From Macrostomum lignano (taxonomy: Eukaryota): a stretch of DNA of 64,000 nucleotides. Where the stretch lies: contig NIVC01001979.1 of NCBI GenBank assembly GCA_002269645.1, forward strand, positions 1 through 64,000, read 5' to 3'. Both the position numbers and the translations under genes were made by a program. Within the stretch, counting starts at the first letter, position 1, and each line of letters starts with the position of its first letter. Of this stretch, positions 1 to 64,000 are shown in pieces. The notes beneath the pieces are model-generated. The model was given only the letters and a program-made list of their open reading frames with translations, was not told where the DNA came from and made no database searches.

Positions 1-97
1 TTTCTAGGTGTCTTTTGAAGCAGCTAAAAACTTCTCGCTTTCAATTGCGGTTCGAGGCTTCGAGATTTTGAAAGTTTTTTGAATAAGTTGGTAAAGT

Positions 98-465
98 TTC
101 GAGCTTGAGAAGTGGGAAGTTTTGAGCTTGGGAAGTGGGAAGTTTCGAGGCTTGGGAAGTGGGAAGTTTCGAGCTTGGGAAGTGGCAAGTTTTGAGCTTG
201 GAAGTGGGAAGTTTCGAGCTTGGGAAGTGGAAGTTTCGAGCTTGGAAGTGGCAAGTTTTGAGCTTGGGAAGTGGGAAGTTTCGAGCTTGGGAAGTGGGAA
301 GTTTCGAGCTTGGGAAGTGGCAAGTTTGAGCTTGGGAAGTGGGAAGTTTCGAGCTTGGGAAGTGGCAAGTTTTGAGCTTGGGAAGTGGGAAGTTTCGAGC
401 TTGGAAGTGCAAGTTTCGAGCTTGGGAAGTGGGAAGTTTCGATCTTTGAAGTTTCGAGCTTGTAA
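98..465. repeat. Minisatellite, ~23-bp unit GAGCTTGGGAAGTGGGAAGTTTC
   Basis: About 16 tandem copies with small indels are read directly; they explain the overlapping ORFs at 4-589. Confidence 0.95.
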
Positions 466-1299
466 ATTTTTTAGTTTAAGCCTATACATTTTTAGTTTCT
501 CTAAGATCAGATATGAATTTTCAGCTGATGAAGCTTCAAGTTTCAGTCTTCAGCTTCTTGAAAAAAGAATTGCAGTCGAACACGAGTGAAGCTTTCCAAC
601 ATTCCACCCAGATGCCTGAGCAGTAGATCCATGCCCCCCCCCAATTCTATATATGAGTATAATAGTTTGAGCCGAGGCGCATTATTTGTCAAGGAGGGAA
701 GCGGGAGTGCTGCTTGCTGCTGTATTTGCTCCCCTCCCGGTTTGGAGGGCCGGTGTTAGGGACGGGTGACGGGGGTATAAGGGAGAGCTAAGCTAAGCTC
801 TATCTTATTCCTTTCTTAATTCTTACACAACTTTTTTTCACAGAACTGCCTGCCCCCCGCTGCTGCCGCTGGGCCGGCGCCGCTACAAGGGTGAATAAGT
901 GGCAGGGGGACCCCCCAGTCACGCTGCCGGCTCTCCAACTCCAATGAGAGCCAGCCGTTCTCAGTGTCGCTATCTACTCGAGCAATTGTTCAGATCCCGT
1001 GTGCTACTCGCCACTTCAACTGTTTGAGTTTCAGCGGGAATTTGTGTCCCTCGATCCCTTCCTTTCGCGCTCACCGCGCGAGCTCGCCGGCTTTGACTCA
1101 TTGGCTTGCGGTTGCTATGTCGAATGTGAGATGACCTGTGACTGGGAAGCTGCGTTAAACACTTAGTTGGGTGGGGAAAATGACTCGGTTCGTGAAATCA
1201 GGGGACTCGGTTTGTGGGTCAGGGGACTCGGTTTGTGGGGTCAGAGGACTCTGGATCTGTGGGGGTCAGGGGACTCATTTAAATTGTAGGGATCAGAGA

Positions 1300-1855
1300 C
1301 AGCGGGTGTCATAACAGAGTCAGGGGTGTCATAAGGGAATCAGGGTGTCATAAGGGAGTCAGGGGTGTCATAAAGGGAGTCAGGGTGTCATAAAGGGGAG
1401 TCAGGGGTGTCATAAGGGGGTCAGCGGGTGTCATAAAGGGAGTCAGGGTGTCATAAAGGGGAGTCAGGGGTGTCATAATGGGGAGTCAGGGTGTCATAAA
1501 GGGGAGTCAGGGGTGTCATAATTGGTCAGGGGTGTCATAAAGGGGAGTCAGGGGTGTCATAATGGGGAGTCAGGCGTGCCATAAAAGGGAGTCAAAGGGT
1601 GTCATAATGGGGTCAAGGGTGCCATAAAGGGGAGTCAGGGGTGTCATAAAAGGGAGTCAGGGGTGTCATAGTGGGGAGTCAGGGTGTCATAGTGGGGAGT
1701 CAGGGTGTCATAAATATGAGTCAGGGGTGTCATAAATATGAGTCAGGGGTGTCATCATGGGGAGTCAGGGGTGTCATAAAGGGAGTCAGGGGTGTCATAG
1801 TGGGGAGTCAGGGGTGTCATAAATATGAGTCAGGGGTGCCATCAAGGGGAGTCAC
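1300..1855. repeat. Minisatellite, ~20-22-bp unit GGGAGTCAGGGGTGTCATAA(A)
   Basis: Tandem copies with variable G/A run lengths. Confidence 0.95.
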
Positions 1856-2357
1856 GATTAACCCCATGATGAACTTCAAGGAAGTAACCAAATAAAAAAT
1901 GAGTGAAAAACATTTACATGATTGACTGATTGACTAATTTATAATGTAACTGCATGCACGCTCAGTTGCTATGCAGGTAGTTACAGCACATACAGCTAAA
2001 GCATTTTTGATTGAGACCACAAGTATACTACTGTTCAGTTTAACAAACGTACATACGCAAATTTAGCGAAAATGAATTGCATCAAGAGAATAACAAATTT
2101 TTTTTCTTTAAAATTAATCAATACAATACTACAGCAACAGCAATATCGATGACAATGACGCTAAAGTGCATTTTGTTTCCAAGAAACTACGAGTACAAAT
2201 ATTCCGACTAAAAATACGGGGCGCATTTCAGTTCTAAACTTCAGAAACTAAACTACACGTGTAAACTATGTACATCAGTACTAAATTATTAAATAATAAT
2301 AGCACAGGTGATTGCATTGAGAAATATTTTATTTTTTCTGAAAAAAACCGACAGTGC

Positions 2358-2731
2358 GGGTTAATCACGTGACTGAGTACCTACGGGCTAATTTAGGCTA
2401 AAAGGCCGCGGTTGATCACGTGACTGAGTACCTACGGGCTAATTTAATTTAGGCTAAAAGGCCGCGGTTGATCACGTGACTGAGTCACCTACGGGCTAAT
2501 TTAGGCTAAAAGACCGCGGGTTGATCACGTGACTGAGTCACCTGCAGGCTAATTTAGGCTAAAAGGCCGCGGGTTGATCACGTGACTGAGTACCTACGGG
2601 CTAATTTAATTTAGGCTAAAAGGCCGCGGGTTGATCACGTGACTGAGTCACCTACGGGCTAATTTAGGCTAAAAGGCCGCGGGTTGATCACGTGACTGAG
2701 TCACCTACGGGCTAATTTAGGCTAAAAGGCC
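2358..2731. repeat. VNTR, ~52-57-bp unit containing TCACGTGA and TGAGT(C)A
   Basis: About 7 copies of GATCACGTGACTGAGT(C)ACCTACGGGCTAATTTAGGCTAAAAGGCCGCGGGTT. Confidence 0.93.
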
Positions 2732-2832
2732 CTTGTTGAGCTGCGAAAACTAAGTTAATTTGATAAACAAATGTAGTCTACTTTTATTAAACAGTTATAA
2801 TATTTTTGTTATAACTGTTTGTTACAATAGGA

Positions 2833-2873
2833 TTACACCTGGCACATCTCTTGCAGGCTGGGCTCCTCTGCCA

Positions 2874-2923
<50 letters not shown>

Positions 2924-3179
2924 CCAGTTTGTCTTGGCTGCGCGCTCTGCCGCCTGCCTGCGCCATGCTGCTGCTGATGCTGCTGCTGATGCTGCCTTTC
3001 GGCCAGCTCCTTGAATAGGATCAGCGCGTCCTTTCGACCGGCCTTCTGTAAGCAGCGACCAAACAGGCCGATGGTGGCGCCGGGACGCTGCGACCAGGTG
3101 CGCAGCATCAGCCGGATGGGGCTCTGGCGAAGGGCGTCGGCTTGGGCCTCGAACTCCTGCACCTCATCGGCTGAGAAGC
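2833..3179 (-). CDS. NGFR: p75NTR-like receptor, last coding exon (C-terminal part of death domain, Q-rich tail with Q16, stop)
   Basis: Acceptor tttttttcgcag at 3180. Phase 1 joins the previous exon to give WKELATELG|FSADEVQEFEAQ...PIRLMLRTWSQRPGATIGLFGRCLQKAGRKD, which aligns with the p75 death domain (WRHLAGELGY...PVRALLASW...ATLDALLAALRRIQRAD). TAA at 2833-2835; AATAAA at 2783-2788 on the minus strand. Confidence 0.85.
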
Positions 3180-3401
3180 CTGCGAAAAAAAATTTTTTTG
3201 GTTTTCAGAAATATTTTACTACTTATAGCCGACTCTACTGATAGTAGCAAGCTGGTAGTTTTCTTTCGGTATAACGGTTTTTATTTTGGTAAGCCATTGT
3301 GTCCATTCACAAATCTTTTTCAGTAATCTGCTTCTATCCTTCCAGATCCTTTCAGTAATCCGGTTCTACAGTACCCTCCAGATGAAGGATCCCAGTCTCA
3401 C

Positions 3402-3797
3402 CCAGTTCCGTTGCCAGCTCCTTCCAAGCGGCCGGTCAGGGTTGTTGCTCAGGATATTCTCCAAGCGCTGGAACCGGGAGTCCGAGATCTCCTTCAACGG
3501 CCGGTGCTGCTGCTGACCGAAGCGGCCAGAGCTTCGCTGCCGCCGAATCCGCTATCGACGCTGCGTCGTTTTAGCAGCGCCGCAGGCTGGCAGCTGCGCG
3601 GCGGCGGGTACATCGGGCTCTGCGGCGGATGAGCGCGTTGCTGGCAGGCAGATGCTGCTGGGTCTTGCGGCTGTACGTTCTGCTCCGGAAGTATTTGAAC
3701 ACGATCCAGACGATCAGGCTGACGATAATGGCGCCCAGCACGGCGCAGTACACTGGGATCATGTCGTTGCGGCTGCCGGAGTGCCGGCTGACTGGCT
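3402..3797 (-). CDS. NGFR: p75NTR-like receptor, transmembrane/juxtamembrane exon and start of death domain (three apparent -1 frameshifts)
   Basis: Acceptor cttttccag at 3798, donor G|GTGAG at 3401. It encodes EPVSRHSGSRNDMIPVYCAVLGAIIVSLIVWIVFKYFRS (p75: QPVVTRGTTDNLIPVYCSILAAVVVGLVAYIAFKR). Downstream coding-like segments (SPMYPPP..SVDSGFGGS; PLKEISDSRFQRLENILSNNPD; AAWKELATEL) lie in successive frames. Confidence 0.8.
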
Positions 3798-3934
3798 CTG
3801 GAAAAGTGGCAAAAGAAGAAAACTTGCATATTTCAGTATATTTCAGTCAGTATAACTGCTTTTAGTGCCGGGAATGAAAGGCAATGGGAAATTTGCCTAT
3901 AGATGGCATACATATGGCACTTGTAGTGTCACTA

Positions 3935-4270
3935 TCAGTGGCACAAAATGGCACCGGGAATGACAATATCGGTGGCACAAAATGGCACCGGGAATAGCAA
4001 TAAGTGGCACAAAATGGCACCGGGAATGGCAATATCAGCGGCACAAAATGGCACCGGAATGGCAATATCGGTGGCACAAAATGGCACCGGGAATGGCAAT
4101 ATCGGTGGCACAAAATGGCAATGGCAATTTTAATGGCAATTTTAATGGCAATATCAGTGGCGCAAAATGGCACCGGGAATGGCAATATCGGTGGCGCAAA
4201 ATGGCAACAGGACTGACACATCGGTGGCGCGAAATGGCACCAGGATTGACACTATCGGGTGTCACAATAT
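3935..4270. repeat. Minisatellite, ~34-bp unit GGCACAAAATGGCACCGGGAATGGCAATATCGGT
   Basis: Tandem copies in an NGFR intron. Confidence 0.9.
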
Positions 4271-4789
4271 GGCATAGGGAATGGCAACATCGGCGGCATG
4301 CATAAAAATGACATTTTAATTGGCCCTAAACGAATGAAATTTAACCTGGCTCTGGCGTTAGGAATAACACAAAAAATGACACTAGTAAATCTTCATTTTA
4401 CTACTCAGTTTAGTCTGTTTAGTAGAGTAGTATGTGTCTGACAGTTCCTTTTGTATTCCAAAAGAACAAGAGATCAAGTGGGGCTTTCAAATGTATGTTT
4501 ACATGTTACAAAAAGTGTTATCAGTTAAAGATTTTATTGCGCAGCTGAAGTGGTGTGTGAGAAAAACAGAAAGCGAAGTCGTTAGTCAAGTGTTAGTCAA
4601 GGGCGCCTTTGAGCACTTTGATATTCTAATTTTGTCTATTGATGTCTGCTCGATTTTTATGAATTAATTGTACAATTTTAACTGAAAAACTTACTGCAAT
4701 GTACCTGCAAATGCTGTTGAAGTTAAATTTTGGCATGATTAAATTAAGAAAACGCCGACTTGCAGAATCCAATTTTTTCAATTCCAATT

Positions 4790-5390
4790 TTGGTGTCCCA
4801 ATTTTAAAATCCCAATTTTAGAATATCAACTTTCGGATCCCAATTTTAGAATCCCAATTTTAGAATCCCAATTGTAGAATCCCAATTGTAGAATCCCAAT
4901 TTTAGAATCCCAATTGTAGAATCCTAAGTTTAGAATCCCAATTGTAGAATCCCAATTGTAGAATCCTAAGTTTAGAATCCCAATTTTAGAATCCCAATTG
5001 TAGAATCCTAAGTTTAGAATCCCAATTGTAGAATCCCAATTTTAGAATCCCAATTGTAGAATCCTAAGTTTAGAATCCCAATTGTAGAATCCCAATTTTA
5101 GGATCGTAAGTTTAGAATCCTAACTTTAGAATCCCAATTTTAGAATATCAACTTTCGGATCCCAATTTTAGAATCCCAATTTTAGAATCCAAAGTTTAGA
5201 ATCCCAATTTTAGAATCCCAATTGTAGAATCCTAAGTTTAGAATCCAATTGTAGAATCCCAATTTTAGAATCCCAATTGTAGAATCCCAATTTTAGAATC
5301 CCAATTGTAGAATCCTAAGTTTAGAATCCCAATTGTAGAATCCCAATTGTAGAATCCTAATTGTAGAATCCCAATTTTGAATCCCAAATC
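4790..5390. repeat. Minisatellite, 13-bp unit TTAGAATCCCAAT with variants (TGTAG, CCTAAGT)
   Basis: Tandem copies read directly. Confidence 0.95.
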
Positions 5391-5856
5391 TCAAATTGCG
5401 ATTTCAAATGCAGCTTCAATAGCAGGAACTGCAATCAGCATCTCGGAGCGGAGGCCGGATACTCGCACTCAGTCAGTTTGCAAATCGCGCACAACTTTAT
5501 CAGCTGCGCGGCTCTGATAGGCAGATGCGCGCACTACAAGAGAGCCATAAATTCTATCAGGTCGTCCGGCTCCCGTGTGGGGGGGGAGCTGCAGACGCGG
5601 AGGCACGAGAGACAATCGCAAGCCTCCCCTTTTATAAGCGCTCTTGACTTTCTTTTTACGACTCTCCGGTCGGACGCAGTCTGCGCGCCTTCGCTATGAA
5701 GGCCAAAGCGAAAAGAGGGCCCGCGTCTCTGCGCTGTATCTGCCCTCTCTGTGCGCAGTTTTATTGTCGGCCTTCCAGCTGCGGCCTTGTGAATTGTGGA
5801 GAGAATGCAGTGAGATAGGGACTGAGGGCTGGGCCTTTCATGGCACCGCTGCTGCG

Positions 5857-5892
<36 letters not shown>

Positions 5893-5893
5893 C

Positions 5894-5952
<59 letters not shown>

Positions 5953-5953
5953 C

Positions 5954-5984
<31 letters not shown>

Positions 5985-5985
5985 C

Positions 5986-6032
<47 letters not shown>

Positions 6033-6063
6033 CACAGACAGACAGACAGACAGACAGACACAC

Positions 6064-6118
<55 letters not shown>

Positions 6119-6119
6119 C

Positions 6120-6162
<43 letters not shown>

Positions 6163-6163
6163 C

Positions 6164-6202
<39 letters not shown>

Positions 6203-6203
6203 C

Positions 6204-6242
<39 letters not shown>

Positions 6243-6243
6243 C

Positions 6244-6282
<39 letters not shown>

Positions 6283-6315
6283 CACAGACAGACAGACAGA
6301 CAGACAGACACACAC

Positions 6316-6386
<71 letters not shown>

Positions 6387-6405
6387 CACAGACAGACACA
6401 CAGAT

Positions 6406-6438
<33 letters not shown>

Positions 6439-6490
6439 CACAGACAGACACACAGACAGACACAGACAGACAGACAGACAGACAAATAGA
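5857..6490. repeat. (GACA)n microsatellite with periodic CA interruptions
   Basis: About 630 bp of GACA repeats. Confidence 0.98.
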
Positions 6491-7107
6491 CACATTACTG
6501 ATGGCACCGAAACAAACTGTCTTCAGGGAAAGTGAGAAGTTGAGGACATGGAGCGGAGATTCAGGGTGAGAGACTTAGAGGGAGCTGAGCACAACCCCAT
6601 CTCTGAGGTCTGAAACGAGCAGCGAATTCCAATCTCGCCTCTGCCAAGTGCCAGTGTGCCAGCAACGCAATTCCAAATTGGCTGAGCCTGGGCGAATCCC
6701 CGAGCATCGCCGTCCAGTTTGAATGATGACGGGGGGAGTCTGCGTGGGAAGCGAGTTCCGCACGCATTCAGCGATGCCGCGCGTACGAAGAAGGTCGTTT
6801 ATCTTCGAAGCCAGCCGCGGAAGCGATCGGGAGTCTGGAAATGCCGCCGCCGGTGCCTCGCTGGGGTGGAGGGCGACGGCGAAATCGGATTAGTCTCAAA
6901 TCCGGCCACCTCCGAGCTGAGGAACGCAAATCGAATATTTTGGCCGCAGCCAAAAATCTTGCTGCTGCTGCTGCTGCTGGCGCGGATCGGAGTCCAGGAT
7001 TGTTGCGGAATCGGGGAAGCTGATGACATCGTCGGCTGGCCTATGCGGCTCGGTCACATATTTGAGCTCGAGAGTTCAGGACTGTCGCAACCATCTCAAT
7101 TGCCATA

Positions 7108-7905
7108 TTTCCCCCCACTTCCCCTCTCTCCCTCTCACTTGCCCTCTCTCCTCTCACTTGCCCTCTCTCCCCTCTCACTTCCCCTCTCTCCCCTCTCTCC
7201 CCCCACTTCCCCTCTCTCCCTCTCACTTCCCCTCTCTCCCCTCTCACTCCCCCTTTCTCCCCTCTCACTTCCCCTCTCTCCACTCTCACTTGCCCTCTCT
7301 CCCTCTCTCCCCCCACTTCCCCTCTCTCCCCTCTCACTTCCCCTCTCTCCCCTCTCTCCCCCCACTTCCCTCTCTCCCCTCTCTCCCCCACTTCCCCTCT
7401 CTCCCCTCTCACTTCCCCTTTCTCCCCTCTCACTTCCCCTCTCTCCACTCTCACTTGCCCTCTCTCCCCTCTCTCCTCCCCACTTCCCTCTCTCCCCTCT
7501 CACTTGCCCTCTCTCCCTCTCACTTCCCTCTCTCCCCTCTTCCCCTTCCCTCTCTCCCCTCTCACTTCCCCTCTCTCCCCTCTCACTTCCCTTTTCTCCC
7601 TCTCACTTGCCCTCTCTCCCCTCTCACTTGTCCTCTCTCTCATCTCACTTGCCCTCTCTCCCCTCACTTGCCCTCTCTCCCCTCTCGCTTTCCCTCTCTC
7701 CCCTCTCACTTGTCCCTCTCTCCCCTCTCGCTACCCTCTCTCCCCTCTCGCTTCCCTCTCTCCCTCTCGCTTTCCCTCTCTCCCCTCTCGCTTTCCCTCT
7801 CTCCCCTCTCGCTACCCCTCTCTCCCCTCTCGCTTCCCTCTCTCTCCCCTCTCGCTTCCCTCTCTCCCCTCTCTCCCCTCTCGCTACCCCTCTCTCCCTC
7901 GCCCC
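7108..7905. repeat. Polypyrimidine low-complexity/minisatellite tract (CCCCTCTCTC..CACTT..)
   Basis: About 800 bp almost entirely C/T on the plus strand. Confidence 0.95.
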
Positions 7906-8574
7906 CTCCAAAGAGCACCCAGCACAGCACCACCCAGCAGCATGATCGCTAGTTGTCCAAGGATTTGCATCTCCCAGCAGCAGCAGCTGCCTCAACCGCA
8001 GAAAAATTCCCATATCCTTAACCGGGCTTTCCGCGTAAGATACGGGCCGCTTGGGATATAAAGCTGTAAAGCAAGAAAGTTTTATGGGTTTTTTTGGTGC
8101 TATATACGCGCGCGGCGGCGTATTATATGGTGTTGTCAAAGCCGCAACTGCCCAAGAACAAGACTGCATGCCCGGTTTTATTGCACCAGCTTATACGAGA
8201 GCTCGCAGTCAGTTTTTTCAGACCGCCCGCCCCGCCGTTCCGAAGTTGTAAAAAATCTCTTCTCGCTAACGATCAAAGGAAAACTAGCGACACTATTGAC
8301 TGGGTGAGGGCGGGGGGCGCTATAATTTTTTGGGGGGAGTTTCTCGCTATAAAACTTTGGGTCTGGCATTGTGCTTATGCCTTTTTAAAACCATTTTTAC
8401 TGGCCCAAAGCCACTCAAAACCTGAGGTAGATCATTTTATTACTAAAGTGTGCGTATCTCCGTGTTTATACTTTGTGTTTCAGAGTTTTTACTTGGAATG
8501 AATTGATAAAAATATCTCATTCGCATTGATAAGTCTATCCGCTCCATGAACTGGTGGTCTCAATATCCTTAATG

Positions 8575-8970
8575 ATTGGACTGGCGGCCTCAAAATCCGT
8601 GATGAATTTGACTGCATGGTGGCCTCAGAAACCGCCATCCTGGCGGCCTCAAAGACAGTCATGGATGGACTGGCGGCCTCAAAGACAGTTATCGATGGAC
8701 TAGCGGCCTCAGAAACCACCATGAACGGACTAGCGGCCTCAGAAACCACCAGGAATGGACTGGCGGCCTCAGAAACCACCATGAATGGACTGGCGGCCTC
8801 AGAAACCACCATGAATGGGCTGGCGGCCTCAGAAACCACCATGAATGGGCTGGCGGCCTCAGAAACCACCATGAATGGACTGGCGGCCTCAGAAACCACC
8901 ATGAATGGGCTGGCGGCCTCAGAAACCACCATGAATGGACTGGCGGCCTCAGAAACCACCATGAATGAAC
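8575..8970. repeat. Minisatellite, 30-bp unit GGACTGGCGGCCTCAGAAACCACCATGAAT
   Basis: About 12 copies, more diverged at the 5' end; in frame with ORF 8616-9059. Confidence 0.93.
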
Positions 8971-9301
8971 GGCCCGAAACCGCCCGGGATGAATCACTGG
9001 AAAGTTTGCTAAAGCAGAAAATGCGCAAAAAGAATCGAGCTAAAAATGGGATAATCTAAAAAAACCAGCCGGAAAACTTTTCTCCCAAGCACGGAGGGGA
9101 TTTTCCTCCTTCTGTTGCGACAAGATTCGGCGCTATAGAAGACCCAGATAGTGGACTGACAGCGGCGCAGTTCCCCCTTATCCCTTTCCCCGTGTTTGCG
9201 TCCTTTGCATACGGCGGAACTCCACACTACAGCAGAATCGACCGAGTGTTATTTAGAATGAAGCGCATAATTTTCTGTCGGTTCCGGTTTCCAGACAAGT
9301 A

Positions 9302-9304
<3 letters not shown>

Positions 9305-9372
<68 letters not shown>
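9305..9372. repeat. (CT)n microsatellite
   Basis: Pure CT run. Confidence 0.98.
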
Positions 9373-9375
<3 letters not shown>

Positions 9376-9732
9376 TTAATTAGAACGCAACTGGAGGGGC
9401 GCGCAGCCGCTTTAAAATAAAGTGGGAAATGCGGAGTTTCCACGAAAACGCAGTTCGGCTTTGCACCCCCCCCCCCCCTAGGTTTCGCGATATAATAAAC
9501 TAACAATGCCGGGGGTATATCGTCTTCTTCTTGCGGTTCGGCTTGGACTGTGCGAATAAAATATAAAATTCTATTTTTTAAGGTGTGACTTATAATGATT
9601 TTCTAGCAGCACAGAGTTTATGCATAGTATTCGATTACTAACTAAGGACTGATGGCGATTTTTGGGGAAACTGAAGAAGGTAATCCTGAAGCCGCAATAT
9701 CCGCTTAATATCCACTGACCAAAGTGCGAATC

Positions 9733-10654
9733 TGAGGACAGTGCCCCCTGAGAACAGTATCCCATGAGGACAGTGACCCCTGAGAACAGTATCCCATGAG
9801 GACAGTGCCCCCTGAGAACAGTATCCCATGAGGACAGTGCCCCATGAGGACAGTATCCCATGAGGACAGTATCCCATGAGGACAGTGCCCCATGAGGACA
9901 GTATCCCATGAGGACAGTATCCCATGAGGACAGTATCCCATGAGGACAGTGCCCCATGAGGACAGTATCCCATGAGGACAGTATCCCATGAGGACAGTAT
10001 CCCATGAGGACAGTGCCCCCTGAGAACAGTATCCCATGAGGACAGTGACCCCTGAGAACAGTATCCCATGAGGACAGTGCCCCCTGAGAACAGTATCCCA
10101 TGAGGACAGTGCCCCATGAGGACAGTATCCCATGAGGACAGTATCCCATGAGGACAGTATCCCATGAGGACAGTGCCCCATGAGAACAGTATCCCATGAG
10201 GACAGTATCCCATGAGGACAGTGCCCCCTGAGGACAGTGCCCCATGAGGACAGTGCCCCATGAGGACAGTATCCCATGAGGACAGTGCCCCATGAGGACA
10301 GTATCCCATGAGGACAGTATCCCATGAGGACAGTATCCCATGAGGACAGTATCCCATGAGGACAGTATCCCATGAGGACAGTATCCCATGAGGACAGTAT
10401 CCCATGAGGACAGTATCCCATGAGGACAGTGCCCCATGAGGACAGTATCCCATGAGGACAGTATCCCATGAGGACAGTATCCCATGAGGACAGTATCCCA
10501 TGAGGACAGTATCCCATGAGGACAGTAGCCCATGAGGACAGTATCCCATGAGGACAGTATCCCATGAGGACAGTAACCCATGAGGACAGTATCCCATGAG
10601 GACAGTAACCCATGAGGACAGTAGCCCATGAGGACAGTATCCCATGAGGACAGT
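9733..10654. repeat. Minisatellite, 16-bp unit GACAGTATCCCATGAG
   Basis: About 57 copies; ends ~75 bp from the NGFR stalk-exon donor. Confidence 0.97.
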
Positions 10655-10729
10655 AAGAACACAAAATCATTGAGAAATTGGCAAAGTCACAGAAGAGGCA
10701 AGAGCCACAAACACCAGTCGCTCCCTCAC

Positions 10730-10954
10730 CTTCAGTCCGGGCCACCTGGGTGAGGTTGAAGCGAGCCAAGTTAATGGGTGGCCTAGGGTTGCCATTGTCG
10801 ATGAGCTCTTTCCAGTCGGACAGCGGCCTGCTCTGCGGCTGCTTTTGCTGCTTGCGAAGAAATGAACCTTCTTCAGCCGGCTGCTGCTGCTGCTGTTGCA
10901 GGTCCCGAAATACAGAGTCAGCAGTGACGGCACCCGGCGACAGCTCTGTGGCAT
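10730..10954 (-). CDS. NGFR: p75NTR-like receptor, extracellular stalk exon
   Basis: Acceptor accacttctccag at 10955, donor G|GTGAG at 10729. The exon is 225 nt, phase 1 to phase 1, matching both neighbouring exons; it has N-glycosylation sequons NAT (formed across the junction) and NLT. Confidence 0.7.
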
Positions 10955-11637
10955 CTGGAGAAGTGGTCGGCGCCATGCTTAGCAGCCTGGATCCAAACGG
11001 CAACAGGCTTTTTCCCACCCTGGCTACACTCCCAATGTTCGAATGAATTCGCTGCAGCTAGTCTGCGTTCAAAGCCGAGCTGCGCCGGTTTTTTTAACGC
11101 CGAAAAGAAGGTAATTTTGAATTCGAACTTATAAAAGGCGGCCCCCAGCGCAGTGCAGTTGCTTTTGGATGAAACCGAGCCAGCCAATGAGCTGGGGCCG
11201 GTGCAAAAACGGCTGAACGGGCTGGAAATCTCTTCTCTTCATAGATAGCTTCCTGCTATCTACGATTTATCTGGTTTAACGATGTCCTTAGCATGCTACT
11301 GACTTCAGTAGTGTGAGAAGAATAGAATTTTGCTTATTTATCGATCTGGATGTATTTCTGCTTTAAACGTATCAATCTCTAAGAAACTAAGTAGTAGTCT
11401 AAGTAGTGACTATGCCAGGCGTTTTGCATTTAGATTTATTTTTCAAAAAAAATTCAATCCTTTTTTCCTCCCCTGTTGAGGGCTACGATTACTTGCTACG
11501 ATAGTTTACTAAGGGAGGCTCTCTTTCTATCCCCCATCAGCCAATCAAAAAGCTCAGATAGCTTACTATGTAGCGAGGAGGCTCTCTTTCTACCCCCAAC
11601 AGTCCCATCAGCCAATCAAAAAGCTCCGATAGCTTAC

Positions 11638-12184
11638 TAGCGAGGAGACCGCTGGCTTCAGAGCGGCAGACAGGTCCGGATGGTCGCTGGCAGGTTTCGG
11701 GCAGTAGCTGGTAACCGGGTGGACAGGCGGTAGCGCAGAGCCGGCAGATTCTGTTACGCAGGCCGGCTAGGGGCGCCGAGAAGCTCCCAGCTGGGCAGGG
11801 CGCGCAGTCGGCCACCCGAGTGCCGTTGCAGCTCGCTGGGTCCGCGAGGCCCTGGCCAATCGGGCAGCTGGCGCAAGGCGCGCAGTCACCGCCGCGCAAC
11901 CGGTAATAGCCGTCGGCGCATGGGCAGATGGTGTCCCGCTCGGCGGTGCACTCGGACACCAGCCTCTCGGACGGCCGGTTGCACGGTCGGCATTTTTCGC
12001 AGTTGTACAGCGCGCTAACTGCGGCGCTGAATGTGCGCATCTGACCGGAGCTGCACGGAACGCATTCGGTGTCGTGGAATTTGCCCGTAGCCTCATCCCT
12101 GTAGCACTTGGTGATCATGCCGTAGCCTTTGGAACACGGCCTGCAGCACAGCGAGCCAACGCTCTCCGTTCCTGGCCGACATTT
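11638..12184 (-). CDS. NGFR: p75NTR-like receptor, four TNFR cysteine-rich domains
   Basis: Acceptor aacccacag at 12185, donor A|GTAAGC at 11637. KCRPG..CCRPCSKGYG..C / PC..TFSAAVSALYNCEKCRPC..ECTAERDTIC / PCADGYY..C..C.SCPIGQGL..C / CPAGSFS..C..C matches the p75 CRD1-4 spacing. Confidence 0.9.
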
Positions 12185-13132
12185 CTGTGGGTTAAACCAG
12201 TTTTGATACGTGAAAGTCTCTCCCTCGCTGGTTTCATGTAGCTCACGCATTTGATTGGCTGCTGAGGGTAGAAAGTAGCATCTAGCCTCTAATAAGGGGG
12301 AAGAGGGGTAGGGTGGTGTCTGGCCTCTGATTGGCTGCTGGGTGAGGGGTAGGGTAGTGTCCGGCCTCTGCTTGGCTGCGGGAATAAAATACTACTTAAT
12401 AATCTCTACGTTAATGATAGTACTTTTTAGCTGCCTGTTTAAACTTTTCTCGTGCAAAAATCGTAGCAACAGATTCTTACAGTAGAAAGACAAGGATATG
12501 ATATGATTTTTATCAAACAAAGATACGCGCATTAGACAAAGAACGAGCTGATTCGATTTTAATGACTGAACTCATTGAAAATCTAGGAATTTTTATTTAA
12601 AAGTTTTGAGTGAATCTGATGCTAGGTACTAACCTACATGCTCAGATATAATCAGATATCTGTGTTGAGGGACCCGATTGTCTATGTACGGCACTTCGTA
12701 GGCCCCCACGTTTGATGTGGGCACAGATTAATGAAACTTGGAGAGGGAGCAGCCCGCCCCTATTTCACTACCGCATACATGTAGGTGCAATGTGTGCGGT
12801 TCGGATATATTGCTTGAATAAAACCGTTTACTGCCCTGCTACAGACAGACCAACGTGCGCTGGCACATTTTACAGCAGCGGCAGCAGCAAACAACAACAG
12901 AGGGGCAGAGGCAATACTGACTTGCTGTATCAACTTTAGACACACCCAGGGTCAGGGGAATCCGGGCCCCCGCCGCCGCTGCCATCGTAAACTTTTTTAT
13001 GACGACCTCGGCCACCCCCCCCTAACTATATGGCAGCGCCTGGCTGCATGGCTGGCTCAAAAAGTTGCCCTAAAACACTTCTTACTGACTATAATATGCT
13101 CAGCCGTATTAATTAGTGGTAGTGCCTTAGTG

Positions 13133-14725
13133 TGTTGGCAGAATGGCACTGAGACATGCAGAATGGCACTGAGACATGCAGAATGGCACTGAGACATGCA
13201 GAATGGCACTGAGACATACAGAATGGCACTGAGACATTCAAAATGGCACTGAGACATGCAGAATGGCACTGAGACATGCAGAATGGCACTGAGACATGCA
13301 GAATGGCACTGAGATATGCAGAATGGCACTGCAGAATTCAGAAGGGCACTGAGACATGCAGAATGGCACTGAGACATGCAGAATGGCACTGAGACATACA
13401 GAAGGGCACTGAGACATGCAGAATGGCACTGAGACATGCAGAATGGCACTGAGACATACAGAATGGCACTGAGACATTCAAAATGGCACTGAGACATGCA
13501 GAATGGCACTGAGACATGCAGAATGGCACTGAGACATGCAGAATGGCACTGAGATATGCAGAATGGCACTGCAGAATTCAGAAGGGCACTGAGACATGCA
13601 GAATGGCACTGAGACATGCAGAATGGCACTGAGACATACAGAAGGGCACTGAGACATTCAGAATGGCACTGAGACATGCAGAATGGCACTGAGACATGCA
13701 GAATGGCACTGAGATATGCAGAATGGCACTGAGACATACAGAAGGGCACTGAGACATTCAGAATGGCACTGAGACATGCAGAATGGCATTGAGACATACA
13801 GAAGGGCACTGAGACATTCAAAATGGCACTGAGACATGCAGAATGGCACTGAGACATGCAGAATGGCACTGAGACATTCAGAATGGCACTGAGACATGCA
13901 GAATGGCACTGCAGAATTCAGAAGGGCACTGAGACATTCAGAATGGCACTGAGACATGCAGAATGGCACTGAGACATGCAGAATGGCACTGCAGATTTCA
14001 GAAGGGCACTGAGACATACAGAAGGGCACTGAGACATGCAGAATGGCACTGAGACATGCAGAATGGCACTGAGACATGCAGAATGGCACTGAGACATACA
14101 GAATGGCACTGAGACATTCAAAATGGCACTGAGACATGCAGAATGGCACTGAGACATTCAGAATGGCACTGAGACATGCAGAATGGCACTAAGACATGCA
14201 GAATGGCACTGAGACATACAGATGAGTTCTGAGACATTCAGAATTGCAATGAGAAATGCAGAATGGCACTAAAACATTCAGAATGGCACTAAGACATTCA
14301 GAATGGCACTGAGACATTCAGATGGGTACTGAGACATTCAGTATGGCAATGAGACATTTAGAATGGCACTGAGACATTTAGAATGGCACTGAGACATGCA
14401 GAATGGCACTAAAACATTCAGAATGGCACTAAGACATTCAGAATGGCACTGAGACATTCAGATGGGTACTGAGACATTCAGTATGGCACTGAGACATGCA
14501 GAATGGCACTGAGACATTTAGAATGGCACTGAGACATGCAGAATGGCACTAAAACATTCAGAATGGCACTGAGACATGCAGAATGGCACTGCAGATTTCA
14601 GAATGGCACTGAGACATGCAGAAGGGCACTGAGACATGCAGAATGGCACTGAGACATGCAGAATGGCACTGAGACATGCAGAATGGCACTGAGATATGCA
14701 GAATGGCACTGCAGAATTCAGAAGG
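13133..14725. repeat. Minisatellite, 20-bp unit GCAGAATGGCACTGAGACAT with 240-bp higher-order repeat
   Basis: About 80 copies; diagnostic variants recur at 13231/13471 and 13331/13571. Confidence 0.97.
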
Positions 14726-15574
14726 GCAACAAGTCGCCCGGGCTGACACAGATGTCTCAACACCTTCCCAGATCTTACCTGCGCCTGTCCATCGGCAGGC
14801 TTCACCAGTGCAGCTCTAACTCTTGGCATTATTAATAATTGTCTCTAAATCCGACTAACTCTTAGCTTGCTTGTGGCTATCAAATCTAAGGTGAGAAGCT
14901 ATGAGAATGCCCGCTGATTCGCCCTGCTAGAGAGTCTGAGGGTTTATATAACACTAAGTCCTGTAATTGCTCCAAACAAAAGCCGCCGGGTCGCCGCGGT
15001 CGGGCCAATGGTGAGCGGCCATTAATTCGCCTTTACAATTTTTAATTGCAGGTAGGGGGAGGGGTGGAAAGTGTGCGGGGCGGCCCAAGAATGGCATCAA
15101 ACGCGGCCGCGTGGATTTCTGACCCGCCGTTTTGCTCCCGCAGACTGGCAGTGAAAGCAGGCGCAGCTCCCACTGCCAATACGGCCAGACCGCTCTGGGC
15201 CATAAACCAAAAAAGTGGGGCAGAGAAGAGTCGACCGAAAGGCGCGCAGCCAAGGACACCCAGTACGAGAACCTGGAGTGACAACTGTAGGGCTCTCTTG
15301 GTAGTTTTCACACAATTTACCGCGGCATATTTCTTATTATATTAAGATATCATAAATTCCGCTTGTTTTTGTAAATTTGGTCTCAATTCAGACCCGAATA
15401 TATACATCACAATCAATACATAAATCATACATAAATTAAACATAAATAAATACAAATACATAAATACATAAATCCACATTTGAAAACACCAGAATTTAAG
15501 AGCACCCCTTCCGGAGGGCCTCTACTACACCTGCACTACATTTGTACTGCAGCATCTGGACGTTAAACCGTGGG

Positions 15575-16165
15575 TCTAACCATTAGACAGGCAGGTTTAA
15601 CCATTAGACAGGCAGGTTTAACCATTAGAAAGGCAAGTTTAACCATTAGACAGGCAGGTTTAACCATTAGACAGGCAGGTTTAACCATTAGACAGGCAGG
15701 TTTAACCATTAGAAAAGCAAGTTTAACCATTAGACAGGCAGGTTTAACCATTAGACAGGGAGGTTTAACCATTAGACAGGGAGGTTTAACCATTAGAAAG
15801 GCAAGTTTAACCATTAGACAGGCAGGTTTAACCATTAGACAGGCAGGTTTAACCATTAGACAGGCAGGTTTAACCATTAGAAAAGCAAGTTTAACCATTA
15901 GACAGGCAGGTTTAACCATTAGACAGGGAGGTTTAACCATTAGACAGGCAGGTTTAACCATTAGACAGGCAGGTTTAACCATTAGACAGGCAGGTTTAAC
16001 CATTAGACAGGCAGGTTTAACCATTAGACAGGCAGGTTTAACCATTAGACAGGCAGGTTTAACCATTAGACAGGCAGGTTTAACCATTAGACAGGCAGGT
16101 TTAACCATTAGACAGGCATGTTTAACCATTAGACAGGCAGGTTTAACCATTAGACAGGCAGGTTT
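15575..16165. repeat. Minisatellite, 21-bp unit AACCATTAGACAGGCAGGTTT
   Basis: About 28 tandem copies. Confidence 0.97.
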
Positions 16166-16804
16166 AGCACTAGTTAATAAACACTAACAGACACTATACA
16201 CTAGTAAATGCCTGTAATGCAGTCGCTTGTAAACCAGCTTCTGGCTCCAGGCCTCCTTGGCACAACAGAAATATTATTATGGGAAGGCCACAAGGAACAT
16301 AAACGTTGGTGCCTTGCATAGAAGAGGCAGGCCGCGGTCTGCTAGAGAGGGGGGAATAAAAATCTGCTTCGAAATCCCCCGACAGACTGCATAATAAAAC
16401 CCGGGCGAGCTGGTGATGCAGGCCATTGCGGCTCCGCTGCCCACTCTGTCAGCCTCTCGCGGTTAGAAGCTCAGAGGTTTGATGAGGGACCTTGATGGGA
16501 GAAATTCATGGTAAGCTGAGGCGGATATAGACAGCCATATAAGTCGCATTTTATGTCCGCACGGAGCGGCGGCTTTCTTTTCGGGCGTTTCGGCAAAAGC
16601 AGAAGACACACAGACAGAAGAAAGCAACGCTGAAGGATTCGTGCGCGCTGCTTTCAGACTGCAGGGGGTATTAAAAACTCTCAATCTGAAAGGCAACCAA
16701 ATTTGATTGCTTGAATTGCTGCATATTCATAAATGAGTAATGATCTCAACCGCTGCCAATTCGGTGTGTTGGTGAATTAAGGAACCGCGGTGAATGCAAA
16801 AAAG

Positions 16805-17335
16805 GACCAGTGAATGCTTGATCTTGATCAGTGAATCTTAAGAAGAGATCAGTGAATCCTGAGTGAATCCTGAGCAAAGATAAGTGAATCCTGAGAAAAG
16901 ATCAGTGAGTCCTGAGCAAAGATCAGTGAGTCCTGAGCAAAGATCAGTGAATCCTGAACGAAGATCAGTGAGTCCTGAGCAAATATCAGTGAGTCCTGAG
17001 CAAAGATCAGTGAGTCCTGAGCAAAGATCAGTGAGTCCTGAGCAAAGATCAGTGAGTCCTGAGCAAAGATCAGTGAGTCCTGAGAAAAGATCAGTGAATC
17101 CTGAGAAAAGATCAGTGAATCCTGAGCAAAGACCAGTGAGTCCTGAACGAAGATCAGTGAATCCTGAACGAAGATCAGTGAATCCTGAGCAAAGATCAGT
17201 GAGTCCTGAACGAAGATCAGTGAGTCCTGAGCAAATATCAGTGAGTCCTGAGCAAAGATCAGTGAGTCCTGAGCAAAGATCAGTGAGTCCTGAGCAAAGA
17301 TCAGTGAGTCCTGAACGAAGATCAGTGAATCTTAA
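16805..17335. repeat. Minisatellite, 21-bp unit GATCAGTGAGTCCTGAGCAAA
   Basis: About 25 tandem copies. Confidence 0.96.
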
Positions 17336-17818
17336 ACATGCACGCCTCAATAAACAGTATAGTATTAAATTCCTGCATTTGTGAATTTGAAGCAAGGTAA
17401 GGTAAGTGCGCAGTGAGTTAGAAGGAGACGAACCCCTGGCCACCCACCGCCGCCAGGCCAGACGCCTATTGGGCACAAAGGCGCACCCGGCTCTCAGAAA
17501 ATGAGAAAGATGTTACAGTGAAAGAAAGAAGGGGGAAAGGAAAAAGCAATAAAAAGTTGCTACACGAAAAACAAACTGCTACACCAACATTGAGTCAGCA
17601 TTTTAAAATTGGGGGATCGCAATTATCCTGCTCCACTAAAGCGCCAAAGTTGGAACAAGTGCGACAAGCGAGAGATACAAAGGAGACGAAGAACAGCAGA
17701 GGAATTCAATCCCAGTAAATCATAATTGGGAGATTCCCATGGGTGCCCAAGGGGCTTCCGGCTTCCACTAAGTCCAGAAACTGGAGTACGGAGCCGGAGG
17801 AAAAACAGAGGGACAATC

Positions 17819-20800
17819 TTGGATCTGGGATCGGGATCTGGGATCGGGATCTGGGATCGGGATCTGGGATCGGGATCTGGGATCGGGGTCTGGGATCGGG
17901 ATCTGGGATCGGGATCTGGGATCGGGATCTGGGATCGGGATCTGGGATCGGGATCTGGGATCGGGATCTGGGATCGGGATCTGGGATCGGGATCTGGGAT
18001 CGGGATCTGGGATCGGGATCTGGGATCGGGATCTGGGATCGGGATCGGGGATCGGGATCGGGGATCGGGATCGGGGATCGGGATCGGGGATCGGGATCGG
18101 GGATCGGGATCGGGGATCGGGATCGGGGATCGGGATCGGGATCGGGGATCGGGATCGGGATCGGGATCGGGATCGGGATCGGGGATCGGGATCGGGATCG
18201 GGATCGGGGATCGGGATCGGGGATCGGGATCGGGGATCGGGATCGGGGATCGGGATCGGGGATCGGGATCGGGGATCGGGATCGGGGATCGGGATCGGGA
18301 TCGGGATCGGGGATCGGGATCGGGATCGGGATCGGGGATCGGGATCGGGGATCGGGATCGGGGATCGGGATCGGGGATCGGGATCGGGGATCGGGATCGG
18401 GGATCGGGATCGGGGATCGGGATCGGGGATCGGGATCGGGGATCGGGATCGGGGATCGGGATCGGGGATCGGGATCGGGGATCGGGATCGGGGATCGGGA
18501 TCGGGGATCGGGATCGGGGATCGGGATCGGGGATCGGGATCGGGGATCGGGATCGGGATCGGGATCGGGATCGGGATCGGGGATCGGGATCGGGATCGGG
18601 GATCGGGATCGGGATCGGGATCGGGGATCGGGATCGGGATCGGGATCGGGATCGGGATCGGGGATCGGGATCGGGGATCGGGATCGGGGATCGGGATCGG
18701 GGATCGGGATCGGGGATCGGGATCGGGATCGGGATCGGGGATCGGGATCGGGGATCGGGATCGGGGATCGGGATCGGGGATCGGGATCGGGGATCGGGAT
18801 CGGGGATCGGGATCGGGGATCGGGATCGGGGATCGGGATCGGGGATCGGGATCGGGGATCGGGATCGGGGATCGGGATCGGGGATCGGGATCGGGGATCG
18901 GGATCGGGGATCGGGATCGGGGATCGGGATCGGGGATCGGGATCGGGGATCGGGATCGGGGATCGGGATCGGGATCGGGATCGGGGATCGGGATCGGGGA
19001 TCGGGATCGGGGATCGGGATCGGGGATCGGGATCGGGGATCGGGATCGGGGATCGGGATCGGGGATCGGGATCGGGGATCGGGATCGGGGATCGGGATCG
19101 GGATCGGGATCGGGGATCGGGATCGGGATCGGGATCGGGGATCGGGATCGGGGATCGGGATCGGGGATCGGGATCGGGGATCGGGATCGGGGATCGGGAT
19201 CGGGGATCGGGATCGGGGATCGGGATCGGGGATCGGGATCGGGGATCGGGATCGGGGATCGGGATCGGGGATCGGGATCGGGGATCGGGATCGGGGATCG
19301 GGATCGGGGATCGGGATCGGGGATCGGGATCGGGGATCGGGATCGGGGATCGGGATCGGGGATCGGGATCGGGGATCGGGATCGGGGATCGGGATCGGGG
19401 ATCGGGATCGGGGATCGGGATCGGGGATCGGGATCGGGGATCGGGATCGGGGATCGGGATCGGGATCGGGATCGGGATCGGGATCGGGGATCGGGATCGG
19501 GGATCGGGATCGGGATCGGGATCGGGGATCGGGATCGGGGATCGGGATCGGGGATCGGGATCGGGGATCGGGATCGGGGATCGGGATCGGGGATCGGGAT
19601 CGGGGATCGGGATCGGGGATCGGGATCGGGATCGGGATCGGGGATCGGGATCGGGGATCGGGATCGGGGATCGGGATCGGGGATCGGGATCGGGGATCGG
19701 GATCGGGGATCGGGATCGGGGATCGGGATCGGGGATCGGGATCGGGGATCGGGATCGGGGATCGGGATCGGGGATCGGGATCGGGGATCGGGATCGGGGA
19801 TCGGGATCGGGGATCGGGATCGGGGATCGGGATCGGGGATCGGGATCGGGGATCGGGATCGGGGATCGGGATCGGGGATCGGGATCGGGGATCGGGATCG
19901 GGGATCGGGATCGGGGATCGGGATCGGGGATCGGGATCGGGGATCGGGATCGGGGATCGGGATCGGGGATCGGGATCGGGGATCGGGATCGGGGATCGGG
20001 ATCGGGGATCGGGATCGGGGATCGGGATCGGGGATCGGGATCGGGGATCGGGATCGGGGATCGGGATCGGGGATCGGGATCGGGGATCGGGATCGGGGAT
20101 CGGGATCGGGGATCGGGATCGGGATCGGGATCGGGGATCGGGATCGGGGATCGGGATCGGGGATCGGGATCGGGGATCGGGATCGGGGATCGGGATCGGG
20201 GATCGGGATCGGGGATCGGGATCGGGGATCGGGATCGGGGATCGGGATCGGGGATCGGGATCGGGGATCGGGATCGGGGATCGGGATCGGGGATCGGGAT
20301 CGGGGATCGGGATCGGGGATCGGGATCGGGGATCGGGATCGGGGATCGGGATCGGGGATCGGGATCGGGGATCGGGATCGGGGATCGGATCGGGATCGGG
20401 ATCGGGATCGGGATCGGGATCGGGATCGGGGATCGGGATCGGGATCGGGATCGGGGATCGGGATCGGGGATCGGGATCGGGGATCGGGATCGGGGATCGG
20501 GATCGGGATCGGGATCGGGGATCGGGATCGGGATCGGGATCGGGGATCGGGATCGGGGATCGGGATCGGGGATCGGGATCGGGGATCGGGATCGGGGATC
20601 GGGATCGGGATCGGGATCGGGGATCGGGATCGGGGATCGGGATCGGGGATCGGGATCGGGGATCGGGATCGGGGATCGGGATCGGGGATCGGGATCGGGA
20701 TCGGGATCGGGGATCGGGATCGGGGATCGGGATCGGGGATCGGGATCGGGGATCGGGATCGGGGATCGGGATCGGGGATCGGGATCGGGGATCGGGATCG

Positions 20801-21155
20801 GGGATCGGATCGGGATCGGGATCGGGGATCGGGATCGGGGATCGGGATCGGGGATCGGGATCGGGATCGGGGATCGGGATCGGGGATCGGGATCGGGGAT
20901 CGGGATCGGGGATCGGGATCGGGGATCGGGATCGGGGATCGGGATCGGGGATCGGGATCGGGGATCGGGATCGGGGATCGGGATCGGGGATCGGGATCGG
21001 GGATCGGGATCGGGGATCGGGATCGGGATCGGGATCGGGATCGGGATCGGGGATCGGGATCGGGGATCGGGATCGGGGATCGGGATCGGGGATCGGGATC
21101 GGGGATCGGGATCGGGGATCGGGATCGGGGATCGGGATCGGGGATCGGGATCGGG
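17819..21155. repeat. 3.3-kb satellite, 13-bp unit GGGATCGGGGATC (GGGATCTGGGATC at the 5' end)
   Basis: Continuous alternation of GGGATC/GGGGATC; source of the three spurious 1143-1179-aa ORFs. Confidence 0.99.
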
Positions 21156-22064
21156 AATTTTATTCGATCGGGATCATCGGGATTTATTAAATCGAGCATT
21201 TCATCAAAACTTCAGCACACTATCCAGCCTCACTGCTGACAGTAGTAGTGGACATCACTTTGGCACTCCCAGGACCCAGTAACAATAATCAGCCCGTTGC
21301 CGCCCCATTGAGTATCGGTCACTTCCCTAAGCTTGGCTGCTCCAGTCGTTAACGCAGTTTCAAGTCCGGGAATTAAGCTGTAAAGCTGATTATTAGCATG
21401 CTGGCAGGCTGTAAAATCCCCAAATCCCCAGCTTTTTTATCCCCTCGAAATTGGCCTTATACGACCTGTCTAAGTCGGCTGGCTGAGGTGGACTGGAGCA
21501 TGGGGTGGGTTACAGACAATAAAATGTCTAGGTGAAGAGCCGCAGAGGCCATCTAACTAATTCGCAATCCAAACAATTGAGATGGAGGGGTATTTGGGGG
21601 GGGGGGGGGGGTCAGGTGTCCCTTCCGCTTTATTGCCCAGTCTCAACCATAGCCCAGATCTCAGCCTCTCAGCTGCAGGCTAATAATACTCGAGTATAAA
21701 ACAGATGAATAGTTATCGCTGTAAACTCTGACTGCCCGATGAAGTGAGAGAGGGAAGAGGCTGCAGTTCACACCCTGCAACCATGCAGATTTTATGGCGC
21801 AATCAAACTGCAGCCTGACGCAGCACCCTAAACCGGCCAGCCTCTGCTGCCCGCCATCAACCCTGTTTGTGTCTGAGGATTAGCTTGATTTAACACCTGC
21901 TCAGTGGGACTGTACACGAATGCTCAAGTCCGTGCTTATAAGTTTTACATCGAAATGCGATTGACAGATTGCATTGCTCCAGTCCCTACTTTCTTATTGA
22001 GTAGCTGAATGTTGGAATTTATGGATTACGGCTCTGTTGGTAATTAAGCTAACAAGAGCCTCCT

Positions 22065-22760
22065 CTCTACCCACTTCTCACCCCACTCCACCCCTTCTCA
22101 CCCCACTCTACCACTTCTCACCCCACTCCACCCCTTCTCACCCCACTCTACCCCTTCTCACCCCACTCTACCACTTCTCACCCCACTCCACCCCTTCTCA
22201 CCCCACTCTACCACTTCTCACCCCACTCTACCACTTCTCACCCCACTCCACCCCTTCTCACCCCACTCTACCACTTCTCACCCCACTCCACCCCTTCTCA
22301 CCCCACTCTACCACTTCTCACCCACTCTACCCCTCTCATCCCACTCTACCACTTCTCACCCCACTCCACCCCTTCTCATCCCACTCTACCACTTCTCACC
22401 CCACTCTACCCCCTCTCACACCACTCTACCCCCTCTCACACCACTCTACCCCCTCTCCACACCACTCTACCCCCTCTCCACACCACTCTACCCCCTCTCA
22501 CACCACTCTACCCCTCTCCACACCACTCTACCCCCTCTCACACCACTCTACCCCCTCTCACACCACTCTACCTCCTCTCACACCACTCTACCCCCTCTCA
22601 CACCACTCTACCCCCTCTCACACCACTCTACCCCCTCTCACACCACTCTACCCCCTCTCACACCACTCTACCCCCTCTCACACCACTCTAACCCCTCACA
22701 CACCACTCTACCCTCCTGTCATCACCCACTCTACCCCCTCTTACCCACTCCTCTCATCCA
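22065..22760. repeat. C-rich minisatellite, 19-20-bp unit CCCCACTCTACCACTTCTCA changing to CACCACTCTACCCCCTCTCA
   Basis: Tandem copies with unit drift along the array. Confidence 0.94.
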
Positions 22761-23321
22761 CTCTAGCTCGTATCCCCCTCTCATCCACTCTACACTCTTC
22801 TCACTCAATCTACCCTCCTCTCATCCTTCTCTCAGTCTCTCTCTGTCTACAGTCTACTGTCTCTCTGTCTCCCTCTCCACCGCATCTCTAACTAACCCAC
22901 GGCTATCAGCCCTCTCCCTCTCTCACACTCTCCTTTCCTCGTCATCTCTCGCCCCTCCCTGCACCCCTGAGACTGTGAGTACTGCAAAGGCCGGCAGTGA
23001 GTCACAGGAATTTTGATGCCCCAGTTTTATTTTACCGATAAATAGGCGATGGGCCGGTTTTGGTGGCTTTTATGCGCCAGTATCAGCGGTCTGTGACAAG
23101 TGGGAAAGTGTGAGTCAGTCAGCACTGAATCTGACATGTAATATAGGTTTTATCGAACCTGAGTCATATTCCCAAAAATTAATTTTCGAGTCTTGAAGCG
23201 TGCAAAACTTATATTGAATGACTTTCTGCAAAGTTTAACAGGCACCAAGAATGACTAAATATGTTAAGAAACTAATCTGCCATATTATAGCTAGAACTAA
23301 AGACTACTTACATGTAGCTAT

Positions 23322-24395
23322 TGAGCTACTAAACACTCAGCTACTGAGCTACTAAACACTCAGCTACCGAACTACTAAACACTCAGCTACCGAACTACTA
23401 AACACTCAGCTACTGAGCTACTAAGCACTCAGCTACTGAGCTACTAAACACTCAGCTACTGAGCTACTAAACACTCAGCTACCGAACTACTAAACACTCA
23501 GCTACTGAGCTACTAAACACTCAGCTACCGAACTACTAAACACTCAGCTACTGAGCTACTAAGCACTCAGCTACTGAGCTACTAAACACTCAGCTACCGA
23601 ACTACTAAACACTCAGCTACTGAGCTACTAAACACTCAGCTACTGAGCTACTAAACACTCAGCTACTGAGCTACTAGACACTCAGCTACTGAGCTACTAA
23701 ACACTCAGCTACTGAGCTACTAGACACTCAGCTACTGAGCTACTAAACACTCAGCTACTGAGCTACTAAACACTCAGCTACTGAGCTACTAGACACTCAG
23801 CTACTGAGCTACTAAACACTCAGCTACTGAGCTACTAGACACTCAGCTACTGAGCTACTAGACACTCAGCTACTGAGCTAATAAACACTCAGCTACTGAG
23901 CTACTAAACACTCAGCTACTGAGCTACTAGACACTCAGCTACTGAGCTACTAAACACTCAGCTACTGAGCTACTAGACACTCAGCTACTGAGCTACTAAA
24001 CACTCAGCTACTGAGCTAATAAACACTCAGCTACTGAGCTACTAAACACTCAGCTACTGAGCTACTAAACACTCAGCTACTGAGCTACTAGACACTCAGC
24101 TACTGAGCTACTAGACACTCAGCTACTGAGCTACTAAACACTCAGCTACTGAGCTACTAAACACTCAGCTACTGAGCTACTAGACACTCAGCTACTGAGC
24201 TACTAGACACTCAGCTACTGAGCTACTAAACACTCAGCTACTGAGCTACTAAACACTCAGCTACTGAGCTACTAGACACTCAGCTACTGAGCTACTAGAC
24301 ACTCAGCTACTGAGCTACTAAACACTCAGCTACTGAGCTACTAAACACTCAGCTACTGAGCTACTAGACACTCAGCTACTGAGCTACTAAGCACT
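23322..24395. repeat. Minisatellite, 23-bp unit CTACTGAGCTACTAAACACTCAG
   Basis: About 46 tandem copies. Confidence 0.97.
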
Positions 24396-24709
24396 CAGTC
24401 TTTTGAGCTGAAATTAAATCCGAAAATTCGTCTCACCTACATATTGAATAGATTTCCTAAAGATTAAGAAATCTGAGCACAGAAAAGCATACAGTAGCAA
24501 GGTTAAGAAAGAGCCCAAAAAAGCGAGAAAGCGCGGGAAAGCTGGCAGCAGATTCTCCGTACGCAGAAGTAAAGGGCTAATTAGTACCCAGCCACGCCGG
24601 ACCCTCTGAGGCTTCTGCAGTCAACACCGAGGGCTTGGTGCTGCAAGTGTCATAAAGGTTTTATGTTGGTCCATATAAAATTTACAGCCTTACAGCCCAC
24701 TCACCCACC

Positions 24710-24712
<3 letters not shown>

Positions 24713-24754
<42 letters not shown>
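24713..24754. repeat. (CT)n microsatellite
   Basis: Pure CT run. Confidence 0.97.
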
Positions 24755-24758
<4 letters not shown>

Positions 24759-25039
24759 CACTTTAGTTTGTGTCTCAAAGATTTTCCAAGCCAAGATGGA
24801 AAAGTTGCCAGTAAAACGCCTTAAATGACTGAGAGAAAGCTGATTTCAGACTATAGTTGCTTAGCTCTCGTAAAAATAGAGAGTTGTATTCATATGGAAA
24901 TTCATTTATATTGTTTCTGCTGGGCATTGTGGGCCTAGGGAAAGTGGCGCAGTCTCGTGTATGCTTTATAATAACTTTATCTGATGGAAAAGCAATATGT
25001 GATCTCAAACTATAGTCATGGGTTGAGTCCTGGGCAGTA

Positions 25040-25838
25040 GCAGACAAATAAGAGCAGGCAGATAGGCAGATAAGCCATGCAGGCGGATAATCAGATAGAT
25101 AAGCAGACAATCTAGGCAGTTGAGTCGGACAGATAAGTAAGGAAAGTAAGCAGATGAGTGGAATAAGATAAGCTTGGCAGATAGCTGGGCAGATAAGCCA
25201 GACAGATAAGTCAGGCAGATAAGCTAGGCGGATAAGCTAGGAAGATAAGCCAGGCAGATAAGCCAGGCAGATGAGGCAGGCAGATAAGCCAGGCAGATAA
25301 GTTAGGCAGCTAAGCCAGGCAGATAAGCCAGGCAGCTAAGCCAGGCAGATAAGCCAGGCAGATAAGCCAGGCAGATAGGCCAGACAGATAAGCCAGGCAG
25401 ATAAGCCAGGCAGATAAGCTTGGCAGATAAGCCAGGAGGATAAGCCAGGCAGATAAGCCAGGCAGCTAAGCCAGGCAGATAAGTTAGGCAGATAAGCCAG
25501 GCAGATAAGTTAGGCAGATAAGCTAGGTAGATAAGCTAGGAGGATAAGCCAGGCAGATAAGCCAGGCAGATAAGCTTGGCAGATAAGCCAGGAGGATAAG
25601 CCAGGCAGATAAGCCAGGCAGCTAAGCCAGGCAGATAAGCCAGGCAGCTAAGCCAGGCAGATAAGCCAGGCAGATAAGCCAGGCAGATAGGCCAGACAGA
25701 TAAGCCAGGCAGATAAGCCAGGCAGATAAGCTTGGCAGATAAGCCAGGAGGATAAGCCAGGCAGATAAGCCAGGCAGCTAAGCCAGGCAGATAAGTTAGG
25801 CAGATAAGCTAGGTAGATAAGCTAGGAGGATAAGCCAG
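25040..25838. repeat. Minisatellite, 13-bp unit GATAAGCCAGGCA
   Basis: About 60 copies; begins ~30 bp after the donor of the NGFR signal-peptide exon. Confidence 0.96.
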
Positions 25839-25869
25839 GTAGAGAAGCGATACATATCGGTATAGTTAC

Positions 25870-25935
25870 CCTGGTCAGTCCGCCAGCGCAGAGTCCCGGC
25901 AGCAGGATGAGCAGAAGTACACCAGTCGGCCACAT
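25870..25935 (-). CDS. NGFR: p75NTR-like receptor, first coding exon (signal peptide MWPTGVLLLILLPGLCAGGLTR)
   Basis: Strong acceptor ttacctttccctaatcaaccag 3 nt before ATG 25935; 22 codons with a hydrophobic core; donor AGG|GTAACT is phase 0, matching the phase-0 acceptor of the CRD exon (joined: ...LCAGGLTR|KCRPG). Not in the ORF track; the link across the 13.7-kb intron is inferred. Confidence 0.65.
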
Positions 25936-26349
25936 CAGCTGGTTGATTAGGGAAAGGTAAATATTGAAAGAAAAGTTTCTTCAAAGCCCAAAAGCAAACG
26001 CAGCAAAAGGCAAGACAGACAGGCAGTGCCGGAGCCAGTTTACTGCGCGTCTTCTTATACTAGCAAAATTTTCAACTTTTAGTCCGCGTATCAAACAGAT
26101 TCGCCGCCCGCGAGACGTTGGTCGCGCTGATCTATGCGACCAACGGGGGGTGGCGCCCGATTCTTCACAAGCCCAAAACTGCACGACGCCTGATAGGAGG
26201 CCCCGGGAATTGCCGATTGGGCCGCTATAATAAATCTTAGCCAACGGTTTGGCCAAGACCAATGAATGTCTGCTATACTTATTGGCAGTGCGGCTAAAGC
26301 ATAGTTTGCTCCGGTGTCTGTCCGTCAAAGTAGTGCTCTTTTTGAATAG

Positions 26350-27510
26350 TCTGTCATTGAGTCTGCCCATAGTGTCAATCATAGTGTCTGCCATAGTGTC
26401 TGTCACAGTGTCAGTCATTGAGTCTGTCACAGTGTCAGTCATTGAGTCTGTCATAGTGTCTGTCACAGTGTCAGTCATTGAGTCTGTCATAGTGTCTGTC
26501 ACAGTGTCAGTCATTGAGTCTGTCATAGTGTCTGTCACAGTGTCAGTCATTGAGTCTGCCATAGTGTCTGTCACAGTGTCAGTCATTGAGTCTGCCATAG
26601 TGTCTGTCACAGTGTCAGTCATTGAGTCTGACTTGACTTAGCTGCAGGGCTGTCCCGGAGGGGACACAGCGGGAAGGCGCGGGCGCCCATTCCGCTAGTC
26701 CTTGAACGATGTCATTGAGTCTGTCACAGTGTCTGTCACAGTGTCAGTCATTGAGTCTGTCATAGTGTCTGTCACAGTGTCAGTCATTAAGTCTGCCCAT
26801 AGTGTCAATCATAGTGTCTGCCATAGTGTCTGTCACAGTGTCAGTCATTGAGTCTGTCATAGTGTCTGTCACAGTGTCAGTCATTGAGTCTGCCATAGTG
26901 TCTGTCACAGTGTCAGTCATTGAGTCTGCCATAGTGTCTGTCACAGTGTCAGTCATTGAGTCTGCCATAGTGTCTGTCACAGTGTCAGTCATTGAGTCTG
27001 CCATAGTGTCTGTCACAGTGTCAGTCATTGAGTCTGCCATAGTGTCTGTCACAGTGTCAGTCATTGAGTCTGCCATAGTGTCTGTCACAGTGTCAGTCAT
27101 TGAGTCTGCCATAGTGTCTGTCACAGTGTCAGTCATTGAGTCTGCCATAGTGTCTGTCACAGTCAGTCATTGAGTCTGCCATAGTGTCTGTCACAGTGTC
27201 AGTCATTGAGTCTGCCATAGTGTCTGTCACAGTGTCAGTCATTGAGTCTGCCATAGTGTCAGTCACAGTGTCAGTCATTGAGCCTGCCATAGTGTCTGTC
27301 ACAGTGTCAGTCATTGAGCCTGCCATAGTGTCTGTCACAGTGTCAGTCATTGAGCCTGCCATAGTGTCTGTCACAGTGTCAGTCATTGAGTCTGCCATAG
27401 TGTCTGTCACAGTGTCAGTCATAGTGTCTGTCACAGTGTCAGTCATTGAGTCTGCCATAGTGTCTGTCACAGTCAGTCATTGAGTCTGCCATAGTGTCTG
27501 CCATAGTGTC
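26350..27510. repeat. Minisatellite, 36-bp unit TGTCACAGTGTCAGTCATTGAGTCTGCCATAGTGTC, interrupted by an 80-bp insertion
   Basis: Tandem copies on both sides of 26631-26710. Confidence 0.96.
26631..26710 (-). mobile_element. ~80-bp short interspersed element (copy B) with 13-bp TSD
   Basis: GC-rich insert flanked by the direct repeat GTCATTGAGTCTG (26618-26630 / 26711-26723). Its reverse complement is ~70% identical by hand alignment to 44697-44777 and shares the end CCCTGCAGCTAAGTCAAGT. Confidence 0.75.
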
Positions 27511-27914
27511 AGTCGGTCGTTGAAGCGCCCGATGCACAGTAATCTTCCATAGCTTCTGTACTGCCCTTGGGGTCGATGGGAATTTCGTCCTGTTTTATGC
27601 AAATAAAAGTGAAGTAAAATTTTCAAAATTTATTACAGCGCAACGAGAAGACCTGCGAGGCTGCTCTGAAATTCCGTCTCTAGAAATGTATCGATTTGCA
27701 TTCGCTACAGCTCGGGCCATTGCCCCACATAATTCCTCCTGATCCTCGTTGGATTTTTTGGTAAAATTGGTAAAAATTGAGAGTCAGGGGCTGCGTGTGG
27801 ACTTGCTTTAAGTGGTCCAAAGGAACGTTTATAGTGTGAAAAACTATACGAAGCTATACAGTGCTGAAACTTTCGTGTTTAAAGCTCCCGTGTTTTGGAG
27901 GTGACTAGCTTCGT

Positions 27915-28340
27915 GTTTAAAGAGTGACTGCATCAGTGTTAAAAGAGTGACTGCATCAGTGTTTAATGAGTGACTGCATCAGTGTTTAAAGAGTGACTGC
28001 ATCAGTGTTTAAAGAGTGACTGCATCAGTGTTTAAAGAGTGACTGCGTCAGTGTTTAAAGAGTGACTGCATCAGTGTTTAAAGAGTGATTGCATCAGTGT
28101 TTAATGAGTGACTGCATCAGTGTTTAAAGAGTGACTGCATCAGTGTTTAAAGAGTAATTGCGTCAGTGTTTAAAGAGTGACTGCATCAGTGTTTAAAGAG
28201 TAATTGCGTCAGTGTTTAAAGAGTGACTGCATCAGTGTTTAAGGAGTGACTGCATTAGTGTTTAAAGAGTGACTGCATCAGTGTTTAAAGAGTGACTGCA
28301 TCAGTGTTTAAAGAGTGACTGCATCAGTGTTTAAAGAGTG
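27915..28340. repeat. Minisatellite, 23-bp unit GTGACTGCATCAGTGTTTAAAGA
   Basis: About 18 tandem copies. Confidence 0.96.
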
Positions 28341-29464
28341 ACTAGTCCTTTGATCAGCTGGTTCCGTGTCAGCTCAAGGGAAAACGGTTTTCATGCTTCA
28401 AGACTGACCTACAAGGCAGATTTCTGGCAATCCAAATTACTCAGCCCTCAGAAACAAGAGGCCAATAAAAAGTTACAAAAGAGAGCAAAAGTAGGTCAGG
28501 GAAATCGCATTTTTACAAAAGCAATTTAAGCGGCAATTCTGCAAGCTTAATAAAAAGACATTACTGTTTTACGTCCTTAGTTCTTTCTGTGTTTTCTTCT
28601 TCTTTTATGCCCTACCATTAGGAGGCGTCTTCATTCTTTATTTCTGTTTCCCACTTAAAAAAAGCTCGCGTCGCTCTGCTTGCGGATTCTTCCTGGTAAC
28701 TTTTGTTACTTTTTGCAATTTCTGCGCGCATCTCTGCCGAAGGTGCGCCGGCTTGGGAGACGCGGAATTGAGACATTAAAAAGTAGCTGATAGTTGCCCC
28801 GGCCCCAGTTAGCGACCAGAAAATGCGCGCCTGCCGCCTCCGCGGTCCCTGTCGGCCTGGAAGCCGGGGACTTCTAAATCAATCCAGCATCTGGATTGGA
28901 AACTTGCAGTTTGATTCAACAGAGTTATTTAGTTTAGTTTAGTTATTTATTTAGTTATTATAAGCCTAGAGTGTGTGACTGCGTGCCTGTGTACAGTATG
29001 TGCTCAGGGGTCAGAGGAATGGGCAGAATTGCTGTCAAGCACAGATTGTAGGACGATGTTGCGCCAGGGTGCCCAGGGATGCGGTGGCCATAAAAAACTT
29101 CATTTCAAAGCTTTTAGAAGTTTCCCATTCCAGATATCTGAATTGTAGATCTCCATGCACGGGCCTATTATTGTTCATTGCGAAATTCGATGCAAGTGTA
29201 GCCATCTTCGTGCCGTCCTACCTTCGAGGCCCCGCCGCCACCGCTGCCGCCCATAATTCAGGCCATTGTCCCAGACGGGTGAAGAGGCCAAGACATGCTG
29301 GAAGAAGATAATAAAAACTGCGGCATTCTTACAGCCAGAGGCTGAGATTTTTTATTGCCCTGAGGGGAATGCCTTGCGTTGAACGCAAATCGCTTTTTTG
29401 AAGATGGAGAAAGCGATTGCGGCTGGGTTTTCAGCCCACCAGCTCTGGAGCAGCTCGGAGAAGA

Positions 29465-30015
29465 AAGAACCGGATTCTGGGGCGGTTTTGGGGTGATTCT
29501 GGGGCGGTTTCGGGGTGATTCTGGGGCGGTTTTGGGGTGATTCTGGGGCGGTTTCGGGGTGATTCTGGGGCGGTTTCGGGGTGATTCTGGGGCGGTTTTG
29601 GGGTGATTCTGGGGCGGTTTTGGGGTGATTCTGGGGCGGTTTTGGGATGATTCTGGGGTGGTCTTGGGGTGATTCTGGGGCGGTTTCGGGGTGATTCTGG
29701 GGCGGTTTCGGGGTGATTCTGGGGCGGTTTCGGGGTGATTCTGGGGCGGTTTCGGGGTGATTCTGGGGCGGTTTCGGGGTGATTCTGGGCGGTTTCGGGG
29801 TGATTCTGGAGCGGTTTTGGGGTGATTCTGGGGCGGTTTCGGGGTGAGTCTGGGGCGGTTTCGGGGTGAGTCTGGGGCGGTTTCGGGGTGATTCTGGGGC
29901 GGTTTCGGGGTGATTCTGGGGCGGTTTCGGGGTGATTATGGGGCGGTTTTGGGGTGATTCTGGGCGGTTTGGGGTGATTCTGGGGTGGTTTTGGGGTGAT
30001 TCTGGGGCGGTTTTG
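29465..30015. repeat. G-rich minisatellite, 22-bp unit GGGGTGATTCTGGGGCGGTTTC
   Basis: About 25 copies; each contains a GGGGCGG box. Confidence 0.96.
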
Positions 30016-31519
30016 AGTGATTTTCAAACTCTCATTCAATTTCAACTGACAGTTTACAGAACAGGAATTATTTCGGTGCTGCCTAAATTAATAAAATTAT
30101 AAGAAATCGATTGCTCTTAGTTAGAAATTGAATGCAAAAGATCTAATGCTGAGGGTTGCCCCCGCGGAGGGATTTGGCCATAGACTATAGCAAAAAGCCT
30201 GCACAGAGAAAGGTTGAATCTTGAGCTTAAAAGTTAAACCCCGCGCGCTGAGAAGGGTGTTAGCAAATCCACCATATAGTCTATACTAAAGATCGCAGCA
30301 ACAGAAGAACTAGTGCAACAGTTGAGCTTAGAACTTGGCAAGCGAGAACAACTGCATCGTCTTCAGTAGGGGTAAGCACAGCTACCAACTAATTGGAATT
30401 GTCGTGTCTTTTTACATCTGCTTCTCGTTGGGAATTACAAGTTTTGGGGATTATTTTCTCATAGAAAGGCTTTAAATCTAAGAAGTATTTTATCAGAAAC
30501 AGCCTCTCAGCTACCTGAAAGTTTAACTAAAATCATAAGCCGATTCAAATTTCAACTCGATCCCATCATGAAGCCCTAGTAACCATCTGCCTGCGAACTT
30601 CATAATCGCAAATGCGGGTGGTTTTAAAGACCAAGTTTTGATACATGAGATTCAGGAGTCACTGTTTCGATAAGCTCATCCAAATGGTTTATCTCAATGC
30701 CACGGACTTCAAGTCACCCTAATATGCAGTGCTAAGTTTAAATGACTCTGCTTTTTGTGGTGGTTGCTCTTTGGATGAGATAGATTGCTCGTAGGCTGAC
30801 TTTGATTTTAAAAAGAGAACCATATATTCGAATAGGGGACCTTTTTTATTTGCTGATCCTCTAGGCTAAAATGAAAAGAAAGAAGCCGATATTTTTTCTG
30901 TGGCAAAGTTGGAAATTGCTAGGAAGAAATGTTTGTTTGAAAGTTTTTTATTTTGTTTTTTATTTACTTAGTTTATGCAAGTTAGTCGGAAAAAATAACT
31001 TGGCGAGAACTTAAGGGGGGACTATCATTAAATTCCGGCAGCCAATAAAATTCGTGGGGGGGGAATATCCCAATTTTTAGGGTCTTGGCCATAGACTCGC
31101 TTTCAGATGAGCGACCCTTTCTATTCCTTATCCATGGTTAGAATAATAAAACCAATGCTAGCAAACTGGAGCTACGGCTCTTGGGGAGATGTGTTGGCTC
31201 AGGTTTGGCCATAGACTATCCTTCACCTTCTAGTCTACAAAGAAAGAAGCACCAGCCCAGCCTGTACAGTCTACAATTTGAAATCAGCTCTGGAACTTTT
31301 GCCATAGACTATTTTACTTGGTAAAACGCGAAAGCGAACCAAACTGAGACCCAATCAGAATTAACCCCTCCATTCGTCTATGGCTTAAACCGTCATTCTC
31401 GATAAGCAAACCCGCATAGAAAATGGAAGCCATATTTCTAAGATTTGCAGCCAAACTATTTTATTTGTTTAACTGCAATAATTCTCTGACAATTGTATCT
31501 ACATGTACAAAGCAGTTAC

Positions 31520-32905
31520 GGAAAAACCATCTAGACACGGAAGCAGCATATAGACACGAAAGCAGCATCTAGACATGGAAGCAGCATCTAGACATGGAAG
31601 CAGCATCTAGACACGGAAGCAGCATCTAGACATGGAAGCAGCATCTAGACATGGAAACAGCATCTAGACACGGAAGCAGCATATAGACACGGAAGCAGCA
31701 TCTAGACATGGAAGCAGCATCTAAACACGGAAGCAGCATCTAGACACGGAAGCAGCATCTAGACATGGAAGCAGCATCTAGACATGGAAGCAGCATCTAG
31801 ACATGGAAGCAGCATCTAGACACGGAAGCAGCATCTAGACACGGAAGCAGCATCTAGACATGGAAGCAGCATCTAAACACGGAAGCAGCATATAGACACG
31901 GAAGCAGCATATAGACACGGAAGCAGCATATAGACACGGAAGCAGCATATAGACACGGAAGCAGCATCTAGACATGGAAGCAGCATCTAAACACGGAAGC
32001 AGCATCTAGACACGGAAGCAGCATCTAGACATGGAAGCAGCATCTAGACATGGAAGCAGCATCTAGACACGGAAGCAGCATCTAGACACGGAAGCAGCAT
32101 CTAGACATGGAAGCAGCATCTAAACACGGAAGCAGCATCTAGACACGGAAGCAGCATCTAGACATGGAAGCAGCATCTAGACATGGAAGCAGCATCTAGA
32201 CATGGAAGCAGCATCTAGACACGGAAGCAGCATCTAGACACGGAAGCAGCATCTAGACATGGAAGCAGCATCTAAACACGGAAGCAGCATCTAAACACGG
32301 AAGCAGCATCTAGACACGGAAGCAGCATCTAGACATGGAAGCAGCATCTAAACACGGAAGCAGAACCTAGACACGGAAGCAGAACCTAGACACGGAAGCA
32401 GCATATAGACATGGAAGCAGCATCTAGACACGGAAGCAGCATATAGACACGGAAGCAGCACCTAGACATGGAAGCAGCATATAGACACGGAAGCAGTATA
32501 TTGACACGGAAGCAGCATATAGACACGGAAGCAGAACCTAGACATGGAAGCAGCATATAGACACGGAAGCAGTATATAGACACGGAAGCAGCATATAGAC
32601 ATGGAAGCAGCATATAGACACGGAAGCAGTATATAGACATGGAAGCAGCATATAGACACGGAAGCAGTATATAGACATGGAAGCAGCATATAGACACGGA
32701 AGCAGTATATAGACACGGAAGCAGCATATAGACACGAAAGCAGAACCTAGACACGGAAGCAGCATATAGACATGGAAGCAGCATATAGACACGAAAGCAG
32801 AACCTAGACATGGAAGCAGCATATAGACACGGAAGCAGCATATAGACACGGAAGCAGCATATAGACACGGAAGCAGCATATAGACACGGAAGCAGAATCT
32901 AGACA
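31520..32905. repeat. Minisatellite, 19-bp unit GAAGCAGCATCTAGACA(C/T)G
   Basis: About 72 copies; the unit drifts to GCATATAGAC/GAACCTAGAC toward the 3' end. Confidence 0.97.
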
Positions 32906-32986
32906 CAGCTGATCACCAAGGAACAACAGGTGAGCATGCAAAGCAAATTAAAGCAGTTATCGCAGATTCTGTCAGTGATTTTCGCG

Positions 32987-33133
32987 CTTCTATATGCAAT
33001 AACTGCTGTTTATGCGTATCTGCCCACACGCAGGTGAATGCCAGCCAGTCCCATGACACGCTTCTATATGCAATAACTGCTGTTTATGCGTATCTGCCCA
33101 CACGCAGGTGAATGCCAGCCAGTCCCATGACAC
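32987..33133. repeat. Tandem duplication of ~74 bp
   Basis: CTTCTATATGCAATAACTGCTGTTTATGCG...CCCATGACAC occurs twice head-to-tail. Confidence 0.93.
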
Positions 33134-33509
33134 AGCCAGCCGACAAAATCTCTACTAGAAGCAGCCCGTAACAACCCCGGTGAGATCGTTTCTAGCCTGC
33201 TACATTTACCAATAAACTTACCAATGCTTAATTATTGCCTGAATGTTTCCTCATCAATTGCTGTTGTTGGATCCAGATAACTGTCATCATTGGTGATAAA
33301 CCTTTTTCAATGTACTTTGCGTGAGCCCGAACACTAGGTTAACCTATCGGCTGCAGCTTTGACCATAGAGTACTAATTAAGATATGAATTGTTAGTTACG
33401 TATCTACTAAATTAGCTAACTTTTGCATTGTGAATACATGTGGTTTACAAAATTTTGTTAATAAATTTAAGTTTTGCAATGGGTGATTAAAATGAAGTTT
33501 TGCTTATTT

Positions 33510-34244
<735 letters not shown>

Positions 34245-34294
34245 TATCATCACACTTTCACTTTGTACTTTGCACACGTCTTTCAGCAACTGTC

Positions 34295-37102
34295 ATGTCG
34301 CAACAGATTAAAGGCCGTGGTCGGGCTCGAGGGCGCGCAGGCCCTCGCCCTGAGGAGGTTACGTCTGGCGCCAGCTCAGTCCAAGCCCCTGCCCCCATCG
34401 CAGCTGCTTGTCCGGCTCCGCCACCAGGCCTGAGTGTTCAAGCTGGTGTTGCTGCTCCATCTGGAGTTCACGCTGCTGAATGTAGCGGTGCTGCACAGCA
34501 GGCCGGAGATCCGGGCCAGCTGTCTGAGCGCATGGCCCGCCTGCGAGTTGGCGGCGAAGCCAGCGGCGAGCGAGGTGGCCTACAACGAAAGCTGCTGCGC
34601 TTCCAGATGGCGAATGTTCGGCCCGAGGGAGCTGCGGGCAAGAAGGGCAGCAGCGGAGCCCCGGTGCAGGTGATGACGAATTTCGTTCGAATCAACACCG
34701 AGGACAAATGGTGCGCCTACCAGCTGGCCGCCGACTTTCGCCCGATGCTGGGCGCGAAGCCGCTGCGCGAGAAGCTGCTGAACGATGCCCAGCAGGTGCC
34801 AAAGCCGTTTGTTTACGATGGCGGCTGCCTGTACACCAAGCAGCCCCTGGCGCCTGCCGAGGGAGTAAAGTTTGCTGCCAGCATCAAGTCGTGGAGCGGC
34901 GAAGTTGCAATTAGACAGGTTGGCGTCATCGAAAAGAACACGCCTCAGTGGTTGCACTTGATGAACGTAGTGCTTGGAAAAACCCAGAGCCACCTCAACA
35001 TGCAAATGGTCGGCAGAAACTTTTATTACCCCGACCAAGCGACGAAGCTTCCACAGCATCGCATGGAGGTAAGCGGTTTGCTCTGCTGTGGCAGTTAACT
35101 TTGTGAATTTGACAAAAAATTCCACTTTGATCGCCTTTACCAGGTGTGGCCCGGTTTCGAGATGGCCATCAAGCCGTCTGACGGACCTCTGATGCTGCAT
35201 GTTGACGTGTCGCACAAGATCATCCACATGAGCACGGTTCTGGATGTGATGTACGACATGTACAATCGCAATCCCGGCAATTTCCAGGCCGCAGCCACCG
35301 ACGCCTTAGTGGGGCAGATAGTGCTCACGCGGCACAACAACAAGACGTACCGTATTGACGCAATCGAATGGGATAAGCGAGTAACTGAGACCTTCCCCAG
35401 GTACAATAAGAGCACTCGCCAGAGCGAGGAGATTTCGCTGGCCCAGTACTTCGCCCAGACGTACAATGTCAATTTGTCGGACAGTGGGCAGCCGCTTCTG
35501 ATGTCGAAGCCGCGCAAGCGAGACCTGCCGCCGACTAAGGGAGGCCGCCGAGAGCAGGCTGAGAACGTTCTTCTGCCTCCAGAGGTTTGCTTTATGACCG
35601 GTCTGACTGATGAGATGCGGGCCGACCGAAACCTGATGAAGGACCTGGCCACCTTCACTCGGATTGACCCGTCAACTCGGTGCGGCAAGCTGGTAAAATT
35701 TGCAAGCACAATGGCCCAAAACCGGGAGTGCCAGCGGGTGCTGGGAGAGTTCGGCCTGGCGGTAGCGCCCAACGCTGTGGAGGCCACCGCACGCCAGCTG
35801 GCTCCGGAGACTGTCCAGATGAGTAAACCCATCAGGGTGGACTCTGAGCGCGCTGACTGGGACAATGCTCTCAAGGGCAACGGCATGTTTCAGCCGGTGA
35901 ACTGCAAGAACTGGATCTTTGTGTACTCCCAGCGAGACGAGCAGGCGGCCGCCGACTTCTGTCAGAAGCTGAGCCGGGCTTCGCAGTCACTCGGCATGTC
36001 GTTCGGCGAGCCCTACGTGCTGGCAGTGGCGCAGGACCGAGACCAGCTGTGGGTGAAGACGATTGAGGAAAACATCGACCAAGGCCTGGACCTGGTGTTC
36101 TGCCTGCTGCCCAGCAACAAGAAGCAGCGCTACGACTCCATCAAGCGTTTGTGCTATGTAAACAAGCCGGTGCCGAGCCAGTGCGTCCTGACCAAGACCA
36201 TCCGCAACCCGGCCAAGGTGATGTCGGTTGCCACGAAGGTGGCCCTGCAGATCTCCTGCAAGCTGGGCGGCGTTGCCTGGGCTGTGAGCATCCCGATGAA
36301 GCGCACAATGATCGTCGGGATGGACACTTATCACGACAAGCGGCAGAGCGTCTCGGTGCAGGGCATTGTGTTCTCGCTGAGCGAGACATTCACCCAGTAC
36401 TACTCGTACTCGCCCATCGTGAAGGGAGGCAAAGCCGAGCTGCACAACAGGCTGGAGGTCGGCTTCAACTTGGCCCTGCAGAAGTTCAGAGAGAAGAACG
36501 GCGACCTGCCTACCCGGATCATCCTGTACCGCGACGGTGTGGGCGACTCTATGCTGGAGGAGGTGAGCTTTTGCTCAAGTAGTTGTCTGAAATTGGCGCC
36601 AAGTGCATCATTATAATTTATGTTATCATGTTTGCAGGTGAAGAACTCGGAGCTGCTCCAGCTGAAGCAGTCGCTGTCGAAAATCTACGGCGAGCGCATG
36701 AGCAGCCTCGGCTTCAAGGCCATTGTGGTGAAGAAGCTGGTCAGCTCTCGCATGTTCCGCAGGCAGGGCAGCCAGCTGAGGAACCCGTCCCCCGGCACCG
36801 TGCTGGACGACGTGATCACGATGCCGAACTTCGTGGACTTCTTCCTGGTTTCGCAGTACGTGAACCAGGGCACGGTCACGCCGACTCACTACAACGTCAT
36901 CGAAGACATGAATGATGCCAACATCAAGCCGGACCAGGTGCAGCAGCTGACGTACAAGCTGACCCACCTGTACTTTAACTGGCCCGGCACTATACGTGTT
37001 GTAGCGCCCTGCCACTATGCCCACAGGCTGGCGTACCTGGTCGGCCAGAATCTGATGGAGGAGCCGAGCCCGCAGATTTGCGACCGGCTGTTCTTCCTCT
37101 GA
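34295..37102 (+). CDS. piwi: PIWI-clade Argonaute, 885 aa; exons 34295-35068, 35144-36562, 36638-37102
   Basis: N-terminal GRGRARGRA motif; PAZ (VLTRHNNKTYRIDAIEWD); MID (RYDSIKRLC..VPSQCV..KVALQISCKLGG); PIWI (VGMDTYH, YRDGVG, PTHYNV, LTYKLTHLYFNWPGTIRVVAPCHYAHRLAYLVG). Both GT-AG introns are phase 0 and keep the frame. Confidence 0.97.
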
Positions 37103-37494
37103 GCAAGTTGGCACCGGCAGTGATATTGGACTCTGAATTGATTGATTATTGGAATTTGAAGTCAGAAGGGATTGTTTTGTCACAGGCTGAAACTAGTTGG
37201 GATCAAATTGCCTAAGGATTAAATGCACAAGTATTAATTGCCCAAGGGGCTTAATTGCCAGCACTACAATAGCTCCTAAGCCAGTGATTTTACACTCGAG
37301 TTGTGGAAATTTATTCAGCTATCTGATGTGACCAAATTCGTACACTTCAGTTTAACCAAGCCGAAGTCTTCTGAACTTAAGTAAAAAATGCCGCAAAAAA
37401 ACCGCAGAAAAAGTTTTGGGGGAGAAATTTTTTGGTAGAGTAACTTTTCTGTCAGGATTTTCAGAGGGCACAAGCGAAGCTGCAGTGCGATTGA

Positions 37495-37590
37495 ATATTT
37501 GATTGGATACTTGATAGGATATTTGATTGAATATTTGATTTTATACTTGATTTGATACTTGATTGGACATTTGATGGTATATTTGATTGA
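37495..37590. repeat. Short degenerate 12-bp array GATTG(G/A)ATA(C/T)TT
   Basis: About 8 imperfect copies downstream of piwi. Confidence 0.8.
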
Positions 37591-38615
37591 ATTTGTAAAG
37601 AGTTTTGCGTTTCCCGGGTGTATCAAAGCGCACCATCCTGCCGCTTGAGTACGTTCTCAAATTACTTTTTGAACATTCGGAGTCTGTTATTCGATTGTGT
37701 GAAAATTTTTCTGTCGATGTTTCCGATTTAATAAACACAATTTTAGTAAACGTTAATTCATTTTGGTCATTGTTTTAGCAATCCAACATCTCTATGTTCT
37801 TTATGATCTCTTCTGATACAAATGCCATATTTTGATAATTGTAAAAATCTGCAATAATTTAAATGCTAATCGCTTCTGAAATAAGCTTATAAAGTGAGAT
37901 ATTTGTTTAACTGCTAGTGTTTAGTAATCGTTAATTCCTTTTGGTCATTGCTTTAGAGTTCCAATGCTTTCCTTACTATTATTCCTTCTGAAATAAGTAT
38001 ATAAAGTGAGATCCTTGTTTAATTGTTCGTTATTGACTATATGCAGCAGTTTCTTATTTTGTTTAAACTCATCAGTTTGCAATGTCTTCCATTGTGCTGA
38101 ATAAACAGAGCTCAACTAGCGTTGCTCAAAGTCGCAGCTTTTGATTTTTATCAACTTTTTTCTGGTGTTTCCAAATTTATGCCTAGCAAGTTTTCTCAAT
38201 CGGCTTATTGTTTATTAAACTGCTTTTAATGCAGCAGCAGCGAGCTGCCAATAAGCCAGAATCCCCCTTGCTAGCCACAATGACCAATTAACGAGATGAC
38301 GAATACTCCCTGGAAGTAGATTTCAAAACTTTTTGACCATGCTCTAAATGCTTGACTGACATCATTGTGAGGTCTGCAGTCAGAGTGCCCTGCAACTTTC
38401 AATTGGATTTAACCTTCAAGCAATCCCAAAACACTGCCATCATATGATATCCAGCACAGTTGAGCAAAATGAGGCAAAGACAACTCAGGCAACACGATGG
38501 TGCAAATGCGGTTCGCAGCTGCAGGTCTCGTGTATTTCTGCTAGTTAACCAGCCATACGCTGGTACTCAGCATTGCTGCAGTGGAAAATCCCCAGTCCAA
38601 GGTCAGTCCAGCAGT

Positions 38616-39284
38616 TTAGCTGTCGGGGGTCGGCAGGCCCTTGGTCTTCTCGCTGCACGGCTTTCTGCCCTCTCCGCGCTTCGGCTTGTAGAACTTGGCG
38701 CTGGCGCACAGCTCGGGCAGCTCGAAGTACTTGTCCTTGGGCTGGTGGAAGCCGAAGAAGAAGAGAATACCGCCGGAGCACTGGCCGTTCTTCTTGTACT
38801 TCTTCTTGATGAGGATCGGCACGCAGCGGTCATCGATGACGCCGCCCAGCTTGATGGAGAGGTCGCCCTTGGTCATGCGGCCGCAGTGCACGCTGATGGG
38901 CACCTTGCGGCTGGTGACGGTGGAGCGGGCCACCACGCGGTTGTTCGGCCACATCTTGGGGCACAGGGTGAGGAAGTACTTGGCGTGGCTCACGGGGATC
39001 TTCACGCACCGGGCGTTGGCGGCGCTGGTGCCCCAGGCGTAGTAGCCGACGCCGGCCTCGAAGTCGAACATGGTGTAGTGGTGTCCGGAGTAGTTCTGGG
39101 ACTTCACCTTGAAGTAGGCGGCCACCTTCTTCTTCTCCTTGGAGCCGGCGATGCCTCCCAGCAGCTTGAGGTAGGTGCCGTTGTGGTAGCCGAGACCGGC
39201 CACTCCGATGGCTCCCTCTCTGGGCGGGTTCTCGCAGGCCAGGGCGGTGGCCACCAGGGCGGTGAGCAGCAGCAGCAGCTTCAT
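38616..39284 (-). CDS. Secreted ependymin-related (EPDR-like) protein, 222 aa, intronless CDS
   Basis: ATG with signal peptide MKLLLLLTALVATALA and strong GC3 bias. It shows the EPDR-type pattern: N-terminal C-x-x-P-P, F..GV.Y.......C.K..V, C-V-P, C-terminal F..P..C. Family assignment is by motif recall, not by search. Confidence 0.75.
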   Translation of the reverse strand: MKLLLLLTALVATALACENPPREGAIGVAGLGYHNGTYLKLLGGIAGSKEKKKVAAYFKVKSQNYSGHHYTMFDFEAGVGYYAWGTSAANARCVKIPVSHAKYFLTLCPKMWPNNRVVARSTVTSRKVPISVHCGRMTKGDLSIKLGGVIDDRCVPILIKKKYKKNGQCSGGILFFFGFHQPKDKYFELPELCASAKFYKPKRGEGRKPCSEKTKGLPTPDS

Positions 39285-40326
39285 CTTGAGTCAGAGAGTC
39301 TGGATGTCCGGCAGTGAGAAATCAAGTGGACTTGATGGACTCTGGTCGCTGGCCAGGGGTGCTTTTTATGCACCTGGACTGCTTGATCACCTGGCAACTC
39401 GGCGTTCAAACATTTGGCAACAGAATTTGTTGGCAACCAGCAGGTGCGCAAATTGATGCTCATGGCTGCTGCCGGTGTTTGCTCGGGGATCGATGGTCAG
39501 CTGACTTGAGCACCGCTTTTCTGCTTGCCGATTCCATAGCGCTCTGGACACGGCGTCAGAAAGTTTCTGTTGGATTTTATATGACAATCCGAGCCTTTGT
39601 TTGCTTGACTTTGCATGCAGAGTTTCAGCTGGCTCACCCGCGAATACTGCAGGTAAAATTGCTGAGATTGCAGGAATTGGTTTTTTCAGGTGAATTGAGA
39701 ATTTTCTGAATTTGTTTGGCAACAGGGGCCGCCGACAGCGAAAGGACGGCGACGGGGCAAAGGTTTTGAAGTTTGATGTTGAAGATTCAATTAATTGAGA
39801 TTAATTTGTTTTCAACGTTCAAGCTTTTAAACCAGTGTGTGTTTGGTCCTAATCGCTGTCACTGGCCTGGACTTGAGATATTTATAGGAAAATTACTACT
39901 GGATGCAGCTTGAATTACCCACAGAGACAGGCGTGACAACTCAAGCCTCAATGCAATGATAGAGAAATTTATGAAAAACCACCGCTTCCCTCCTTGAAAG
40001 GCTAAAGTTCGCATAATATCCCCATTACCCTTTTTATTCCCACTGGGACCAAAAAGCTGACATCCCGTTTCACTTGCTACCAAGGGCTCAATGGAGAGAT
40101 GGTGCACGCGCAAGACGTGCTTCCATATTGACTAGCCAACAGTATGGCTAACCAACAGTCAACGACAAACAAGCATTATGATGCACGCTGACGAATCGAT
40201 AAGCATCCATGATTAGTCTATGGTAATTCGTCCAGTACAATTACGGTTAAAAAGAGTTGAAGGACTGCTGAAAGAGCTGAGCTGCAAAGCTGTCTCAGTG
40301 GAGGAATCTAGCACTTTGACTTGTGC

Positions 40327-40598
40327 GTCTATGGTAAAAACCCTTGTGCGCAGTCTTATTTGATCCAACATGTGTGGCTAAAGTAGACAAGAGTGGAGCG
40401 GGGGATGTGGAGTTAGACTTGAACCATAGAAAAAATATGCGCGAGCTAGTCTGAACATTCTTGCACGATGGAAAGAAGATTATGCTTGTAGTCTATGGCT
40501 GTTATGCTAAATATAGAAACATTGCGCATTACATTCTTGCACGATTGACATTCCCGCACGGAGTGCACATGTAAATTCAAGGTGCTTTTACCATAGAC
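40327..40598. mobile_element. MITE-like element with ~20-bp imperfect terminal inverted repeats
   Basis: GTCTATGGTAAAAAC-CCTTG at 40327 and its inverted copy CAAGGTGCTTTTACCATAGAC ending at 40598; internal triple CATTCTTGCACG; no clear TSD. Confidence 0.45.
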
Positions 40599-41534
40599 AC
40601 TTGCATTTCTGCACGCATATGGCGACTTCCAAAGCATTCTTGCACGCTGGATCAAATAAGAATGTGTCTTCATTCAACACATCATGCTTCATTTGTTTCA
40701 ATTCCCCGCCCCTGTATTCCCTGTATTACTGGCTGGACTGAAGCAGAAATTGCTAAGTCTGCTAAACGTTATACCGGGCACAACGTTCGACCTATCGTCA
40801 TTTTTTATTTGCATGAAGCTGGCTTTCGCTTGGAGAAGATATCAAAAAGCAAAACTGTCCAGCGGTAAGTTCTTATACTCGTATTTGTATTATATTCTTT
40901 ACTTGAAAGTAAATGTATTCTAAGTATGTATTCTAAATAATACATCCATGCATACTTTCTTTAGTTACCTAACTAGCAGCAAGCGAAAGGCAAATGAACT
41001 GGGCAAGATGTCTGACGTCTGATGTCTACTTCGCTATACGAAGCCAGTTCGTCGTCTGCGACTAACGAGACGTCGGTAGCCATCGTCGAACCATCTGATG
41101 ATAAGGATTCTGTGGGGGACCTCAATGTCTATCTCCGGTACCTCCGTGGGCTCAAAACGTAAGGCAGTCGGAACAGCGACTTCAATACAAAACGTCAAGC
41201 ATCGAATTATCGTGTTCAATCCAGTGACTACACGCGTTAACTTGTCTATGGCAGAAATTCTCATTGTATTGTTTCACTTCTTGGCTAGACCATATGACAA
41301 TGCATTTCAAGTTTAGCTAACTACAAGTCGTAATTTAGATTTTGAACTATTATTTGGAGCGTGTGTAAAACCTTGACAAACACATGCTTGCTTAGTTTTT
41401 ATTTCTAAAGTACAGAAGGTCCTATCTACTATCGCCGGAAGCGAAAACTGGCTTCCAGTGTCAAGCACCTCGATTTTGGTTGCTATGTAGCCGACGTGGC
41501 ACATTGAAGAGAGTATTTTGAATTCGAATGAATG

Positions 41535-41935
41535 AGTTCCTGCTCAGTGGGTGCAGTGCCAGCTCAGTGAGTGCAGTGCCAGCTCAGTGAGTGCAGTGCC
41601 TGCTCAGTGAGTGCAGTGCCAGCTCAGTGAGTGCAGTGCCAGCTCAGTGACTGCAGTGCCTGCTCAGTGAGTGCAGTGCCAGCTCAGTGAGTGCAGTGCC
41701 AGCTCAGTGGGTGCAGTGCCAGCTCAGTGAGTGCAGTGCCAGCTCAGTGAGTGCAGTGCCTGCTCAGTGAGTGCAGTGCCAGCTCAGTGAGTGCAGTACC
41801 TGTTCAGTGAGTGCAGTACCTGCTCAGTGAGGGCAGTACCAGCTCAGTGAGTGCAGTGCCAGCTCAGTGAGTGCAGTACCTGCTCAGTGAGTGCAGTGCC
41901 TGCTCAGTGAGGGCAGTACCTGCTCAGTGAGAGAG
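41535..41935. repeat. Minisatellite, 20-bp unit GCTCAGTGAGTGCAGTGCCA
   Basis: About 20 tandem copies. Confidence 0.96.
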
Positions 41936-42122
41936 TGCTGTTCCCGCTCACAAACCAAAAATGAACTAATAAAATTCAAGCTTAACAACGCACTGCTGGG
42001 TCCAATTTAAGCATAGTTTATGACAGAAAATGCCAAACGAAATGCCAGTTCAACAATCTAATAATATTTGTATTCAAGAGCAAAGAGCATAGACGCAAAT
42101 CAACCAGTAGTTAGCAGTTGCC

Positions 42123-43749
42123 TCAGCTGGCAACGTCCAGCACCACTCTGCCCATGCTGCGACCGTCGCCTCCGGCTGCCAGCTCGAAGGCGGTGCGAAA
42201 TTCGCCGCTCATAGAAAATCGCCGGTCAATCCTTGGCGCCAGCCGGCCCAGCGCCAACAGCCGCGCCAAATAGTCCAGATTGGCGCCGGACTGGGCAAAG
42301 AAGGCCCAGCGGATTCCGGCGGCCCGGTCCGAGGCGAAGGCGCGCGCCGCGACCGGGGCGCCGCCAGCGACGCCGCGCTGGTCGAACAGGCGTAGCAGCG
42401 GGCTGCTCACGGTGGCCAGACGGCCCCCCGGCCGCAGGGTCGGCAGCAGGCGGCGCCGACTGGCGGCATCCCTAGTCAGGTCGATGATGGCATCGAAAGT
42501 AGCCGGAGCTGCGGTCAGCTGTTGCAGGGTCGCGGCGGAGTCATGGCCGCCGGATGCCAGCACCGAGTCCAGCTGGCAGCCATTCACGGCAGCTGGCAGG
42601 TCGGCGACGTGTCTGAAAGTTCGGGTTTATTTTGATTTTAATACTATTGCTGAGCAGCTCAGCTGCACTACTGACAGTAGCACAACTGGGTTGGAGATTC
42701 TATTTACTTTGATTAATTGAACAGGATTAACTGGCTGTCGTTGAAGCATCAGGAGATTAGAGAGACTATACTAAGGAATCAGCGGATAAGGCAGTCCACT
42801 GAAGAATCAAAAGATTAAGGGAGCCACTAAAAGACCAGGGGATTAAGGGAGCCACTAAAAGACCAAGAGATTAAGGGAGCCACTAAAAGACCAAGAGATT
42901 AAGGGAGCCACTAAAAGACCAGAGGATTAAAGGAAGGCAGTAAAAGGCCAGGAGATTAAGGAGACACTAAAAGACCAAGGGATTAAGGGAGGCAGTAAAA
43001 GCTCACCTAGCCGGGCAGGTGACAACAAGGCGGCAGGCAGGCAGCAGGCATCGAATGAGCTGAAGCAGCAGCAAGCCAACGCCGCCGCTGGCGCCCAGGA
43101 CCAGCACAGCAGGGTCCGGCCGAGAACTCCGACACCTCAGCGGCCAGTTGAAGCTGCTGGCAGGCGTGGGCAGGCCAGCCTCCAGCATGGCGGCCAGCGC
43201 GGTGAGGCCCGGATACGGGACGCAGGCGGCAGCGGCCGGGTCCACGCCGTCCGGCACGGGCCGGACATGCCGGGCGCTGGCCAGGGCGAATTCGGCGTGG
43301 CAGCCAGACTCGAACGGCGCCCTGGCGCCCCAAACCAGCCGGCCGGGCTGGCGCAGCTCTGGCGGACAGTCCGGGCCGGCCGCGACCACCTCGCCGCAGA
43401 AGTCGCGGCCGAGAATTAGTGGCAGCGCTGGCGGAACAGCGTCAGGCTCGGCGCCGCAGGCGGCAGCTCGAGCAGCGAGGGGCAGCAGAACAGAGCCGTA
43501 GCCGGAAAGCAGTGCGATGTCTATCGGCTGCACAGTGCTGCAGTGCACCCGCACCAGAATATCGTCCGGCTGGCGGAGCACTGGCACCTTCATGGTGTCG
43601 GTGAGCTGCAGCTTCTCTAAGCCGCCATACTCGTATGAGTTCACTGAGCGCATTGAATGGGAAGCCATTGCTGATGGAGCTGGAGCAGTGCTCAGCTGCT
43701 GGACTGCAGCATGGCGCAAAAAGGCCACGCTGCGCACTGACTGGAACAG
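42123..43749 (-). CDS. RTN4IP1: RTN4IP1-like NADPH oxidoreductase (MDR family); exons ~43749/43668-43007 and 42612-42123; 5' end uncertain
   Basis: YGGLEKLQLT..ILVRVH..VQPIDI..SGYG..LPLILGRDFCGEV..VWGA..AACVPYPGLTA..VLVLGASGGVG is typical of RTN4IP1. The phase-2 intron 42613-43006 (GTGAG..tttcag) joins the two ORFs in frame. Confidence 0.85.
42745..43000. repeat. Minisatellite, 28-bp unit GATTAAGGGAGCCACTAAAAGACCAAGA, in RTN4IP1 intron
   Basis: About 9 imperfect copies starting right at the donor site. Confidence 0.9.
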
Positions 43750-44696
43750 CTGATTGAATGTGCAATAGGATGGGGTGACATTTAGTAAATCAAGTACTGC
43801 TTATTATGACTGTAAGTAGGTTGAAAAAAAGTTATTAAAAGATATTTTAGGATTACAACAAGGATCTCAATCCTGAAAACTTTGTTGCTATCCAACATCT
43901 ATAATTAATTCAAAATTAAACCAGATACCCGATTACTTCTTGATTATCCTAAAGTCAAGTCCTAGAATCTTGGGTACAATGCCTAAGAAGTTGATTGATC
44001 CTATCTAATATCTATATATAAATATTGTTTAAGCTCAATCATAAGTCTAATTTTAGTATAAAAACAAACCCATTGTGGGAAATTTCATTGTCTATTGCTA
44101 AAAGTCAAATAGACATAGATCCTTTTAGCAAAAATGTGTTTTATTTCAATTTTAGGCCTTTTAAAATAGACAGTGATAACCATCACTATTGGGCCCTAAT
44201 ATATATATCATACTAGCACTATTAGAGATACAATAAAAACTTTTAATTTTTTTCACTCAAAGTATAATAGGTCTAAAGGCATTGTTACACATAGAATTAT
44301 ATACTATACTATCAACTTATCAAGTTTTTTAGTACTTTACATGATCCTATTAGAATCTCTATATAAACTATGTTGATATACAACAATAATCTTTAGAATT
44401 AGGTCTAATATAAAATAGGGCTTCCAAGTATAATACAAAATAATTTTTGTGCAAAGTGAACTTCTATCTATTAAACCAAACTCAATTCAAATTTGGGTAG
44501 CTACACCTAGTTTACATTTGTTTTTTAATATTCAAATTCAAGCTTTTTAAATTCAAGAAACAAATTTGAAGAAATTTGAAGAAGTGCAAAATATTTTTTA
44601 TATTGAATACTATATCATATTTCTGCTATTTAACATTTTTAAAGAAGTTAAATACAAATTTTCATGTCATGCATATCATGACTAACTCATGACATG

Positions 44697-44780
44697 GTCG
44701 CCAGGGGTTAGCGATATGGGCGGCAACGCCTCCTCGCTGTTTCCGGACGCACGGAGCCCCCTGCAGCTAAGTCAAGTAAG
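44697..44780 (+). mobile_element. ~84-bp short interspersed element (copy A) with 14-bp TSD
   Basis: GC-rich insert in AT-rich DNA flanked by TAACTCATGACATG (44683-44696 / 44781-44794); ends CCCTGCAGCTAAGTCAAGTAAG; homologous to 26631-26710 on the minus strand. Confidence 0.78.
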
Positions 44781-45628
44781 TAACTCATGACATGATACAT
44801 TGATAGGCAGGCCTAGTAACCCAAATTGACAAGATAATATTATAGGAAATAATGAAATATGCTCGGAAAGGAAGTGCTCTACTCTACAGAAGTCGGCAGA
44901 ACCTGTAAGATGAGGCGCGTATCTCGGAAGGTTAGAAGTGAGAGTGAGTGGGTCTGGGTGAGACTGTATTTTGGCAAAAATTCGCTTGCCCCCTTGCAAT
45001 ATTTTCAGGGCCTCTGCTAAAGAGCGGCAGGCCCAGCGACTTCACTGGCCCAGCGACCTCACTGGACACGCCGGATGCATCTTTTTACTACAGTACCTGT
45101 ATAGGTCAGCTCAATAGTATATAAAACAAGACAAAAAGTAAAGAATCCGATAAAAAATAAAGTACACAAATAAAAAGCGTTTCAGTGTAATTTAAATTTT
45201 TGTGATGAAGCAGTTAGTAGAGTAAATCTAAAGTTAGTAGTACACGTATTTTATATGAATTAAAAGAAGACTAGGCTGGGCCTAAGTGAATATAAACATT
45301 AATAATTATAGAATTCCTAACTGGATTGCCATATTTTTCTTCATGTCAGAAAAAACAAAACACGCAACGCTCCCATTTAAAAAGTTCTTTTCAAAGAAAT
45401 CGTAATTTTTAGTAGCGGAGGCCTGCAGAGTCGCCAGAGCCGCGCATAGCGCAACTGCAGTAAGTTAAGTATATCATATATGACTAATCAGTTGATTTTG
45501 AACCAGGATTATTTGATTCTTTCTACTACTAACTAACAGGAAGGCTATATTTATAAAGGCCACATTCGTATAGGCTATAAATACCTCGTAGGTTCTATCT
45601 ATTCGACATTTGAAAAACATCAATCATC

Positions 45629-45652
45629 ATGACTAGCAAAATGAAGGAGAAG
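45629..45652 (+). CDS. Probable first coding exon of the YEATS gene (MTSKMKEK)
   Basis: ATG followed by a consensus donor AAG|GTGAGT, phase 0, matching the phase-0 acceptor cacag at 47225. Confidence 0.5.
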
Positions 45653-47225
45653 GTGAGTTGGCGGCTTTTAAAATTGTTTCTTTTTGTGTCTTAGTACAAT
45701 GAGCTCTATTAAAATTATAAATTGAATAAGCCTAGTGTTGTAGGGCTACTTTTCTAATTCCTATTATTGAATACCCTAAAGCTGCCACCAAAGTTGTCGA
45801 AGGGCTGATTCTTCTGTCTCTACAAATGATTCCACAGCTGTCACTAAAGTTGTCAAAGGGCTTAACTTCTGTCTTTATAAATGATTCCACAATGCCACCA
45901 AGTTGTACTAGGGGTTATACTTCTTTCTATGTTAAATGTCTTAATGTTGGTAGCTGCCACCAAGACTATTTTATTAATAAATTATGAGTTTATTAATCTT
46001 TGAATAAGTCTGAGAAATGTTTCTTGGAATTAGTCTGAGTATATATCTAAGTAGTTGTCTGAGTATCTATTTGAGAATTTTTCTGAGTATATTGTTCTTA
46101 GAATACTATTGAGTTGAATAAAGCAAGTTTGAAAAAAATTGGTTCAGGCATTCAGGCTGTAGACTGAAATACCAGTCAAACAAACCTTAGAGATTTAGTA
46201 TATTGTGATTTAGCCCTTATAATTGTATTGTTCTCCTGTTATTCCGGTAGTGTTTACTATTGTTCTGGTAGCATTTACTGTTATTCTGGCCTGAGCGGTA
46301 TTGGCTTACTGGTATATGTATTGCATGTACTTCCAATCCTGGGTATTACCGAGATCAGAGGGTCACAGCCTCTGGTTATTATTTTATATATCAATTTAGG
46401 ATCTACTTCGTAGTCTCTTACTACTTCCACTTCTCAGTAGTATATACTGTATGTGTTCTTTGCCATTTCACTTCTCTTCTGCAAATGAATAACTCGGAAA
46501 ACAATCTTATAACATTTACTCGGAACTCTTAGTATTTGATACTGGCTTTCTTTTTGAAGGAACCACAATGTGTGAGGTTGGTCTAGAGACTAGAGTCTAG
46601 AATCTAGAGAGCAATATCTAGGTCCATTTTTTGGTGTACATTTTTAACTATTCAATTTTTGTTTGGGCATGCACTCAGCATGATCTAGTCTATGGCCTAG
46701 ATATTGCTCTTATATCCTAGAGAATGACCCTTGGCACTTTTTTGATAGACCCCCAATGTTCATAGATCTATATATTTTAAAATTTATCCTAATAGATTCA
46801 AAGAATGAATTAGAAAATAAATCACTGATTCAATCTGTCAAAAAACTTACAACTTACCCTATTTTTAGATAAAGTTTATTGTTGGACATAGGCAAATACA
46901 AACTAGGATATTAAAAAGCAAATTGAGATACCAAAATGCATGACAACCCATTTTAAATCAATTATTTATGACTTAAATCATTAAAAGTTTCTTAGAAAAC
47001 CAAGCAAATGGGGAAAAGGTATAGCACTATCAATGCAGTATATTATTAGTATCATTTTGTAGATTATTTTAAAACAATAGTTAACATTTACTAACTTGCT
47101 AATGCTTTTATATAAATACCACTATAAATAGATTCTTAAAATTAATACTTAAAATTGATTGATTACTTATGATTTATTTTAAAAGCGTATGCAATCAAGA
47201 ATGGCTAACTAAACGGCACCCACAG

Positions 47226-49798
47226 ATAAAGATTGAGATTGAGATTGGCCACTGGGCTAAGCGACTCTCATCTGCACCAACTCAGCCGGTGCTGCCAAAC
47301 TCCAGTGTACAAAATGCCACACACGTCTGGAAAGTTTGGGTCTGCGGCCGCCATGGAGAGTTAGAATCCTTTGTTGAACGAGTGGTGTTCCAGCTGCACC
47401 CAACCTTTCCCGACCCCATGCGGGTTGTTAGCCAGCCTCCATTCGAAATTGAGGAGAAAGCATTCGGCACATTTCCAATGAAAATCGAGCTGCACTTCAA
47501 CAATTCAATGGCCGGCTTTGAATACGAAGTGTTTCTCATGCTTGACAAAGATATTAACTGCAAGTCTATCAAATCGTTTTCCATCGCGAATCCGCGACCC
47601 CCGGAGTTCAGGGAGAAGCTTATCCGGGCTGGTGGGGTAAGTAACCTGACCTGCTCATTGTGTATGCCTGAAGTGCTCTAATGTGCTCACTATTTACAAC
47701 TGTACTCCCCATTGAAAATGATACTGTGACAAGAATCGCTACAGAGTGATTGCAAACAACTCACTAGTGACTTTAGCGACTGTTGTGTCACAAGCGCGTC
47801 ACGTGAGTTGTAGAATCGTTAAAGAGTCGCAAATGAGTCGCCTAAGAATCGTTGTCTTACGACTTTACGGCCCCAGAGTCGTTATATCGTCCTGTCAGAG
47901 TCACAGCTAATAAAACGCTTCAAGTGGCTCTAAGGCAACTGACAACTTTTTGTCCAATTGAACCGGGGCATCTTGTAGTTTTAGAGTCGTCCAGAGTCAC
48001 TTCTTTCCTATTTTACCTGTGCTACCTGGGCTCACTATCAATGCCCCTCTAATTGATTACTGACCAGATTGTGGTGGATCCGGCCGAGGATTCGCCGCTA
48101 GGCCCGGCCGAGGTGAAGCCAGCCAAGACCAGCAAGCTTGGAGGGTCGGGCAGCAGCGGCCTGGTGCGGTCCAAGAGCAAGTCCAAGGCTGCGGCTGCGG
48201 CGCTGCTGCCAGCCGATGAACAAACCTTCGCGTCGCCGGCTTCTTCAACTGACGAGCAGCAGTTGGCCAACCAATTGGCTGTCCACTCCGGCTCGCTGCC
48301 GCAGTCTCCACAGCAGCAGTCGCAGTTGGCGGCGGCGGGCAGCGGCAGGAGCATCGTTGGCAGTCGGCTGGCCTCGCCAAACAAAGCGAAGCTTCGAGAA
48401 TCCAGCGGCACCGGTGGCTACTCGGCTCGGCCCAAGCAGCAGCCGGCAGCCGTCAAAACCGAACCAGCAGTGGCGGCATCACCGGCCGTCTCCGAGTTCG
48501 ACCTGTCGCAGCAGCAGTTGGCGCCACCGCCGCCGCCGCCGCCACCAGCGCCGCCCCGAGTTGCCGAGCTGCGCACCGACGAAATGAAAAACGAGAAGCT
48601 GGTGCTGAAAATCTCCAAAAGTCCGATTAAATCTTCGCCCGGCGCGGTACCGCCGCCGCCGCCAGTTGCCGTCAAAGCCGAGGCGTCCGTCTCTGCTCTG
48701 CCACCGGCCGATGCCTCCTACACACTGAACCCCCCTCCACAGCAGCAGCAGCAGCAGGGCTGGTCCGCTCCGCCAACAGCCGCTCCACCAGCTATGGTGG
48801 CCGTTGTTGCACCGCACGTTGCCGTCGATTCAATGAAGTCTTCGCCAACGTCGGTTGCGCAGCAGCCGCCAGCGACTTACTCGGAATCCGCCGCCAGCTG
48901 GCAGCCAAGCGGCAGCGGCGCCCCCGGCTTAACAACCGAAAGCGAGGACGATCGACGAAAGCGAAAAAAGGAGAAACGAAAGAAAGAGAAGCACCACCGG
49001 CACCACCACCACCATCATCATCGCGCGCCGCGAAGCCGCAGCGACTCGGACAGCGACGCCGAGCGGAAGCGGCACGAACGGCGCCGGCATCGACACGAGG
49101 GCGGTAAAGAGAAAAAGCGCCGACGCCACGACGAGCCGGACGGAGACGACGTCACCGAAGCTTCCGCCTTGGCCGCCCCGGCAGCCGCCGCCCCCGTTGC
49201 TGTCTCAGTTTCCGACCAGCTTCAGCCGGTTGACAACACTGTAGGAATTGAAGCGAAGGTGGCGGCTCCGCAAGCGCCGCAGGCTGCAGTTTCCACCCAG
49301 CCTCAGGCAGCTCAGCCCCCGCCAATGCTGGAGGCTGAGCCGCCAATGCTCAGCCCATATCTGCAGTCGGCCGCCGGGCCCAAAGACGATCCGGAGCTGA
49401 TGTCGCAGGTTAGCGTCGAGAGCACCGGCTTCCGGCCGGCAGCTGGCGCCGAACCGCCAAGCTCGTCGGCGGATTCCTCACCCCTGGCGGCTGCCTCCAT
49501 ACCGATCTCGGCTGCTGCCATGGCTGCCGAGTCCTCTGCCCTGGCCCGCCACCCCAAGTACCAGTGGTCGGCGCAGTCTGGCCTGAGCCGGGAGGAATAC
49601 GACCAGAGATTCCAGCTGTGCCTGCTGGCCGCTTCGCTTGACGATCCAGACCGACTGCAGCTTCTCGCCTCCGTGCTGGCCGAATCCGAGGCGCTGACTA
49701 ATAAAGACAAAGACTATGCAAATTTCGACTTGGCCCGGCTCAGGCCAGACTGTGTGAAGCGCCTGATCGATCTGCTCATGCCAGACAGCGCCTCCTGA
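47226..49798 (+). CDS. MLLT3: AF9/ENL (MLLT3/MLLT1)-like YEATS-domain transcription elongation factor; exons 47226-47636 and 48068-49798; ~721 aa with exon 1
   Basis: YEATS domain (IEIGH..THVWKVWV..FVERVVFQLHPTF..P..PPFEIEE..FREKLIRAGG), low-complexity middle with a basic/His tract, and C-terminal AHD (L.D.DRLQLLASVLAESE..NFDLARL..VKRLIDLL). Donor GGG|GTAAGT, acceptor gaccag|ATT, both phase 0. Confidence 0.88.
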
Positions 49799-49819
49799 GC
49801 TACGGCGCCGCCTATCAGT

Positions 49820-49915
49820 CACTTAGTATTTTAGTACTGTTAGTACTTTAGTACTGTTAGTACTTTTAGTGCTTTAGTACTTTTAGTACTTTTAGTACTT
49901 TAGTACTTTTAGTAG
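49820..49915. repeat. Short array of TT(T)AGTAC units
   Basis: About 11 copies just 3' of the YEATS stop codon. Confidence 0.88.
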
Positions 49916-50029
49916 CGAGTGAAATCAGCTGACCTGCTCTAGGTCTGGATGGGGTCGGGTTTTTATAAGCCTTTTGTGAATTTGTAGGGTTTTGATTTTT
50001 AAAAGGTAGAATAACATTGTAGTTTCGGT

Positions 50030-50365
50030 TTTAAGATTTAGGGTTTGTGAGCTTTAAAGACGGTGAGATTTCGGGTTTATGAGATTTAGGGCTTGTGAGA
50101 TTTAGAGATGGTGAGATTTAGGGTTTGTGAGACTTAGAGATGGTGAGATGTAGGGTTTGTGAGATTTAGGGCTTGTGAGATTTAGAGATTGTGAGATTTA
50201 GGGCTTGTGAGATTTAGTTATTGTGAGATTTAGAGATGGTGAGATGTAGGGTTTGTGAGATTTATGGACCGTGGGATTTAGGGATTGTGGGATTTAGGGA
50301 TTGTGGTATTTAGGGATTGAGAGATTTAGTATTGAGAGATTTAGGATTTGTGAGATTTAGGGATG
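50030..50365. repeat. Degenerate 15-16-bp minisatellite GAGATTTAGGG(C/T)TTGT
   Basis: Imperfect tandem copies containing TTTAGGG. Confidence 0.88.
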
Positions 50366-52996
50366 CCGTTCAAGGTTTGTCAGCCCCCACCATTGATCAA
50401 TCAATTTATCTCTGTTTTCCGCTTTGACCCGTTTCCTTACTAATCCGCCTACTAATTAGTAGGCGTGCTGACATTTTCCGCTTCAGACAAAAAATTTTTT
50501 GGCATTTTTCTCCATGAGTAATAATTCTATGGTTCATATTTGCCAGGCACCCCATTCTGTACAATATTCGCATAGAATGCTTGCAGTGTGATAAAACTCT
50601 AAGAAATCGATCACCCATTTCTTCAGTGTTGGTGTTTTTCATTCCTAATTTATAACGGTGCCACTTTCATTCTGTTAAGTTAATCGGATTATAAAAATTT
50701 TTTCTCATCCAGGTTGTAATTGCGGCCTTCTGTAGCAGTATTAAGTTGTCCATTGTATTGAAGAATAGCCTATTTATCCAATCCACTTCCGTGTGTGTCA
50801 AGGACCACTGGTAGTCCTTAATTCGTGTCCCAATAATTAAAAAGCGCATTAAACCGGAAGTTCATCATAAACTACGAGTACTCTTACATAATAAAGCTTA
50901 TAATCTTTTAACCTTCTTCTGGATGTATGAAAAAAACAAAATCTGCATGAATAAAAACCTTGAATGTGTCTCTTAAATTCATTTAGTCTTGCAGCATAAT
51001 GTAATATTTGTAAATGAGAAAGTCGCAAACTGCATTGATAATTCACAATGTGCAGCCACAGGACAAACAGCAATTTTACTCAATTGTTTTTTGTGTGTTT
51101 AAATTCTATTTAAAAGACGAACACAAAAAAGGAAAGAAGCCACAAATGATAAAGCATTTGAATTGTATAATAGTGTCCAATCACCAAAATGAGTTCTGAA
51201 AGGAGAAAGAGAGTTGCGGTTGGGCCACCAATGGTTTCAATGACAAAAACTAACGAAAAACCAAACCTGCCAATAAAATGAATTCACGCAATAATTATTA
51301 AGAGCGAAGAGCCGACATTGCTTCACTATTGAATAATTAAAGTAGAACATGTTCAAGTAGGGACACGGGACAAAATTGAAGTTGTTTGTGTCTTTGTGTC
51401 TTTGTTAATAACAACTTCTTTACGTCGTATTGATTTCAAATTTTAAGGCAAATCCAAACATTGACATTTGTTAATTTAAATTCGACGTACAACTAAAAGT
51501 CTGAAATTTTCGCGCCAATTTAAACACGAAAATATCCTTGAGCCCCAAAGCGATGGGCAGAGATGCGATCAAAGTGCAGGGTTTGGTAAAATAGGAAATG
51601 CTATTACAGCAGGAAGGTTCTGTAAAAACCAATACTACAAGATTACAAATTATGTAACTGCAGAGGTTAGTTGTAAAAAACACAGCAATCCAAACTTGGG
51701 CAGTTGTTTAAATAAAGTGTGCTTTTTATAGTCTTTTTATATAGCCGGCTATTTTCTGGATTTATACAAAAATTTAGCAGTATAACAAAAACGACATTGA
51801 AACGCGACGAATACAAAAATATTTCAAGCTAAAATATTATCAACCAGTGCTTTATCCGTTTGGAATCACCTGTAATTGTCTCTCTAATACTATAGCTGGG
51901 GACCACTGCTATTCTGCTGGTCCGCGACACAGCGCTTTGGTCTGTTTATTAGTGGAATAGAAAAATAGCAGAAAAAGCACGGAGGCAACACAAGAGGAAG
52001 AAATCATAATAAAACATCAATATGCAACCGCAAAAGGACAGGGAAGCTGAAGAACACACCAGTCTTCAATAACTGCGCGTGGTTTACTGCCAGAATAGTA
52101 ATGCAAACACCAACAACAGCAACTGGGCAACATCTTGGATTACGGCACAATGTATAACAAGGAATATAAAATGTTATAAGCTGATTATACTACTGTTAGT
52201 ATAAAATTGTGCGACAACTAGCCAGCAAATTATTGTCAGTCACAATCTGCTAAAAGGTTAAAACGAATGCAGCTAATTGGTTAAAACAATTGACTTTCGC
52301 TTGGCTAAAAGGTAACTGCTTACTGCATAGAATATGAATATCTGCAAATCAGAACCAAGGGGCTTCTATGGAAAACCCATGGAAAAACCGCCATTCCATG
52401 CCAGACAAACAGTTGGCTAAATGAGTAGTTGAGGAGGATTTTATTTAGTTACTAAAAGTTCTTCAAAAAGCAAAAATATTTCTGTTTAAAAAGGGCACAA
52501 TGCTTTTGACGGCTAAAAACAACGGGCTAAAAAACAGGAAAAATAGAAGAAAAGCGTGCGTTTCCGGCGGCCACTTGATTGACACAGCTTTGGGCACACA
52601 AGTGCTTCTTTGACAACGCCAAGCTGATTGTTGGAGCAAAAATTATGAAGAACTTGAAATTTAATTCTGGGAGATCATTAACCTTAGGGAGAATAGCTAC
52701 GAGTATCAAATGGAATTTCTATCAATGTTGCGGAGAATTCTTATCAAATCTCATAGAGAATTCTCATTGAATCTTACGGAGAGTTCTCATCAAAACTTAT
52801 GGACAATTCTCATCAAATCTTATGGATAAGTATTAAAAAACCTCCCATTGCTCTGATGAAATCTCATAAAGAGCTCTCATGAGGGATGCCACCAGATTTT
52901 GTAAAATAAATAACCCTTATAGAATATCAGGGAATCCCCATAGCAACTCTACCCAGTGTCCATCTGACATCACTAATCAGAAGTCTCCATCATTGC

Positions 52997-53521
52997 CTAC
53001 CACCGGTACGGCACAGCCCTCGGCCTGTCTGCGCCCTCCTTGACCAGCGGCTTGTGAAACTGGCGGCCCTGGCTGTCGTGAATGGCGGCCCAGCAGTGCT
53101 CGCAGTAGTACTGCAGGCAGGCAACGTTGGCGCAGAAGAACGGCGCGTACTTGCCGGCGCACATCGCCCCGCCGCACTCGTCGCACATTTGATCGTCCAG
53201 CACGTAGGGCTTGACTTCCACCCGCTTGTCAATGTCGCTGCCGTGGCGCAGCTGTACAAACCTGGCGCCGATGGCCGCGATGTAGCTCTGCTGGCTGCTG
53301 AACGCCACCCTGCCAGCGCCTTTGGGATACTTCAGCTCCGGGTCAGTGTCGATGCCGGCGTAGCAGACCCCGCCGTACAGCCGGTTCATGATCAGCGCCA
53401 GCTCGCAGGCCCGCAGCGGCCGGGGCACCCCGCCAACGAAAATTGTCTTGCGCAGATCCAGCGGCTGGCTTGAGTCCAGGACGAAATCCGAGTCGGCCAG
53501 GTTCCAGGGACGGATTTGCAC
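52997..53521 (-). CDS. CPEB2: CPEB2/3/4 (Orb2)-class protein, last exon: RRM2 + ZZ domain
   Basis: VQIRPWNLADSDFVLD..KTIFVGGVPRPLRA..YGGVCYAGIDTDPELKYPKGAGRVAF..CDEC..C..FC..C..YYCEHCW..H...HKPLVKEG; acceptor cgcag at 53522. Confidence 0.97.
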   Translation of the reverse strand: MQIRPWNLADSDFVLDSSQPLDLRKTIFVGGVPRPLRACELALIMNRLYGGVCYAGIDTDPELKYPKGAGRVAFSSQQSYIAAIGARFVQLRHGSDIDKRVEVKPYVLDDQMCDECGGAMCAGKYAPFFCANVACLQYYCEHCWAAIHDSQGRQFHKPLVKEGADRPRAVPYRW

Positions 53522-53574
53522 CTGCGGCAGGTGGCGATGAGAATATCATTTAGGATTGGGGAAGAGGCAGACAA

Positions 53575-54440
53575 TAAGAAGGTGGACACAAACTGCTGAC
53601 AGGAAGGAGTGGAAACAAACTGAGAAAGAAAGTAGGAGAAGGTGGACACAAACTGAGAAAGAAAGTAGGAGAAGGTGGACACAAACTGAGAAAGAAAAGA
53701 GGAGAAGGTGGACACAAACTGCAGACAGGAAAGCGAAAGTGGACACAAACTGCAGACAGTAAGGAGAAGGTGGACACAAACTGAGAAAGAAAGTAGGAGA
53801 GGGTGGACACAAACTGAGAAAGAAACGAGGAGAAGGTGGACACAAACTGCAGACAGGAAAGCGAAAGTGGACACAAACTGCAAGACAGTAAGGAGAAGGT
53901 GGACACAAACTGAGAAAGAAAAGAGGAGAAGGTGGACACAAACTGCGGACAGGAAAGAGGTGGTGGACACAAACTGCGGACAGGAAGTGGAGGTGGACAC
54001 AAACTGCGGACAGGAAAGAGGAGGTGGACACAAACTGCGGACAGGAAAGAGGAGGTGGACACAAACTGCGGACAGGAAAGAGGAGGTGGACACAAACTAC
54101 GGACAGGAAAGAGGAGGTGGACACAAACTGCGGACAGGAAAGAGGAGGTGGACACAAACTGCGGACGGGAAAGAGGAGGTGGACACAAACTACGGACAGG
54201 AAAGAGGAGGTGGACACAAACTGCGGACAGGAAAGAGTAGGTGGACACAAACTGCGGACAGGAAAGAGTAGGTGGACACAAACTGCGGACAGGAAAGAGG
54301 AGGTGGACACAAACTGCGGACAGGAAAGTGGAGGTGGACACAAACTGCGGATAGGAAAGTGGAGGTGGACACAAACTGTGGACAGGAAAGAGTAGGTGGA
54401 CACAAACTGCGGACAGGAAAGTGGAGGTGGACACAAACTT
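53575..54440. repeat. Minisatellite, ~31-bp unit GTGGACACAAACTGCGGACAGGAAAGAGGAG, in CPEB intron
   Basis: Tandem copies with two sub-variants. Confidence 0.95.
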
Positions 54441-54804
54441 CAGATAGGAAGAAAACTCTTTACACACTACTCACAGCTCTGCAAGTAGCAAAACCAGCAC
54501 ACTAAATTTTGTCAAGCGGTGCGTGAAAGAGACATTCACGTGAAAGTATGAATGCACCGCAACATTTAGTTTAGCATGTTTCTGACTTATAGAACTCGCG
54601 GCCTAGGGAGAGGGGGCTTATCAATATCTATCGGATTTCTGCCCCCCCCCCCCCGGGCTGGCTTATCTCTCCCTGGCTGGGCCTGCACTGACTGATATGC
54701 AAACTGGCTGAGTGCGGCTCCCTCTGGCACGCTGCAGATTTTAAACTGTTCGGAAGGGCAGCACCGGAACTCTGCACTTGCTTTGCTAACTGCTGCACAT
54801 TGTA

Positions 54805-55912
54805 CAGGCTGGGTGAGACAGGCTGAATGAGACAGGCTAAATGAAACAGGCTAAATGAGACAGACAGACTGGGTGAGACAGGCTAAATGAGACAGACAGG
54901 CTGGGTGAGACAGGCTAAATGAGACAGGCTAAATGAGACAGACAGGCTGGGTGAGACAGGCTAAATGAGACAGGCTAAATGAGACAGACAGGCTGGGTGA
55001 GACAGGCTAAATGAGACAGACAGGCTGGGTGAGACAGGCTAAATGAGACAGGCTAAATGAGACAGACAGGCTGGGTGAGACAGACAGGCTGGGTGAGACA
55101 GACAGGCTGAGTGAGACAGACAGGCTAAATGAGACAGACAGGCTGGGTGAGACAGGCTGAATGAGACAGATAGGCTGGGTGAGACAGGCTAAATGAGACA
55201 GACAGGCTGGGTGAGACAGACAGGCTGGGTGAGACAGACAGGTTAGGTGAGACAGACAGGCTGGGTGAGACAGACAGGTTAGGTGAGACAGACAGGCTGG
55301 GTGAGACAGACAGGCTGGGTGAGACAGACAGGTTGGGTGAGACAGACTAAATGAGACAGACAGGCTGGGTGAGACAGACAGGTTAGGTGAGACAGACAGG
55401 CTGGGTGAGACAGACAGGTTAGGTGAGACAGACAGGCTGGGTGAGACAGACAGGCTGGGTGAGACAGACAGGTTGGGTGAGACAGGCTAAATGAGACAGA
55501 CAGGCTGGGTGAGACAGACAGGCTGGGTGAGACAGACAGGTTGGGTGAGACAGACAGGCTGGGTGAGACAGACAGGTTGGGTGAGACAGACAGGCTGGGT
55601 GAGACAGACAGGCTGGGTGAGACAGACAGGCTGGGTGAGACAGACAGGTTGGGTGAGACAGACAGGCTGGGTGAGACAGACAGGCTGGGTGAGACAGACA
55701 GGCTGGGTGAGACAGACAGGCTGGGTGAGACAGACAGGTTGGGTGAGACAGACAGGCTGGGTGAGACAGACAGGCTGGGTGAGACAGACAGGCTGGGTGA
55801 GACAGACAGGTTGGGTGAGACAGACAGGCTGGGTGAGACAGACAGGTTGGGTGAGACAGACAGGCTGGGTGAGACAGACAGGTTGGGTGAGACAGACAGG
55901 CTGGGTGAGACA
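54805..55912. repeat. Minisatellite, 18-bp unit GAGACAGACAGGCTGGGT (14-bp variants at the 5' end)
   Basis: About 60 copies. Confidence 0.97.
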
Positions 55913-56389
55913 TGCACACAGAGCAGCAACCGGTCTCAGCACGCGAGTCGGCACTCGGGGTGGAGAACTCGAACTGGAGCTGTACACCCATGAGCAACCC
56001 CCGCCCGGAACTCCGCAGCCAATATCGATTGGAAGTGCCTGCACTTCTCTCGGCCCTATTCCTGCCTCGCGGCGCTCCCGGCGCTCTCAAATGAGTTGAT
56101 TAAAAGCCAGTCCAAGTGCCACGCCAGCAAGGGCTGCTTAGGGCCTTCCGAAGGACGAGTGCACTTTCAATTCTAAACTGTCTGGCCAAGAGTGCCAGCA
56201 GTTATTGCATATGCATTGCCTCTGTTTTGTATGCCACCTGGCGTCCATATTTGGTCTCCATTCAGTTTTTTAGGCATTGGAATTAGAGTTCTGAGCAAAT
56301 AACATATGGCTTCTGGTATTTTAAAAGTACTGTATATTATAGGCCTATGCACGATCACACTGTGCGTTATTATTTTAGCACGTGTCATT

Positions 56390-57318
56390 TTTACATTCAG
56401 ATGTGTCAATTTACATTCAGATGTATAAACTTACATTCAGGTGTGTCAATTTACATTCAGATGTGTCAATTTACATTCAGGTGTGTCAGTATTAGCTTCA
56501 GGCGTGCGTCAGTACTAGCTTCAGATGTGTGTCAGTACTAGCGTCTGATGTGTGTCAGTATTAGCTTCTGATGTGTGTCAGTATTAGCTTCAGATGTGTG
56601 TCAATATTAGCTTTAGATGTGTGTCAGTATTAGCTTCAGATGTGTGTCAATATTAGCTTCCGATGTGTGTCAGTATTAGCTTCAGATGTGTGTCAGTATT
56701 AGCTTCTGATGTGTGTCAGTATTAGCTTCAGATGTGTGTCAATATTAGCTTTAGATGTGTGTCAGTATTAGCTTCAGATGTGTGTCAGTATTAGCTTCAG
56801 ATGTGTGTCAGCACTTGCTTCAGATGTGTGTCAGCACTTGCTTCAGATGTGTGTCAGCACTAGCTTCAGATGTGTGTCAGTATTAGCTTCTGATGTGTGT
56901 CAGTATTAGCTTCAGATGTGTGTCAATATTAGCTTTAGATGTGTGTCAGTATTAGCTTCAGATGTGTGTCAGTATTAGCTTCTGATGTGTGTCAGTGTTA
57001 GCTTCAGATGTGTGTCAATATTAGCTTTAGATGTGTGTCAGTATTAGCTTCAGATGTGTGTCAGTATTAGCTTCAGATGTGTGTCAGTATTAGCTTCAGA
57101 TGTGTGTCAGCACTTGCTTCAGATGTGTGTCAGCACTTGCTTCAGATGTGTGTCAGCACTAGCTTCAGATGTGTGTCAGTATTAGCTTCTGATGTGTGTC
57201 AGTATTAGCTTCAGATGTGTGTCAATATTAGCTTTAGATGTGTGTCAGCACAGCACTTGCTTCAGATGTGTGTCAGCACTTGCTTCAGATGTGTGTCAGC
57301 ACTTGCTTCAGATGTGTG
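56390..57318. repeat. Minisatellite, 23-bp unit ATGTGTGTCAGTATTAGCTTCAG with ~299-bp higher-order repeat
   Basis: The variant CACTTGCTT recurs at ~56812 and ~57111. Confidence 0.96.
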
Positions 57319-58274
57319 ACTCCTTTTTTTATTGAAAATTGCCATAACTGGCTGTTTTCCGACATCCTCAAGTCAGTCTAAAAGCAGAAAACCAACCAAC
57401 TGTTAAAAAATACGGGGCAAGAAATTCTGAATTGCCCGGGCGAAAGAAGAATCTGTCCTAAATTTTCTTTTGCGCTTCTTAATTTTAGCTTTTATCCCTG
57501 ATTTTCCTCAAAGCCAATGGATAATTAGTGTAGGAGGCAAAATAGCGGCCCCAACAACACATCACCTCCTAAACTGTGACGCACAGACAGGTAAAGAGGG
57601 TTCCTAATTGGGAGTCTAGAAAACATTGTTGGCAGAAAATGTTCAATTTTCCCCGTACTAAATGAAGATTTGCCAGTGCAGTTAAACTGGGGCTGTTTTC
57701 TTATTTCCATTGAGACAGGCAGAAATTGGAGCAATTGGAGAAACAGGCAGTCAAGCGCAGGCTAAGGCTAGGTCTCTCTACTCTGTGCTTAGCCCATAGC
57801 TGCAGCTGGCTCCCAAGCAAGATCCCGCTGTCCCTTACAGCCCGCCCGCCCACGCACATTCAGAAAGTGGAGCGAGTTGGCGTGTCTGTGCTTGTGACGT
57901 GCGGATTCTCAGCAGCTGTACTCAGTTTTGAGCAGCGGGAGAGGGGGGGAGGAGTGGGGGGAGAGTGAATGCCCGGGGGGCTGGCTGAGGCGCTGAGGAA
58001 GAACTCGTGCTGGTCGAATACGGGATCCCGATAGCGGAAGAGAGGGGGGGCGTGGGAAACCGTGCTGGCGGGGGGGATAGCCGCCCTACTAAAAAAGGAA
58101 CCCTACCTACCATATATAGGCAAATTGGGAGAAGCGGATTGAAAAAATGGGCGATTTAATTATTTTTAGTTTTTTGAGCTCAGTTGCGAATATCGACTGA
58201 GTTTATTGATAAATTGATAAGTTTTTTTAGACCGTTTTTGATGTAAGTCTTGAGAATTTCAACAGCCATTGCCT

Positions 58275-59030
58275 ACGGAAAAGCATAAAGACCACCTGAG
58301 ATTTGGCATCTCAGCATTCTGTCTCACCTGAGACTTGGCATCTCCAGCATTCTGTCTCACCTGAGACTTGACATCTCAGCATTCTGTCTCACCTGACACT
58401 TGGCATCTCAGCATTCTGTCTCACCTGAGACTTGGCATCTCCAGCATTCTGTCTCACCTGAGACTTGGCATCTCCAGCATTCTGTCTCACCTGAGATTTG
58501 GCATCTCAGCATTCTGTCTCACCTGAGACTTGGCATCTCAGCATTCTGTCTCACCTGAGACTTGGCATCTCCAGCATTCTGTCTCACCTGAGACTTGGCA
58601 TCTCCAGCATTCTGTCTCACCTGAGATTTGGCATCTCAGCATTCTGTCTCACCTGAGACTTGGCATCTCCAGCATTCTGTCTCACCTGAGACATGGAATC
58701 TCCAGCATTCTGTCTCACCTGAGACTTGGCATCTCAGCATTCTGTCTCACCTGAGACTTGGCATCTCAGCATTCTGTCTCACCTGAGACTTGGCATCTCC
58801 AGCATTCTGTCTCACCTGAGACTTGGCATCTCAGCATTCTGTCTCACCTGAGACTTGGCATCTCAGCATTCTGTCTCACCTGAGATTTGGCATCTCAGCA
58901 TTCTGTCTCACCTGAGATTTGGCATCTCCAGCATTCTATCTCACCTGAGATTTGGCATCTCCAGCATTCTGTCTCACCTGAGATTTGGCATCTCAGCATT
59001 CTGTCTCACCTGAGACTTGGCATCTCCAGC
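58275..59030. repeat. Minisatellite, 32-33-bp unit CTCACCTGAGACTTGGCATCTC(C)AGCATTCTGT
   Basis: About 23 copies. Confidence 0.96.
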
Positions 59031-59120
59031 AAAAATATTCATTAAGAGATTCCCGTGTAGGCGCCTTCTAAAAGCTTGTACTTTAAACACGCCTTGAGTA
59101 TGGCAGCTGGAAGTGCTCAC

Positions 59121-59239
59121 CGGCTTGTCTTTCATAGTTGGTGACGAGACGCACCAATAGAATTTGCCTTCATCCGCGATGCAGGCCTCCATGAGGCTCT
59201 GGACGCTGGATTCCTCTTGGAATAGGATGAAGCAGTAGC
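59121..59239 (-). CDS. CPEB2: CPEB exon (RRM1 C-terminal half: GYCFILFQEESSVQSLMEACIADEGKFYWCVSSPTMKDKP)
   Basis: Acceptor cccgcag at 59240, donor CCG|GTGAG at 59120; phases are consistent with neighbouring exons. Confidence 0.93.
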
Positions 59240-59399
59240 CTGCGGGCACAGGTGGGGGGCGATGCAACTGTAGTAGAACTTGTGCTCTGGAGGGGACTGA
59301 AGTCTTAACTGCCGTCCTAACCGTTAAATTGGGGGTTAATATTGTTAGAAAGAGGGCGAAGGCTGTTAGACATCAGACTAGGCTGGCAACCCTTTAAGC

Positions 59400-60005
59400 A
59401 GCAAGCAACACCTGTTAGACAGCAGGTTACACCTGTTAGACAGGAGGCTACACCTGTTAGACAGGAGGCTACACCTGTTAGACAGAAGGCTACACCTGTT
59501 AGACAGCAGGCTACACCTGTTAGACAGGAGGCTACACCTGTTAGACAGGAGGCTACACCTGTTAGACAGAAGGCTACACCTGTTAGACAGAAGGCTACAC
59601 CTGTTAGACAGCAGGCTACACCTGTTAGACAGGAGGCTACACCTGTTAGACAGGAGGCTACACCTGTTAGACAGAAGGCTACACCTGTTAGACAGAAGGC
59701 TACACCTGTTAAACAGTAGGCTGCACCTGTTAGACAGAAGGCTACACCTGTTAGACAGAAGGCTACACCTGTTAGACAGAAGGCTACACCTGTTAAACAG
59801 TAGGCTGCACCTGTTAGACAGGAGGCTACACCTGTTAGACAGAAGGCTACACCTGTTAGACAGAAGGCTACACCTGTGAGACAGAAGGCTACACCTGTTA
59901 GACAGCAGGCTACACCTGTTAGACAGCAGGCTACATCTGTTAGACAGAAGGCTGCACCTGTTAGACAGAAGGCTACACCTGTCAGACAGCAGGCTACACC
60001 TGTTA
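59400..60005. repeat. Minisatellite, 21-bp unit CACCTGTTAGACAG(G/A/C)AGGCTA
   Basis: About 29 copies. Confidence 0.96.
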
Positions 60006-60514
60006 CACAATAAGATATGCATAAACATGCACTCAGGTCAAATTCTATTAACTATCTCGACCCCGCACAAAAGCCAGCTGTCCCCGGAGCACGCGGACCG
60101 TGGGGGGGGGCCTTTCTCAGCCACTGAGTCAGAAATCCAGGGGCCCAGCTAAGAGGCGCCTGCAGTTGCAGGTTTAACACAAAAAGTGTCCACCGCTTGT
60201 TCTCCTGTAATCTAATCTATTAGTTCCAGAATTGAGTCGCATGTCAGCTCAGAGAAATGAAACAGAGTCAGGCAAGAATTTGGACACACTTGCAAACACT
60301 TGACTAGCCCGCCAAGACCTCATTAGCATTAGCATAATTATATATGCGAGTCAACGAAGCGGAAAGTAACAAAAAAGACAATTGAAAATAATTACAGAAA
60401 CAGAAGCTCAAATCAAAACTGTCTATCATTATAACAAAACTGCACGAATGACTGTACTTTAAAGTTCAGCTGGAAAAGTTAAAGAAATTTTCACGCTTCG
60501 TGCAATTTAACATT

Positions 60515-61170
60515 GGTGAATATTAGGGTTGGTGAATGTTAGGGTTGGTGAATGTTAGGGTTGGTGAATGCTAGGGTTGGTGAATGTTAGGGTTGGTTAA
60601 TGTTAGGGTTGGTGAATGTTAGGGTTGGTGAATGCTAGGGTTGGTGAATGTTAGGGTTGGTGAATGTTAGGGTTGGTGAATGCTAGGGTTGGTGAATGTT
60701 AGGGTTGGTGAATGTTAGGGTTGGTGAATGTTAGGGTTGGTGAATGTTAGGGCTGGTGAATGCTAGGGTTGGTGAATGCTAGGGTTGGTGAAAGTTAGGG
60801 TTGGTGAATGCTAGGGTTGGTGAATGCTAGGGCTGGTGAATGCTAGGGCTGGTGAATGCTAGGGCTGGTGAATGCTAGGGCTGGTGAATGCTAGGGCTGG
60901 TGAATGCTAGGGCTGGCGAATGCTAGGGCTGGTGAATGCTAGGGCTGGTGAATGCTAGGGCTGGTGAATGCTAGGGCTGGTGAATGCTAGGGCTGGTGAA
61001 TGCTAGGGCTGGTGAATGCTAGGGCTGGTGAATGCTAGGGCTGGTGAATGCTAGGGCTGGTGAATGCTAGGGCTGGTGAATGCTAGGGCTGGTGAATGCT
61101 AGGGCTGGTGAATGCTAGGGCTGGTGAATGCTAGGGCTGGTGAATGCTAGGGCTGGTGAATGCTAGGGTT
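60515..61170. repeat. Minisatellite, 16-bp unit GGTGAATGTTAGGGTT changing to GGTGAATGCTAGGGCT
   Basis: About 40 copies with polar unit change. Confidence 0.97.
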
Positions 61171-61199
61171 GAATGAAAGCATGCCAAGCATTCGCTCAC

Positions 61200-61289
61200 C
61201 CTTGGGCGGGAAGTAGGTCCTGCTCTCATTTTTGTGCGGCCAGTCGATTACCAGGACGCCAAATCGTCTGAAGGCATTGGTGATTTCGT
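61200..61289 (-). CDS. CPEB2: CPEB exon (RRM1: DEITNAFRRFGVLVIDWPHKNESRTYFPPKG)
   Basis: Acceptor ttcgcag at 61290, donor G|GTGAG at 61199; 90 nt, phase 1 to phase 1. Confidence 0.93.
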
Positions 61290-62824
61290 CTGCGAATTCA
61301 AAAGGTTGAGGCGAGGTTGGCGAATATCGATTTTTTGTCGTTAAAATCAAGTAAAATGAATAAAGTTCGGTTTTACCTTGTCAAAGCTTATCTGATACTT
61401 TAAGGCTTAGCTGTAATATGATTCCATTCCAAAAATTAAATAATTAAATGTCACAATACTCCTCAAGCTTCAAAATCCCGGATTTCTCTGACAGGGTCAA
61501 TATGACATTCCCTCCCAAACCCTCCTACGCACTTGTAGCTATATTTAGCATCGTTTGGATTCCCCGGCCTCTCTCGTCCCCTGATTTCCAAATCGAGCGC
61601 GCGTCGGTGACCTTGAGGCGACCTTGCCCTCCGATGCTTGATTTAATATATCGCGTTAATATCCTTCAAAATGGCCTTCTAGCGACCTACACAGTTCCTT
61701 AAAAAGCAGTGCGAGCTAGCGAGAGCACACACACGGAGAAGAAAGGAAAAGAGACCGGGTAAAAAACTGAGATGAAGCAGCCACGTGCCAAGGCTGAGCA
61801 TCATTTCCGAGCCCCTATTGAAGCTATACAAATACATGCTCTGCACAATCGGCGTGGAACTGGGCCACCCTGTCTTCTTGCAGTCCCGCTGTCAAGAGCT
61901 ACAGCCTGTCTGTCCTAGTTAAGTTTATCAACACTAATCTGGGTAGGAAAAGCCCCATATGCAGTGCCACATTGATACAATATTAACTGTAGTTATTAAC
62001 TATAGTTCTAACCGCGATAGCAACAGCGAATCCAGGGACTGTAATCCAGTGCCTCATCAAATAATCTTACGAGCTAAATTTCACAACACCCTGCACTGCT
62101 AGCGTCCAATTCAACTGACTCTTAGACTCCACAGTTCCAAAATCTCACAACACCCTTAAACGCTGAACCAAGCAAACCTTAGAATATTACTAGTGGAACA
62201 GGCAAAATAGCGTTTTTAATTAATTGAAGGAAGATCGGGAGGGGATATTTGCTTGGCAAAGCAGAACAATCCAGGAGTGGTAAACTAGAATGAAATCTCC
62301 CAATGTTCCTCTTGGGGTGTGTGACCGGGAGAAGCGAGAGGGCAGACCCAGCTGCTCGGAGCCAACAATGCAGTGCAGGATTTGCGTAGTGTACGATATT
62401 GTTAATATTTGAACAGAATGGCTCCTCAGAACACTGGACTCGGAAACAAGTCCCTATAAGGGGGGTCAACTCTGGGAGAATTGCTTGAGTTGCTTTTTGG
62501 GGGATTGGTTTGCCGTGACTCAGCAGCAGGAGCATTAGCGGGAGCAATTGTCCCCTAGTAGCAGGAGAGAGGGGAGCACTGCGGGGTGTTGCGGTTCGTT
62601 AGAGTTCGCTCGCGTTACAGCAATATGTGGAGCATAACGAATTGCATTGCATTGTATTGGACTAGCGTAGACTGGGTTGAAAACAGGAATTTCTTCAACT
62701 ATAGTTTTTTTAGCTCGAGGTGTAGACTTGTAAACTAAAAAAAATAGGTGAACCAGATGAGGTCCATAGGTTATCAGGAATCACTATCTTTGATAATTTT
62801 AAAGCATCCGGTTGACATTTTTCT

Positions 62825-63349
<525 letters not shown>

Positions 63350-63364
63350 TCATGCGACACTCAC

Positions 63365-64000
63365 CCTCGTCAATGTCTGGCGGCAGTCCGCCCACGAACA
63401 CTTTCCGACTGTACCGCTCCTCCCGCAGGCTGCTGCTAACACCGCCGTCTCCGTAGTAGCAGGCGGCAGCGGCAGCTCCCGGATCAGCGGCGCCGAGACC
63501 GTCGACCCCAGCCAGAAGATCGATTGAGTCGAGCAGCTGGCTGTCCAGACAGGCGCGCAGGCTGTCCAGCGGGTTGGCAGACCAGGAGTCGTTTGATGAC
63601 TGCGCTGACCGACGGGCCAGCGACTGCTGCTGCTGCTGACCGGCCGGAGACCAGGAGCCGTGGTTTCCGCCGCTGCCACCGCCGCCGTGGCGCTGCTGCC
63701 ACTTGCTGGTGACGGTCCAAGCGCTGGACGGCGACAAGCCTGGCGACCTCTGGCTGGTTGTACCGAGCTTCTGCTGCTGACTGTGCGGCTGGCCGTAGCT
63801 GCAGTAGCCGGCAGATCGCTGGCCAGTGATAGGCCTGGCCGGGCCGGCCGCCAGCGACCGCCTGCCGCCGAATCCGGTGTGGCGACCGCTGTAGGTGGCA
63901 TCGTCTGGCGGCCAGGAGGCCTGCGAGCTCAAACTCGGCTGCTGCTGCTGCTGCGGCTGCTGCAGGCTGGCGAAAAGCGAGGCGAAATCGGCGGGCCCCA
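63365..64000 (-). CDS. CPEB2: CPEB large exon: Q/S/G-rich N-terminal region to start of RRM1 (ERYSRKVFVGGLPPDIDE); 5' end outside window
   Basis: The frame is open to the window edge (GPADFASLFASLQQPQQQQQPSLSSQ...); donor G|GTGAGT at 63364. Confidence 0.9.

Follow-up and report, generated by a model that had tools for sequence, protein, structure and literature searches.

Two young insertions of a short, unclassified retroposon in 64 kb of Macrostomum lignano DNA

Introduction

Two stretches of DNA in Macrostomum lignano, 80 and 84 nt long, resemble each other and lie between direct repeats. Are they copies of a mobile element and, if so, of what kind? We address this question for the 64,000 nucleotides of contig NIVC01001979.1 that contain both of them (positions 1 to 64,000, hereafter the window). 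The window also contains a Piwi exon, to which one Logan transcript (SRR30276804 and SRR30276812) is 81% identical and all other sequences 42% at most, and a CPEB C-terminus, for which Macrostomum lignano (89%) and Mytilus (86%) are closest. For two window ORFs beside A, no identical product is on record. An earlier sequence-only reading had taken the two copies for products of target-primed retroposition.

SINEs are recognized by a promoter for RNA polymerase III within the element or by a tRNA-, 7SL- or 5S-derived head, and the rodent ID elements, with a core of approximately 75 nt, are among the shortest well-known examples. UnaL2 and UnaSINE have in common a tail of approximately 60 nt, formed by a stem-loop with an internal loop and by (UGUAA)n repeats; this tail is required, it also suffices in trans, and its repeats are where reverse transcription slips (PMC1636434). 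The ORF2 protein of a LINE binds the stem-loop of its cognate tail (PMC4176376).

Results

Both copies lie between target-site duplications

Copy B (26631-26710, minus strand, 80 nt) sits in a minisatellite with a 36-bp unit (26349-27514), where it interrupts one unit behind its first 13 bases, which are present twice. The 5' repeat of B, CAGACTCAATGAC (26711-26723, minus strand), comprises bases 1-13 of the unit, and the identical 3' repeat (26618-26630, minus strand; 13/13) restarts the unit, which then continues normally. When B is taken out together with one repeat, a perfect 36-bp unit is obtained again. The remaining units of the array are internal "empty sites", and about 25 neighboring units are intact. 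The stretch that breaks the periodicity is exactly 26631-26710, which is also, across all tandem arrays of the window, the only non-periodic interruption of at least 25 bp that coincides with a dispersed repeat. The unit periodicity of the host minisatellite thus shows that the 13-bp repeat of B is a true target-site duplication.

Copy A (44697-44780, plus strand, 84 nt) has a G+C content of 63%, compared to approximately 34% in the surrounding DNA. It is flanked by TAACTCATGACATG at 44683-44696 and again at 44781-44794 (plus strand; 14/14), and the 5' repeat abuts the first homologous base. Both copies therefore have what characterizes target-primed insertions, that is, duplications that abut the insert and vary in length (14 bp for A, 13 bp for B). 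The intact duplications of 13-14 bp that the sequence-only reading had proposed are present at both sites, for B with the additional check of the array periodicity. Its coordinates and sequences for A and B are correct.

The two copies are homologous. Their identity in a global alignment is 59/85 (69%), in agreement with the hand estimate of about 70%, and the 62 nt at the 5' end are similar by themselves, with an observed score that none of 5,000 dinucleotide shuffles reached. A covariance model made from the two copies scores A at 105 bits and B at 96 bits. The starts, which had been described as nearly the same, fall in one and the same alignment column, occupied by a purine. That A and B might be an immobile sequence (a chance resemblance or a duplicated regulatory or RNA sequence, with incidental flanking repeats) we regard as very improbable. 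Short direct repeats are commoner than usual at both sites, because the sequence around A is rich in TCATGAC and locally repetitive and that around B is a tandem array; however, the duplication at B breaks the strict unit order of the array just as a target-site duplication would, the 14/14 repeat of A meets the homology boundaries at both ends, and the homology between A and B stops where the flanking repeats begin.

The 3' end carries an invariant block and a tail of short repeats

The common 3' end reported before is a block of 19 identical bases, CCCTGCAGCTAAGTCAAGT, at 44759-44777 on the plus strand in A and at 26631-26649 on the minus strand in B. It includes the 3' strand of a closing helix (see below) and a single-stranded tail of AAGT(C) repeats. 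The 19-mer has two exact matches in the window, one per copy, where approximately 0.01 would be expected by chance, and it is presumed to be the site of recognition and priming by the reverse transcriptase. The tail reads AAGTCAAGT in B and AAGTCAAGTAAG in A, a short and imperfect repeat with the layout AAGTC-AAGT(-AAG); the number of repeats varies between the copies, and the difference in tail length is one AAG.

A and B are polar, with a short-repeat tail at one end and no terminal inverted repeats visible in either copy. Because the target-site duplications differ in length (13 versus 14 bp), terminal inverted repeats are absent and the short-repeat tail is found at one end, we assign the copies to a retroposon and not to a DNA transposon, and the earlier reading of target-primed retroposition is supported by these three observations. 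A and B are both young insertions, and the short retroposon to which they belong is unclassified. On balance we favor a more specific reading by a small measure, namely that this is a non-autonomous, non-LTR retroposon of very small size (80-84 nt).

A common three-way fold

A three-way fold is open to both copies, as had been proposed. It has standard pairs in 95% of the pair cells, compared to 40-58% when the partners are slid, and its alifold energy of -21.45 kcal/mol compares to -11.8 +/- 2.9 for column shuffles (z = -3.4, 5/1000). Hairpin 1 (44709-44739, plus strand, in A; 26667-26697, minus strand, in B) consists of a 6-bp outer stem, an internal loop of 3+2 nt, a 5-bp inner stem and a tetraloop, which is GCAA in A, as noted before, and CCCG in B. 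The outer-stem change from A-U to G-C that had been pointed out is found, and it is the one compensatory pair of this hairpin. Hairpin 2 (44741-44756, plus strand, in A; 26651-26666, minus strand, in B) includes one double change, from U-G to G-C. The two versions of this second hairpin had been called different, which is correct for their extensions and incorrect for their core, a TCC/GGA helix that is common to both. The closing helix (44702-44763, plus strand, with strands 44702-44707 and 44758-44763) pairs 6/6 in A and is degraded in B, where 4/6 pairs form; here the earlier description, perfect in A and imperfect in B, was accurate.

The claim of covarying stems was overstated. With two double changes in two sequences the covariation is not significant, and 125 of 500 shuffles match that count. 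The folding of each copy alone is no better than that of dinucleotide shuffles (z = -1.2 and -0.9). The differences between A and B affect none of the 14 tail columns, 9 of the 44 stem columns and 14 of the 24 loop columns. The Fisher test gives p = 0.008 for the tail versus the rest and p = 0.003 for stems versus loops, a contrast that is partly circular in that the fold was derived from A and B themselves.

The perfect target-site duplications, together with differences that avoid the tail and the stems, place the divergence in the source copies. At the approximately 28% divergence between A and B, neutral decay would spare all 27 duplicated positions with a probability of about 1e-4, and the 14 positions of A alone with a probability of about 0.01 (arithmetic on the difference counts). 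These observations support a divergence inherited from functional source copies and not produced by decay after insertion, as had been suggested before. At least two source lineages, approximately 30% diverged and retaining tail and stems, would have given rise to A and B.

Known RNA families, promoters and ribozymes

No Rfam family is reported over either copy on either strand, whether gathering thresholds are applied or a cutoff of E <= 10. ARAGORN, at its default, 80% and 60% thresholds, reports no sense-strand tRNA in A or B. The only candidates for a tRNA origin were spurious antisense "mt-tRNA" calls that cross the element boundaries, which we rejected. Neither method detects a tRNA, 7SL or 5S head. 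Of the RNA polymerase III promoter elements, A and B have no B box; an A-box-like TAGCGGAATGG is present at +13/+14 and matches 10/11 positions in B and 9/11 in A, a weak signal at a background of about 27 per 128 kb.

A defined 5' end with a purine, a compact fold, differences that avoid the stems and the A-box-like motif could also fit retropseudogenes of a cellular structured RNA of approximately 80 nt, transcribed from two diverged paralogous genes and copied by a LINE enzyme in the manner of "tailless retropseudogenes". We consider this improbable: no Rfam family and no tRNA-like fold was found, and the highest conservation is in the unstructured AAGT-repeat tail. A conserved tail with varying repeat number is typical of a reverse-transcription priming site and not of the 3' end of a cellular RNA.

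A self-cleaving ribozyme, either HDV-like or new in type, could also set the precise 5' end common to A and B. Supporting this, the segment GCCUCCUCGCUG in A matches 12 nt of the genomic HDV ribozyme, in P3/L3, without a difference. In an HDV-like fold, P1 has its 5' strand from +1 onward and its 3' strand after P3/L3; P2 and, in J4/2, a catalytic C belong to the fold as well. As a candidate this fold was rejected for its topology: the sole perfect 6-bp partners of the 5' end sit 5' of the L3-like stretch, so that the nested double pseudoknot cannot be drawn. Moreover, in A and B alike the L3-like stretch serves as the 3' strand of hairpin 1, 2 of its 12 positions are altered in B, and the Rfam models for HDV, CPEB3 and other ribozymes give no match at E <= 10. 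Hammerhead, twister and the other Rfam ribozymes have no match in A or B under both thresholds (gathering and E <= 10), and the hammerhead core (CUGANGA, GAAA) is absent from the sequence. The HDV-like ribozyme that the sequence-only reading had considered is not supported, and a ribozyme of any class within the element seems highly unlikely to us.

Further copies and a partner LINE

A and B are the only copies in the window. Sensitive BLAST finds no third copy in the 64 kb, the covariance model run over the window with filters off returns A and B only, and degenerate core and tail patterns with up to 3 mismatches match nothing else in the window. The window contains no shortened or elongated copies and no tail-only fragments. 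Self-BLAST masked for tandem repeats reveals no other dispersed repeat or LINE in the window, and no reverse transcriptase is evident among the window ORFs of at least 150 aa, read by eye in place of a Pfam scan. For other collections, the 19-mer has one match in a metagenome collection, with no likeness beyond the 19-mer, which we regard as chance; the scanned viral contigs have no match to the element; the degenerate core has 45 matches in bacterial and archaeal genomes, all in G+C-rich genomes and each confined to the 25-27 nt of the pattern; and the tail sequence has no match in full-text literature.

These results bear on whether A and B could derive from an autonomous LINE, or from two related subfamilies of LINEs, by extreme 5' truncation, in which case the 80 nt would be the recognition structure of a 3' UTR. 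The target-site duplications, the short-repeat tail and the structured, conserved 3' end fit this origin too, severe 5' truncation is common in LINEs of the CR1, L2 and RTE types, and an RNA polymerase III promoter is not demonstrated in A or B. On the other side, random truncation is unlikely because two independent insertions from sources 30% diverged share exactly one start column, and neither longer or shorter fragments nor a reverse-transcriptase ORF were found in the window, arguments that are both weak with n = 2. We judge a truncated LINE unlikely, although it is the strongest competitor of a non-autonomous short retroposon.

The two target sites

The reconstructed empty sites of A and B align as TGAC-NN-ACTC(A)ATGAC, with a chance probability of approximately 0.003-0.006. 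The retroposon may have a preference for TGAC..ACTCA(A)TGAC targets, and the likeness of the two sites hints at a sequence-preferring endonuclease. With about 30 equivalent sites of the array empty and two sites in all, the specificity is at most a preference. Non-LTR elements of the R1 and Tx1 clades target microsatellites or multicopy genes; the two targets here are alike too (p ~0.005), and one is inside a tandem repeat, but the element is known from two sites and leaves the equivalent array sites empty.

Discussion

A possible route to these insertions starts with an RNA of the length of the element, an intermediate between source and insertion, with its 5' end produced perhaps by RNA polymerase III initiation or by RNA processing. 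This RNA would fold into three branches (the closing helix, the internally looped long hairpin and the second hairpin) and end at its 3' side in the single-stranded tail with its imperfect AAGT(C) repeats. A putative partner LINE of the "stringent" type would supply the reverse transcriptase, which would bind the structured 3' region and nick the target, apparently favoring TGAC..ACTCA(A)TGAC. The tail repeats would then serve for priming, with slippage and a microhomology of 2-3 nt, and copying would run to the defined 5' end of the RNA, leaving a duplication of 13-14 bp. Fold and tail would act in mobilization as they do in the eel UnaL2/UnaSINE system.

The stringent-type tails of the L2 clade (eel UnaL2, UnaSINE1 and UnaSINE2; zebrafish ZfL2-1 and ZfL2-2) are the closest likeness: they are also units of approximately 60-80 nt with a split stem-loop and short 3' repeats, and hairpin 1 repeats their layout of stem, internal loop, stem and small loop. 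The element, known here from sequence alone, has no sequence similarity to them. It differs in being a three-way junction, made with a closing helix and another hairpin, in having an imperfect tail repeat, and in carrying no body or head upstream. As SINEs in general, the element is short, non-coding and dispersed, has target-site duplications of variable length and would evolve as subfamilies from diverged source genes; unlike SINEs with tRNA, 7SL or 5S heads, it has no detected head, B box or A-rich tail, and only an A-box-like motif. R2, RTE and L1Tc/NARTc are retrotransposons or internally deleted derivatives with HDV-like ribozymes at their 5' end. The element resembles them in the defined 5' end on a non-autonomous retroposon and in the local 12-nt identity of A to P3/L3, but it cannot form the HDV-like double pseudoknot and matches no ribozyme family.

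The element is probably a very short parasite of a kind that is new yet ordinary, and current concepts of retrotransposition are unchanged by the A/B pair. A bolder reading, from two copies (n = 2) of 80 and 84 nt within 64 kb, is a "tail-only" retroposon family in which an 80-nt RNA is just the fold and the short-repeat tail, with no tRNA, 7SL or 5S head and no body, with several diverged and constrained lineages and with a preference for TGAC..ACTCA(A)TGAC. We hold this as a tentative possibility, with more doubt than belief. If true, few autonomous-dependent mobile units known from animals would be shorter, and the question would arise of how their precise 5' end is made. A family confirmed genome-wide would show to what size a LINE-dependent parasite can shrink, with nothing needed beyond the recognized 3' module. 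Its many diverged and selected copies would form a natural alignment, from which one could infer what features of the RNA a stringent-type reverse transcriptase reads in a poorly studied bilaterian lineage.

Two related insertions and their target-site duplications

Copy A (44697-44780, plus strand, 84 nt) and copy B (26631-26710, minus strand, 80 nt) have, on re-reading, the coordinates and sequences assigned to them in the sequence-only reading. The 19-mer CCCTGCAGCTAAGTCAAGT has two exact matches in the window, one in each copy, where 0.01 are expected. Global identity between the copies is 59/85 (69%), and their 5' 62 nt are alike independently of the rest, with a score reached by 0 of 5000 dinucleotide shuffles. 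No third copy, full or partial, is found in the window by BLAST, by pattern search, or by a covariance model built from A and B and run without filters. The non-tandem 60% of the window yields no dispersed repeats; B is itself located in one of the arrays that were masked.

The direct repeats that flank A and B are target-site duplications (TSDs). Copy A is an insert of 63% G+C in surrounding DNA of approximately 34% G+C, flanked on both sides (44683-44696 and 44781-44794) by TAACTCATGACATG, identical at 14/14 positions and adjoining the first and last homologous bases. Copy B sits in a 36-bp minisatellite (26349-27514) in which each unit is CAGACTCAATGAC-TGACACTGTGACAGACACTATGG. At B, a unit is broken off after base 13, the element follows, and a unit then begins from base 1 again and continues normally. 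Removing the element and one 13-mer of the duplication (26711-26723 and 26618-26630) leaves a perfect minisatellite unit, and some 25 other units are unbroken. Since those units carry no insert, the array serves as an internal empty-site control for B, and it answers for this copy the question on which the original proposal could have fallen, whether the direct repeats are TSDs. Scanning all arrays of the window for non-periodic interruptions of at least 25 bp returned 26631-26710, exactly the coordinates first given for B; the scan's only other result, a variant stretch of 26 bp, belongs to an unrelated array. That the copies arose by some non-mobile route is unlikely.

TSD length differs between the copies (14 bp in A, 13 bp in B), terminal inverted repeats are absent from both, and a short, imperfect repeat is present at one end (AAGTC-AAGT in B, AAGTC-AAGT-AAG in A). 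Where this tail meets the downstream TSD, the sequences …AAG/TAAC… and …AAGT/CAGA… would permit microhomology of 2-3 nt to a continued tail repeat. Judged by these sequence features, the insertions look like products of target-primed reverse transcription. In stringent-type LINEs and their SINEs, reverse transcription starts on 3'-terminal repeats, with slippage, and the features of the A and B insertions agree with such a start (PMC1636434).

The reconstructed empty sites align with each other (TGAC-TA-ACTC-ATGAC versus TGAC-AG-ACTCAATGAC); random pairs of 13-14-mers from the window match equally well with a frequency of 0.003-0.006. This one pair of sites points to a possible target preference of the element's endonuclease. 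Approximately 30 equivalent sites in B's array are unoccupied.

A plausible common fold

Both copies are able to adopt the same three-way junction, formed by a closing helix (44702-44707 with 44758-44763 in A), a long hairpin with an internal loop (hairpin 1, 44709-44739), and a second hairpin (hairpin 2, 44741-44756). Standard pairs fill 95% of the pair cells, versus 40-58% with slid partners. The alignment folds with a consensus energy of -21.45 kcal/mol versus -11.8 +/- 2.9 in column-shuffled alignments (z = -3.4, 5/1000), and the structured 70 columns alone give z = -4.5. Taken singly, the copies fold no better than their own dinucleotide shuffles (z = -1.2 and -0.9), and in B the closing helix has lost 2/6 pairs. 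Only hairpin 1 (A-U to G-C) and hairpin 2 (U-G to G-C) contain a double-sided change, one each, and this count of two is also reached in 125/500 shuffles. The description of the stems as covarying fails these tests and is too strong for two sequences. We consider the common fold plausible but not proven. The second hairpins, which had been described as different in A and B, share a TCC/GGA core.

In A (44697-44724), a perfect pairing is available between the 5' end, GUCGCC, and GGCGGC at element positions 23-28, as an alternative in competition with hairpin 1's inner stem. The equivalents in B are only G-U-containing.

Divergence of the source lineages

Over 82 aligned columns, A and B are separated by 20 substitutions and 3 columns with indels (28%). 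These differences are spread very unevenly, with 0/14 in the tail, 9/44 in stems, and 14/24 in loops or junctions. By Fisher's test, p = 0.008 for tail versus rest and p = 0.003 for stems versus loops, the latter contrast being partly circular, as the fold was derived from A and B themselves. Neutral decay after insertion would have produced a similar divergence in the TSDs. By our own arithmetic, 27 unchanged TSD positions under 28% neutral post-insertion divergence have a probability of approximately 1e-4 (approximately 0.01 for A alone). Post-insertion decay is ruled out as the source of the A-B divergence by the unchanged TSD pairs and the uneven differences, which together indicate that the source lineages of A and B diverged under constraint. 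On this evidence, the earlier suggestion of several active source lineages is reasonable.

Known RNA families, ribozymes and pol III signals

Rfam has no match in the whole window at gathering thresholds, and at E <= 10 none over either copy except for one antisense-strand noise hit. ARAGORN reports no tRNA in the element, and at relaxed thresholds only antisense "mt-tRNA" artefacts spanning the element boundaries. Within the reach of these tools, known RNA families are excluded. That the copies are retropseudogenes of a cellular small RNA is possible.

The stretch GCCUCCUCGCUG in A had suggested a likeness to the HDV ribozyme; it agrees at all 12 nt with part of P3/L3 in the published genomic HDV ribozyme sequence. 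In both copies this region is the 3' strand of hairpin 1, and B deviates at two of the 12 positions. An HDV-like fold demands partners for the 5' end downstream of the L3-like stretch, whereas the only perfect 6-bp partners lie upstream of it. The HDV-like fold was rejected on these grounds, with the order of the partners deciding against the resemblance. The element has no hammerhead core. The claimed resemblance to a ribozyme fails, and an element that is a ribozyme is unlikely.

An A-box-like TAGCG(G/A)(A/T)ATGG is found at +13/+14, at a spacing from the purine start that is right for pol III; chance matches of the same quality number approximately 27 per 128 kb. There is no B box in the element. 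On these signals a pol III head is no more than possible.

Genomic setting

The window consists of animal nuclear DNA and includes a Piwi gene (34295-37102, plus strand) with two introns of approximately 50-70 nt, a zinc-type dehydrogenase-like gene (42123-43737, minus strand), a YEATS-domain gene (47169-49798, plus strand), a CPEB2-4/Orb2-like gene (52997-63932, minus strand), and a cysteine-rich TNFR-like ORF. The lone 81%-identical relative of the Piwi exon is a Logan transcript (runs SRR30276804 and SRR30276812), and identity to all named proteins is at most 42%. For the C-terminal RRM and zinc-finger exon of the CPEB-like gene, the closest sequences are those of Macrostomum lignano (89% identity) and Mytilus (86%). 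The CPEB values hint that the host is a bilaterian, possibly a spiralian, and the Piwi values imply that it lacks close annotated relatives.

Tandem repeats make up approximately 40% of the window, in some 45 unrelated minisatellite arrays or families. Most have periods of 13-36 bp; the arrays are 0.3-3.3 kb long and come one every 1-2 kb, also in introns of the CPEB-like gene. The largest is an array of the 13-mer GGATCGGGGATCG (17821-21155, 3.3 kb, approximately 260 copies), with 97% matches, 69% G+C, and a strong GC skew. A (TAG)n microsatellite of approximately 244 copies (33512-34243) stops some 50 bp before the first Piwi ORF. At 32985-33133, a non-repetitive 74-bp segment is tandemly duplicated with 100% identity, which suggests a very recent event. 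Near B, a 13-bp minisatellite (25166-25848) includes six variant units GCAGCTAAGCCAGGC that match the element tail GCAGCTAAGTCAAGT at 12/15 positions, probably by chance, because this is one unit counted six times.

Nature of the element

The best-supported reading is that A and B are copies of a very short non-autonomous non-LTR retroposon, moved via the tail of short repeats and the structured 3' region. Among known systems, eel UnaL2 and its SINEs come closest, through the 3' tail that they have in common. This tail of approximately 60 nt, a stem-loop with an internal loop and (UGUAA)n, is needed for retrotransposition and is able to mobilise heterologous RNA in trans (PMC1636434); the LINE ORF2 protein recognises it (PMC4176376). 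The UnaL2 tail module is similar in size to the whole element here. The copies could instead be randomly truncated LINE tails, a less favoured explanation because A and B have the same 5' start; with two copies, our choice of a discrete element is a preference and not a result.

The mini-retroposon belongs to a known kind of mobile element. The finding is genuine: in a poorly sampled lineage of animals, an unclassified mini-retroposon has left two young insertions. Its more interesting candidate features are minimal size, headlessness, target preference, and structurally constrained lineages.
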